A stretch of DNA of 63,437 nt, filler included. It is 13 parts of 13 records of this genome, joined end to end, with 100 filler letters (N's around TTAATTAATTAA, not from the genome) between each part and the next. Parts side by side here need not be neighbours in the genome. Positions count along the whole stretch, not along the records: positions 35,301 to 38,635 come from SRR7504441_10301; 12 more parts are not named here. The stretch is one strand, 5' to 3'. Of this stretch, positions 1 through 63,437 are shown in pieces. The notes under the pieces were generated by a model, which saw nothing but the letters and a program-made list of their open reading frames with translations, had not been told where the DNA came from and did not search any database. Each line of letters begins with the position of its first letter. The first letter of the stretch is position 1. The position numbers and the translations under genes are program-made.

Positions 1-1798
1 GAGGCCGAGCGGCCTGCGCTTGCCAGCCGACTGGAGCAGCTGGAGAACGAGAAGCATGCACTACTCGACTATCTTCAGGACTTAAACGAGGAGAGCAAGC
101 TCGAGCGGAGTAGCGCGGACGGGCTGGCGAAGGCGCAGACCGAGCGGGAGGGCAAGCTCGCTCAGGAAGTGGACCAGCTGCGCGCCCAGCTCAAGGCTAG
201 CCAGCGGGAGGCTGAGCAGCGCACTGCCAATACACAGGCCCGGCCCGAGCCTGTTGGGTGACTCTGCCCGGCGGGAGGGCAGCGAGCAGGGACAGGGCGG
301 GAGCTGAGCAGGCCGGTGTGATGCTCACCGAGGAGCTGCAGCAGGCTATGCTCGATCTGCAGCAGCAGGTGCTCACCCGGCAGGAGGCTGAGGGGCGGGC
401 GCTGGCCCGGGAGGCCCAGGTGTGATCACTCACTGAGGCTGTGCTGAGCACGGGCAGGCGACGGAGAAGGTCGCCAAGCTGGAGGCGGCTCTGCAGACGG
501 CCCAGGCGTCACAGGGCGGGTCGCACGGAGCGCTTGAGGCGGGCAGACAGGCTCGGGCTGGTTGAGCGAGTGTTGTAGGTACTGCTCGCGGACAGAGTGA
601 CTGAGCGGAGGGAGCTTCAGAGAGAGGTGAGTGACTGGAAGGCCAAGGCCGAGGCGCTGGAGCTGGCTCGCCTGGAGGCGGTCGAAGGGTTGACGGCCGC
701 GGAGCAGCAGCGAGAGCAGGACAAGGAACAACTCGAGCGGCTGAAGAGGAACGAAGTGGCCGGACACGAGGCGGCCGAGCAGGCAGCAGGCAATATTGAG
801 ACGGCTTATGAAGTGCAAAAGCAGCTTGAAATCGAGGCAGACCAGCTTCGTGTGAGCTGCGCCACCGAGGCTAGAGTGCTGCTGGCCAGATTGGATAAGT
901 TAGGGGGCGCGAGGGATCTGGCCGAGGCAGAGAGAGACAGACTCAAGGCCGAGCTTGCAGTGGTGGGCCATACAGAGGTAACACCCGAGCTGTGCTGAGC
1001 TGATGCGAGCTTAAGGTGAGCGCTGGGCCGAGTGCGCTGCCTGGGCAGCACAGCGATCGGGCGGCTGAGGTGAGTTGCCGGTGTGGCTGGGTCTGTATTG
1101 GGACTGCAGATAGAGCAACAGTGCCAGGATGCGGTGGCCGAGTACAAGCGGCTCGCAGCCCGGCTCTCCGGCCTTTTCGAGGCGCAGCAATCGAGCGCGA
1201 GCCAGGCTGAGCTGCGGCACTCCTGGACTGAGGTGCGCCAACCTGAGCCCTGTGTGACCAACCGGTAGGTGGCGGCCATGTGCCAGAGCCTTGGGCACAA
1301 GCTGTGCACGCTCAAGGCCGCTCTCAAGCAGGGGGGGCTTCAAATGACTCCAGGAAGCGACCAGGAGCTGATGCGATTGGAGGTTTATTGTCGGATCTGG
1401 CTTGGGGCTTGACTCTCCGCAGCGGCGGTGTCAGGAGTTGGAGGCTAGCAGTTCGGAGCAGGCTAGGCAGCACGCAGCGGATCATGAGGTGCCGATGGAC
1501 AGCTGGCCGCTGTAAGGCTGGGCAGTTACTAGAGACCGAGTGCGAGTCTCTCCGAAAGTCGCTCCAACTTGCAGAAATGGCGAGGCTGATCGCTAAGCAG
1601 GAGATGGAGGCGGTCTTGGTAAGCGGCGCCCGAGATGGTGGCGGAACCGCACAGCCACCCCGAGATGGTGGCAAAGGACAGAAGCACAACATAAAGGACG
1701 ACTTTAATGCAGAGATTCGTAGGATGGAGGCAAGATTTGAGGCACTGCGTCCTACACAGCCAACACAGCTACTGACGAGTCATCTCCAAAATGCATGA
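1..1798 (+). CDS. Long coiled-coil protein, multi-exon, 5'-truncated
   Basis: Successive E/Q/L/A-rich heptad-like segments in different frames (597..998, 1083..1268, 1280..1798) are linked by short GT..CAG introns. Stop at 1798, followed by an AT-richer intergenic region. Confidence 0.6.
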
Positions 1799-2060
1799 AC
1801 CGTCACATTGATATCGATCACTCACAAGGCGCGGATCATTCGTTTGTATGTTCACATACGAGTACGGATAAGTAGTAAGAGAGGCAGCGCGCGAGGCCAT
1901 GTGCCGCCGTGCAGCAACGCCATTTCTAGCGAAGGGGGTCCTAAGGGGGTCCGGGCTTCTTGGTTATAAAAACGTGAACCGGTTTGTAAGTCTATTTCAA
2001 TTGATTAATTCTACTTGTATTAAGAGTATATTAAGAGTGCGACATTTAAGAGTGCATGGG

Positions 2061-4943
2061 TTAGATGGTTAGCCCGGGGTCTCCGCCCATCTGCGGGGGC
2101 GGGTCTCGGGGCGACTTAGAATCGGAGGTTTGACCGCCATTCACGCGGCTGCTATTCCCGCTCTGCTCCTCATTCAGCTCGTGTAGCGCATTCACAGAAA
2201 CAGTGACATTACCCCCTTCCGCGTCCTCCGGGTAGACGTCATTGAAGTACCCCTCACCCTCCGGCCGTGACGTGTCCCTCAGTTTGGGAGAATCAATGTC
2301 CATTTCGGACTCAATCTCGTCCGGATCTGGCTTTTCCGAAAACTCCTCGTTGTCATCCTCATACCGCCAGCTCCCTCTCTGTCCACTGTCGCTCCTTTGA
2401 AGATTGTTATCCAAAAACTTTTCTCTGCGTTTCTCCATTTCGTACTGGAACGTCTCTACAAAGTCGTAAATGTCCACCGAGTCGTTGATGAACGAACCAG
2501 TTCGCAGCAGCTGCGCCAACAATCAAGGGCGGCAGGGGGTTCTGACAGTACCTTGCACAGCCTCTCTGCCTTGATGCAAGTGACAGATCGGGCGCAACGA
2601 CTGTGCATCCAAGGCTTCTGTAAAAGCTCCGAGCTATCCACAGTGTTAGCAGCGAACACCTGCACTCTGTGAACGACCACCTGACCGGCTCTGAGCCGTT
2701 ACCATCCTGTAAGCGTCCGTAAAATGCTTCTTGCCCACTGCAGAGACCCCTATGTTATCTATGTACTTTTCGAGTTCTTCTAGGCTAATCCGGCCGTCCT
2801 GATCTGCATCCATGCTCTTAAAGAAACTGCCCGGCCAGCTCAGCCCCATTGCGCTGGCTATCCGCACTGGTCGGCGCTCCCTTCGTGCAGCATGATCACG
2901 AGTCGAATCTTCTTCAGAAGACGCCAGCGCTGGCCTAGTTTATAGAAAACAAGCGAGCACGCCAGCAGGTAAAAGGCCAGCATCCCGACGTATTTCAGCT
3001 CTACACCAGCCAAGTTAGGGACGCCCCGACACCAGGCGGCACCGTCGACCCAGTACTTTTTCGTGGGGCAGGTCCACGTCAGCTGGCGGGTGCACTCGGC
3101 GGTAGCGGCGTCGACCCAGGTCCATCCAACAATGATCCCGAGGATGATTATCCAGAGCTTGTGTTCCTTCCCTGTACAGCGGTCAGCGGGCACACTGCGG
3201 AACGGACTCATGTTCCGGACTTGGTAGACCTCCTCGATCAACTGCGAACACCTAACCCGCGGTCGAGCCTGCCCGAGAGCCGCCGCACCACCACTCGTCC
3301 AGCCTCCGGACCTGGAAGTTCTGCGACACTCCATACACCGCAATCGCGATCGTTCCGGCCGTGACAATCAGCCCGTAATATATGATGTGCCATATGGTGC
3401 ACTGAGTGCTCGTAGTGCCGGCTATTGAAGGATCCTGCTGGCTTGCCACGTAGCAGTCAAACATGACGTAATAAAACTGGTACTTGAAGAACTCCGCGAT
3501 GTTCCAGGCCATGCAGAACTGGGCGCTACCCACCTGCACACTGTGAACTACTGCTGCTGCTACTACTACTACTACTATTATACTATTCCAGGCCATCCAG
3601 AACTGGGCGCTACCCACCACCAGCGAGAGTGTATGCTCCTTCAGATGCCCGGTCTTCAGACGCTCTATCACCTTGGCGTCCCCGGCCTCGCGAACCAGGT
3701 GCCACGTGGTCAGCTTCCAAACCAGCATGCTAATTGTAACCATCAGCACCACCTGATACAGCGCGTTCCGGTACTCGAGCGTTTCCTTGTTCGGAGCGTC
3801 CTGCAGCAGTTGTCACGATTTGACTGATTAAAGCCCAACTGCTGCCTACCTTGAAGAACGGATAGTAGCACAGGTACCAATTGAACCAGCCAGTGGTCAT
3901 GTACCACCCGTAGCCTATCCCCAGCCGGAGCGGGGACGCCGCCACCAGCCGCCATGTGTTGGTGAACAGCGATCCCTTCCGATCACCCCACAGTCTCATC
4001 AGCGTCACGATCAACAGCCGGAGCAGCACAGCCCAGCCGAGCGCGCCTACGGAAATTGCGAGGTTGTAGCCAAAGTATGTGAACCGGTAGCCCAGGCTAG
4101 AGCTCTGTATTCCTTCCTGTCGCACGGAGTGAGCCAGGGCTGCAGCGCCATCTAGCCTGATCGGCGGCTGCGTAGTGGTTGGTCGGACTGTCATAGAGCG
4201 CGCACATCGAGGCAACCACGTCCTGGCCCGCCGGTCCGCACATCTCTCCCGAGCGGGTACCTTGAACGACCAGGCAACCATCATAGGCAGGCTCCGCGCC
4301 TGAGCCTCGAGCTGAGCCGCGGCCGAGGGCGGCGCTCACGCTCAAATGGAGCACATCCTCCCGAAAGTTCCGGCTGCGGATCCCGTCGATGTTGGCAAAG
4401 TTGCGCAGGCAGAGCAGCAGCGGCATGAACAATAGAATCCCGAAGTGCCAGATGAGGTGCACGTACAGCGTCTGATGCCGGGAGCACTGATCGTCGCACC
4501 AGTACTTGAGCACAGTTTTGTTGAAGAACTGGCCCAGCTGGAAGGCATACACGATCGTGAACGCCTGCCCGTGGCTGAGCCGGCGCTCGGGCCGCCCGCG
4601 GCCTGAGTGAGGAAAGTCTCGGTGAGTGAGGCTTGCGCAAGGCTCACAGAATCCTCCCACTGCCGCCGCCGATACATTTCCGACTCTGCCCGGCCCGCTC
4701 GGCCCAGCCCCCAGCCGGGGCCCACCCAGCTCCACCAGTCGGCCGGTCCGGCAGGTGAAGTTTCGCGCGACCTGCCTGCAGGGCTGAGCCGGCCGCTGCG
4801 GGGTGGCGGGCCTCGCTTTGGGTGTCCGACAGCTCGCTTTTCTGGCGGTTGAGGGAGCCACGGAGCGAGGAGGTGGCCAGCTCGATCGCCTCGTCCACGC
4901 CCCGGTCCATCGATGGCCGGGGCAGCTGGTCCCGTCGATGCAT
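2061..4943 (-). CDS. Multi-pass membrane protein with a C-terminal EF-hand and acidic tail, multi-exon
   Basis: Several hydrophobic W/F/Y-rich TM-like exons lie at 4560-2860. EF-hand loop MDADQDGRISLEEL is in ORF 2646..2867, and 2061..2522 is an acidic disordered tail. The start codon is uncertain (4943 or 4910). Confidence 0.6.
3502..3618. repeat. 33-bp direct duplication (3502-3534 / 3586-3618, 1 mismatch) separated by a (GCT)n/(ACT)n microsatellite
   Basis: TTCCAGGCCAT[G/C]CAGAACTGGGCGCTACCCACC is seen twice, offset by 84 nt. Confidence 0.95.
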
Positions 4944-5050
4944 GGCTCCCTCAGCCTGCTTGCAAACTGAACAGCTGCAGCTGCAGGCTGCAGCTGGCTC
5001 TGGCTGTCAGTTGAGACAAGAATGGGCGGGTGCCAGGACAAGCCGCTCCA

Positions 5051-5150
5051 NNNNNNNNNNNNNNNNNNNNNNNNNNNNNNNNNNNNNNNNNNNNTTAATT
5101 AATTAANNNNNNNNNNNNNNNNNNNNNNNNNNNNNNNNNNNNNNNNNNNN
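5051..5150. other. Artificial contig-joining linker (N44-TTAATTAATTAA-N44); same linker at 10220, 14148, 19450, 23280, 27044, 31216, 35201, 38636, 42405, 46460 and 58873
   Basis: An identical 100-nt N-spacer with a six-frame stop cassette occurs 12 times. Confidence 0.98.
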
Positions 5151-5512
5151 TAATTCACCTCAATGAAAGGCTCAATAATACATGCCAGCACATCATCGCA
5201 GTGTCGAGTTCCTCCCCTAGCGCGTAGGAGCTTCACCCTTGGCTGCGCTTCTGTACTTGTACGGCCGTAGCTCTACTTTGTTTTGTTTTGTGTTGTTTTT
5301 TGTTTTTCGTCTTGTTTTCTCAATGCTCGAGTGACACTGTACATGTCCTGACCTCTTGACCGGGCTTCGCTCGGTGTACAGCCAGCTTGGTCCTTGCACC
5401 GTGCATTGAGTCGGATTCTTGATGGATCGTGGTGTGGAAATGAATCGTCTTCATCAGGCTTGTATCAGGCTTGTGCATGGGCTTGTGATGCAAGTATGAT
5501 GCAAGTACATTG

Positions 5513-8500
5513 TCAACCCAGTTTGGGGATAGAAATCTCAGACTTCAACTTGTTGATCCCCTTGATTGCCGCATCTTTGATCTTTTGGAAGATTTGCGTG
5601 AAGAGTTCCCTTGCCATCTCTCCAGGGCCTTTCTTCATATCGAACAAGATATGATGCGTCGTGGATTTACCCTTCTGTTTGCCAGCTGTCCGTGTAATCT
5701 CCACTCCAAGCTTGATTTTCGAGGCAAGTCCCTCGCTGGAGAATGAGAGCTCAGTAACAGTAAAGCTCGCCAAACCCTCCAAAGCGGCAACTGCTTGTTG
5801 GACTGCCATATTCACCTTATTCTTGGCCTTGTCGTAAGCACTTTGCGCTCCCCTCAGAGCTTTCTGGGCGGGGGCGAGAGCCTTCAGTGCTGCCTGTTTA
5901 CCTGCTCCGCATAGCTGCTGCATTCCCTTTTTCAGTCCCTCCGTGATTTTCTTACAAGCAGCAAGTGCTGCCTTCTTTGCCTGCTTTTCTGTTTTCTCCG
6001 CTGCCTTCTTTGCAGCATCTGCCGCCTTCTTTGCAGTATTCTTTATACTTTTCCCTACTTTTTTGAAAATCCCTCCCTTCCGCCGCCTTCCTTTCATCTG
6101 GATCAGCTCTTCCTCGTTGCATGTCTTCTTTTTGAACTTATCCATGGCATCCTTGCACTTCTGCTCAGCTCTCTTGATCCCGTCCTGAGCTCTCTTCAGT
6201 GCGGCTTGAGCTTGCTTGAACACTCCTTCGACTTTTTTGAGCACATTCTCGATGGCCTCCCTGACGGCCTTGACAGGTTTGATTGCTGCTCGGCAAAGCC
6301 TCCGGAGCGGCGCTGTCATGCTGCTTGTAATCTGGATCGCCGCGTCCATCTTGAACTTCTTAAGGTCCTTCACTGACAGCTCGATACCAAGGGATCCCCT
6401 CAGCGCTCCACCAAACAAGGCAACATTTGACAGCGAGTACTTGCTCACATCTGCGGTATAGCTGATGTCGGCCTGTGCCTCTCCTACACCTGCAATCTTG
6501 GCATAGCCTTGGAAATTGAACCCGAAATCGCGCTTTTTGAGATCAGCTGAGACTTGAATCTGGGGTCCATAGTTCTGGTTGTCTTTGGCCCTTGCGATAA
6601 TGATCTTTCCTCCAAACATTCTGAGAGGCGGGCCAGACAGCTTCAGGTCCATTTTGCTGGCTGCCAATTGCATCCTGAAGCTCAGTTCTGCACCAAACAG
6701 GTTGAGCGTGCCTTGGGTACTGAGTCCCATGGGAATTGTAAGCGGAGGGTTCAGCGCCTCGATTGTGTACTCTTTTACTGCCCAGGAGACGTAGGCAAAG
6801 CATGCAGGGCCTCCTCCGCCCGCTTCCTTGCAGGCTACCTTGTCGTAAGGTTCGATTCCAGTATTCCCTAGCCAACTAGGCAGCTTGCTCGAACCTGTGA
6901 ATGCTGCGACTAGATCTGCCACAGTGACCCTACTGATTGCAGCATAGAAGAATGCATCGCCTTCTGTGTTGAAACCCATGTAAAGTTTAGCAGCAACACA
7001 GCCTGATATCTTTCCCACCATATGTTGGTGACTGTATGCACTGCTGGACGAGCCGATCTGTGACAGCTCCGCCTCTGGGCCCGCTTCTTGGCCAAAAAAC
7101 TCGTCATGCATGCGGGCATGCGGCTTAGTGGGCGGGTGGTTTTGGAGCAGTTCAAGCTCACTCAGCCCACTCACAAGCTGCTTGCACTTGGCAGCTGGAC
7201 CAAACCCAAAGCCACCGCCGATAGTGACTCCGTTGAGCGCTGGAACCCCGCCAAGCACTCCAACCTGGGCTTCAAACACTAGGTCGTACAAATTAAGCGT
7301 TGAAATACCAAAGGCGTTTGATGCCATCCCTGCCATGGAGAAGCTCATGCCAACAGAGCTTGCTGCTCCACTCTGCTCCATGAACAGCGAACCCTTGAAC
7401 TCGAGCTCGTCCGACTTTGTCCGCACATTCAGTCCAGCAATCGCCCCAAATTTGAGTGATGGAGGTTTAAGAGCCGATGTGTATTGCAGACCAGCTTCTG
7501 TCATGGTGACTGACTTGCTCAGTGTGATATCGTTCACGGAAATAGTGAACGACATTTCATCGGCGTCAATGCAGGCACTCAGCCCGAGGTTTGATGACCC
7601 ACTCATGGCTTTTGAAGCCAAGGTGCACACAACATCATTGCCGCACTTGGAGGTGGGTCTCATTAGCTTACCATCAAAGCAGAAACCCCTCTTGATATCA
7701 CGGCGATCTTCAAACGGTTCTGGCAGCGAAATGTCCTCCGGCAGAGACAAGTCATCAGTAGCTACCATGGCTGCAGCCTGCAGGTTGGAGAACAATGGCA
7801 TCTTTTTGAATGGATTAGATCCAACCACCTCGGCGATCATGGAGCCAAACAGCTGTGTGTTGAGATTCACTGCGATCAGAAATGCATTCTTCTTTTGGGC
7901 ATTCTGCTGTGCCATGACTGTCAGTGCCAGTCCTTGGTCAGAGGCTGCTTGGATTGCAAAGTACTTGACACTGCCCTCGAAGTTGCTGTCCATTGTGGCT
8001 TGCAGACCGTATTTTTCCATGAATTTGGTCACAGGCTTTATAGCAAAAGACATGACCTTTTCAGCTTTGAGTAGTGGCTTTTTTGCAGCAGGAATGGCTT
8101 GGCCGACTGCCTGCATTACCAGCTTGGGCATCTCACCAAAGTCCATGTCGTACATTAATTTCATTGCTTTCCCAGCTTTGGTCGACTTGGAAGCGCCCTG
8201 CGGAGCACCGAATGACATGATCTTCTGCAACTGACTCTTGCCCAGCATGATTGAAGGTCCTGATAGGCTTGGTAGCTTGGATAGGCTGCAGGTAAATGAG
8301 GCTTTTGTGTTTTCGCCAACATTTGCTGACCCTGGGACAGGTGCATTGATCCCTGGTGGTGGCACTACAAACTCTACCAATTTGTACTCGTCGCCGATCC
8401 GGAACCTGGCATACATGTTGAGCCCTTGCTTGAGCTGGATCCTAGGCTCGGTGTCCTCGACCTCCACATCCTGGCTGGTGACACCCACCACCCAGTAGCA

Positions 8501-10052
8501 TCCTTCGCCATCCTTGTCCTCGTCACACGTGTCCTCCTGCAGCCCCGACAGGCTAGGGTTGAGAATATCTGGGATGGCCAGGTCTTGCGAACTGATCAGC
8601 TTGATGATCTTCTTGACATCCACACCCTGGACCTTTGCATACATATAAAAGATGGCTTCGGTTGGTTCATACTCAATCTGCATCTGAGCGATCACAGTAT
8701 CCTCGCTTGACTCCGCCTCACTGCAGTCGTCTTTTGAGCCAATGCATAGCACCCCCGAGATCGAAGCCTGACTCACTTTGCCGTTCTCAAGAGCCTGAGG
8801 CAACAAGAATCAATGCATTCAGTTGACGATTTAAACTCACCGCTTTCACTGTAAAGTGTCCAACTGACAACATGTTTAGCCCGAAAGCGTGTGGTACCAT
8901 CGCGTTGGCAGCCTCGCCTGTCATCGATATGCGCCCGTTCTTGGCCGATCCAGATACAGAAATCTCAATTGGGTCCATGTCGTCAGAAACGGTGAGCTGC
9001 AATCCTGAATCGATACTGATGTCCACGTCCGCCTTAGCGCCCCGATCCCTGCTCAGATGCAGTTCGAGCGTGCCTTCTTGGAGTGTGAGCAGCCCTGGAT
9101 TGAGCTCAATCGGCTGAGTCACAAGAGACGCAGTCAGATCCATCCCGCCTTGGGCGTCCAGCACGATCTTAGCCTGGCCCTCCGATTCGTCCCCGAAACC
9201 AAGCCCGACCGACGCCGCCACGCTGATCTCCGACCCTAGGAACTCGACTTTGCCTTGCTTGTAGTCTTGCAGCCCGAGCGTCACGCCGAGATTAAAGTCC
9301 TTCATGCTCAGGAACTGGTTGAGCCGGTGCTCCTGCTCCTCGGGCTCCGAGCCCGTAATCGAGAGCTGTTGGCTGTCGGCGTCGTATGTGAGTGTGCATT
9401 CGAACTGCACATTGGCCCCCACCAACGACAGGTCGAGGTTGAGGCTGATGGAATCCTCATTCCACTCCGTGATCAGATCCTGCTTGGAGCTCAGCTGGCT
9501 TAGCGCCTTCTCCAGCACTGCCTTGATCTTCTCCTGCCGCCCAGTCAGCCCGAGGCGCAGCCGGCCGCCGCACGTCGTCTATTCGCATGCACAGTCCTTT
9601 CCACGACGACCAAACTTTGGCCGCCTGGGCGCTCTTCCCCTCGATAGTGTTAAGCGACTCCGACCAACGCTTCTCGCAAAAGTCGACGAGCCCGTCCAAA
9701 AGTGTGGTGGTTGCCGCGCCCGTCACATCTGCCCCGGCTCCCCTCAGCGAGCCCGGCCGGTTCGCGTACAGTCCAAGTCGCCCGAGTTCGATACAGACAC
9801 CAGCTGCTCCTGTCCACCGAGTGAGCGCCGCGCCCCCCGGCCGCCCGCACCTTGGCTACCTGCTCATCGGGGTCCAGGAAGTTGCCCTCCGGCACAACCT
9901 GCGAGCCGCCGCGGTGTGGGCTGAGGCTAGAGCGCCGGGCTGACCGTATCGACACGCACGTGCGCCAGGTCTTCGCTCGCGTCTAGATTGGCGGCGACGA
10001 GCACCAGCAGCACGACCAATCCACCCCAACCCGCACCTGATCCAGACGCCAT
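5513..10052 (-). CDS. Large secreted beta-rich protein with an internally duplicated module and a K/A-rich C-terminal coiled coil, multi-exon
   Basis: ATG at 10052 is followed by a signal-like segment (MASGSGAGWGGLVVLLVLVAANLDA). ORFs 8787..9518 and 5513..8806 join through a 46-nt GTGAGT..CCTCAG intron (FTVKA|ALENGK). Confidence 0.7.
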
Positions 10053-10404
10053 GGAGTTGCTGCAAACCGCTTGCGACCGAGAATGTTCACTTATGACGAG
10101 TGTAACTGCAATCCGAACAGCGAGCCAGCCAATCGGTCGCTGCGCTCGAGGAAAAATCAAAATACGGAGCTGCCTTGAGCACCGGGAGAGCCCGTGGCTG
10201 ACAGGCGGGGGAGGGCTGCNNNNNNNNNNNNNNNNNNNNNNNNNNNNNNNNNNNNNNNNNNNNTTAATTAATTAANNNNNNNNNNNNNNNNNNNNNNNNN
10301 NNNNNNNNNNNNNNNNNNNTAAAGTGTCCTCTCGACTCAAAAAAAAAAAGTTATTACCGGTAATGAATTAACTCTTACATGAGCTCAATGGCTCGTTGAT
10401 TTAT

Positions 10405-11829
10405 TCATGCATAACTGCAGCCGCCCTCGGCTTGCATTTTGCGGGAAGCTGCCGCCGCGCTGGCTATCGAGGCCACGTACCCTTTTGCGCCCCTGGGCAC
10501 ACCATCCTCGTCCACCCACTCGTTGACGCTCTGCATCCAAGCCTCAGGGCCCAGGCTCCGGTTGGCCACCGAGCTCACAAACTGACGGACCAGCTCGCAA
10601 GACAGCCGGCGGGTCGTCGGCTCTCTGTGCAGCACCGTCCACGCGTGGTGGACTGGAGTCGCCCAGTAGCCGCCATTCTGGTAGTTGCCTGGCTTGTCGA
10701 GCAGCCATCCCTCGGCACACTGCGGCAGCCCGGCACCGCCCTCGGGCACACACCACTGCTGCTCCCAGCTTTGCCCAATCGGCAGGTGTCGGACTTGTCC
10801 GTTGGAGAAGATCCGGTGCGTTCGATTCGCAACAAACTGTGCGATCAGCTTGCGCTGCCCTGCGGTTGTTGGTGATGGGACATCCTCCGGCCACCCCGCT
10901 CCAATCATCGAGTCTTTCCCGTCCAGCGCCGCGGCGTAGAGCGACCCCCACACGTCGGTCAGGTTCCGCTCGAGCCCCGTCGACGGCCGAAACATGCCAA
11001 CTTCAGCGTTCCAAAAAGCAGGAGTAAACTGCTGTGCTATCCGCGTCGCGTCGCTGCAGAGCTGCTCAGCGGTAGGCCGGTGAGCGGCCACTGTGTGGTT
11101 ATACGGAGCCAGGCTCCGAATCGCGTGGCAGAGCAGCGCGCTGGCCTCTAGCATCAGCAGGCTGGCGTAGGAGAGCCGACCTGTCTTGGCAACGGAGTCC
11201 TCGAATCCATAACCAACGATCGGATCGCGAGGGTCGTTGTAAGCCAGGCTTTCTCCCGCCCGGCGAGGCACTCGCCTGAGCCCTCGGACCAACGGCATTA
11301 GCCAACGGCCCAGCCAGGCCGCGGCCTGAGTGGCGCCGCGGGTTGCATTGACACGACTGGCCAAGAAGACGATGTTGATAACAGCGAACGGCCCGTTGTC
11401 CATAGCTCCGTCGGAGCAGCTGCCGGTGGCGCAGCAAGCAGGGCGGGGCAGCGGGGACCCGGCCGGGAATCTGCACGCCTGGTCGGCGCATCGGTTGAAC
11501 CCGGACCCATGCGGGCCGTTGACGAGGTCGGGCACCTGGCCGTCGCTGAGGCGCTGCCCGTTCATTGTCTGCTTGCTCGCCCAGAGGAAATCGTCAAGGG
11601 TGAGGTTAGCGGCCGGTGGGTGCACGGCCCACCATGGGGTGTGCACTAGGCCGATCGTATAATCCCGGGTGAATTGGCCCGAGTAGCCGCCGGGGCTCTG
11701 CTGGATGTTGGGGGCGAACAGCCCGGGGCCGCCGCCGGGAAAGCGGGAGGCGGCTAGGATGCAAACCGCCGCGCGCTGCAGCCACCCCACGTCCCCCGCG
11801 AACGTGCGGGGCAGGTCGAGCGGAGTCAT
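10405..11829 (-). CDS. Putative six-hairpin (alpha/alpha)6 glycosidase-like protein, bacterial-type family
   Basis: Intact 474-aa ORF with motifs QFTRDY, DNGPF, YGFEDS, DVWGS, GQVRHL and YQNGGYWATP, shared with the neighbouring gene. Confidence 0.65.
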   Translation of the reverse strand: MTPLDLPRTFAGDVGWLQRAAVCILAASRFPGGGPGLFAPNIQQSPGGYSGQFTRDYTIGLVHTPWWAVHPPAANLTLDDFLWASKQTMNGQRLSDGQVPDLVNGPHGSGFNRCADQACRFPAGSPLPRPACCATGSCSDGAMDNGPFAVINIVFLASRVNATRGATQAAAWLGRWLMPLVRGLRRVPRRAGESLAYNDPRDPIVGYGFEDSVAKTGRLSYASLLMLEASALLCHAIRSLAPYNHTVAAHRPTAEQLCSDATRIAQQFTPAFWNAEVGMFRPSTGLERNLTDVWGSLYAAALDGKDSMIGAGWPEDVPSPTTAGQRKLIAQFVANRTHRIFSNGQVRHLPIGQSWEQQWCVPEGGAGLPQCAEGWLLDKPGNYQNGGYWATPVHHAWTVLHREPTTRRLSCELVRQFVSSVANRSLGPEAWMQSVNEWVDEDGVPRGAKGYVASIASAAAASRKMQAEGGCSYA

Positions 11830-11907
11830 TCAGCTCTAGTACACGCGGGTGCAGGGTGCTGCTGCAGCCAGCGACTCGCTCACTGGCAAGAGCGGCAGAT
11901 TCTACCC

Positions 11908-13347
11908 ATGTCGTTAGAATCTGATCCTGGCATGGCCAGGTCGCCGTCCGAGCTGCGGGCCCAGCTGCGGGTGCTCAAAGCCGTGGCGGGGCTGCTCTGC
12001 CTGGTTGTCGCCGGGGCAGCGCCGGTGCAGCTGACCCGGCTCGGGCGGACGCTCAGTCAGCAAGACGCCGCCTGGGTCCGGGCGGCCACCGCCAGAGTGA
12101 TTGCAGGCGGGCGGTTCTGGGCCCGATCGGCCGGTGGACTCAATGGCACTTTCTATGCTCCGGATGACGGCTCCGATAGGCGGCACCACTACCCAGACCA
12201 GTATGTCCGCGACTTCTACTACACCTTCCGAGGGGCTCCAGACCTCATCCCTGGCAGCCAGGTGGTGGGCCATGGCCGGTGGCGGCGAGAGTGCGGGCAG
12301 GTGTCACCGATCCTGGACTACCTGCTCCAGGGCCAGAACACGAGCTCGGGGGAGATACCCGAGGGCGGGATGCCGCCCAACCGGCCGGTGTTTAATTGCA
12401 ACGACAACGGCCCTTTCCTGGCTCTGGCGGCAGCCGAGTATGCCAGGCTGTTTGAGGACCTGCCCTGGCTGTGCGGGGGGGGCCGGCTGAATCGGCTCCT
12501 GCGGGGGCTCCAGTTCCTGCAGGTTTCGATGGACGCCCCGCCGCATCTTGTGAGCGAGCGGAACGGCCGGCCTATGTATGGATTCACCGATGGCGAGCAG
12601 AAGCAAGGCAGGGTGTTGTTCACATCACTGCTGGTGCTCCAGGCAGCGAACGCGCTGGTCGGGCAGATTAAGGCTGCAAAAGCGGCTGGTTTGGCTTGCG
12701 ACGGCGCTGCAACTGAAGAGCAGTTTTCGGAGCTAGCCCGGCTGGTGAATGCGACGATTTCCAGTGGATACTTGGAGGACAATTCGTTCGGTTCTGGTCT
12801 ATTGCTCGCCACCGATCAGCCGGGCGGGAACTCGCAGCCTGACGTCTGGGGCTCCGGGCTGGCTGTGCACATTGGAGCTGGCACTTACCGCCAGAGGAGC
12901 CGGCTGGCCGCTCAGCTGGCGCTGAATGCGGACAGAATCTTCCGGTGGGGCCAGGCGAGGCACTTGCTGCATCCAATGTGCTGGGAGAAGGCTGGGATCT
13001 GGCCGGGCTATATGAACCCAAATTACTGCGACCAGACCGGAGCCCAAGGCTGGTGCGGCCCCAATGTGTCAGGATGCGGCTCCTACCAGAATGGTGGCTA
13101 TTGGGCGACTCCGCTCCGATGGCTGCTGCCGGCTGTGGCGTCGGCGAATTTCAGCCTCGCGGCTCAGTTGCTGCAAGATGTTGTGGAAGATTTCCGTGTG
13201 AATGGAGTCAACGAAGCCGTGAATCACCAGTTTGTGTACTCGCGGACCCCGCATCCGCCCGACCCTACTGTCGGCCCCAAAACCTATACCGGAGTGATGG
13301 GCTACTTGGCTTCAGCTGCAAGCGTCTACGGAACCATATACAATTGA
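11908..13347 (+). CDS. Putative six-hairpin glycosidase-like protein, paralog of 10405..11829, with a signal/anchor; probable in-frame 39-nt intron at 12262-12300
   Basis: Motifs QYVRDF, DNGPF, YGFTD, DVWGS, GQARHL and YQNGGYWATP; hydrophobic N-terminus VAGLLCLVVAGAA; CAG|GTGGTG..GGGCAG|GTG. Confidence 0.65.
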   Translation: MSLESDPGMARSPSELRAQLRVLKAVAGLLCLVVAGAAPVQLTRLGRTLSQQDAAWVRAATARVIAGGRFWARSAGGLNGTFYAPDDGSDRRHHYPDQYVRDFYYTFRGAPDLIPGSQVVGHGRWRRECGQVSPILDYLLQGQNTSSGEIPEGGMPPNRPVFNCNDNGPFLALAAAEYARLFEDLPWLCGGGRLNRLLRGLQFLQVSMDAPPHLVSERNGRPMYGFTDGEQKQGRVLFTSLLVLQAANALVGQIKAAKAAGLACDGAATEEQFSELARLVNATISSGYLEDNSFGSGLLLATDQPGGNSQPDVWGSGLAVHIGAGTYRQRSRLAAQLALNADRIFRWGQARHLLHPMCWEKAGIWPGYMNPNYCDQTGAQGWCGPNVSGCGSYQNGGYWATPLRWLLPAVASANFSLAAQLLQDVVEDFRVNGVNEAVNHQFVYSRTPHPPDPTVGPKTYTGVMGYLASAASVYGTIYN

Positions 13348-13553
13348 CCGGTGATCAATATTCACTTGGTGCCAGTTTACTTCATTTACTTGAATCGAAC
13401 GCAGAGGCATTGAACTACTTACAGTAATAAATCCATGTATGTACACGTTTTTATTCGTTTTTATAAGGTTATTGAATACAGATCATCATTTGATCAAGAT
13501 TTTGCTAGGTTCGTTGGTGCATTCGATATCAATTACAATAAAAAAGCCGGTGA

Positions 13554-14147
13554 TCAACCCTTGAGCTGCCGCCGCTTGAGCTCCTTGGCCTTGTATTGGC
13601 TGATAGCCCCGCGCACTGCGTCGGCTGTGATCGCGCCTTGGCAAACATAAAACCCTCCCTCATCCGGAATATCCAACAACAGCAGAGTCGGCTCGGTCGC
13701 TCCCTCGAGCTCAGTAAGGCTGCGGACTTGAGCTTCCACATTTCCGGGCTCGGCCGTGAAGAACCGGAACGCCATCTTGTCCACCTCGCCGCCGGCTGCC
13801 TGGTGGTGCTCTTTGGCTACTTCAGCCATCGCTGCCTGCGCAGTGGCGTCGCCTCCCAGCGCAATCAGGCAGGTCTCCGAATTGAGCGGGCTCGGGTCTT
13901 CATTCACATCTGCGAGCGGCTGCGGCCGCCAGCCATCAGGGAGCGTCTCGCCGCTCGGGTCTTTGGATAGCAGGCTGGTCCCTTGATCGCTGATGAGCTG
14001 TCCGTCGGCATCTAGCACGACCAGTGTAGGGATCCCTTGCACCCCATACAGCTCGCTAAGCGTCTGCTTGCCGGCCCGGTCGGCGAACGGCAGGGCTAGC
14101 CAGGGCATGCTCCCGAGGTACTCGTCAAACGCGGCCTGGTCCTTGTC
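13554..14147 (-). CDS. Nucleoredoxin/tryparedoxin-like thioredoxin-fold protein, 3' part
   Basis: FDEYLGSMPWLALPF..LSELYGVQGIPTLVVLDADG is typical of nucleoredoxin-family domains. The 5' end is cut by a linker. Confidence 0.85.
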   Translation of the reverse strand, partial: DKDQAAFDEYLGSMPWLALPFADRAGKQTLSELYGVQGIPTLVVLDADGQLISDQGTSLLSKDPSGETLPDGWRPQPLADVNEDPSPLNSETCLIALGGDATAQAAMAEVAKEHHQAAGGEVDKMAFRFFTAEPGNVEAQVRSLTELEGATEPTLLLLDIPDEGGFYVCQGAITADAVRGAISQYKAKELKRRQLKG

Positions 14148-14572
14148 NNNNNNNNNNNNNNNNNNNNNNNNNNNNNNNNNNNNNNNNNNNNTTAATTAAT
14201 TAANNNNNNNNNNNNNNNNNNNNNNNNNNNNNNNNNNNNNNNNNNNNCGTCCAGCCGACTGAGCAGGCCGGCCATGCGTGCACACTGTCGATCCCGAGCC
14301 TCGTGGCCGTTCACAATCTGTTGTACGATTATTATCATTTCATTTGAATTAATTTGAATTCGAGAATAAATTTGGTTTTGTTGATAAGAGCCGTAAGAGT
14401 CCAGTGCTCACTTACTGATTAATCTCGGGACCAGATACGTGATTTGCAGCCTGTGATTGAAAACTGTTTAAAACTGACAAGCTTGTGACTGTGATTGTGT
14501 GACTGTGTTGGTTGTGCATCGATCGATTGACTTGAATGTAGCATATCGAGAGTCGGAACCCTTCATCAGTGC

Positions 14573-17500
14573 TCATGCAGTCTGACTAGAACCGGGTCCC
14601 ACTAGCATGGTCGACATTTGCATCGCCTGTCCAGCCGCAACAGCCGCATGCAGGTTCTTGTTTTGATACGCCAACGCCAAGACCGACCGGCCGTCGTTGT
14701 CGCTAATGTCCACCCGCCCGCCTGCCCTGACCAGGATCTGGAGCACTTGGGTGTGTCCCTTGTACGCAGCACAGTGCAGCGCAGTCCGGCCAAACAAGTC
14801 TGTGGTGCAGGCGGTCATGCTCGCCCCAGCTTGCACCAGCAGAGTGCAGCAACTCTCAGAGCCAACCAACGCCGCCTCGTGCAGCGCAGTACGCCCGTCC
14901 TTGGTAATAGCGTCAAAGTCGCACCCGCCGTCAATCAGAACCTCCAACGCCGCCGCCTGGTTGTGTCGGGCCGCATAGTGCACCGCTGCGAGGCCTGCAC
15001 AGTCTGTTAGCTCCGCTCCAGAACGTCAGCCGCACCGGTGGTCCCGTCAGGCAGATCAATCTCGGCCCCGAGTGCAAGGAGAGTGGAGATCACCTCTGCA
15101 TGCCCATGCCAGGCAGCCAGGTGCAGTGCCGACCGCCCGATCACGCCTGTCGACCAGTGATGGCAAGCTCACCCCGGCATACACACCCCCAGACAAGCCA
15201 TCCATCTCGGCACCGGCTTGGCACAGGAATTCGACACACAGAGTGTTGCCGCCGCACGCCGCGTGGTGCAGCGCAGTGCGGGCGTCGCTGTCGAGAAGCT
15301 CCACCTCGATTTCGGGACAACGCAGCAGCACTGCAAGCACGCCGTCGTTCCCGCAGTTGGCCGCCCAGTGCAGCGCCGCCCAGCCATTGGTGTCGATGGC
15401 GTTGACGTCAGCTTTGTCCGTGATAGCTGCACATGCCTGCCACAACAGTCATGCGACCCATCTGCGCGCTGTGCCTGCGAAACGTCCCCACGTCGTGCGG
15501 CATCGAAAAGCGAGACCTCCATTGTAGGAGCCCCGGCGACCACCCCCTTGTAGTCTGCCAGCTCACGGGCCAGCTGGGAGGTTAGTTGAAGCTGAGCCGA
15601 CGCCGGCAGGCCTTGGCGATAGTTCTTTGGAAGCGAGCCGCCCCAAAACTCGAAAGCCATCAGCGCGGCGATGCGAGCAAACCGCCGCCAATTGACCAGC
15701 TGATGCTCGTCGCAGTCGGCCTCGGAGATGATCGCTTGGACTTGGATCGCAGTGAGCCTCATGGTCGAGAGCACATCCGAGATTTGGTTGGCAAATATCT
15801 TGCCTCGGCTGTCAACGTCGTACTTCCCGAGCGTGTCACTAAAGTACTGGGTGAGCTCTCTGAGAGGACCTGCCCGGGGGTTCAGCCAGCGGCTGGGCTG
15901 GGTAGGCGCCGGCATCGGTGAGCAATTTATCTTTGACGATCTCGACGAGAAGCTCGAACATCAACGGAGCGAACTCTGCAGCCAGCTCAGAGAACAATCA
16001 GATCACGCAGTCAACGCACCGGTGTAGTCGATCAGGCCAGTCTGGCTCACATTAGCCTCAGCCATCAGACAATTTATCTCCCGCTTGGAAAGTCCTGCCC
16101 CAGTTGAGCCACCCGACCGGCCGTAGCCGCACCGAGGTTGAGTTTGCGGACACAGTGCACAAACTGCCGGCGGTCCAACATCGAGTCTCTGTCCAGATCG
16201 GCTGCTTCGAACGTGCGCAGTATGGTCTCGTCCAGATGGCTCTGCCATACCTCACCCGCCGCCCCTGTGGTCGGCTGCCTGGGGCATCCCATCCAGCAAG
16301 TACTCGACCGCAGCCCCGTGCGCTGTCGATTCTGTGTAGCTGAGGCTCGCCCTGCACCGGCTCAGTCTAGCGTTGCCAAGCTGCATGTGGTCGACCTGGA
16401 GCTGTCGAGCACCCGGGCAGCCTGGATCATGTCAATCACCACCGGGACGAACTCCGAGTACTCGATCCAGCCGTCTTGGTGCGTGTCGGCCGCTTGCATC
16501 ACCTGCCCACCTCCTCTCGAGACACTGTGATAGCAGCGTGCCACCTGCCGGTACGTACGGGCAGAAAGCCCCAGTCCCGACTGCTTGAGCAGCTCTCCGA
16601 ACTCCTTCTGGTCAAGCACGCCGTTCCTGTCGGTGTCCGCCTCCAGGAACAGCTTCCGGAGGTAAAAGATCAGATCGTCGCACGACATGTCCTGCAACTG
16701 CTCGGCCAGTGCAGCGGGCACACAGCGCACCTGAAGCTTTGGGAGCACCACGGACGGCTCCGTGGGTAGTCCGCCGCCCCAGAAGGCCAGAGCCCCACAG
16801 GCGGCCACCCGCTTGAACCTTGAGTAGTCCACCTACCCGCTGATGACGGCCAGACCAATCGGTGTGAGCACCTGATCATTCCGGACTACAGCGTCCCCGA
16901 TCAGCGAAATCACTTGCTGAGGAGACAGCGGGAGCATCTGAAGCGCCGTCTCCAGCTCTTCGCAGGTGAGCAGCCCATCCCCGTCAACGTCGGCCGCTAC
17001 AAAATGCCGCAGCACCAGATCCATCGCCTGCCAGACCCTCACGAGGACCAGACTGACCCCGTCGCCTCAGGGAGTGCGCCCCCACCCTCAAGCAGCGAGC
17101 CTGCCACGAGCCCGACAGCCGCCTCAAACAGCTCCTCCACCCGGTACTCGAATCTGATCTCGCCGGTCCGATCGAAATCCAAATTGTACGCCAAGAAATC
17201 AATCTCAGAACGGGTCAGCCCGAGATCCTGACACGGTGGTGTCAGGTCGGGAGGCCCGTGAGATCAATCTCAGTGCGTGCAAACTGCTGACTCGCCTGCT
17301 GGTGCAGGCATTGCTTGAACGCGTCAGTGGGGAGTCCGCCGTCGTGGTTGACGTCTGCATTCTTGAGCTCTGCCAGGATCTGACCCATCACCTAATCATA
17401 GCACTCAGCGGTCGGCCGCGGTCCGAAGTCTCACAACGTCCTCGCCATTGTCTCTGAGCAGAAAGTCCAGCGCCGCAACTCTGGCCGCCTCGTGCTGCGA

Positions 17501-19074
17501 CTGCTCCCACTCTTAGATGCCATTCTAAACCCGGCAAAATCCCACCTGTCGAAGCTCCGGGTTCTCCGCGGCGAGCCTGGCCGCTTCCGCCAGCTGGGCC
17601 CGCAGATCAGCCCACAGAGCCGCTGCAACGGCACCTCCATCATGAGCGGCACGAAGTCCTCAAAGTCAAGCTCCGGAGTCAAGCTGAAATCGGCTGCGGC
17701 GATCACCTGCCCGAGCTATTGCCCCGACTACCCGGTCTATCAACCTGCAGCTGGACCGAAGGCGAGAGAGCCAGGCATGATTCTAGCAGGAGCTGCCGGA
17801 ACTCGTGCTCGCGCAGGATCCCGGAGCCGCCGGTATCGTACGTATTGAACAGCTCGGTCAGAAGGGCCTGCGCCGTCCGTTGAGCCATCGCTCGAGAGAC
17901 CCTCGAGAGACCTGCAGTTCTCCGGGAGACTGTGACAGGAACTGTGTCTTCATCTCGAGATGCTTCGGCGGGGGCGGCGGGTCAAGCAGCGCCACGTCGG
18001 CCATCCGTGGGGCCACCGCGGCCACCAGCTCGCGTGATCGCTGGCCTGGCGGGTCGTTAGGGCTGGGATCGTCCAACTGCTTGGCTGCTGCCTCAAAAGG
18101 GTTCCGACCCCAGGCCTTGAGTGCCACCTGTGCAGCGGCCCGGGCAAACGGCCGATACTGGACGGTCCGTTTGGGGCACACGACCGCTTGGAGCACGCAC
18201 TTCTCGGCCGTGGGCTCGGACACGCCCAGCCTCGAAAGCACTTCCCTCACCTGCTGGTACTCAGCACTGGCGGCGGTCGACTCGCCTGCGCCGTGCGGAG
18301 CAGGCCGCGGCTGGTGGCATCGGCCGCCTCGAACCCGGCCAGGAACACTTGCTCGATGGCAGTGAGCGCGTTGGCCTGAGGGCCGAGCAGCTTGTCACTG
18401 AACGCCTGCACTCACGGCTCAACTGGCAGCTCGGAGCGGGGCCTGACCTGCACCAGCAGCCCTACGACCTGCGGCAGGGCCTCCTCGTACAGCACCCGCC
18501 CGTCCGGCCCGACCGGCGACTCGGCGCACACCACGGCTATCTGGGCCGCCGGTGAGAGCTAGGCCTGGCAGGTCTGTTCACCTCGCCAGAAGTGAGCCCG
18601 AGGTCGAGGCGGCGAAGGCAGCCAGCGAAGGCCTCCGGGGTGAGGCTGCCGGCGGCGGCGGTGTCGGCCTCGGTGCACTGGCACATCAGTTGCTCCTCGA
18701 TCATCTCCACCGGCCGCCCTCCAGTCAGCTGCTGCTCGGCCTTCACTCGGGCCTGCCCCGCGCTGCAGCCGGACACAGCCCGGCCGCACCTGGTCGAAAG
18801 CGGCGATCGGCGTGGCGCCGTACGCCCCGCACGCGTCGACCAGCTCGAGTGCGGCGGTGAGGTCCTGCAGCCAGCTGCTGTATTCGACCGATTGGTTGGG
18901 CCCGTCCGTGGCCGCCGCCTCGGTGAGCCGCCGGACAGTGAAGGCGTCGAGCCCCGGCACGGCCCGGAGCAGCGCGCTGAAGCTGGCCAGGCTGACCCGC
19001 CCGGAGCCGGACGGGTCGGCTGCCTCAAACCCCGCCCGCAGCTCGCTGGCGAGGGCCGCAGCGTCCAGAGGCAT
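14573..19074 (-). CDS. Large poly-EF-hand protein with C-terminal ankyrin repeats, multi-exon
   Basis: Many EF-hand-like loops (ADPSGSGRVS, YDTGGSGILR, ADVDGDGLLT, ADTDRNGVLD, ADTHQDGWIE, ADLDRDSMLD, YDVDSRGKIF). A GC-AG intron (15437-15474) joins them to ankyrin repeats (GWAALHWAA, RTALHHAA, GRTALHEAA, GRTALHCAA). Confidence 0.7.
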
Positions 19075-19888
19075 AGTTTGTATCAACTGAATTTCGTCCA
19101 ATTTCGCAAGGACAGCCAGGGGTAACTGGGGTTTCAGGGAATTCAGGCAATGGCTTCAGAGCCAAGACTCGACCCTAGAAGCTTTCGAAGGCTTGCACTA
19201 GCCTCTTCGCAGAGCAGCCGCGTGCCGATCGGTCACTCTCATCATATCGATATCCGCTTGATCAGCTACCCGCTCAGCCGAACAAGACTTAGTACTCAAG
19301 TGTTACTTGGCACCGCGCCACCGGCCACTAGCGGGCCACGGGTGCTCTTGATCGGCTCTCACGGGACCGGATGGGAGGCATGGGATCCGCTAGATGGGCC
19401 CGCCGATGGCCGCTAGCAACTGGTTAATTACGTTCTGTAGATCTATTAANNNNNNNNNNNNNNNNNNNNNNNNNNNNNNNNNNNNNNNNNNNNTTAATTA
19501 ATTAANNNNNNNNNNNNNNNNNNNNNNNNNNNNNNNNNNNNNNNNNNNNTGAAATACTGAGGTATCGACAGCCCTCTGGAGAAGCTGAAGCAGTAACTGG
19601 CGAGCCAGATATTAGACGAGATATATAGACGAGTCATCAAGGCGAAGCTCATCGTCCATGATCCATGCGGCAGTCGTGATGTCACGGCTCGACGGGCTCG
19701 AGTCACTCGAGGAGCCGGGCCGCCGCACGCCATCGCGCTCCATCCTCTCCCTCTCACCCGGAGATTCCCTGCGCCGCTGCGCCGTTACGATCCGCCCAAA
19801 GGCTCGTTCGTTACTGGTCTTACATGGATTCAAAGTCATGGTCGTCCTGGTTTAGGCAGAAGACCAAGCCGGATCGGGAAAAAAAAAG

Positions 19889-19985
19889 TTGACTCGACTC
19901 TCTAGACTTTTGTGAGACCACAAATGAGACAGTTTAGTCACGAGGCTCTTATGACAAGTCATAAGGGCTGACTTCAGCGCTGACC
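19889..19985. promoter_or_regulatory. Cluster of W-box / TGAC cores upstream of the WRKY gene
   Basis: TTGACT 19889-19894, AGTCA 19936-19940, palindrome CTTATGAC-AA-GTCATAAG 19948-19965, TGACT 19969-19973, TGACC 19981-19985. Confidence 0.5.
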
Positions 19986-20107
19986 AGGTCGCGCATCAAA
20001 TCTTGCCCGCGCCTCTTACCAGCCGAGTCGGCACACCCGAACGCTTCGATACAGAGAGGGCTGCTGCTGCGCCCGCGGATGATCTGCTGAGCCGAAGTAC
20101 TTAATCG

Positions 20108-23046
20108 ATGCCGGGGCTTCTAGACTCGTTCCTCCGGGAACTACGCGACGCCGCACGGGCCTCCGCTGAGCCCGCCGAGCCGAAGCGTGCCTCCCAATTC
20201 GCCTTGCCTGTTGGCTGCCGTTCCGAGGACACGGCCGCCTGCTGCCCGAGCTTCAACGAATTCACTCAGGTGCTTGTCGCCCGGGCTTTTGGCCGAGCTC
20301 TTACGGTTTGCTCCTGCACCAGGCCCGCCCCCCCGTGGGACTCCCCGGAGGGACGCCGGAGGCCATCAAGCTGAGCGAGCTGGTCCAAGCCTTCCGCCGA
20401 AGCATCGCGGAGAGCAAGTACGTTGAGCTCGACTCGCAACTCACCAACCGGAGCCTCGAGCTGCTGACGGAGGTGCCGATCCCGGCCGCCCGGCCGAACC
20501 TCTTGGCTAACCGAGCGGCCCAGGTGAACCAAGCCGCGGCTAAGACCGACTCGTCCGCGGCGGTAGCCGAGATCAGCGGGCTGTTGAGGCAAACGATCGA
20601 GGGCCTGTCTGCTATGCTGACAGCGCCAACATTCGAGACGTGCATGGAGCAAGCGCAGGAGCGGGCGCATGGGCTGCACTCGGACATAGATGCCTGTGAG
20701 GCAGAGTACAAGAAGCGGACGCACGAACTTGACGTCGACCGGTGCGGGAAATTGAACGTTAAATTGAAAGACTTGTTGATGCAACTATGGGAGAACACTC
20801 AAGCCAGGCTCGGCCAGCTGCATTCGGCGGGCGATGCTGGCAAGAAGGCCAACAAGCTCTCTGAACAGGTCGAGGGGCACAAAGTGCTGATGCAGGGGGT
20901 CATAAACGACTACGAGCAGCTGAAGGAGCAGTCGGACAGCGAGCACGCCTGCGTGAGCCAGTCGGAGGTGCAGCTCGCCGCCTTTGAGGAAAGCATTCTG
21001 TCTGAATACCAGGGCGACCTGCAGTCGCTCAAGCAGACCTCCGAGCGGCTCAAGACCCGGCAGCTGCAACTGGAGGAGGTAGTCCGCACCAGCGTCAAGG
21101 AGCTGCAGAAGGTATATGGCGAGCAAGCTGAGACCAAGCACATCAAGGAAGCGACCGAAGCCACACTCAAGTACGCAAAGAAGACAATGACCGCCGAGAA
21201 GCGGAAGCTGCAGAAGAAGAGCACCGAGCTGCGTCGGACGCGCGAGGCGGCCCGGACAAGCTGCGTCATGCTGAGTGCAGCGAACGCGCTGGTGCTCAAC
21301 TCAGCCGAGCTGGCCAAGGCGGTGCGCGGGCACTGGAGCCAGAGCATGGAGGCCAAGGCGGGCGAGGTGCACATGGAAGTAGTGAGCATGCACCAGAAGC
21401 TTTGGCCGCAGCACCAGGAGCAGGCGGGCAGTCTCAGGTATACGCTGGAGAAGCAGATGTTTGAGGCCGAGGGAACCTTGAAGGCGGGCAGGCAGGCACT
21501 GGAGGAACGAAACATGATAGCAGCCCAGTTGCACAAGAAGCTGCAGGAGAGCATCCTTGAACAGCAGCGGGACACCAATGACAGCCTGGCTGAACTAACC
21601 GAGGAGATAGCGAAGCTGGACGCGGGCGCAAAGCTGTCCTACGCGGCGCTGGCAGCCAGCGGGCAGCCGCAGAAGGACCCTTACCCCGAGACTCAGTTCA
21701 AGATGCTGGACATTCACAAGAAGAAAATCATTCAGGAGCAGGCGCTCGTCTCATCCGGAGCGGAGGAGCTCGTGAACCGACTGCAGAACAAGCGGAAGGA
21801 AATCGACATGCTGATCGAGATAGCAAACGGTCAGCTCACGCTGGAGCAAGATCAGCAGTGGCCGTCATCTCACTGTGCCCTGATCCCCCAACCAGCGGCA
21901 GACCAACTCGACATGCTGCAGAGCTTGCACAAGCAACTCACACTGCTGGCACCGCGCAGCCCACCCACAGAAGCCGAGGCCACGCTGGCACCGCTCACAC
22001 CAGGCGGGTCAACCAAGCGGTCAATATCCGAGGTGGACTGTCTCGAGGCTGGTGCAACCGACTCGGACAACTGCGGTTCCAGCAAGCGACTTTGTGATCG
22101 GATCGACCTGCCAGAGAGTCTGAATGAGCTGGGCTCCCCCAGCCAGGCCAATAACGACGATCTGCTCAACAGCGATACAGACAATGACGATTTCCTCAAC
22201 AACAGCGAGGCCAACAATGACGATATCTTGGATGCTGGTTCTAACGCGCTTGAAACCCAACTGCTAGGAGTGGATCTGATTACAGACCCGCCTTCCGATG
22301 GCCGCAGTGACAGGGAGTGCTCGATTTCGCTGGGGGACGATGCAGACTTGCTGTCTCCACTAGGCATTGACCACAAGCCTATTTCGCTAGATCCCAACCT
22401 GATAGTGACCCGTGAGCAATCATCTATGGAAGTCACGACGGAACTCACATCAGAACTCTCGGAGGATAACCTGCAGGCATTGGCTACGCTGGATGATTGC
22501 CAGCTGAGTGCCATCTGCGACGAGCCGATGAGTAGCGAGTTGGAGCGGGGACTCGAAGATCTGGACGAGTTCAAGGACGCATCAAGTGACTTGGAATCAT
22601 TGATAGATACGCAGTGGGACTGTGCGCTAGACGACGCCTCACCCCACAGTCTTGAGACTGTTGAACCATTGAGGCTCTACAACAGCTTGAGCCTGGAGCC
22701 CACGCTGAACACGATACCTCTGCCGATGGAGCTAACTGCCACTCAGGATATCAAAATGCGGAAAAAGCCAAACGGCAGCACTGTCAGCAAACGTTCGCGA
22801 AAGCGTGACGGTAGAGCTGGCTGGCGCAAGTATGGGCAGAAGTGCATTAAGGGGAAAAGTGAAGACGAACCCATGATGCTTCGAGCCTACTTCAAATGCA
22901 ACCACCCGGGCTGTCCTGCAAGAAAGCAAGTAGAGATGACACTCGGTGCCGACGGGCCTGTGCTGGTGACACACAACCACCAGCACAGCCACCCGGCAGA
23001 GACACACCCCCTAGACAATCCCAAACCAACATGCTCACACGCTTAG
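20108..23046 (+). CDS. WRKY-domain transcription factor with a long N-terminal coiled coil and an acidic region
   Basis: WRKYGQK at 22822 plus a C-X4-C-X23-H-X-H finger. The ATG 20108 exon splices in frame through a GT-AG intron (20270-20322) into ORF 20308..23046. Confidence 0.85.
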
Positions 23047-23051
23047 CTCAT

Positions 23052-23110
23052 CCAAGACTGAAACCAGTCTGGATTTACTTCTGCCCAGGCCAAGACTGAA
23101 ACCAGTCTGG
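23052..23110. repeat. Two identical 21-nt hairpin units CCAAGACTGAAACCAGTCTGG (23052-23072, 23090-23110)
   Basis: Direct repeat; each unit has an AGACTG/CAGTCT stem around an AAAC loop and lies just after the WRKY stop codon. Confidence 0.9.
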
Positions 23111-23379
23111 CTGCAGATGTCACCACAAAGCACGTTACATGTACTATGCAATTATACTAGTTGGTACGATAAACACGATACATTAGGTTGAAATCCTGAA
23201 AATAAATATTTTTACACTAGCTTAGCTTTATTGAAGCATTATTTCCAAGTTTACAACGCGATCGGATGGGCCGCCTTGCNNNNNNNNNNNNNNNNNNNNN
23301 NNNNNNNNNNNNNNNNNNNNNNNTTAATTAATTAANNNNNNNNNNNNNNNNNNNNNNNNNNNNNNNNNNNNNNNNNNNN

Positions 23380-26300
23380 GAGTGCAGACCACTGCCCTGC
23401 CGCGAGTGCCGACTCTTCTTGGCTGTGCCTCGAGGGGACATTGTCCTGCTGCTTTCCAGCAAATCATGGATGCCAAGCCCTCCGAGACCATCAAGCTGTG
23501 AGTTCTGATTATGCTCGGCCAAAAAAGTCATCTGCTCCTGCCAATGCTTCTGATTCTCTTCGCGGGGTAGCTTGAACGCTGTGGTCATCACAAATGCGGG
23601 CGTCACATCCTCTGAGTGGTGCCCGTATGGCTCTCTGACATTGCAGCTCGCTATCTCCCTGTACTGTGGCTCTTCTGTGGAAGACACGGAATCTGTTTCT
23701 ATACACCGCATGGTGAGGCTTTGCACCGTAAGCATGGAAGAGGCAGAGCAGCTCTTTCCAGGGTTGAAACTCTGGGCCTCATACATGAGTTGAGGCGTTG
23801 AAAACAAAACATACCACCAACAACGGGCAGGCTTCTGACGGACAGCTACCACTGCATTAATTGATTGAATGTCCACTTCGGTGACACTGTAGTGGAGCAC
23901 CTTCTCTGGTGGCTTTGCCATTTTCATAAACTGACTATCCCCCTGAGTCACATCTCTTAATCTGATGAACACCGGATCTAGCATATTTGAGAAGGTCACG
24001 CCGGCCTGAACAGATACCTGCACTTCTTCAATAGACATATCACACTCTATCCTTTCCAGGAAGACTTTGTTATGATGATAGAACTTCGTATTTCCATGCT
24101 TCTGGTCGCTGAATAGCCTGCAACTTTGATAGGTGAGAGCGCTCAGTTGTATATTTGCCTTCTCTTGCTGGCCCTGTCTATACGGGTGTGAAGCCTGGGT
24201 AGAAATCTTTACAGAAATGGGCGAGACGAGGAGGTAGATATCATTTTGCATGCCACGCGGACCAAAGACCTCCAAGCTCAAGTCGTCAAAAGAGAGCTGG
24301 ATGCAATCGTGATCTGTCGTAATGTGGGAATGACTTGCCAATCCGTGGTACTGGATCGCATCAGTGATGTCTGAATCATACATCAATGCAGGAATTGTCA
24401 CCTCTGCCCCGGAAATCTGCCAGATGACATACAAGTCCATAGGATTAAACTTTTCACTTTGAGTTTCGTGCAATAAAGCGGCCACCGCACCTTCCGCATT
24501 CACATTCCTAGAGTTATTTTCTATGTAGTCCTGGTACGAAATCAATCCATGCCGTGCACTTCCCATGTAATTGTCCCACCAGTGAAGCAAATAGCAGATC
24601 AAGTCACCCTGAGCCACACTCTTGAGCTGACCCATCTGGACTACAACATCAAGCCTATCTGTGAACTGCATTTTCCCCTTTTGGTGCTGAGTATGATACG
24701 TTGCTCCCATTCGAATCTCAAATGTACCGAGCTGAAGCAAAGGAACAAGCCCCTGCTGTGCATGCCTGGCTCGAGCAGCCGCGCACGTAAGAGGGAATTG
24801 CACAGACCAATGGACCCCCCCAATGCATTTGAGTTCGTATGCACTCTTGGTTTCATTGCGGACAATCAGTGAGCTCCTGGGTAGTTGCACAGTGGCTTCC
24901 ATGAGTGAACCCTCCACTACAAGCATCACATCGGTGGCAGCGGCTGGTGTACGCCCCCAATCCTTCATCTTATGCAACACATTGTCTGAATTGGCGTTCA
25001 TTCGGATCGCATAGTCTCGAAGCCGTACCGCAGCCGAGGTATGCTGCGGGCAAAACCTCTTTGCATCAGGGAACGGCCCTTGGCTTAGATCAGCAAGCAG
25101 CTCTGTGATCATTTTGCGGTGCTCACTCAGGAAGCACATGTAGACCTGACCCAGATCGATATCCCAACTCTTGCGATACAACTGATTCCATTTAAGCGGG
25201 TATGTTTGTTCGTATTGGATTCGCCCGCCAGTAGCCTCAAGGAACACACCTGGCGGACGGAGCTGCTCATCCCCAGATAATACCACAAACCGCCGCTGCC
25301 AGCGCAAATCCTGCTGAGCCGAGCTCGAAAGCACCAGCTTCTGGGCTGGGTTCGCAGCATCGTTGCTCAGGTCTAGAGAGTAGGTGGCAGCACATGGCTG
25401 CTCCGGAACCAGCACCCATGGCAATTCGACAGAAATAAGTGACAACTTCCCAAGCGCAATCCCAAAATATCCCAAGCGCTGCCTTCTTCCCATTGCAGCA
25501 GGTCGCAAGAAGGGGATTTTGATTCTCGGTGTGTCGCCTTCGAACCTCATGGTGAGCTGCACCCCTGATTCTGGCAGTGGTGCACCAGCCACAGCACGAA
25601 ACACTTGGCTGTCCTTATACAGGAACGGCTTGAAGAAGTCTTTCAGCTGATAAAGGCTCCGGATCTCAGCAGGGCCAACGGTAAACTGGCTGTCAGTGAG
25701 CACCACCCCTATGTCCACCCGAGGGCTGTGTTCCTTGCTGTACTGCCAGCCTGGAGGCTGAGGTGCGATCCCAACCAGCCGCGAGTGGCGCACCACCATT
25801 GACCTTGCCCGAAGCAGTCGCTCATCCTCCGCGGAGCACTGACTCCGATACTCTTCTGCCTGGTTGTCATCGCCAGAGTCCGAGTCTCCATCCTTGGCAG
25901 GACGGCGGCCAGGTTTGCCAAAAATCACGTTAAGCGTTGTGGCAATCTCGTCCAGAATGTTCCGCTTGGTGGCAGAGAGAGAGGCCCCAAGCTTCTCGGA
26001 AAAGCTCCTCTCCGGCCGCTGCTCCGATTGCTGGCTGGCCTCGGTGAACTCTAGGTTGTCGATCAAGGTGAGGTTAGTCCGCTCCAGCCTAACGTCCCAC
26101 TGCTGCACAAACTGCCCCAGCTCGCCATCGGCGCCGGCCCGCAGCCTGCTGTAGCCTACCACCTCGTCAGCTCGGAACAGCAGTGCGGTCTGCAGCGTGT
26201 GGTTGCCCACAAACAATCGGATCAGCTGCCCGGAGAACCCGACCACAGGGAACAGCCACTGGAACCAGCTCAGCTCCCAGGCAAGATCCAGCTCAGCTGC

Positions 26301-26888
26301 CAGCTGCTCGGCGGGCAGCTCCACTGCGGCGCTCTCATTGTTGTTGAGCCGCGTGCATTGCTCCATTTGGTCATACACCTATTCGCAGTCAGCTGGCCGG
26401 CGCGGCAGCCGGCCGCGCACCGGGCTCGCGTTGAACAGAACCACCTTGAGGCCGACCACGTCCACGAATAGACGCTCGTCGGCGCTGTTCCCGCTCGCCC
26501 ACCAGCGGAGCACGCAGCACACGCTGATGGCTGTCACCGAATAGTCCTGCCCCGGCTGGCCAGCAGTCGGGGCGGGCGGTTGCCTTGCTGGTGTAGTTAA
26601 CATTCTCGAGGGTGAAGCGTCCACCGAGCAGCGCTATCTGTATCGAGCCTGCCCCGCGTGCGCCGGCAGCGCCAGGGGAGCCAACCGATGGTAATCACGG
26701 AGCTGCCGTCGGCGTACGCGTTGATGAGCAGCTGACAGAGCCAGGCGAGCAGGTTTGAAGAGAAGTGCACATAGAAGATGATCAGGATGGCCACAAACAG
26801 GCTGTACACGAGAAAATCCACCGGGAAATTCGCCGAATCCTGCCCCGCTGCCCTCCCCCCGGGTGCACATTCTGTAGAGCACCTGCAT
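23380..26888 (-). CDS. BLTP1: Bridge-like lipid transfer protein (KIAA1109/Tweek/Csf1 family), 5' part
   Basis: N-terminal TM (FLVYSLFVAILIIFYVHFSSNLLAWL), VLRWW and GLKVVLFNAS..YDQ segments resemble the Csf1/KIAA1109 N-terminus. A long beta-rich ORF 23328..26378 runs off the contig. Confidence 0.7.
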
Positions 26889-27143
26889 GCTGCGACCCCC
26901 GCGGCGGCTCCGCTACCCGAGCGGCCAGTTGCCTAACTCCACCAGCTGACACACACTGCGTGAGCCCGCGTCACCAAACGGTCAGCCGCACCGTCTCCTC
27001 GCCCGCACACCACTGGCCATCGTCACCACCGGCGCAGCCACCGNNNNNNNNNNNNNNNNNNNNNNNNNNNNNNNNNNNNNNNNNNNNTTAATTAATTAAN
27101 NNNNNNNNNNNNNNNNNNNNNNNNNNNNNNNNNNNNNNNNNNN

Positions 27144-30100
27144 CTATGCAGCCACCACGTTTGGAGTTCCAGTTGCGTTTGTAACAGGCATGGATGAACC
27201 TCTGTGAAAAGAGGTTGAAGACAGGGTACTCGGCTGCTGTCTCCTTGGACCCAGCCATAGTCACGATGGTCTGTGTGAATGTCTTGAGCACTTGCACTCC
27301 AACCTCGGTGACATCCTTGGCTTCTGATGTAAGCACTTGCTCAAGAGCAGCTAGGAACATATGGTGCGACAGTACTCCAGTGTTGACGTGCTCGAGTGGC
27401 GAGCCACAGGTCATGTACAGCAGTGCAAAGTGGCGAGCGACTTCGTCTGCAAGCTGGGCTGCATTGGCCTGGCGGGAGACCTTCAGGGTGGGGTCTGCAG
27501 CTGCAGTGAACAGTGCTGCAATCAGCTGCTGCAAAGTGTTGTGCTCTTCTGCCAAGTGCTCCTTGGTTTTCTTTGCACCGCGTGAGTCATCCTCCAGGTC
27601 CATGGCCACCGTGCCACTGGTAAGGCAGAAGCCAGCCCCGGCCTCATCTGCAGACACAGGCATCCGCCCATCGATATAAGATGACAGTGCAGTCATGCAG
27701 TCTTCACCATTCAGGAGGACTAGCAGTGTTGTGTGCAGAAATGCATGCGCTTGAATCTTCATGTGAGGATCGTCAGAACCATACCCGCCACTCTTGGCTG
27801 GGGTCATCATGATCTCAGCCACCTTGTGAATTGCAGAATCGAGGGGCACTGAACACATTTTGTCCCCATCAAAGCCTAGCTCAATCTTCAGATGCGAGTG
27901 AGGACACTCCTCCCATGTTACTGGGAGGGGCTGAGCTAAGAACCTTCGATTGCGGGACCCAAGCTTGCCCAGAATTCTGAGGGCCTGGGGGCCGGTCTGT
28001 GTGTTGGGCTGCACGAACCCCCAGAGAGTCAGCATCAATTGTGTGCGCATACCCGAACCCGAGATCAGCGAGTAGAGGAACTCAGGGTTGAGCTGATCAA
28101 TCCAAGACTCTAGAGTGTTCAAGCCGAGCATGATCAACTCGCCTTGTGATTTGAGCGCAACCACAAGTGGCTCCATCAGCAAGTGTAGATTAGGCAACAG
28201 TGACGAGAGTCTCGCTGGGATAGTCAAGCAGAGCTCTACAAACAGCTCACGCAGAGTCTGATTGTGGGCACCATTCTGCAGCCGGATGAGAGAGTTGAGC
28301 AGCTCTGGCAGCAGTGGCAAGAACTCTTTGTACAGTCCCTCAAATTTGATTCCTTCAATCGACTTGAACAGAGCTCGCAGAAGATAGAAGAAGTTGGATG
28401 GGTCTTTCACTTCCGTGGAGAGCCGAAGGCAGTTAGTGATGATGGCACGCAGGTGGCTGCGAAGCACCACCTCATTCTCGGGAAAGAGGTTGACAGAGCC
28501 AAACAGCATCTTGCACAAACGAAGCGGCACTGCAGAGTCTTTCTCACTCTCTGAGAGGACTGCTAATCGTCCAATCACAAAGCTGAGTAGGATGTCAGCA
28601 AAATACTTGGACACATTTGAGTTTGCTAGGAAATGCTGGGCAATTACGATGAGACCATTCACCTTGACAATATGGTCGAAAAGATTCTCCATCTGGGTAC
28701 CAACCACCTCCCTAAAGTTGTGCATTTCAAGCACTGTGAAAGCGGACGAGAACAAGTCAAGCAGATCTTTACGCTCACCAGAGAATGTTTGCGTTGCCTG
28801 CGCAATGAGCGGTCAGATTCAGTTCTTTAGGGTATGAGACGCACCTGCTGCTCGTCATTCAAGTCAACATAGAGCAGAATGAAACATTCCAGTCCGTCTT
28901 CAAAGAACTGTGACACCATTGCACACTCCTCTTCATTCATTCCCTTCCCAGATGAGGCAGGACGGGTTGCCAGGGACGAGCCAGCAGGGAGCCGCAGGTT
29001 TGAGAGAGACCACAAGATTGTCTTCATGCCCATCACAATGGTCTTGACTAATTGCTTGGCGTCCTTGATCAAGTCAGCCACCTTTTGTTCTGAAATGGTA
29101 GCTTTGCACGAAGTTGGGACAAGCCCGCATGCAGAGACCAACGACGGTCCATGCTTTGGTAGGTCCTTTTGGGCTTTTAGTAAGGACACAATCAGCGCCT
29201 TTACAGTGTGCATCTTGGTGATGAAAGCAAAGTAAACCTTTGTGAGCAGCAGTCGGCCTTTGCCGTCATTGGTGTTGTTGTGGTAGATGTTTTCTACCAT
29301 TGATAGAAGAAGACGGACTGATGCAATCTGCAGCACACACTCAGACCATACCTTCAGAGAATGGCTAACTCGCCTGGATGCCCAGAGTGAGAGTGTGATC
29401 GTGGATATTGCGTGAGAAGAGGTACACTACCCTCGAGAGTTGAGCAATCGAAAGCTTGTCTCTAACATCATGCACAAGGTCTGCCAGTGTCGAATACGCC
29501 AGTGACCGCAAGGTCTCAAAGCAAGTCCGCCCGCTGCCAATCAGCACCTGCTCGTTGAGCAGGTGATCGATCTTGGAGAAGAAGCCCATCCTGAAGTCGG
29601 TTTGCAAGATGTGCCTAGTGGCCACAAGAAGTTCCCTACGCATACTGACCGACTCCGAAGGGCAGTTCATCAGCAGCTGGATCACAGATACAGTGATCGA
29701 ATCGCGGTATGGCTGCATCATTTCCGCGAATGACCTGAGATGGTACGTGATATAGTACAAAGTCTTAACCTGCCGCTGGCTCAGCACTTTCGGACTAGGG
29801 ATGCTCTTGCCTGGGCTGCCATAAAGTCTGCAAATTTATCCTTGTGATTCTTAGCAGCCATCGTTGGAGGCTGTAGAGAGAGTGCCGTGACCATCACGGG
29901 CGTCAGCTGCGACATGTTGGGATGCACAAAGCGAGGATACAGCTGAAAGAGCAGGGTGACAATCAGAGGGCATTCAGTCAGCACTTTGAACGATTCTGTG
30001 GATCGGGCTAGCGTCACTGACTGGCTAGTCGGCTGATTTGGCCTGATTGGCGTCATCTGTGGCGACAGCTTTTGCGACTGTGGTGTGGGTGCAGGTCCAG

Positions 30101-31020
30101 CTTGTGCTGCCTGGGCAGGAGTCGCCGGTGCTGCAGCATTCGCTGGTGTTGCTGTGGCAGCTTTCTGACCAGCAGCAGCCATAGGCGAAGGCGTGGCTAG
30201 AGCAGTGGTGTTCTGGGCTGCCCCCCCGGCTGCAACTGCAGCGGTGGCTTGTTGCTGCTGGGCTTGCTGGCCAAGAACTCGTTCCACATTGGGCTTGAGC
30301 TCTCGGTAGATCTTTTGGACAAAATCAAGGAAAGGCTGAACCTGAAACTCACAGAGTCGGACCCCGGCAAGCGACAAGCTCGTGACAGCACACAATAATC
30401 AACTAATCAGCTGGGTGCGCACCTCGTTCTGTAGGGCCGGGCGATAGTTCTTGTGCAGCTCAAAGATAATCCGAAGGCATATCACCGCGTTTGGCTCGTT
30501 GTCGGTCTCGAGCAAGCTCATCGCCAGCCTGATCAGCTCAAGCGCATACGGCCGGAGGCACTCGTTCTGCCCCGGTCCGCTCAGAGCCAGGCTCAGGAAG
30601 CGCCCTCGCCTGATTCGGGGACTGGGAGGGAAGCCGATTCAGGATCTCGAGAAGGATGTTCCGAGTCTTTTGCTCGGTGCTGTCCACAAACCTGCACCAA
30701 ACGCCCTTTCAGTTGAGCCTGTGGGGGTGCGTGCGCTCGCGGGGGGGAGGGTCACTCGGGTTTGCCGGATTTGAGCGTCTGCAGGAACACTGGGACCATC
30801 CGATTGAGAAAGTTGCCATATTCGCTGGTATGCACGATCTCGATCTTGTCCCGGATTTCTGGCCAGCCAGCCGATCGGACCACGTCGCAGCCACGGGCCA
30901 GGGGCGCTTGGCCGAGGGGGGGGGGGAGGCACCTGTGGCAAGCTTGAGACGCACATCGGAGGGAAGATCGAGCTGGGTGAGTTGGGTCGCGAAGCGCTCA
31001 AAGTCGCTGGTCCCAATCAT
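27144..31020 (-). CDS. TRRAP: Transformation/transcription domain-associated protein (TRRAP/Tra1), 5' part, 7 introns
   Basis: EIRDKIEIVHTSEY, ILLEILNRLP, ETDNEPNAVICLRIIFELHKNYRP, SFKVLTECPLIV, RRELLVATRHIL, LAYSTLADLVH, LFVELCLTIPARLSSLLP, LGKLGSRNRRFL. Confidence 0.95.
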
Positions 31021-31537
31021 CGGCCTCGCATCCTCCGCTGATTGACACTGAGGCTCGGTCGGGCGAATACACTCGGCGGCCTTGTTGCTGTCAACGGAAC
31101 TTGCACTTGCTTGGTGTAATAATGTACGAAGAGTTTACGAGTAGCTTCGTGTACAGTACGTATACAGTACAGTACATGTACCGTAGTTTCACCTATTTAA
31201 GACCCTCATTTTTTANNNNNNNNNNNNNNNNNNNNNNNNNNNNNNNNNNNNNNNNNNNNTTAATTAATTAANNNNNNNNNNNNNNNNNNNNNNNNNNNNN
31301 NNNNNNNNNNNNNNNTATGATGTTATTTTTTTATTGCGTAGTTACTAACTTGTACACATTGGTTAGTTTATGTGCCGAGCATTTATTAAAGCTCGACTAT
31401 GGAACTAGGGCCCAGAGGTTCGGCTAATTCAGCTGATAGCGAGCCGAGGCTCGTTGTCCGTTAAAAAAGCTGTCGATGCAGGATAGTAACCGGTGCTGCT
31501 GCGTCGTGACAGCGCTGCTCCGACACACACAGAGCAC

Positions 31538-32128
31538 ATGGGCACAGTGCTCGGGCGCATCTCGGTAGAGCAGCCAACCTACAAGGAGGTGGCGCACAAT
31601 CTCGGCGCGGGTGCTCAGCTCCGGCAGTATGGAAGGCAGTGCAGGGCGCGCGTGGCTCTGGCCTCGGGCGGCCGCTCGGCCCAGTTCCGGACTCTGGCCA
31701 ACTACATCGGGGCGTTCGGCACCCCAAAGAACTCTGGCGGCCGGGCGGTCGCCATGACGGCGCCCGTGGTGAGCCAGCCGCCGCAGGCTATCGCTATGAC
31801 GGCGCCAGTGATATCTGGCGGGGGCGCGGCGATGGAATTCGTGTTGCCCGAGGAGATCAGCATAGAAACCGCCCCAAAGCCGACGGACCCGAGCGTGGAG
31901 CTGGTGGACGTCCCGCCCCGGCTGGTCGGAGTGCTCTCGTTCAGCGGCTCGGCAGATCTCGAGACTGTGGACGGCAAAGCCGATGCCTTCGTCCAGCGAC
32001 TTCTGGAGGCTGGCTTTAAGCCGAAGGACGAGGCCAATCCGTGGCAGCTAGCGCAGTACAATCCGCCGTACACGCTGCCGTGCCTGCGCTCTAACGAGAT
32101 CTGGTGCGAGGTGACGTCAAACGCATGA
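31538..32128 (+). CDS. SOUL/HBP haem-binding protein
   Basis: MGTVLGRISVEQPTY, FRTLANYIGAFGTPKN, repeated (I/V)AMTAPV, MEFVLP, AQYNPPYTLP..RSNEIW. Confidence 0.9.
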   Translation: MGTVLGRISVEQPTYKEVAHNLGAGAQLRQYGRQCRARVALASGGRSAQFRTLANYIGAFGTPKNSGGRAVAMTAPVVSQPPQAIAMTAPVISGGGAAMEFVLPEEISIETAPKPTDPSVELVDVPPRLVGVLSFSGSADLETVDGKADAFVQRLLEAGFKPKDEANPWQLAQYNPPYTLPCLRSNEIWCEVTSNA

Positions 32129-32359
32129 GATGTTACACTCTCACGATGAAGCGCTACTCCAATTTACATACTCATAGGTGATCATTCTAAGGTGATCATT
32201 GATCATCACATATGATGATCCGTTGTACATTACAAAGAGATAACGTAGGGTCTATTAGTGAGTATGAGTACTTAGTTTTACTTAGAATTTGATGACAATA
32301 GTCTAATGTTCCGTACCGTATACAATCAACGCTTGCTAGGCTCTGCCAGGCAGGCCAAT

Positions 32360-35200
32360 TCACGGGCTCCTTGGACTCCTAGAATTCATTTTAGCCCGAA
32401 CCCTTGCCTCGGATTCCTTGAGCAGCCGCTGCTTGATTTGCTCATGTGTCTCTGGGCCGGGCGGACTGGCCGGCGGGCTCTGTGTTGAACTCTCAACAGG
32501 CTGCTCAGCGGGTTGTGTGCTGCTCGTGGCTTCGTCTTCGGTTTTTCTCGGAGTCCGAACTCGTCTGGTTGGAAATCCGACCCGCGGCGAGGCCCGTGGG
32601 CTCATTTTTACTGGGGTTGCCTTGTTGCCTTGACTGGTCGCAGCCGGCAGCTCAGCAGGCTTGATCGGTGTGACTTCAGGTTTGGATGCTTGAGTGCTGT
32701 CGGTGTGATCCGGGGTCCGGGCGAGCTGTACAGGTGCCACAGCGGCCTGCACACTCGTTGGCTCGCTCGCTGGCTCCGAGACCGGTTGGGGCTCAGCTTG
32801 TCGAGGCGTGCGAACCCTCCTGCTGGGGAATCCAACGCGGGGTGAAGCCGCTGGTGAAGCCCTCGGGCTTTCCTTGACAGAAGTTGCAAAGGCTTGCTGT
32901 GGCATTTTGAGTGCAGGCACTGTCACGCGAGCTGGCTCGTGGGCTAGTTTGGCAGTTTGTGGAGCCGGCGCGGTCACTCTAGCGATAGGTGAGCTTGTGG
33001 GCTGCTCGGCAGCAGGGCCTGCGCTTAGTTCCTCAAACTGTCTTGGTGTCCTCCTGGATCTGCTCGAAGGGAATCCGACCCGTGGCGAAGACCTCGGGCT
33101 CGGCTGGACAGCAGCATCGACTGCCGGAGTGGACTGCTTACTCTGCCCATCCGAGATAGGCGCGCCTGGCTCGTCTGATCCCTCAATTTGGGCTGGCGGT
33201 CCAGGGCTTGGCTCTGGCTGGGCCTTAGGTGGTTCAGGGCTCCGGAACCAACTGTTTTGAGAGGGTGGTGGTGCTGTTTTCCTTTCGATGGCCTCTGGAG
33301 GAGAGCGCGCAGGGTCATCGATAGAAGAGTCGCGCTTTTCATCGCTGGCGATCGATGCTGGCGCCATACTCTCGTGCTTAGCCAGCAGGGACGTGGTAAT
33401 TTCTTGCTCTTGTGAGGATCCTTTGAACCAGCTGCCTAAGTCCATAGCCTGACTGGGCCTGCCGTTGGGTGGAGACTGGCCATTTGCCTGCGGCTGAGGA
33501 GCTGGACGCGCGCTCGGGATCTCTACCGGCTCAGCTGACTGATCTGCACTTGCTTCGTCAGGCAAGCGGTCGATCACCAAACCAAGCGCCTTGGCCCTTG
33601 CACCCTTGTCAAACGGCTCCACGGTCAGCCGATGCAATGTCGCCAGTGAGTGGAGCTGCTCCACTGGCCCGGTATACTCGAGAGCGTCGTCCTTGCTGCT
33701 GGTGCTCCATCTGACTTGGCCGAGGAGTGTGTTGCAGCACAGGAAAAGCAGCCAGAACATGCGAACAGTGTCACAAGTGGCCGCTGCCAGCGACTCAACC
33801 TGGTCCAATGCGCTCAGCATCGCTTCGATCTGAGACAGGTCGAAAAGCAGTTGGTCGGCAGCGCTGGCCACCCACTGGGCCACTGCATCCAGATACCAGG
33901 CCTGCCCGATAAGCATACCCAGGTGTGCGTCGGTCAAGTGCTGCGAGCCCGTGTGCCTCAATATCTCATACATGGTGTCGTGCAGCTGTTCGAAGCAGGC
34001 ATCGTCGTCTGCCAGCTCCAGACTCTCTGTCGCTACTCGCCATAGTAAGTGCATGCCAATGAGCTGATCCGTCTCAATAGACACGATCTGGGTTGGATCA
34101 TCACACTCACTGCGGGCATCCCCCGTCACAGTCACTGCACCACTCCGCAAATTCTGGCTGAGGAAGACGGTCTGCATCATTTGAGCCGTGGCGGGCGTCG
34201 CTGAGGCAAACGACGGCACACGCACCAGCGCCGCGACGGCTGCATTCAGCTGTGATCGGTCGAGGATGGTGCAGATCTCACAAACCCACTCAGCGAGCTC
34301 GGTCACGCGCCAGTGGCAGCTCAGCAGCTGGGCGATGTACGCTCCGGTCAGCAGATCAGAGCCTGTGAACAGCAATATCCCCAGCTGCAGCTGAGCCAGT
34401 TCCTTAAACTGCCCATATTCCTTCCGTTCCAGCAGCTTCGGGGTGTGCCATGTCACCAGCTGCGCAAGCTCGGGTCCGGATCCCCGAAGCCACCGAACTG
34501 AACCGGCGGTGCCAGCGCTCACCATAACTGAAATTAGTTGCAGCACAGCGCTCCAGCTCCGAGGCGTTGCCGTGCTATGCTTGTCCAGGCAGTCATCCAG
34601 CCAGATCAGCGCCTCGGTCCCGTAGTAGTCCCAGGCCTCGTCCGGCTTGCGGGCCAGCTGCTGGCTCGGTCCGGCCTCCCAGACCGCGACCATCGACTCG
34701 CACAGCTGCTCGGCCCGCTGGTCGGACGAGTTGATCACGGTCCACATCGAACCCGCCACTTGCCACAGCTCGGTTGGGGAGAGGCTGGCCAGCCCGTCGG
34801 TGAACTGCTCACTCTGCAGCCAGCTCAGCTGGTCGTCATACTGCACGTCAGTCGCCCGTTCAAGCACGCTCATGCAGCTGCATATTGCAGACAGCTGCGC
34901 CGACGGCTCACCAGACAGCCAAAGTCGTTGGGCCATCGCCAGCGTGGTGCCAACTGACTGCTCAGCTGGCTCGATCATCAGCTGGCCGGCCTGGGTTGCG
35001 GCGTCCTGCCGCGGTGTGCTCGCCCTGCTGGCCATCTGTCGGGAGGCGAGCAGCAGCCTCCTCGCAGTGGGCGGCGCCTCCTGCCCCGGATCTGAGGTGT
35101 GTCCGTGCAATCCGCGGCTGTCCCGCTCCACTGCCAGATTGATTGCCCTCTGCCTCGGGGTCTTGGGCAAGTCACGAGCGGACCGCGGAGTGGCGGCGAC
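32360..35200 (-). CDS. Unknown protein with a helical N-terminal region and a P/S-rich tail carrying three SPRVGFP repeats; probably 5'-truncated
   Basis: The 936-aa ORF stays open to the contig edge; the repeats are visible in translation. Confidence 0.65.
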   Translation of the reverse strand, partial: VAATPRSARDLPKTPRQRAINLAVERDSRGLHGHTSDPGQEAPPTARRLLLASRQMASRASTPRQDAATQAGQLMIEPAEQSVGTTLAMAQRLWLSGEPSAQLSAICSCMSVLERATDVQYDDQLSWLQSEQFTDGLASLSPTELWQVAGSMWTVINSSDQRAEQLCESMVAVWEAGPSQQLARKPDEAWDYYGTEALIWLDDCLDKHSTATPRSWSAVLQLISVMVSAGTAGSVRWLRGSGPELAQLVTWHTPKLLERKEYGQFKELAQLQLGILLFTGSDLLTGAYIAQLLSCHWRVTELAEWVCEICTILDRSQLNAAVAALVRVPSFASATPATAQMMQTVFLSQNLRSGAVTVTGDARSECDDPTQIVSIETDQLIGMHLLWRVATESLELADDDACFEQLHDTMYEILRHTGSQHLTDAHLGMLIGQAWYLDAVAQWVASAADQLLFDLSQIEAMLSALDQVESLAAATCDTVRMFWLLFLCCNTLLGQVRWSTSSKDDALEYTGPVEQLHSLATLHRLTVEPFDKGARAKALGLVIDRLPDEASADQSAEPVEIPSARPAPQPQANGQSPPNGRPSQAMDLGSWFKGSSQEQEITTSLLAKHESMAPASIASDEKRDSSIDDPARSPPEAIERKTAPPPSQNSWFRSPEPPKAQPEPSPGPPAQIEGSDEPGAPISDGQSKQSTPAVDAAVQPSPRSSPRVGFPSSRSRRTPRQFEELSAGPAAEQPTSSPIARVTAPAPQTAKLAHEPARVTVPALKMPQQAFATSVKESPRASPAASPRVGFPSRRVRTPRQAEPQPVSEPASEPTSVQAAVAPVQLARTPDHTDSTQASKPEVTPIKPAELPAATSQGNKATPVKMSPRASPRVGFPTRRVRTPRKTEDEATSSTQPAEQPVESSTQSPPASPPGPETHEQIKQRLLKESEARVRAKMNSRSPRSP

Positions 35201-35300
35201 NNNNNNNNNNNNNNNNNNNNNNNNNNNNNNNNNNNNNNNNNNNNTTAATTAATTAANNNNNNNNNNNNNNNNNNNNNNNNNNNNNNNNNNNNNNNNNNNN

Positions 35301-38300
35301 CTGCAAGGTCACATGCCGGAGCGGCTGCTACGCGGTCCCCGTCCGGAGGGCTGGTCCTCGGCCGAGCTCCCCCACCGAATCCCGGACTATCAGCTGCCAG
35401 CGGCCGCCGGGCCGACTCGGCCGCTCGCCTGGGACACCTGCAGCCTCCGGGAGTACCGGGCGCACCTGCACGCCGCGCTGTACCACGAAGAGGCGCACGC
35501 CAGGCGGGAGCAGACGAGCTTCTGGAGGCGCAAACCGCTCGAGCCACTCGGGCGCTGCGAGAATGAGCGCGGCGAGTCCGGTCGCCTGTTTGGGCTGGAG
35601 CTGCCGCTCGAAGAGAAGCCGCCTGAGCAGTCTGACGAGTTGCATGTTGAGTGCGGCGAGGTGAGCTTTGTATGCTACTTCTGGGAAGTAGCCCCCAGCC
35701 CGGCCGGCGGGCACTGGGCCACCGTGGCGGCCCACGAGAGCTTTGGCAACCGGCCGCCGTACCGACTGCGCTTGGCCACCAGTCGGACTGCCAGTAGGGC
35801 GCAGCATCGGGCGATAGATCATTGCCGCGCCGCGGTGCTCATGCGAGGGAGGCAAAAGCTGGCCGTCTGCTCGCCACCGGACGGGCTGCCGAGTGCAGTG
35901 AGCGGGGTGCTGGGCATGCTCAACCATGCCCAGGCCGTAGCTTGCTGGACTATGGTCTCACATCAAGAGAGCCCACCTCAGCCGCGCACACTGCAAGGCC
36001 CGCCCGGCACCGGCAAGACCACGGTGCTCGCGTTTTCCGTGCTGGTGGCGCTCGATCAGCGTCCGGGCGCGAAAGTGTTGCTTTGTGCCCCTAGTAACGA
36101 GGCGGTCGATGTATGTTGTGCCAAGCTGGTCAGAAGCAAGCCAAATGTGGATCTGGTCCGGTTGAATCCGTTGCAGCGGGACCCGGACAGCTTGCCGCCA
36201 TCGCTCGAGGAGTATTCGGTGTTTGACCAGTCCGGCGGCCAGTTTGAAATTCCTGACTTGGAGCGAATGCGGCGGGCGAGCGTTGTGGCTTGCAGCTGCT
36301 CCTCAGCATCGTACATTGTCAGCTCGCTCAATGAAGGCGAATCAGGCTGGTTCACTCACGTATTCGTAGACGAGGCGGCCCAGGCCACCGAACCGGAGTG
36401 CCTGATTCCGCTGGGGCTGGCAGCCGAGACAGGCTCGGGTGTCTGGCTGCTGGGGGACTTCCACCAGCTGGGGCCGGTGGTGCGCTCTCCGGCTGCGGTC
36501 CAGTCTGGGTTATCTGAGCCGTTGATGCAGCGGGTGGTGCGGCAGGCCGGCGACGAGCTCGTTCTGCGGGAGTCTTACAGAGCACACCCGAGCATCCTGC
36601 GGCTGTATAACAACACGGTATACCAAGGGCAGCTCAAGCCGGGGCATAACCCGCCGTCCGCAGCGCAGGTGTGCATGCTGCAGCACAGGATCTTTGCGCA
36701 GAGCAACGGTCACCCCGTGCTGTTTGAGCATGTGGAGGGCACCGCCGAATCAGTTGGAAATAGCGTATGCAACAGGGCGGAGGCTGAGCGTGTTGTGGCC
36801 TATTTGAAGGATCTCATGGGCGATGGGTCGGTTGCGCCAGACGACATTGGCGTCATCACCCCGTATGCAGCTCAGAGAAGACTGTTGCAGGAGATGTGCG
36901 GAAGCGCGATGGCGGACCAGATCACGATAGGGACCGTGCATAAGTTTCAAGGGAGTGAACGGAAGGTGCTCCTTGTGAGCACAGTCCGGTCAGGCAGTAA
37001 GGGTAACTTCGATTTGAGGCGAGATCTTGGGTTTGTCGCCGACTCCAGAATGGCTAACGTCACGGTGAGCAGAGCAGAAGCAGGGATTGTAGTGGTGGGC
37101 GACATGCGCACATTGTCTCACCACCTGGTATGGAACAAAATCATCAGGGAGGCTGATCAGCTAGGAGCGCTTCACAATCTGAGTAAAGACAAGTTAGTCA
37201 GTATCGAGCGGGCTGAGGATAGCATCGTGTGCCACACGCCAGGCAGCGTGGTCAGCAGTGGGCGCAGTGAACCGCACGGGTATGTATTCATATGCAACAA
37301 TAGGACGCAGGATGAGTGCCTGGGGCGCGGGTTGTTTGGGCTGCCACAACGCTCGCTGAAGCATATGCAAGAGCACATCCACGATGGCACCGTCTGTCTA
37401 CTGTACAACCGTGATAACCAGACACTCCTGGGGCCATTCTATGCCAACGGTCAGCCGGCAAAGGATATTCAACCGGGCGCCTGGAGAGACACCGCCGGGC
37501 GCCTGTTCCCAGCTCAGGTGAAGGTGCAGCACGGGACGCTTGGGAAGCGCAAGAGGCACATAGACCAGGCAAATGGCGGGCTTCTGGAGCCGAAAGCGCT
37601 GCAGCCGCTGATGGACGAGCTGCAGCGGCACAGGCTTGAAGCAGATAAGGTGGTGGTGAAGAGCTTTGAGGAAGTGATGAGAGAGAAGCGGCAGCGGGCC
37701 TCAGGCAGTGCGCTGCGCGAGTTGAGTGCAGAGCAAGCGGCCTCCATTGAGGAGCAGTTCCATAAGGCATGGCGGCATACTGACAGGCCGCCACCGAAAT
37801 TGGTGAAACTGTGGGGCATCGAGTCGTCACAGGCTGTAAAAGACAGGTTCAGGTCGTACCAGCAACAAGTGCGCGATGCCCGCGGGCACGAGGACGGCGC
37901 ATGTGCAAGAGACGGAAACACCCGTCGGAGATTTCACGGGACCTGCAGATTGTGTGGAATCGGGGAAGGTGGCCCCTGCGTCACAGTCCCATGCAATCGT
38001 GCAGAATGTTCCTTGTGCTGTATTGTGAGAGACGGGTTCAAGTTGCCGGAGCTTTCCGCAAATAATCGGTTTGGAGCAGGGATTTATACTACGAGCACTG
38101 CGAGCAAGGCATGCGACTACCCCTTAGACGCGCCGCAGGGCGAGCGTGTGGTTATAGTGTGTTCTGTGGTGGCTGGTCTGGTGCATAAACGATCCGAATC
38201 GTGGCTTCCGGAGGACAGAACAAGAACAGCGCCACCAGATGGCCGCGATTCGATCGTTGGTGAGCCACTCGGCGATCCAGCAAAGAACGCGCTTGATGCT

Positions 38301-38423
38301 GAAGCACGTGGACCCGGCGACAACGTGGCCCTGCAGAATCCTTTGAACTTTGATGAGCTCGTTGTCTACGACGCAGCGGCAGTCTTGCCGACTGCATTCA
38401 TTTTATACGATTTTCAATCCTAA
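35301..38423 (+). CDS. MOV10/SDE3-like SF1 RNA helicase fused to a DCD domain and a PARP-like ADP-ribosyltransferase; probably 5'-truncated
   Basis: Helicase motifs GPPGTGKT, FTHVFVDEAAQATEPECLIPL, GDFHQLGP, SYRAHPSIL, GVITPY, HKFQGSE, NVTVSRA. DCD motifs GYVFICNNRTQDECL..LFGLP..FPAQV. ART motifs RRFHGT, RFGAGIY, NFDELVVY. Confidence 0.85.
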   Translation: MQGHMPERLLRGPRPEGWSSAELPHRIPDYQLPAAAGPTRPLAWDTCSLREYRAHLHAALYHEEAHARREQTSFWRRKPLEPLGRCENERGESGRLFGLELPLEEKPPEQSDELHVECGEVSFVCYFWEVAPSPAGGHWATVAAHESFGNRPPYRLRLATSRTASRAQHRAIDHCRAAVLMRGRQKLAVCSPPDGLPSAVSGVLGMLNHAQAVACWTMVSHQESPPQPRTLQGPPGTGKTTVLAFSVLVALDQRPGAKVLLCAPSNEAVDVCCAKLVRSKPNVDLVRLNPLQRDPDSLPPSLEEYSVFDQSGGQFEIPDLERMRRASVVACSCSSASYIVSSLNEGESGWFTHVFVDEAAQATEPECLIPLGLAAETGSGVWLLGDFHQLGPVVRSPAAVQSGLSEPLMQRVVRQAGDELVLRESYRAHPSILRLYNNTVYQGQLKPGHNPPSAAQVCMLQHRIFAQSNGHPVLFEHVEGTAESVGNSVCNRAEAERVVAYLKDLMGDGSVAPDDIGVITPYAAQRRLLQEMCGSAMADQITIGTVHKFQGSERKVLLVSTVRSGSKGNFDLRRDLGFVADSRMANVTVSRAEAGIVVVGDMRTLSHHLVWNKIIREADQLGALHNLSKDKLVSIERAEDSIVCHTPGSVVSSGRSEPHGYVFICNNRTQDECLGRGLFGLPQRSLKHMQEHIHDGTVCLLYNRDNQTLLGPFYANGQPAKDIQPGAWRDTAGRLFPAQVKVQHGTLGKRKRHIDQANGGLLEPKALQPLMDELQRHRLEADKVVVKSFEEVMREKRQRASGSALRELSAEQAASIEEQFHKAWRHTDRPPPKLVKLWGIESSQAVKDRFRSYQQQVRDARGHEDGACARDGNTRRRFHGTCRLCGIGEGGPCVTVPCNRAECSLCCIVRDGFKLPELSANNRFGAGIYTTSTASKACDYPLDAPQGERVVIVCSVVAGLVHKRSESWLPEDRTRTAPPDGRDSIVGEPLGDPAKNALDAEARGPGDNVALQNPLNFDELVVYDAAAVLPTAFILYDFQS

Positions 38424-38878
38424 GGCTAGGGGTAGGCTAGGGGTACATGGTAGGTACATGGTACATGTACTACTAACTAACTAACTAAGTACTAACATGT
38501 ACAAGTTAGAGATGATTGTACGAAACACGAATTGCTTGATTATACGGTAAAATTTACGATGAGAACACTTTGTCTACGTAATACATACGTAATACTCGTA
38601 CAGTCATACGTAACAGTGACCCGGTACGTGAACTANNNNNNNNNNNNNNNNNNNNNNNNNNNNNNNNNNNNNNNNNNNNTTAATTAATTAANNNNNNNNN
38701 NNNNNNNNNNNNNNNNNNNNNNNNNNNNNNNNNNNTCCTTTAGACATTTTTAACGACAATCCCCCCACTACGTACTCCATGGTACTCGTATTTGATAACA
38801 ACTTGTACTCCTAAACTATACTGACTAGCGTAACTTCTAGCGGACTGACCATCTAGAAAGGAACCTACTAAGTTATAT

Positions 38879-40707
38879 TCATGCCTCTGGCACAGTGCCA
38901 TCCTTGCCCAAGAACGCCGGGTCGAGAATCTTGTCACCGGCGCCCCATGACGATCCGGCATCGTCCTCAACGGCAGTGACTTGGCTGTTGGCAGCGCCAG
39001 CCTGCTGGCGGTGCTCGTTCAGCACAGCGTGCCCAAACGACTTCTGCTTGAAAGACATGCCTGCAGCCTTGTCCGATGCTGGCAGCTGCGTGGCAATGAT
39101 CGGCTTCACCGAGATCAACATGTGCTCTATGTTCATCAAATTATCGCCGGCTTTGACACGAATGTAACCATCCTCGCCCCAGTGTGCGCCCCACGAGTTC
39201 TTCACCTTCCAGTAAGGCGTGCCTTTGTGATCTTTGCCCCACCCAACAATATTGACTGCGTGGTTGACACGCTCGTAGTGGTCCTGGTCTGGCAGCTGCA
39301 AGTTGGTATCGAATACGCCTCCCTGGTACAAGTTCATCATCGGGTCGACTTCGATTCCCACAGTGACTGGCCCGTTGTCAAATATATCACGCTTCATGCT
39401 CGATTCAGTGGCTGCCCCATAGTACCCGCCAACATAATTGTAGTCGTTTACACGGGCAATCAGCTCAGACTCGACGGGGCACTGTTGCTGCTTGTCATCT
39501 TTAGCAGTGTACGGCACCGACTTGAGAGAAGTCACACCCAAGTCCTTGGCATACTTGGCAGACAGGTACGGGAAGCCGCCGTCGCAGCCCTGCGCGTACA
39601 TGCCGGCCTGGGTGAGAATGCTCTGAGGTGACGCAGTCCAAGCCTTGTCCGTCTTCATCCCGGTCTGGAGGAGTGACATGTCCTTCTTCTTCTTCTGCTG
39701 GAACCGCTGCAGCAGCGCGATCCTTGATGTGATCTGGTCGTTGGTTGCCACCGAGTAGCAGCTGCCGCACCCGCCTTGGTTGATTGCGGTCTGCACGAAG
39801 CTCTCGCCATTCACATTCGACCAGTCGTGCGCCTCTGGCAGGTCTGACACGTCAACCTCGACTTGTGCGAGCTCGACCGGCCGCCGCAGCCGCTTGTGCG
39901 CCTTGATTGGGTTGCCGAGCGCCTTCCGGTGTGGCTTCTCGTGCGCCGCGTACCGCTTGGCGGTCCAGGTGGCCTCGGGGTGAGAGTTGATGTGATCGAC
40001 CAGCGCTTGCTCCTGCTCGTCAGTGTAAAGTTCGAGCATCGAAATCGCTCCCAGATCATCCGCCTTACCGAAATTCTTGCTGAAGAGCTGCGCCTGGACG
40101 GGATCGTCTTTGGTTGCAACGTAGCAGCCCCAGCTCTCGTTGTCTGGGTTCTCCCAATCATGCACCCAGCCCGGGTAGGTTGACCCGCAGTGGCTCTCAG
40201 TTCCCTCGTCCACCGGCCTGTACAGGCTGTATGCAAAGAGGACTTGCTTTTCGCCGCCCGGCTTGGTTGGGATCCGGACCTCCCAGCCCTCATCGTAGAT
40301 CTGCGCCCCGCCGTCAGCCGGGGGGCAGGGACTAGACTCACCATGGTCCAGGTGCCCTTCTCCTGGGTCGGTTTCTTGTCCTCGTCCAGAAGCACCGCAA
40401 CAAGCTTGTCATTCTCGTCGGTGTCCGATGTGAGCTCGATGTGGACCTCATCTGCGACAGGCCAATTGTATTTCTCGGAGAGCCCGTAGTTGTCCTCCTT
40501 GCTCTGGTATTCTGTTCCCCCCTCCGAGCATGGAAAGCTTGTTGTGACGTCCGTCTTGGTGTTGCCGGTCTTGGAAAGCTTCAAGGTCCACTTGCCCAAG
40601 ACCTGATGAGGCTCGCAATGCACGTCCAAGTCCCCCGACGCCAGCCGCGAGGCCAGCCCCAGGAGCAACCAACCCAAAGGCAGCGATCCCCCAAACGCGG
40701 CTAACAT
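38879..40707 (-). CDS. CTSC: Cathepsin C / dipeptidyl-peptidase I
   Basis: Signal peptide, then DLDVHC exclusion-domain start and WTM|IYDEGWEV across a 41-nt intron (40301-40341). Catalytic motifs QGGCGSCYS, QGCDGGFPYL, NHAV and VKNSWG. Confidence 0.92.
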
Positions 40708-40797
40708 CGCCACAGGGCCGTCGGACAACCTTGTGTGACGCTATCCACAGATTTTCTTTTCTTTGTTTTTTTTGGGATAACGGTAAAATACGTCGAG

Positions 40798-42404
40798 ATG
40801 ACACCGAGTGGTGCCTCGCCACCGTCGCTGATGCGGGTGCGGAGCAGCTGCTGCGACATGGAGGCGGCCGAGGCCAAGTCGGCGGCCCCGCTGGTGCGGG
40901 CGGCCAGCTGCCCGGGCTTCTCCGGCAGGGGCGCGGCCGCCTCGGCCCAGCCTGCGGTGGACTGCCAGTACGCGGCTCAGTTTGCGCCCGGCAGCGAGCG
41001 GCAGGCGGTCGAGCGGCTGGGCGAGCTGCTGCAGTGGGACTGGGAGTGGCAGATGTTCGATAACCCTGTGTTTGGCACCCAGTGCGGACACCACCAGCAC
41101 GACTACCGGCTGCAGGCGCTCTCTGCCGCCTCGTTTGAACTGCGGGCCGCCCACGCCGGCCAGCTTGAACAGGCAGTGCGGGCCGAGCTGGCCGGCGGGC
41201 AGCTGCCGGCCGGACCGGCGCTGCACGCGCGGGTGTTGGTGGAGGACCTGGCTTGCCTCCAACGGAACGTGGCCAACGGGCTGCATTTGACTTTGAAGCT
41301 GCATGGCCTTGGGCACGGCGGCACGCTGAACGACCTACAGGAGGCGCTGGAGTGGACCCAGCTGGCCACTCCCGCCCAGTTCGAGCAGCTCCGGCGGCGG
41401 CTGGCCGGCTTCCCGGGCCAGATTGCAGATTTAATCGGTCTGTTGAAAGAGTCACTCCGGCGAGGGTTCAGGCCTCCGACCGCTGTGATCGAGGCAGTGC
41501 CCGGCCGGATCCAGTCAATGCTCGAGCACTGGCCGCCCGAGCTGGCCGAGGCGATCGCGCAGGCGCCGGATGAACGGACGCGGCAGGCGCTGACGGACAC
41601 TCTCGAACTGGGCTGGCGAGCTGGGCTGGCACAGCTGTTGGAGTTCGTCCAGGGCGAGTACTTGAGTGCGGCCACTGACCAGCCAGGGCTGTGCGCACAG
41701 CCTAACGGAAAGTTGCTCTACAGGGCCTATCTGCGGTATAACCTGGGGTCGGACATTTCTGCTGAGAAGATCCACACCAAGGGGCTGCAGGAGGTGGCAA
41801 GGATCCGGCAGCGGATCGAACACGAAGTGTTTCCAGCGCTCGAGCACACAGGATCGATCCACCAGCTCGGGCTGGACCTGCGCAGCCGGCCGGACCAGCA
41901 GTTCGGGAGTGAGGAGCAGCTGGTCGAACGGTTTGAACAATTGCTTGCCAAGATTAGCAGCTGGCTGCCCAAGCTATTCGATAAGCTGCCCGAGGCCGAG
42001 CTGCAAGTGCGCCCGCTGTCCACTGGTGGGATCCCGTTCTACATTGCGGGTACAGTGGACGGCTCGCGCCCTGGGATCACGTACCTGCCTACCGCTCCGC
42101 TCGACCAGCAGCCGGCATATGAGCAGCCGGTGTATGCGCTGCACGAGGGCATACCGGGGCATCACCTGCAGAACTCGTTGCACCTGGAGGACGCGCGGCT
42201 GCCCAACTTTTTGAGGATTCTAGAAGAGCGCAGATATGAATGGATCCCGGCCCGAAGGTGGGCTGCGCTGGGCTAGAGCTGATGGTGTGTGCAGGCAGGA
42301 GTTCATGGCTTATCAGGAGGGCTGGGCGTTGTATGCTGAGGCGCTGGGCGAGGAGATGGGCGTTCCGTTGACTGAGGGCGCGGTGTACGACTCGGTGCAA
42401 AGCG
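40798..42404 (+). CDS. DUF885-family putative metallopeptidase, 3'-truncated
   Basis: ALHEGIPGHHLQ, and after a 37-nt GT-AG intron (42258-42294) AYQEGWALYAEALGEEMG; also IHTKGLQEVARI. Confidence 0.85.
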
Positions 42405-42631
42405 NNNNNNNNNNNNNNNNNNNNNNNNNNNNNNNNNNNNNNNNNNNNTTAATTAATTAANNNNNNNNNNNNNNNNNNNNNNNNNNNNNNNNNNNNNNNN
42501 NNNNAGATCGACGCGCCTCCGCCGGAGGCTATTCTATTACTTATAATAATTGTCATTCGGCACGTGCATTGTTGTTGCCGTACCGCGGCCCAATACCCCG
42601 CCCGCCTGGGAAGCTGATACACACAAACAGC

Positions 42632-43153
42632 TCACGCTCGGCAGCGGACCGGCGGTTGGTACGGCGGTGGGTGTTGCCACTCTGGCACCATCTGGGGCGG
42701 CTCGTACGCTGGAGGATCTTGCCAGGTCTCGTGACAGTACCGCTCGTAAGAATCCACCAGCGCCGCTCGATACGCCGCCCCCCGCCCGCTGCGCGAGGGC
42801 GATGTCGTTGGGCTGGCCGGCTGGCCGCTCTCTTCATGCGCGGCCGGCCCGACAGAAACTACGATGCGGCCGTACTTGCAACCCACGTCTTCTGCTTTAC
42901 CCACCAGCCACCAGCCGCCCAGCAGGCACTCAAACTGCAGCCGGGCGTCCAACGCCAACAGCACCGGCCCGAGCAGCTCGGCCAGCGCGTCGGATGGCCG
43001 GCCAAGTTGGGTGGCCAGATACGGCCGGGAGGCCAGAATCGACGCCCCGCCCGGGTTGGGGCCAGCAGCCGGCTGGAGCTGGGCGAGCAGCGCCTCGGCG
43101 AAGGCTTGCAGGCTGCGGGGGGTCAGGTCGAACACCGGCTCTGTCGGCTGCAT
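42632..43153 (-). CDS. Hypothetical protein; 3' end may be spliced
   Basis: ATG-initiated, globular-looking 173-aa ORF, head-to-head with MCTS1. Confidence 0.45.
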   Translation of the reverse strand: MQPTEPVFDLTPRSLQAFAEALLAQLQPAAGPNPGGASILASRPYLATQLGRPSDALAELLGPVLLALDARLQFECLLGGWWLVGKAEDVGCKYGRIVVSVGPAAHEESGQPASPTTSPSRSGRGAAYRAALVDSYERYCHETWQDPPAYEPPQMVPEWQHPPPYQPPVRCRA

Positions 43154-43277
43154 TTGTGCTGGTTCTCTCGAGCCGCGGCGTCGAGCCGGCGAGAGAGACG
43201 CGGCGGCAGTCTCTCATCATTGCTGAAATCAACGGACTTCTATTCGCCCGGGGCGTGTGGACTGTGGAGGCAGCGCG

Positions 43278-44064
43278 ATGTTTAAGAAGTTCACCAAGGC
43301 GGAGATCACCGGCCAGTCGCAGGTCAAGTCCTCGCAGCAGGCGCCCCCCCCTCCCTTCCCCCCGGCCGAACCCGGGGGCAGCGCGGGATTAAAAGCTCTC
43401 TGGTGGAGCAGGCGACGGCCGGGCCTGGGGCTGGCTGACAGGCTGGGCAGTACCCTATGCTCGAGTCGATTATCGACGAGCTCATCCCAAAGAAGGGCCT
43501 GATTGTGGTCAAATGGTGCCCCGGCCCGGCTGGGACCTCTGGCCAGCGGCAGGGCCAGTCAGAACCATCTGCAATTACTCACAGTCAACAACGAGATCTT
43601 ATTCGCCCAGCAGAGGGATGGGCCGCACTTCCCCGCGCTCCGACTGCTGCATAAATGTGGCCCGGTCCTAGCGCGGGGCTCAGCTTGGGCTGCCAGATCC
43701 GAACATGCTGCCCCAGCTGAGGGTAGACCGGGGGGCTATCAAGCACGTGATCGGGGGGGCCAACATCATGTGTCCAGGTGGCCCAGGCCCGGCCCGGTGC
43801 GTGAGCAGGGGGCGGCAGGGCTCACGTCGCCTGGGGCCGACATGCCAGATGATTTACCGGGAGATACTGTAGTCGCGATAATGGCAGAGGGGAAGGAGCA
43901 CGCCTGCGCAGTAGGTGTGACCAACATGTCCACTGCTGAGATGTGCGCTGGGTGGTGCCGGCGCGGTGCGAGCGGGGGGCAGACGGGAGGTGAACAAGGG
44001 ACTGGGCGTGACGAGCATACATTACCTGAATGATGGATTGTACCAGATGGTGGACTTGGACTGA
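43278..44064 (+). CDS. MCTS1: MCTS1/Tma20 PUA-domain translation reinitiation factor, 7 exons
   Basis: Splicing out 43341-43381, 43412-43450, 43516-43558, 43657-43696, 43778-43818 and 43943-43982 gives MFKKF..[66 protein letters not shown]. Confidence 0.95.
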
Positions 44065-44407
44065 GCTCAGACAGCCGTGCCGAGTGGCTTGTACCGGTCT
44101 GAGTCAGCTTGTACGTAGGCTTCGTCATTATTGAAGGCACTACACGTAGCTTAATCTAATGAGCACCGACGCTCGAGTTGTAATGATCTATGTTTCTATC
44201 TATGTTGTCTATGATGCCAACTGGTAGGTACCAATTGCGACCTAATCGCGACCGGTAGTGCAGTACTCCTACTTAGTGTTGCTAAGTGATGCTGAGTGGC
44301 ATGAACCTTCATGAACCCAGCAAGTACAGTACACATGTGCGAGTGCGTAGGCCTAACGTAGGCCTGTTCGACTATTCGTACCAGTCCAACTTCATGCCCG
44401 CGTACAA

Positions 44408-46379
44408 TCACGCGACGATTTCGCTCGTCTGCTGCTCTTCTGCAGGCGAGGCCTTGCTTAGACTAAGTTGACCATTCGCACAGTTCAGGAGCATTTGACC
44501 ATCCGGCTTCTTCTGGCTCGCGGGCTTTGCTGCAGATACATCTTTCGGTTCCGGTTTTGCCTCGTTCGCTTGTTCTTCAAACACGGATTTGGCGGCCTGA
44601 GTCAGTTGCTTCCAGCACTCACCCGCCGCCTTCATCAACTCCTTATTCTCCGCGCCCGGGAACACTTCTTTCGCCTCCAACTGCCCCCGGCTCGGGCCAC
44701 ATTCGGGCCGTCTTAAGCATACCCTGAACTGCTTTAGGAAAACATGGTACGAGTTGAGCTGCGCTGGCTTCTTTGCCTCTTTTTCGAGGGCTGACCGCTC
44801 ATCAGACGCCAGCTGCGACCATCGCTCCTCCGCGATTCTCCTCAGATCTTGTTTAGGCACCTGCTGCAGGCCGCGCCAGTCGGCGTCTCGCCAGGTGCGT
44901 GCGCGGCACCTCGGAGCTCTTTTTGATTTTATCCATGAATAACTCAAATCCGCTCTCGAATCGCTGCTTCTTCTTGGCCGTGCTGGCAGCGGGCAGCTTT
45001 GTGGCCTGATTCTTGAGCTCTGCACGCCGGTCAGCCCGTTGACCCGGTCGCGGCTCACCGGTCAGAGCGCCGGCCTTCCTCTTGGCTCGATGCTGCTGGG
45101 CTAGAGTCTCAAACGGCGCTTTCTCCTGCTCTGGCAGCGCCGCCCAGGCCTCCTTAGCCTTCTGCCGCACAAGTTTGTGGTCCAGCCCGCCCGGCCCGGA
45201 GGTCTTATATTCCTTTCTGAAGTGATCCACAAAGAACTCGTAACCCGACTTTGATTGCGACGGCTTCCGCTTCGCGGCGACAGCCGGCTTGGCAGGCGCA
45301 GGCTCACTACTCTCAGCAGCCGGCGCCTCCGCGGCTGGCTGCGCCGCCTCCTCCGCGCCAGCCTGCTGGCTCTGCTTGGCCGCCTGTTGCTCATACACAT
45401 GCTTGTCCTCGGGCGACCGGCCGTCCCACTCCGCTTTGGCGGCCGCTCTCATCTCCTTGGAACAGAACGGCTTATCCTGGCAGCTCTTTCGATAGGTTTT
45501 GCTGAACTCGGCCACGAAGAACTCGTACGCAGACTTGCGCGCCCGCTTCCTGCTGGCTGCCGGCTTACTAGCCTCGGCGGCAGCTGGCTTTGGCGTCGCC
45601 TTCTGCGCTGCCTCCCGGGCCTCGTCCTCGAATGGCTTCTTGAGCTCGGGCGAGAACCCTCCCCACGCCTCCTTGGCCGCGGCCCGCATCGCTTTTTCGA
45701 CAAAAGTCGAACCGGCCTGCTCCTTGTATTGCGCGCGGAAACGGCGGACGAAGCACTCGTACGGCGTCGCCGTCTTGGGTGGCCGCTGCGTCTGGGCACC
45801 CGCACCGCTGGTCTTCGGCCGCTTGACCGGCTGCGCCCCGTCGGCCGGCCGTTTCGTCTTGGCTGGCTTGGCCTGGCCCTGCTGCTCTTTGAGCTTTGCC
45901 GCGTGCTCGTTGAAGACCTCCTTGTCGGCCGGCTCGAGCAGCTTCCACTTCTCCTGCGCCACCTCGTTCATCTTCTTCTTATCGAACCCCTGGCTGCCGC
46001 CCGCCGGCCCGGTGCTCGGGCCTTCTTGAGTCAACGCCGCCTTATATTCGCGCTGGAAGGCGAGCAGAAAGCAATCGTACGCTGTCTTGTTCCGCGGCGT
46101 GCTCTTGGGGCCGGCCTTCTTGACCTGGGTCGCCCCCGGGGACGGGTGCGCCTTCGCAGCGACTGGCGGCCCGCTCTGGTCGGCTGGCTGCGGCTGGGCG
46201 GGGGCGCTGGCTGCGGGTGACGGGACAGCCAGCGCGGCGGCGATCGGGTCGTGCGGCGCCGGAGGCTGCCCCGGCGAGCTCGCGGGCAGGGCGCCGGCGC
46301 GGGGAGGCACCTGGCTGGGCGCCGGGGGAGGGGCAGCTAGGCCGGCCGGCTGCTCGATCTTTGGCTCCTCCAGGGCCAT
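44408..46379 (-). CDS. Multi-HMG-box protein (about 6 boxes), multi-exon
   Basis: Repeated (S/T)xY..F......Y/K ... W..L...K..F/Y units, e.g. KSAYEFFVAEF..AKAEWDGRSPEDKHVYEQQA and NSYHVFLKQFR..AGECWKQLTQAAKSVFEEQA. Confidence 0.8.
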
Positions 46380-46559
46380 CCCGCCTGCCTCCCGCCGTGC
46401 GATTCAGCGATTCAAGCTGAGCTCGCTTTGTCCGTATGATTTTCGTTTATTGTATTACANNNNNNNNNNNNNNNNNNNNNNNNNNNNNNNNNNNNNNNNN
46501 NNNTTAATTAATTAANNNNNNNNNNNNNNNNNNNNNNNNNNNNNNNNNNNNNNNNNNNN

Positions 46560-47073
46560 ACCCCTTGAGATCGACTGTGGCCTGCGCCTTTTTAGCAGTC
46601 GTCTCCCCAGAACTGGTGAAGTCATGCTGGACCGGGTGGCAGCCGTCGGCCAGGCCGCAGAACAGCATCTTGAGGTTGCAGTAGTTGGTCCCGAAGTCGC
46701 CCACCGAGGTCACTTGACTCTCGGAGCACGCCTCAATCTTGCAGCTCCCCCCGGCCGGGGTCAGGCTGAAGATCATCTTGTCAGTGTACTTGCCCGGGAA
46801 TGGCTGGGCGCCTCCGGTCGAGCTTGCAGTGGCCCGCGAGAAGGACATGGTGCCCCCGAGCTTCTCGTTGAAGTACGTGCCGTTGTTGTGCGGGTCATGC
46901 CAGACTGTATACTGCCCGTCCACCCGCGCGTGCGCCTCGGCCTCGACCACGGCGCAGGAGGCGTTGGCGGTGGCGGTGATCTCCATCCCGGCGTGGGTGA
47001 GGATAGCAGGGCTCCCTGGGCAGGTCATTGCGGCGGCAGCGGCCAGCGTGGAGATCAGGAGGGCCGAGCGCAT
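46560..47073 (-). CDS. Small secreted Cys-containing protein of unknown function, 3'-truncated
   Basis: Signal MRSALLISTLAAAAA; conserved-looking motifs DPHNNGTY, KYTDKM and CSESQVTSVGDFGTNYCN. Confidence 0.65.
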
Positions 47074-47141
47074 TGCTGACTTCGAATAACGGAATCCACG
47101 GCTCCGAGGCTGTTCTGCGCACGAACAGGCACCAGCGCGCG

Positions 47142-48980
47142 ATGTCACAATCTGCGTCTGACCCGGCAACCACGACTGCCCCGACTGCGAGTCCGACCAC
47201 CGGCGCTCCCATCCGCCGAATCCTGGTGATCTACACCGGCGGGACGATCGGGATGAAGCCGTCGGAGCGGGGCTACATCCCGGCCAAGGGCTACCTGCCC
47301 TCGGTGCTCCGCTCGCTCGCCATGTTCAGCGACAACCAGTTCGACCTGTCAGGGGTGCCCAGGCCGGACGGCTGCGACGCCCCGATGATCACCCCAGTCT
47401 CAGAGTACGGCGAGCGCAGCCTGTACGCGATCAGGGAGTACGCGCCGCTGCTAGACTCTAGCAATATGGACCAGACCCACTGGGCTCGGATCGCGCAGGA
47501 CATTCACCAGGCGTACGACGACTGGGACGCGTTTGTCGTGCTGCACGGGACGGACACAATGGCGTACACGGCGGCTGCACTCAGCTTCATGCTGCAGAAC
47601 ATCAATAAAACGGTGATATTAACCGGCTCGCAGATCCCGCTTTCTCGGCCGCGGAACGACGGGATCGGCAACCTGCTGGGGGCGCTGAACATCGCCGGGC
47701 ACTTTGACATCCCCGAGGTCTGTCTCTACTTTGGCAACTCTTTGCTGCGCGGCAATCGGGCGTTCAAGGCCAGCACGAGCGAGCTTGCTGCATTTGAGAG
47801 CCCCAACCTGCCACCGCTCGCCGTGACGGGGATCTCAACACGCGTCAACTGGAATCTAGTGCGGAAACCGCCGACGGAGCCGCATGCGTTCCATCCGGAG
47901 TTTTGCAACGACATTTCGATCCTGAGGATTTATCCTGGACCGTTCAACACAATCAGGAACATGCTGGCCCCGCCTCTCAAGGGCCTCGTGCTCCAGACGT
48001 TTGGTGCGGGCAACGCACCCGACTCCAACCAGGAGCTGATGTCAGCATTAAAGGAGGCCTCGGACAGAGGGGTGGTTATTGTGAATATCTCGCAATGCGG
48101 TCGGGGCGAGGTGGAGGCTCACTACGCTACTGGCGTGGCTCTCAAGGAGGCTGGGGTGGTGCCTGGCCTGGACATGACCACGGATGCTGCCGTAGTGAAA
48201 CTTGGCTGGCTGCTCGGTTCGAACCGATCCCCCGAAGAGGTGAGGCGCTTGATGCAAACCAATATGTGTGGCGAGCTGTCCGAGGCTGTGCAAAAGGTTC
48301 AGTTCAGCCTCAACAGCGAGGGCTTCCTGAGATCGGTTTATACCGCGCTAGTCGCCGGCAAAATGGAGTCCTCCGGGCAAGACACAAACGCGCAGATCCG
48401 TGAGGCGTTGATGCCTACACTGTGCTGCTCTGCTGCTGGCAAGGGGCTTTTGGAAGACCTCAAGAAAATGCTTTCGGATGGGAGCGCCGACGCCGCCTGC
48501 GCAGACTATGATTCTCGGACTCCGTTGCATTTAGCAGCAAGCGAGGGTCATGCCGATGTTGTGCAGTTCCTCCTCGAGGCACGGGCCAACCCAAGCGCTG
48601 TGGACCGTTTCGGCGGAACCCCGCTCCAGAATGCGGTTGACTGTGGCTCCAAAGACTGTCTTTTGCTCCTTCGCGATGCAGGAGCCGAATTTGCCCCGAA
48701 TTCTGAGATCGGTGGCCGACTCTGCAAGTTAGCAGCTGCAGGACACGCAGAAGCGCTGAGCTTGCACCATCTCGCTGGAGTTGACCTCAATACAGGCGAT
48801 TATGACCAAAGGACAGCCTTGCACTTGGCGGTTGCTGCTAAACAACTCGAGACTGTGAAGACGCTCATCAAGGCAGGTGCAGACCCCAGCCTCAAAGACG
48901 GGTTTGGAACCAGTGCGGTGGATGAAGCCGCCAAGCTCGCAGATCAAGCCATTATCGGGGCCTTGGAACCTCTCCAATAG
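47142..48980 (+). CDS. ASPG: Type I L-asparaginase / 60-kDa lysophospholipase with ankyrin repeats
   Basis: ILVIYTGGTIGM, PLLDSSNM, FVVLHGTDTMAY and ILTGSQIP; C-terminal DYDSRTPLHLAA and DYDQRTALHLA ankyrins. The ATG at 47142 is the likely start. Confidence 0.93.
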   Translation: MSQSASDPATTTAPTASPTTGAPIRRILVIYTGGTIGMKPSERGYIPAKGYLPSVLRSLAMFSDNQFDLSGVPRPDGCDAPMITPVSEYGERSLYAIREYAPLLDSSNMDQTHWARIAQDIHQAYDDWDAFVVLHGTDTMAYTAAALSFMLQNINKTVILTGSQIPLSRPRNDGIGNLLGALNIAGHFDIPEVCLYFGNSLLRGNRAFKASTSELAAFESPNLPPLAVTGISTRVNWNLVRKPPTEPHAFHPEFCNDISILRIYPGPFNTIRNMLAPPLKGLVLQTFGAGNAPDSNQELMSALKEASDRGVVIVNISQCGRGEVEAHYATGVALKEAGVVPGLDMTTDAAVVKLGWLLGSNRSPEEVRRLMQTNMCGELSEAVQKVQFSLNSEGFLRSVYTALVAGKMESSGQDTNAQIREALMPTLCCSAAGKGLLEDLKKMLSDGSADAACADYDSRTPLHLAASEGHADVVQFLLEARANPSAVDRFGGTPLQNAVDCGSKDCLLLLRDAGAEFAPNSEIGGRLCKLAAAGHAEALSLHHLAGVDLNTGDYDQRTALHLAVAAKQLETVKTLIKAGADPSLKDGFGTSAVDEAAKLADQAIIGALEPLQ

Positions 48981-49173
48981 TCACAACGAGGTATGGCATT
49001 GTATAGGCATTGTACAAGCTTAGAACGTTCATGATTGTGCTAAACTGTTGATTAGTGAGTGTAACGGCTAGTGAAGCGGCTAGTAACAGAATTCATTTAC
49101 TCACAATCAATTAGATCGGTCAGCAAAAAAGACAAGGCTAGAGACGGTGTTTATACGTACCGTACTGAATTAT

Positions 49174-50063
49174 TCAACGAGGTGGGATGGGCTTTGGTAT
49201 CATTTCGGGTGGCAATCTGCGCCATTGTTCCTCCCGTGGGAGAAAGAATGACTCGTACTTGTTATTGAGCTTTTCGGTCCGCTTGTTGATCTCTTTCAGC
49301 TTGGCTCTAATCTGCACAGGGTCTATCTCGCCCTCTCTCGGCTGCCGACGCAATGACTCCCGTTTACGTTCCATGAGCACCGCGTAGTCCCCACCGCTAA
49401 GTACCTTCCTCCTCTGTCTCACATCCTGCTCCCAATCCATTCGGTTCCGCTCAAACCCGGCCTTAGATTCGGCTGCCCGCTGGCTCCGCCTGCGCTGGGC
49501 GCTCCGGGCCCGCGCAGCTGCATACTGCCGGCTGGCGCGTGTGGCCTCTGTTTTGGCCCTATGCTCCTCGAACATAGCCTCAGTCCGCCGCCGCAGCTGC
49601 TCGGCCGCCACTGCTGCCGCCGAGTCCACGGGGAACCCGGACTGCAAAAAGCTGTTGAGCTTTCGCAGCCCGGCTGGCGTGGGCGGCGGCTTGGCCGGCG
49701 GCAGGCTCTGGAGCGGCCTCTTGCGGCAGGCCGGGCAGAACTCGGCGTTGACCGCGGCGAGCGGCAGGTGCAGCTGCCGGCTGGGCTGGCAGCGGTGCTC
49801 TTGCTGCTCGACGATCAAGTAGCACTGGGCGTGCAGCTGTCCGAACCCCGGGATGATCGGGTTTTGGCAGACCCGGCACACAGGATACTCCCCGCCTACC
49901 TGCATCAGCCGGTCTGCCTGCCCGGTGGGCCAAGCACTAGGTGTTCAGAGAGAGCCGCGCGACCTGGCCGGCAGCACGCTGTCACCGGCTGACCGTGGTG
50001 CCCGAAACAGATCCGAAACGGACAGGAAAGCTTTGGAGTCTGGATCGATGCCTCACCTCGCAT
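49174..50063 (-). CDS. Hypothetical protein with CxxC motifs and a basic coiled-coil tail; 5' exons uncertain
   Basis: ORF 49174..49905 has CRVCQ/HAQC/CPAC and an R/E-rich helix. A candidate upstream ATG lies near 50063. Confidence 0.45.
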
Positions 50064-50191
50064 GTTTCGACTATAGGCGAGGATCAAGGCGGCGTAAGCC
50101 GACGGTCTACAAGCGCTGCTGACAGAGTCAGTCATAGAAGAAACGCGCTCGCCAGTTAACCCTATTGTGATAAAGTCTATACGTGGCGCGC

Positions 50192-52954
50192 CTACATGTA
50201 AGCTTTCGGTGCGATCGAGACGTCATCAATCCAGACTGTCGAGCCCAAGTTTTGGCAGCCACCACACATGCTCAAGTGACCGGGTGCAAACATGAGCTGC
50301 GGTGCCTGCGCGATGGGAGCTTTTCCAGCCGACACAGCGGGCACATGGAATGAGGTATGCAACTGCGACCACGTTCGTGCGGCAGTCCCAATGAGAGGGT
50401 AAGCAGCAATCGACGTGCTGTTTGCCAGGGCTCCGAATGTGAAGTACACTCCGGCGCCAATGGGCGAGCTTCGCACCCAGAGAAACAGGTCGTACGTCAC
50501 CCCAGGTTGCAACGGACCCGGCGCGTGCTTGGTAAGCACGGGGATAGGGATCCACACAGGCACGGTAGTGGGCAGCAAGATCTTGAGAGAGTAACGCCCG
50601 CTCTTGGGGTCAGCCGGATCCGAAGCGATGCGTGTGCGGTCGTCATTTGTGGCGCAGCAGCCATGCTTCATGTACGCCATCTGCCAGCCATCGCAGCAGA
50701 CTGCGCCGAGCCCACCAGGGCGCGCTGAACCGTCGTTGGCGCCTGCAGATAGCGAGACGAATTCGAAGCCGCCGTTGAGGACGAGGCAGTTAGACTTGCC
50801 AAAGGGGTGGCCTGGTCGGGCGAGAGAACCCGGAGTCTTTGAGTCAGTCACTACCGTGCAGTTGTGATCGTGCACATAGCAGCCCAGACGATAGACATTT
50901 GTGGCCGCTGCATCTACGATGTCGGTGAAGGACCAGTTGCCGCTGGTGGCGTTGCGTGTGATGTTCACAGGGTAGTTGGCATTGAAGATGCGCTGCAGGG
51001 GGTAGCACTCCCCTGGCTGGTTGCACGAGCCAGGCCAGGCGATATCTGCCAAAACCGGTGGCAAATCAAGCCCTGAGATCTCTGAATGTATGGTCGCTGG
51101 CAGCTCCTTGCCATTTGCAACGACGATAGTATAGCAGAACGCATCGCCAGGGGCGTCGATCTGATGCTCTTCACGGAAAATACGGCTCGCCACCGTGGCT
51201 GGTTGCTTTGGCACCACCAATGGGTTCAACACGTGCGTAGTGATCGCTGCAGTGTTGTTGAGCAGATTAGCAGAAGAGAAGAGGGCAGGCACGAGCTCCG
51301 AGGCCTCAGCGCCAAACCAAGCGATCTCGGTGTCGGTATGCCTGTTTGTATATTGGCCTTGCCCGCCACCTCCACACATATCGAATGCGTTGATCATCAT
51401 GGTTGCACCGATTAGCGAAGAATAGCTGTGGGTCCGCAGCCCGTGGACAGAGAAAGCTCCTGGGAGAGGCATGTTCATCATCGGCGTGTAGGTCATCGGG
51501 TAAGTGTTGATCGACTTAAACGTGTCCATCCCGCCTCCGTATGCCTCAGCCATGGTCACATCCAGTCCGAGCCCGGAGCTGCCCCACGCGTCCTTCCACA
51601 TCCACATCACTCTGCACGCCACGGTACCGAAAATGAGGTGATATGGGTCATGCTTTCGAATGATGGAATGGATCTTAGCCAGCGCATAGAACTGAACCGG
51701 TCCATATTGCTGAACCACCCCTGGATGGCAGCAGTCATCGCAGCCGTACCAGCCCGCAACCGCCGGATGATCCTGGATCAGACTAAGGTTCCCCAAGGTC
51801 CATTTCTCCCAATCAGCTGCTGTGGTCCAATTGGCCTGGCTCACTGGGATGCCAGCGATCGCGTTAGCCCACGTTTGAATGGGCAGGTTGGCAATTAGCG
51901 AGATCCCTGCAGCATGCGCCGCATCCGCCACGAACCTCCACTCCAGCAGCGCCTCAGCCTCTGCCTGCTCGCTCCACGCAGCACCGCTCACATAGCTGCC
52001 GCCGACCCTCACCATATTGATCCCCATTTTGCCCCATTCCGAGAGGAGCGAGGCCTGGCGCAGGCACGAATCCGACACGGTAAAGCCTTTACCGGACTGG
52101 ATGTACGGGATGTACGCGTTCGGCGGCAGCCCGGAACCGACGCCCTGCATCCCTCCGGCCCCAAACCAGCCCACTCCGAAGAAGCGCTTGCTGTCTACCC
52201 GTAGCCCAGAGCGCGTATGGTCGACCTGCCAGATGGTGGCGGCGCTGCCTGCCCTGGGCGGAGGTGCACGGAGGAAGAGCCGGCTGTGATTGAAGACTAT
52301 CCCGGATTTGGTTGTCACTGTGATAACAACTAGCTCATCCACAGAGCTCGGAAGTCCAGAAAGCGGGAAGCGCACCAGCGAGCCCACCCCCGGGGCGGCC
52401 ATGCCCGTGACCACTGTGGAGCCGTTTATGATGGCGTGCACCATCGCCGGTCCGACCGAGTAGTCTAGGGTGACTACGATCGAACCGACCGACTCCTCGA
52501 CGTACGGTCGGTACCCAAAGTCGACTGTCGCCCCAACAAAGTGCTCGAAGGAGGCGTGCGCGTGCCCGGCAATGCAGGTGCCGTCTTGCAGCGACAGGCA
52601 CGCGGAGGTGTTGCCCGGGGTGGCCACGCGCGGCAGCCTGCCCACCAGCCCCGAGGAGAGCGGCACCACCTCGAAGTCATAGCTCTGATTCTTCTTAAAA
52701 TTGTCCCCGATCGGCGGCAGCCGCAGGGCCCAGTTGGCATAGCAGTTGAGCCCGTCGTCCCCCGGGCTGGTTGTCCGGCCGGCGAAGCAGCTCCCAGTGG
52801 TGTCCCGCCGGAGCGTAAGGAATAGCGGGCCGGAGGGCAGCTGGCCCGCGCCTGTCACGGCAACCGGGACCTCGAGGTCGATCGGGTACCGAGCCCGATC
52901 GAGCGTGATGGCCAGCGCATGCGGTGCAAGCAGGAGGGGCAGCCACCCGAGCAT
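50192..52954 (-). CDS. Secreted glycoside-hydrolase-like protein (TIM-barrel-like core plus CBM4/9-like C-terminal beta-sandwich)
   Basis: Signal MLGWLPLLLAPHALA; LRVDSKRFFGVGWF, MGINMVR and HPAVAGWYGCDD..IIRKHDPYHL; C-terminal VLNGGFE..SGRYSLKI..VWIDDVSI. Confidence 0.6.
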   Translation of the reverse strand: MLGWLPLLLAPHALAITLDRARYPIDLEVPVAVTGAGQLPSGPLFLTLRRDTTGSCFAGRTTSPGDDGLNCYANWALRLPPIGDNFKKNQSYDFEVVPLSSGLVGRLPRVATPGNTSACLSLQDGTCIAGHAHASFEHFVGATVDFGYRPYVEESVGSIVVTLDYSVGPAMVHAIINGSTVVTGMAAPGVGSLVRFPLSGLPSSVDELVVITVTTKSGIVFNHSRLFLRAPPPRAGSAATIWQVDHTRSGLRVDSKRFFGVGWFGAGGMQGVGSGLPPNAYIPYIQSGKGFTVSDSCLRQASLLSEWGKMGINMVRVGGSYVSGAAWSEQAEAEALLEWRFVADAAHAAGISLIANLPIQTWANAIAGIPVSQANWTTAADWEKWTLGNLSLIQDHPAVAGWYGCDDCCHPGVVQQYGPVQFYALAKIHSIIRKHDPYHLIFGTVACRVMWMWKDAWGSSGLGLDVTMAEAYGGGMDTFKSINTYPMTYTPMMNMPLPGAFSVHGLRTHSYSSLIGATMMINAFDMCGGGGQGQYTNRHTDTEIAWFGAEASELVPALFSSANLLNNTAAITTHVLNPLVVPKQPATVASRIFREEHQIDAPGDAFCYTIVVANGKELPATIHSEISGLDLPPVLADIAWPGSCNQPGECYPLQRIFNANYPVNITRNATSGNWSFTDIVDAAATNVYRLGCYVHDHNCTVVTDSKTPGSLARPGHPFGKSNCLVLNGGFEFVSLSAGANDGSARPGGLGAVCCDGWQMAYMKHGCCATNDDRTRIASDPADPKSGRYSLKILLPTTVPVWIPIPVLTKHAPGPLQPGVTYDLFLWVRSSPIGAGVYFTFGALANSTSIAAYPLIGTAARTWSQLHTSFHVPAVSAGKAPIAQAPQLMFAPGHLSMCGGCQNLGSTVWIDDVSIAPKAYM

Positions 52955-53050
52955 TTGCCGAGCTCCAGCCCAGCTGCAGCGTAACGGCAATCAGGCAGGC
53001 ACCGCCACGCGCGCCAGGAGACAGGACGCGAGGCGGCTGCGGGCGGCTCG

Positions 53051-53416
53051 ATGTCCAAAAAGAACCGGAAGAGCACCAAGCGGCGGGCGCACGCGTTTCT
53101 GATCGAGGCGGGTCGGCTGGCCGGCGGCTGCGTGAACCGAGGCAGGAGGAGCGGGCAGCCGAGAAGAAGAGGAACGAGCGTCTGCAGAAGAACATGCAGG
53201 TGGGCCTGCTGTGCCTGCGGGGCTGACCGGCGGGTCCAGAAGCGGCAGGCGGAGCAGGAGAAGTTGGGCAGCGCGATGGACACCGGCGAGAGTGGTGGCT
53301 GGGCCGACAGTTGTGGGCGAGCGGGGGCAGGGCCGGTGCGGACCAACCGCAAATCCAAACGGAAAGCGCGCCAGCACGATCCGATGGGCAAGAACGCCAT
53401 GCAGGTGGACAAGTGA
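53051..53416 (+). CDS. Small basic protein (about 80 aa) with 3 short introns
   Basis: MSKKNRKSTKRRAHAF..; removing three 38-41-nt introns (the first GC-AG) gives a continuous K/R/E-rich peptide ending AMQVDK. Confidence 0.55.
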   Translation: MSKKNRKSTKRRAHAFLIEAGRLAGGCVNRGRRSGQPRRRGTSVCRRTCRWACCACGADRRVQKRQAEQEKLGSAMDTGESGGWADSCGRAGAGPVRTNRKSKRKARQHDPMGKNAMQVDK

Positions 53417-53556
53417 TTAGCCGCGGGGCAGGACAGCTATAGTATCGTAAAGGCCTATAAAGACGTGTAATATAATAATGCAGGATGGTTTCCACAGCGT
53501 TTTCTATACATAGTCACCCACCCAATCTGTTCCAACCGAACAGTACCCTAGGCGAC

Positions 53557-54436
53557 TCAGGCTTGATCCTCCGGGCTGAACCACCCGTTGGCGTGGTCAA
53601 TCTTGATCCCGTCGGACTGCTTGGGCGGCTCAACCACCTCGGGAGCGCTGGCCGCAGCAGGCTCCTCCTCGTCCTCCTCCTCGTCGTCGCCGGCGGCCTT
53701 GAGTGTGGCCACCATCTCGAGCAGCAGCTTGACCAGCTTGTCGTTGGCCAGCTGCTTACTCTCGGGCTCCGGCTCCAGCTGTTCAATCACCTGCAGGCAG
53801 CCGCTCCCCCCCCCACCCCCCACACTAGGCGGCACCCCGAGCACGATCACAGACGGGAAGCCGGGGTCGCTCCCGCGCATGACCTTGATGAACTCGGGCA
53901 GCGCGGTCTGCTTGCCCGGCGGGAAGCAAATCTCCAGGTGGGCCCGGACCTTGCCTTCGTCCAGCTCCAAGACCGACACCCGATCGCCGGCCGGGGCGGG
54001 TACCCCAGCCGGTCCTTGCTGGATCAAGCTGACAACCGGCTAACCCGCGCGCCCCGGGCCCGGGCCACCTGGTGAGCGCCGGGAGGAACTCATTGTACTC
54101 GATCTTGCCGTTCTTATCCGCGTCCGCCGACTCAATAGCCGTTAGAATCTGCGGCCAATGGGCTCGGCAGATCTCGGGCCCGGACCTGCGAGTCGCTCAG
54201 CTTGAAGCCGCAGTCGTCCAGCAGCACGGCCATCTCCTTGGCGTCCAGCGAGCCTGCGCGTCCCTCGAGCCCGCCAACCGGGCTCGGCCGGCACCGTCGC
54301 CGTTCTTGTCGCCGATGGCGAAGAGTTGGGTCAGATAGTCTTTCAGCATTTCAGGCGGGACCTGGGAGGGGTCGGGCAAAGCTTGGTCCTTGCCCTCCTC
54401 GGGGGGCGAAGCTTCGGTGTCGCACATACATCCCAT
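53557..54436 (-). CDS. Dual-acylated EF-hand Ca2+-binding protein, multi-exon
   Basis: MGCMC myristoyl/palmitoyl-type start; EF-hands GDKNGDG|TLDAKE and ADADKNGKIEYNEF; acidic tail. Confidence 0.75.
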
Positions 54437-54480
54437 CTCGAAGGGCTTACAGCTCCGACTTGACCGTTAACAACGGCATT
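54413..54480. repeat. Copy A of a degenerate direct repeat (start codon region and promoter of the EF-hand gene)
   Basis: Blocks TTCGGTGTCGCACATA, CATCCCATCTCGAAG and GACCGTTAACAACGGCATT recur at 56063-56150. Confidence 0.92.
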
Positions 54481-54552
54481 TTCCACAACGGCTTCATCTC
54501 GCTGGGCCTCCGGCGTGCACAGTAGTAGCGGGTACGCTTCCGTCTGCATACC

Positions 54553-56022
54553 ATGGAACAGCCTCTCTCCTGGCTGCTATTCTGCCTTCCGTTGGTTGTG
54601 GCTGTACCAGCTACAGCACAGCATACGTCGTATCCCAAGTGGCCGCCACACACAGTCCATCCGACTGGTTTCCCCGCCGTCCCCCGCATGGCTCCGGCAC
54701 AAATCAGAGCGATAAAAGAGATCTCAAAGCACGCGCACATTGCGTCAGCTCGTGCTACTCCAGCACTGCTTGCGCTGCTAGACTCGGATGCGCTTCGGGA
54801 TAAGCTGCGCCGCTGCTGCTCATCCAGCGGCATCGCCCAGTGGTCTGCAGCCGAGTTGCTCACAGAACTGCGAGCCAACTTTTACTCGGCTGAACTGATG
54901 CACTCCTTTGATGGCGAGGTCAACATCTGGGATACGGACATGACTGTCTCGATTGGGCTGCATAATGCGAGCTACTTTGGCAACGCCTGGATGCTCCGGT
55001 TCCTCGGCTATGGACGAGACCCGACAAGCAGCTTCTACGGGCACCCACGGAGCCCAAATGACGCCGCGGAGGAGGGCATATTCAAGTTAGAGCCGTTTAG
55101 TGGACGGTACGATCTGCCTACAACCTATGCAGCAGCGCACGCGCGGCTCAATTACGTGACCCTGAACATGCTGCGCCTGGATAAGCACCCGAGCTTTGGG
55201 AACGTGTCCGCTGTGTTCTCGCCCTCGTACTGGCGAGATGCCGTGGCTGCATCTCCCGTTGATTCCGGGTATGCTACAGAGGAGTGTAACCAAACCTATC
55301 GGAATACCCCGCACGCAGGCATTGTGGGGACTGATTACTTTGCATGCAACACAAGCAATGTCACCGCTGGAGTGGCGGGGGCGATCGATCATGTGCTTTT
55401 GAGCAACGCGCTGCTTTGGAGCAAATCTCGTGACACTCTCGCTGCAATGTTTGCGCGTTGGTATGGTGATGGCGAGGCATGGACAAACATCACTGATGCT
55501 GGGGCAGAGGCCTATATCGAGGCAGATGTGCTAGCAACTGTGCACTACGATGCACACGGGGTAAAGCTGTTGATTGGATCTCTACCAGTGCTGTTCGGCA
55601 CTCAGAAAGGCTTGGAGCTGCAGATGTGGGCCATTCGCGAGAAGATCGCCCTGGCTTGGGCTTTGGGGAACGGCATGCGGTTCATCGCTAACTCGAGCGA
55701 TGCGTTCCGTGGCGACCAGCGCCTGCTGGATGGAATGGTGGCACCTTATGTCAATCTGAATCTGAATATACCACCGTCATCAGTTCCAGGGTTTTATCAA
55801 ATCTGGCATGCGGCTCAAAGTCTTCGCAATGCAAGTTCCGATGGAAACTTGTCTGAGCATCAAGCTTGGACTATCTGGGCGCAACTGCAGCAACAGTTTG
55901 GACCCCTCATGCTCAGCATTCCAGCCCCTGGTGATTGCCAAGACTGGAACCTTTGCTTAGGAGTGGGCGGTAGCAATGATACACGGAGCTCCGACAACCC
56001 TTGCATTTGTTACAATTCGTGA
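54553..56022 (+). CDS. Secreted intronless protein, DUF3626-like
   Basis: Signal MEQPLSWLLFCLPLVVAVPATA; motifs MHSF, RLNYVTLN..PSFGNVSAVF..PVDSG and YIEADV..GVKLLI. The family resemblance is from memory only. Confidence 0.6.
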   Translation: MEQPLSWLLFCLPLVVAVPATAQHTSYPKWPPHTVHPTGFPAVPRMAPAQIRAIKEISKHAHIASARATPALLALLDSDALRDKLRRCCSSSGIAQWSAAELLTELRANFYSAELMHSFDGEVNIWDTDMTVSIGLHNASYFGNAWMLRFLGYGRDPTSSFYGHPRSPNDAAEEGIFKLEPFSGRYDLPTTYAAAHARLNYVTLNMLRLDKHPSFGNVSAVFSPSYWRDAVAASPVDSGYATEECNQTYRNTPHAGIVGTDYFACNTSNVTAGVAGAIDHVLLSNALLWSKSRDTLAAMFARWYGDGEAWTNITDAGAEAYIEADVLATVHYDAHGVKLLIGSLPVLFGTQKGLELQMWAIREKIALAWALGNGMRFIANSSDAFRGDQRLLDGMVAPYVNLNLNIPPSSVPGFYQIWHAAQSLRNASSDGNLSEHQAWTIWAQLQQQFGPLMLSIPAPGDCQDWNLCLGVGGSNDTRSSDNPCICYNS

Positions 56023-56062
56023 TCACTAATCAATTGAACCAAGACTTGTGTTCTCCCGGTCT

Positions 56063-56150
56063 TTCGGTGTCGCACATAGACTCTACATCCCATCTCGAAG
56101 AAGGAAGGCTTCGACAGTCGATCACCCAATCGACCGTTGACAACGGCATT
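56063..56150. repeat. Copy B of the degenerate direct repeat (frameshifted relic of the EF-hand gene 5' end plus promoter)
   Basis: Same three blocks as 54413-54480, with a 7-nt insertion GACTCTA and one substitution in the third block. Confidence 0.92.
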
Positions 56151-56191
56151 CACTAACGATCTCGCTGTCCCCCGGAGCACTCAATCGCACC

Positions 56192-57454
56192 ATGTCGAAA
56201 GAAGACAGCGGTACGGCTCTCGAGCCGACCGACTCGCAGCTGCTCCAAGTACTCTGGGGCCTTGAGCGTGAGTTTGTGCAGGCCGAGCTCGCGCGCGAGT
56301 CGCTTCTCCCTGAGGTCACCGAGCGGTTCCCGATTGCCACCCGGGCCGTTCTGACAGTCCTGGCCACCTTCTTTACCTTCACGGCCAACAACTACGGAGG
56401 GCTGAACATCGTGGTGGCCGCCTCCATCACCGGTCTGCTGGTCGCACTGGCCGCCCCCAAGCAGGGCGCTCCGGTGTTCGCCGGCGCGTTCGCGGGCATG
56501 GCCTCTTCGCACAACATCCCGAGCCTGGGCTGGTGCGCCGTAATGGCCGTGTGCGTGGTGCTGGTCTTCGAGGCATTTACCTACTTCCGGTTCGCCGAGG
56601 GTTTCGGCGGGCGGCTGGGCACGGTCGGGATGCTGGCCTGCAGCGCCACCGTGGCGATAGGGCTGGCGACGGGCGACATGGCGCATCAGGACTTTTTCGA
56701 CGCCCCAAATTACTCCGATGTCACGTGGGCGTTCTGGATCCCAGCCATTCTGGCCACCCCGATCGGAGCTGTCGCCACCATCTATGTGCGAGTCAACCTG
56801 AAGCCCGTGTGCAACCCGGTAGGCGGGTCGGCCTTCGTGGGCTTGCTCGGTGGGACGGCGCTCATTGCGATCGGGCACGAGTGGGCAGACAATGCGGCCG
56901 CCTCGCTGTTTGCTGGATCGTTCGTTGGCATGGCCACCAATACTCGGATACCGAACTACACGGCGTACATTCTATGCGGCCTGATCGATGCCTGTGTACA
57001 GATAGGATTCTCTGGGCTGCTCAACAAGGGCTGGGGCGGCAAGCTTGGCTTTACCGCGTTCGTAACCACCTTCATCTACTTGACCTGCATCAAGTGGTGG
57101 TGGCCGAGCATCGAAGATCCGTCTGGACGCTTGACAAGACGGCTGAACGCTCCCACCCAGGCGCTTGACGACGACGCAGCTGAGAGCAACGAAGAGCCGT
57201 CGGGGCTCGGACGAGCAACGACGCCGCCCAATGAAGCAGACCGGATGATGCTAGGCGAATGGAGAGCAACAGTTGGCCAGCAAGTGGAAGCCCTCAATCT
57301 GTTGACAAGGACACTGTCGAATAACTCGACAACTGGTCCGGAGGAACGCACGCGATTGCACACGACCGCGTTCGGAGGGGAGTCTGAGGTTCGGTTGATT
57401 GACGAAGCGTCTTTTGACATGAAGGAATCGACCCGAGCAACAACAATGTATTAG
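56192..57454 (+). CDS. Multi-pass membrane protein with a two-fold internal repeat, prokaryote-like family
   Basis: Paired motifs FAGAFAGMAS..FGGRLGTVG and FAGSFVGMAT..WGGKLGFTAF; many TM segments; intronless. Confidence 0.7.
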   Translation: MSKEDSGTALEPTDSQLLQVLWGLEREFVQAELARESLLPEVTERFPIATRAVLTVLATFFTFTANNYGGLNIVVAASITGLLVALAAPKQGAPVFAGAFAGMASSHNIPSLGWCAVMAVCVVLVFEAFTYFRFAEGFGGRLGTVGMLACSATVAIGLATGDMAHQDFFDAPNYSDVTWAFWIPAILATPIGAVATIYVRVNLKPVCNPVGGSAFVGLLGGTALIAIGHEWADNAAASLFAGSFVGMATNTRIPNYTAYILCGLIDACVQIGFSGLLNKGWGGKLGFTAFVTTFIYLTCIKWWWPSIEDPSGRLTRRLNAPTQALDDDAAESNEEPSGLGRATTPPNEADRMMLGEWRATVGQQVEALNLLTRTLSNNSTTGPEERTRLHTTAFGGESEVRLIDEASFDMKESTRATTMY

Positions 57455-57680
57455 CTAGCCACCCATGCCATAAGCCTACAATCATAAGCCACCCATAGTT
57501 ATTCAATTTACACCCATGCATTACGTAGCAATTAGAACATTGCACTCCTGGTTTTTATTGTATGATCATGCACGCTCGATAACGTACATGTACGTATATA
57601 AAGTACTCGGCTGAGTCGGTAGAGATCTAATTCTTGTAGCAGCATGCACGTAGCACGCACGAGTGCGTCTATGGTTTGGC

Positions 57681-58872
57681 TCAGAAGTCTGCCGGAGTTA
57701 TGCCTATTGCATCTCCAGTTGGAGTAATGCCTAGTGCACCTTGCAAGACGTCCTTAGCTCTTACCTGATGTTGTGGTGAACTTTGCAGTGTGAGCTGCAT
57801 TCCGCCAAGACACACCAACAGCTCTTCGATCTCGTAGCGAAGCACACGATTGACTTGGTCCTTTTCAGCAAGAGCTGCCTGCATTTGAGCCACCTCCACT
57901 GCTTGCTCAACGGAATCTGCTCGGGATTCCGAGGCCGCCTCCTGCTGCAGCGCTTCTGCCTCCTCCTTGTCAGCTGTGCTGGCCTCTTCGAGCTTCGCTT
58001 CTAGGCTCTGGCATCTGGCCTGCGAAGCGCTCAACTCCTGTTGGGCTACCTCTAGCTCCTTCTCAGTACTAGCAGCTTTGGCCTCCAAAGCCCGCTGGGC
58101 CTGCTGCAGACCATCAACAAAAGCCTTTGTCTCTGTGAGCTCAACTGCTACCTGCTTGCTAGGGATCGATGGTGACATTGACGAATCGTCTCCCCCCTGC
58201 AGCGCCTTTTGCAACTGACCAATCTGCTCGTCCCTTACAAAGCAGGCTTCCTGCAAGTCGTTGGACGTGATGATCAGGAACTGAGCCTCTTCCACCGCCG
58301 TCTTTGCTCGCGACTCGGCGTCTTGAAGCTGGGCGGTCAGTTTGGTGCACTGGGTCTCTGCTAGTTTGGCTGCCTCTTTGGCCGCTTCTGCCTCACTTGA
58401 AAGATCTGCCAACTTTGCCTCGAGCCGGGCGTTCTCAGCCTTCAGGATAACAAATGTGTTGGTGACGTCCTGGCCCTCTTCAGGCGCCGCGTTGGCCCTG
58501 AAGGCATCCAACTGCTCCATTTGAGACCTCAGCTGCTCGTCCTGCTGCCTAATAATGCTCTTGTAAGAGTCTACCACCGCACCCAGGTCTCCACTCTCTG
58601 AGGATCCTGTATCCGACGCCGCTCCACGCCCACCCAACACTCCTTGAGTGCAGGCCTCCAGGATGCATTGCTTCAACTCCCCAGTGCTCTTGCCCAGCCC
58701 GCGAGCCCACCACGGCTCATACAGCCCGCTCAGCTCGTCGTTGGCGCGCGTGAGGGCTCGCGTGATCTCAGGAGCCCCGTTCAGCCTGTCGAGAGTCTCC
58801 ACGAAAAGCTCGGTCCCAATGTTCTTGATCACCCGCAGCAGCCCTTCCTGGTCCATAGGCAGCGGGTCGGTC
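57681..58872 (-). CDS. USO1: Uso1/p115 (golgin GC6-like) vesicle tether, 3' part
   Basis: VVDSYKSIIRQQDEQL at the head-to-coil junction, a long coiled coil, and C-terminal EIEELLVCLG match p115/GC6 hallmarks. Confidence 0.7.
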
Positions 58873-59687
58873 NNNNNNNNNNNNNNNNNNNNNNNNNNNN
58901 NNNNNNNNNNNNNNNNTTAATTAATTAANNNNNNNNNNNNNNNNNNNNNNNNNNNNNNNNNNNNNNNNNNNNAAATAAATTTAACTGATACTTGAGCTAT
59001 ACTTGAGCAAGTCTAGCTAGAGATACCAACCGGCGGTCCACAGCGTCCAGGGCAACAGAGCGGTCCGCTCCGGCACCTCCAGCGTTCCGTCGCCTGTGCC
59101 CCGTGTCCACACGTAGCCCACATATAGCCCACACGGAGAGCCCAAGGCCCGATACAGTACGCTCATGATCAACGGACATCAAGTAGAACTCCGCTTTGGG
59201 CGAGTAAGTGTAAATAGGTGGCAGATTGCCGCACACAGTGCCGGCAGGATGCTGCGCGCGGGCCTGGTTGCGCTGCTGGTAGGGCTGGCCTGGGGCGGCG
59301 ACTTCGCTGTGGTGAACAAGACTGACTCAGTCTCGGTGCCTCTCCTCATCCTGTCCGATCCGCCGTAAATCCGGCGGTGGCAGTCGCTCAGCGCCGGCGG
59401 GTATCACAATTGCGTGCTAAAGTAAAGGAGCTGTACCGGTAAGGTACTCAAACTAAACCTCAACTAATCAAAAACAATCTATCTAGCATCTACCTTGAAT
59501 AAGACCCTACATGTACTGTGCAAATGTTCAGTGTACATTATCGGGTCTGGGACCTTGGCGCTTTGGCCCGGCCAGGCAGGGCTATCGTCCGTTCTAGACT
59601 CTACGCTCTACGTTTGAAGCGCCAGGCCCGCGGCCCGACAGAGGTGTGTGACAGCGGCCTGTGCAAGCCGACACGCGGGCAGGAAGG

Positions 59688-60624
59688 ATGGAAGCGATTG
59701 GTGCAGAGCTCTCGCAGGCACGGGCGAACATCGAGGCCGGGAACAAGGCGTTCCACGAGAGCCAGTATGAAGCCGCCCGTGACGCATATCTCGAAGCCTT
59801 CCAGGCCCTGCTCACATTGGACCTGCCGACCGAGTCCAAGGTGTCCACGCGGCCTGACCGTAATGCCAACGCCCACACGGGGATGTCACCTGACGGGCAG
59901 CCTTCGGGGCAGGTGTCCGAGCAAGTCCGGTGCGGCAACAATCTGACGGTGCCCCCGACCTAGATGAGACATAGGAGGCAGCTCACTGGCTAGCAGGCCA
60001 TAGGCACGGCGTCTGAGTAGCGGCTGTCTGGCAGGTGGTGCTGTTCAAGCTCAAGCAATACCAGGACGCGCGCTCGGTGTGCCCCGGTCTGCAACCAATG
60101 CTAAATGGAGTTCAGGTGTGCGAGGCGGTGCTCGAGACGGCGCCTGAGGGCAGCGACGGCCGGCTCAAGGCGCTTAAGAGCCTCGGCAAGATCTGCAGCG
60201 CCATGACTGACACCGATGTGGACACGCTCGGTGGCTGTATTCGAATGATTTAATAATTCATTGTGGATGGTTCCAGACATGGCCGAGCGTGCCTTTTTGG
60301 AAGTTTACGAGCTAGGCGACGAGAAGCAAAAGCAGGAGGCGCTTGCGGAGGTGAATGCGTCAACTTGTTTGTTCATAGAGCCGGGTCCAGGTGGACAAGC
60401 TGCGGAGCCGAGTCAAGCTCCTCCAATCCAGCCGCCCACGCCCACGTGCACACACGATTGAGGGCCGGTCATCTGTCGGAGAGCCAGAGCAGCTGGAGAG
60501 AGAGGACGTGGCTGCACAGGTTTTTCAATCTATGGCCTATATTAATGCAAACTGGCAGCTGATGGACAATCAGCTACGGAAGAGCCAAATCATTGCGGCA
60601 GCCGCGCAACAGGTCCGACAATAG
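59688..60624 (+). CDS. TPR-like protein, multi-exon
   Basis: EAGNKAFHESQYEAARDAYLEA, VLFKLKQYQDARS and KALKSLGKIC are TPR-like helices split by short introns. Confidence 0.6.
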
Positions 60625-60731
60625 CTGGCTCGATCGATACTAATAGATTTGATCGCTGCTGCAGGCGAAATCGCCGCCACCGGAATATAAGGAAAAACGC
60701 TCCAAGGGGCATAAAAAGAAAAAGAAAAGAC

Positions 60732-63437
60732 ATGCAAACCCTTCGCCCCCGCCGCCCACGGCGGTCGACCAGGTTGCCCTCGACGTGCAGCAGGTCCCCC
60801 ATTAGAATTGATTTGGAATGTTTGATTCAATTTGACCCACAATTGAATTTACCGTTCCAAAGTTCATTCTAAAGGCAGGAGGACCCAGAGGAGGTTTCAG
60901 GGATGGAGCAATGGAAGGCCCGACATGCGGAACAGCACGGCAACTCAATGAACTCGATTTGAAATTCAGATCGGCGGGCAGGAGAGCGCCCTTCCAGTGG
61001 CATGCCTTCTGGACACAAGAGCCCTGACCGCTATGCAATCCTCGCTGTCTACATTGCACTGCTGGCAGTGCTGCTGGCGGTGTGTCTGTGCGATTCGCTA
61101 GACTGAGGCACGCGGGACAGGTGTTGCCGTACCATGGCAATAACCCGGCGCCAGTGGACAGAGCTGTGCTCCGGTGAGATTTACTTGACATATCATCCAC
61201 ACGGGGTCCCTGTTGAACGGGTATGCAGGCTGACCCCTATTGGCAACGCAAGTTCTCTCTGCTACAGGCAGACTAGCTGCCACCGGTGACTATTCAGATC
61301 ATTGAGCCATTAGTTGAGGCTTACCGGTTTCTCAAAGGTGCTCGTTCCAACCGCTGACTGCTACAAAGGCCGACCAGTCGCTTTGTGCGCCCGGTGGAGA
61401 CTGTGTGCTGCTTCCGACCCAATGGCCAATCGAACTCAGCCTGGTTGGCACCACTTTGGCAATAAGTCATGCTGATTGCAGGCGCGCAAGTGTGACTCTG
61501 TGCGGGACGCGCAGACAACTGTCAACCTATTTGATCAGGGCAACTACTCGGTCACTGTGGCTGGTGGCCAGATTCAGGTGCCAGACTCCGGCATGCTCTT
61601 GACTGCTGACATGATACATAAGGTGGGCACACTGCTGCCGGAGCGGTCGCAATTGACCGTCGCGATCCCGATCTTTGTGAGTCACTGGCCTAAACTTGAT
61701 TTCATTCAATTTCCAGGTGACAGCGGGGATAGCCTTTGGTCTCATTCTGCTCTACCTGGCTGGCCGCCGCGTTCAGCGCTGGCTCCATTCCGGAATCGGT
61801 TCGAACAACTCCGGAAACTTGGGGTTCCGGCCAGTGCTGGACAACCAGGAGCCTTTGCTGGAGACGAGCCCTGGAGGCAGCTCTGCTGCCGTCGGATCGG
61901 GTGGCTCGTCGCGTTTAATGTCTCTGGATACTTTCCGAGGGCTATCGCTAGCAATCATGATTTTTGCCAACAGCGGAGGTGGCGGCTACTGGTACTTCAA
62001 TCACTCGGCTTGGAACGGATTGACTGTGGCTGATCTGGTCTTCCCGTGGTTCTGCTGGATCATGGGCACTTCGATGGCGCTCTCTTTTGCCCGTGCACAG
62101 CGCAAGGGCATCAGCAAGTCGACGCAGCTGTTGTCGGTTGCCAAGAGAGCGGCTATCCTGTTTGTGATTGGTTTGTTCCTCAATCACGATCAAGCGCAAG
62201 AGATGAGCTTGCTGCGGATACCTGGTGTGCTCCAGTACCTGAGTCTTGCGTATTTTTTCACTTCACTTATTGTGATTCTGGTTCCCACATGGGGTCGAAC
62301 GAGCTTTGAGATCGCGCTCATGGAGCGGCAGGTTGTTCCCCTATCATTAGTATAAGCTAGTACATTCCTGACTAGGAAGTGGCAGGCACCTGAGGTGGAG
62401 CGAGTACTCACCGAGACTGGCTACACCCCTGCGAGGCTCTCCTGGCACAAACGGACCCTGCGCGACCTCAAGCCTTACTTGCTTCAGTGGCTATGCGTTA
62501 TACTCCTGGGAGTGCTTCAGGTTACCCCCTCATTAGCAAGCTGCTGAGTCACAGGCTGCAGATCGTGTTGACGCTCTACCTGCCCGTGGACGGATGCCCG
62601 ACTGGCTACCTTGGCCCTGGTGGCATAGCCGACTATAGCGCTCATTTCGACTGCACTGGTGGAGCTTCGACTGAAATCGACCACAAAGTGTTTGGCAAGT
62701 GGCATGTTTACCACAACACAGCAGCCAATGGTCGCTCCCTAATTAGGAAAGTTCAGGCTACGGTATGACCTAATTTGGAGGGGCTGCAGGCCAAATCCGT
62801 GGCTCAGCCACTTGTGGAGACGTCTACCACTGCAACGACAGCTCGTTTAATCACGATCCCGAGGGATTACTTGGAGTGCTGAACGCAGTGGTGCTCTGCT
62901 GGCTGGGGCACCATGCCGGCCGGGTGTGCTTGAAACCTCTGTTGATTTAATAACCCGGCCCAACAGGTGCTGCTAGCATATCAGTCGGCCGAGGCCAGGA
63001 GCGGATACTCCGTTTTCCGTGTAGTGCTGCGGTGGCTGCTCTGGGCAACGCTATGCGGTGCGGTGGCTGCAGGGCTCTGCGGTTTCAGTCAGAACGACGG
63101 CGTCATTCCGGTCAATAAGAATCTTTGGTCTACCAGCTTTGTGCTGGCATTGGCTGCTGGTGCATTTGTAGTGCTTGCGCTGCTGTTTGTGATCGTCGAC
63201 CACCTGCAGTGGTGGCGCGGGGCACCGTTCAGCTTTCTCGGGATGAACTCCATTGTGATTTATGTTGGCTCAGAAACCCTCACCAAGTTCCCTTTCGGGT
63301 TCCCGTACGACACGGACGACTATGTCGCCGGAAGTGCAGTGGGTCACGAGCAGATGATGGCCTATGCAGCAGTGGCTGTGGCCTCCTGGCTGATGGTTGG
63401 TTACTTTTTGTTCGTGAATGATACCTTCTTCAAGATT
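60732..63437 (+). CDS. HGSNAT: Heparan-alpha-glucosaminide N-acetyltransferase, multi-exon; 5' exons uncertain, runs off the window
   Basis: RLMSLDTFRG, GGGGYWYFNHSAWNGLTVADLVFPWF, RIPGVLQ, GCPTGYLGPGG..CTGGA, DPEGLLG, IPVNKNLWSTSF, GMNSIVIYVG. Confidence 0.92.

Follow-up and report, generated by a model that had tools for sequence, protein, structure and literature searches.

A MOV10-type helicase joined to a DCD domain and a PARP-like ADP-ribosyltransferase in a predicted protein of an uncultured marine eukaryote

The window analysed here, a stretch of DNA of 63,437 nt, consists of 13 contigs joined at 12 artificial spacers. The gene of interest occupies a single-gene contig of an uncultured marine eukaryote (SRR7504441_10301, positions 35301-38635, 3335 bp), which is bordered by a spacer at both ends. 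The following features were recognized at this locus, with positions counted along the window:

35201-35300, no strand: spacer between two unrelated contigs (N44-TTAATTAATTAA-N44), artificial and not biological
35301-38423, plus strand: open frame, with the first ATG at 35313 and the stop codon at 38421-38423
35445-35822, plus strand: putative MOV10-like N-terminal region, a helical stalk followed by a beta-barrel (aa 45-170), colinear with a MOV10-annotated Symbiodinium protein (P0004)
35910-37172, plus strand: Upf1-like SF1B helicase core (aa 200-620) with motifs I-VI and the Walker A lysine Lys235, based on Pfam, motifs and a tree
37278-37529, plus strand: DCD (Development and Cell Death) domain (aa 656-739; PF10539, E 1.3e-16)
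37530-37709, plus strand: linker (aa 740-799), helical at low confidence, holding VKSFEEVMREKRQR
37710-38420, plus strand: PARP-family ADP-ribosyltransferase (ART) domain, tankyrase-like (aa 800-1036; H875, Y925, Y936, E1015)
37944-38021, plus strand: Cys-rich insert directly after HGT (C881-x12-C894-x4-C899-x2-C902)
38424-38635, plus strand: 3' flank, AT-richer (GC 0.39), reaching the contig end

The frame is open over 1040 codons and, counted from the first ATG, yields a product of 1036 aa (35313-38423). The original prediction described one uninterrupted ORF from 35301 onwards. A single frame indeed runs to the stop codon, but its start does not hold, as position 35301 is the artificial contig boundary, which had been overlooked. 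Because the frame is open up to this first contig base, and because three relatives (P0003, P0004 and the metagenome locus L001) extend for 320 residues or more ahead of the position aligned to query aa 44-48, the gene is probably 5'-truncated at the contig edge. The missing N-terminus would be expected to measure about 280-330 residues and might include an Ig-like domain or a second DCD. Along the ORF, GC3 decreases from 0.83 to 0.55, gradually and without a step.

The helicase had been described as complete and of the MOV10/SDE3/Armitage type, and the Pfam matches of the 1036-aa product, the motifs and the tree all agree with this description. Both helicase domains score above the Pfam cut-off of 27 (AAA_11, E 1.3e-29, 104.2 bits; AAA_12, aa 401-598, E 2.1e-41, 142.1 bits). 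All of motifs I, II, III, IV, V and VI are present, with the Walker A sequence GPPGTGKT at nt 35997-36020, DEAAQ at nt 36369, GDFHQLGPV at nt 36453, TVHKFQGSE at nt 36933 and NVTVSRA at nt 37056-37076. The core is modelled with a pLDDT above 90 in the full-length AlphaFold2 model. Among solved structures, UPF1 chains match the helicase at 1.8e-46, and DNA2, SMUBP-2 and SEN1 are also found among the matches.

In a tree of 41 rows picked from the matches, built by a quick LG+G4 search and with group names that are automated source annotations, the query groups with a second protein, P0002, at 98 and then with P0003 at 99. MOV10-annotated Symbiodinium proteins form the sister group of these three (93), and all lie within a 10-row clade (99) together with rows named ‘helicase MOV-10’, apart from UPF1, SEN1 and DNA2. 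A BLASTP alignment of query aa 48-620 is colinear with residues 323-878 of P0004 and spans its Pfam MOV-10 beta-barrel (357-414); query aa 48-170 align with the P0004 region bearing this domain, PF21634. Based on this placement and on the colinear alignment through the beta-barrel, the helicase belongs to the MOV10 clade. We take it to be a 5'-to-3' translocase on single-stranded RNA, like other members of this SF1B family. In the full-length model, the N-terminal region shows a helix at residues 45-70 (pLDDT 87-93) and strands at 77-141 (pLDDT ~50); no direct Pfam match to the MOV-10 helical (PF21635) or beta-barrel (PF21634) domains is obtained in the query at E<=1. Pfam recognizes Ig-like, helical and beta-barrel domains in L001, the best metagenome locus, which is a canonical MOV10. 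The query region corresponding to its Ig-like domain (PF21633) would lie beyond the contig start at 35301. In the Protein Atlas, the whole protein is nearest to ‘helicase MOV-10’ clusters at 0.87, which is below the 0.9 level and thus a lead only.

The query resembles MOV10, MOV10L1, Armitage and SDE3 in its helicase motifs, its colinear N-terminal region and its position in the tree. Unlike the query, none of the MOV10-type proteins named in the sources and literature searched carries a DCD or PARP domain.

The DCD domain, originally placed at about 37275-37530, is recovered by PF10539 at 37278-37529 with 60.9 bits, above the Pfam cut-off of 27.8. It has the FxCN...ECL...LFGLP...FPAQV signature in common with plant NRP-type proteins, algal CPSF30-YTH-DCD-KH proteins and prokaryotic DCD-McrB and DCD-nuclease proteins. 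A DCD partnered with both a helicase and a PARP domain, as in the query, is not described in the accessible part of the survey of this family (PMC7641849). In the same accessible part, the DCD is presented as a PUA-like, EVE-like reader of modified bases (PMC7641849). The query DCD is likewise predicted to form a PUA/EVE/YTH-like pocket reading a modified base; no ligand is reported for any DCD protein in the literature searched. Its region is modelled with a pLDDT of 28-57 from an alignment that includes a DCD in no more than three rows. In the Protein Atlas, the DCD part lies nearest to DCD clusters at 0.77, again below the 0.9 level and a lead only.

The short motif noted earlier between the DCD and ART domains is indeed present. 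This VKSFEEVMREKRQR motif is located at 37656-37697, in a linker with two helices of pLDDT below 50 in the full-length model (residues 760-777 and 785-796). The motif is retained in P0002 and, weakly, in P0003.

A base reader tethered to a motor might also serve DNA or chromatin surveillance. The DCD would then read a modified DNA base, the motor would resemble DNA2, IGHMBP2 and senataxin in working on DNA or R-loops, and the PARP domain would signal damage or mark chromatin in the manner of PARP1-3. DNA2, SMUBP-2 and SEN1 in the structure search speak for such a function, as does the fact that the nearest named helicases are from dinoflagellates, whose DNA is heavily base-modified. The helicase sits in the MOV10 clade, with DNA2 and SEN1 placed elsewhere in the tree, and its N-terminal region is colinear with a MOV10-annotated protein; both argue against it, and no DNA-binding or WGR/BRCT-type domain was found by Pfam in the query protein. 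The fusion of prokaryotic DCDs to DNA restriction modules, McrB-like and PD-(D/E)XK, reported in the accessible part of the DCD survey (PMC7641849), also points to DNA, yet on balance we regard this function as quite unlikely.

The C-terminus is modelled as an ART fold with an intact H-Y-E NAD+ site. The domain starts earlier than in the original prediction, at about aa 800 (nt 37710) and not at FHGT. Against PF00644, the complete protein scores 21.4 bits and its C-terminal piece 26.0 bits, both just under the cut-off of 26.7. P0003 scores 39.4 bits against the same profile, and all 48 aligned members of the ART family match it at E<=0.001. Searching solved structures with the ART piece as a single sequence gives chance matches only, and the ART-family profile matches tankyrase-1/2 chains at 1e-24. 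That the region would fold as an ART had been proposed from the letters; AlphaFold2 and Foldseek now return this fold, with a domain model of pLDDT 85.8 that matches tankyrase catalytic domains at E 3.9e-14 and TM 0.72-0.79 on the target. The motifs are found at nt 37926-37943 (RRFHGT), 38073 (GAGIYTT), 38109 (ACDY) and 38349-38369 (FDELVVY). H875, Y925 and E1015 align with HG[ST], GIY and [DA]E of tankyrase, and they are invariant across the query, P0002 and P0003. An H-Y-E triad is neither a proof of activity nor a discriminator of poly- from mono-ADP-ribosylation.

Tankyrase-1/2 (PARP5a/b) are the best matches of the query ART by profile and by structure, and the source of a plant protein from its subfamily calls that protein ‘tankyrase-like’. 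The query differs by having neither ankyrin repeats nor a SAM domain according to Pfam. It also misses the tankyrase zinc site after the SSKSNQY segment, a segment opposite which the family profile has a gap. Conversely, tankyrase has nothing after HGT, where the query has its Cys-rich insert, and the profile match splits around this insert. Its four cysteines (C881, C894, C899, C902) do not vary across the 48 family sequences, nor across the three tri-domain proteins, in line with the Cys-rich insert noticed at the outset; the insert is presumed to be a zinc knuckle. The subfamily profile matches 913 cluster representatives at E<=0.001. The PARPs with this Cys4 insert apparently form a sizeable, eukaryote-wide and unnamed subfamily, and they do not appear in the accessible part of the description given in a fungal PARP preprint.

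The helicase, DCD and PARP domains are encoded in one frame of one predicted protein, and this arrangement recurs. In P0002, half a helicase is followed by two DCDs and a PARP domain; in P0003, an N-terminal DCD precedes the helicase and the PARP domain. Both come from separate assemblies, and in the ART tree they fall together with the query within one 7-row clade at 96. The fusion is real and rare. Among the 120 full-length matches listed, two have the tri-domain architecture, and the same two (P0002 and P0003) are the sole carriers of a helicase or a DCD in the set of the 150 best ART relatives. No DCD was found in the seven short matches, so that among the matches listed the set amounts to three proteins, the query included. 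The architecture had thus been correctly recognized as a fusion.

The same picture could arise from a chimeric assembly or from a frame that runs through neighbouring genes on a metagenome contig. The contig is short and the organism is of low coverage, the GC3 drops along the ORF, and positions 37651-38132 are without cover by other runs. Nevertheless, such an artefact appears extremely improbable. The frame is single and open throughout and the shift in GC3 has no step, and two separate assemblies hold helicase and PARP in one chain, with both parts being the closest kin of the query. The possibility of a chimeric join, raised with the original prediction, was checked against other marine runs. 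Pieces of at least 98% identity from three of them bridge 37080-37650, crossing the helicase/DCD and DCD/linker junctions, and such pieces also span 36839-37069 and 38133-38335; no chimeric joint was seen where these contigs overlap the gene. Cover is absent for 35301-36838 (except at the Walker A spot), for 37651-38132 (from the linker into the ART) and for 38336-38635. In run X1, the helicase, DCD and ART pieces occur at a similar depth of 2-3.1.

Four pieces from another run, X3, resemble the query at the Walker A stretch only, with 90-95% identity, and then diverge from it, and therefore come from other helicases. RNA runs were not listed among the sequencing runs searched for the gene.

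A scan of metagenome loci with the three tri-domain queries and two helicase patterns returned 80 loci (593 pattern matches, 535 confirmed relatives). None of these 80 loci, among which the own contigs of P0002 and P0003 do not figure, reached the ART, as all match within query residues 44-667 only. In viral contigs, no relative was found with the query protein or with the ART-family pattern, and in prokaryote genome contigs none of the 30 matches to the ART pattern was confirmed; both scans relied on one or few peptide patterns, for which absence is weak evidence.

The distribution bears on whether the protein belongs to ordinary RNA metabolism. In a housekeeping or regulatory function without an immune role, the DCD would read an endogenous mark on mRNA or ncRNA (m6A, m5C), the helicase would remodel the RNP, and the PARP domain would ADP-ribosylate RNP proteins, tuning decay, translation or granule formation. 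Upf1-like helicases as the nearest solved relatives are consistent with this function, as are the closest structures of the ART, the tankyrase-like PARPs, which are regulatory enzymes. The accessible part of the DCD survey adds that CPSF30-like mRNA-processing factors of algae and heterokonts combine the DCD with YTH, KH and CCCH fingers (PMC7641849). However, a core RNA-processing factor is expected to be widespread and vertically inherited, and the matches listed contain just the three proteins, in which DCD position and copy number differ. A widespread housekeeping distribution, named beforehand as an outcome that would count against an antiviral reading, is not what was found: the architecture is rare. 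We consider the housekeeping function conceivable but doubtful. The rarity and the shuffling of domains would fit a conflict system and also any lineage-specific invention. A fast-evolving conflict gene would be expected to show what is seen here, a helicase-PARP core that is conserved and DCDs around it that vary in position and number.

Judged by the roles of the three domain families in other proteins, RNA sensing is likely coupled to ADP-ribosylation, and an antiviral or anti-transposon role is plausible. Tentatively, and at a little less than an even chance, we favor a real, probably 5'-truncated gene whose helicase-DCD-PARP product selects RNA and ADP-ribosylates, most probably in the surveillance of selfish RNAs (viruses, retroelements). 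The helicase would load onto RNA and scan it, and the flexibly tethered DCD would report the modification state of this RNA. The PARP domain might use NAD+ on the RNP so selected to ADP-ribosylate itself, bound proteins or possibly the nucleic-acid end. Through this ADP-ribose mark, the RNA could then be silenced, degraded or arrested in translation. Such a surveillance of selfish RNAs would have counterparts in MOV10/Armitage/SDE3, in the RNA-binding PARPs ZAP/PARP12/PARP7, and in helicase-effector defence systems such as Mokosh. If the coupling is real, it links MOV10-type silencing helicases, PUA-like base-modification readers and ADP-ribosylation as an immune output, and the DCD, without a known ligand, gains a biochemical context that can be tested.

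Antiviral and anti-retroelement roles are known for MOV10 and for ZAP/PARP12. ZAP/PARP13, PARP12 and PARP7 follow the same logic as the query, with a PARP catalytic domain attached to a module that binds RNA. They bind RNA via CCCH fingers and WWE, whereas the candidate RNA binders of the query are the helicase and the DCD; CCCH zinc fingers and WWE give no Pfam match in the query at E<=1. These PARPs are mono-ARTs or inactive, in contrast to the H-Y-E triad of the query.

The bacterial defence system Mokosh (MkoA/MkoB, fused in MkoC) likewise joins a MOV10-like helicase to an effector. The query helicase matches the MkoA profile at 6.4e-65 and the MkoC profile at 7.7e-40, the former being unspecific in eukaryotes, where it matches over a million proteins according to the accessible part of its description (10.1101/2022.12.12.520048). 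The same part states that Mokosh and MOV10L1/PLD6 have domains in common (10.1101/2022.12.12.520048). In Mokosh, however, the effector is a PLD nuclease, and here, in a eukaryotic protein in which Pfam found no PLD domain, it is a PARP.

A more specific version, a new type of eukaryotic innate immunity, seems rather unlikely. The MOV10-like motor would thread foreign RNA, the DCD would check self or non-self modification, and the PARP domain would modify the RNA end or proteins, or burn NAD+. If true, the protein would be a single-chain sensor-effector, a protist counterpart of ZAP-plus-helicase systems and of Mokosh, and it would provide the first functional context in which a eukaryotic DCD takes part in nucleic-acid immunity.

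Concerning the source organism, the dinoflagellate spliced-leader motif has no match within the whole window. A neighbouring contig, not proven to come from the same organism, carries a Tra1 fragment. Its named relatives in fungi and animals have 33-36% identity over nearly the full length, and oomycetes 32%. Some named matches reach 43-44% identity across about half of the fragment, and the best unnamed match has 50%.

The helicase-DCD-PARP gene is located on a 3335-bp contig (35301-38635), and its three domains are encoded, as first predicted, in one uninterrupted ORF:

35301 (contig base 1) to the stop codon at 38421-38423, plus strand: single open frame, first ATG at 35313, product (P0001, the query) of 1036 aa

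GC by codon position is coding-like across the whole ORF (35313-38423), and the 212-bp 3' flank has a GC content of 0.39. Upstream of the position aligned to query aa 44-48, at least 320 residues are present in P0003 (a metagenome protein with the same three domains), P0004 (a MOV10-annotated Symbiodinium relative) and L001 (the top metagenome locus of the helicase scan). Based on these longer upstream parts, the gene is probably truncated at its 5' end by the contig edge.

The Pfam families AAA_11 and AAA_12 both match P0001 far over their cut-offs, and the complete set of SF1B motifs was found. Among solved structures, UPF1 is the best relative (1.8e-46), followed by SMUBP-2, DNA2 and SEN1. 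The closest named relative among the matches listed is P0004, whose cluster mates are annotated as MOV10/mov10b. It shares 35% identity with query aa 48-620, over a span that includes its Pfam MOV-10_beta-barrel match; P0001 itself gives no direct Pfam match to the MOV10 N-terminal domains. L001, with matches to Ig-like, helical, beta-barrel and helicase domains, is a canonical gene of the MOV10 type. A quick LG+G4 tree was calculated from 41 rows, picked from the matches as representatives of named groups, with the remaining matches excluded. The query is grouped with P0002 (98), another metagenome protein with the three domains, and then with P0003 (99), with the Symbiodinium proteins as sister group of the three (93). 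A clade of ten rows (99) unites these with two "helicase MOV-10" rows, two fungal rows and P0099, and leaves the UPF1, SEN1/MAA3, DNA2 and SPRY-helicase rows outside. Together with the colinear P0004 alignment, this clade supports the predicted MOV10 type of the helicase, the group names being source annotations.

The DCD domain, also anticipated, is found at aa 656-739 (PF10539, 60.9 bits against a cut-off of 27.8); in the full-length model this region reaches a pLDDT of only 28-57. In the text consulted, Bell, Wolf and Koonin (2020; PMC7641849) compare the profiles of DCD and EVE and on this basis assign DCD to the PUA-like superfamily; its binding of modified bases is predicted there, not measured. 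DCD is described there as fused to YTH, KH and CCCH modules in heterokont and haptophyte proteins, and to McrB-like and PD-(D/E)XK restriction modules in prokaryotes. No report on a DCD ligand was found in the literature searched.

With the query alone, PF00644 (PARP) scores slightly below its cut-off of 26.7 bits, at 21.4 bits for the whole protein and 26.0 bits for the C-terminal piece. HMMER, run exhaustively with aa 770-1036, retrieved 913 cluster representatives at E<=0.001, 326 at <=1e-10 and 7 at <=1e-30. PF00644 matches all 48 rows of the family alignment, built from the query and 47 of the 150 best relatives listed. The family profile hits tankyrase-1/2 chains (1e-24), then PARP4, PARP3, PARP2 and PARP1. 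The AlphaFold2 model (pLDDT 85.8, pTM 0.81) resembles tankyrase catalytic domains in Foldseek (E 3.9e-14; TM 0.72-0.79 on target), and the C-terminus is thus modelled as an ART fold. H875, Y925, Y936 and E1015 are in place, in line with the H-Y-E triad of the original prediction. No substitution is seen in the alignment at the H, a G, four Cys or the GIY tyrosine, and almost none at the catalytic E and the second Y. The domain begins at around aa 800, earlier than the FHGT (37935) first taken as its start. The motif VKSFEEVMREKRQR lies immediately ahead of it, in a low-confidence linker helix. The Cys-rich insert noted earlier is conserved across the family:

C881-x12-C894-x4-C899-x2-C902, directly after HGT: Cys4 insert, four Cys invariant in 48/48 rows

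Tankyrase has nothing at this position; its own zinc segment is missing from the query's family. Named sequences of the subfamily belong to basidiomycetes, an amoebozoan, Anaeramoeba and Selaginella ("tankyrase-like"). The subfamily looks eukaryote-wide. Fusions in the 48 rows involve ankyrin repeats (three), TRAF zinc fingers, a protein kinase and NADAR (one each). We found no name for this subfamily, and it is absent from the accessible part of a preprint on fungal PARPs.

The full-length search scored 7999 candidates and gave 300 matches at E<=0.001; among the 120 listed, helicase, DCD and PARP domains occur together in P0002 and P0003 only. The N-terminally incomplete P0002 (876 aa) carries the C-half of the helicase, two DCDs and PARP; P0003 (1226 aa) has an N-terminal DCD, then helicase and PARP. 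Between DCD and helicase region, P0003 also contains a Cys-rich stretch (residues ~150-200), which may form a further zinc finger. Two of the 150 best ART relatives have a helicase, and the same two a DCD, which is present in 0/7 short matches to aa 600-1036. The architecture is therefore not widespread, a point on which the original prediction depended. Scans of viral contigs and prokaryote genomes, limited to peptide patterns, revealed no relatives. In the ART tree, a single clade of seven rows (96) holds the ARTs of the three tri-domain proteins and four PARP-only metagenome proteins, some of the latter from very short contigs. The helicase and ART trees agree with each other, which speaks for a helicase-PARP core that arose once and for DCD modules that were moved or duplicated later.

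Pieces of the contig are also present in marine metagenome runs. Contigs of three other runs, without visible joints, cover the gene at >=98% identity:

36839-37069
37080-37381
37191-37341
37279-37650
38133-38335

Regarding a chimeric join, the helicase/DCD and DCD/linker junctions are bridged, while 37651-38132 lies outside this cover. That the fusion is an artefact is highly improbable, as P0002 and P0003 come from other assemblies with congruent trees, and GC3 slides gradually from ~0.83 (5' end) to ~0.55 (3' end), without a step at domain borders.

A single chain brings together the motor and the PARP active site, both intact, and a DCD domain, and this combination recurs in three proteins. 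Upf1/MOV10-family helicases translocate 5' to 3' on RNA, and the motor would scan RNA in this direction. The DCD would read a base modification (after Bell et al.), and the PARP domain would modify nucleic-acid ends, RNP proteins or itself. The most likely role is tentatively taken to be RNA surveillance directed at selfish elements. Regulation of endogenous RNA by the same protein seems rather unlikely, and surveillance of DNA or chromatin is quite doubtful.

ZAP is an RNA-binding PARP, and the query parallels this RNA-binding-plus-PARP logic. It also shares the helicase-effector logic of the bacterial defence system Mokosh, and its helicase matches the MkoA and MkoC profiles; according to the passages available, the MkoA profile is unspecific in eukaryotes (10.1101/2022.12.12.520048). 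No description of helicase, DCD and PARP together was found in the literature searched, the accessible text of Bell et al. naming PARP only in a reference title. Nor was a report found of a PARP catalytic domain fused with MOV10, although such fusions may be listed in the supplements to Bell et al. and Cury et al. We rate the protein as a variation on helicase-effector and RNA-binding-PARP proteins, both known kinds.

The window is not a single molecule. It consists of 13 contigs (3.3-12.3 kb) split by 12 artificial spacers (44 N, TTAATTAATTAA, 44 N), and adjacency across any spacer is therefore meaningless:

5051-5150, 10220-10319, 14148-14247, 19450-19549, 23280-23379, 27044-27143: spacers 1-6, artificial
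31216-31315, 35201-35300, 38636-38735, 42405-42504, 46460-46559, 58873-58972: spacers 7-12, artificial

The source is an uncultured eukaryote. Eukaryotic genes were also recognised on other contigs (WRKY, Csf1_N, an ankyrin-repeat asparaginase, part of a Tra1/TRRAP gene, a papain-type protease and an HMG box), and the 12-kb contig is densely packed with genes in long uninterrupted frames on both strands. The Tra1/TRRAP fragment (27088-28755, minus strand) runs off a contig edge. It shares only 33-36% identity with named relatives over nearly its full length (some 43-44% over about half) and 50% with the top unnamed match; the low identity to named matches indicates a source organism without a close sequenced relative in the collection searched. 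Three very long open frames, at 5513-8806 (1097 aa), 32360-35170 (936 aa) and 50192-52990 (932 aa), all on the minus strand, match no Pfam family at E<=1e-5 and may encode proteins specific to the lineage of this eukaryote. A 912-aa ORF (20308-23046, plus strand) ends in a WRKY DNA-binding domain (4.6e-13), a family mainly of plants and protists. At 47028-48980 (plus strand), asparaginase N- and C-domains are fused to ankyrin repeats, an architecture of the 60-kDa lysophospholipase type.
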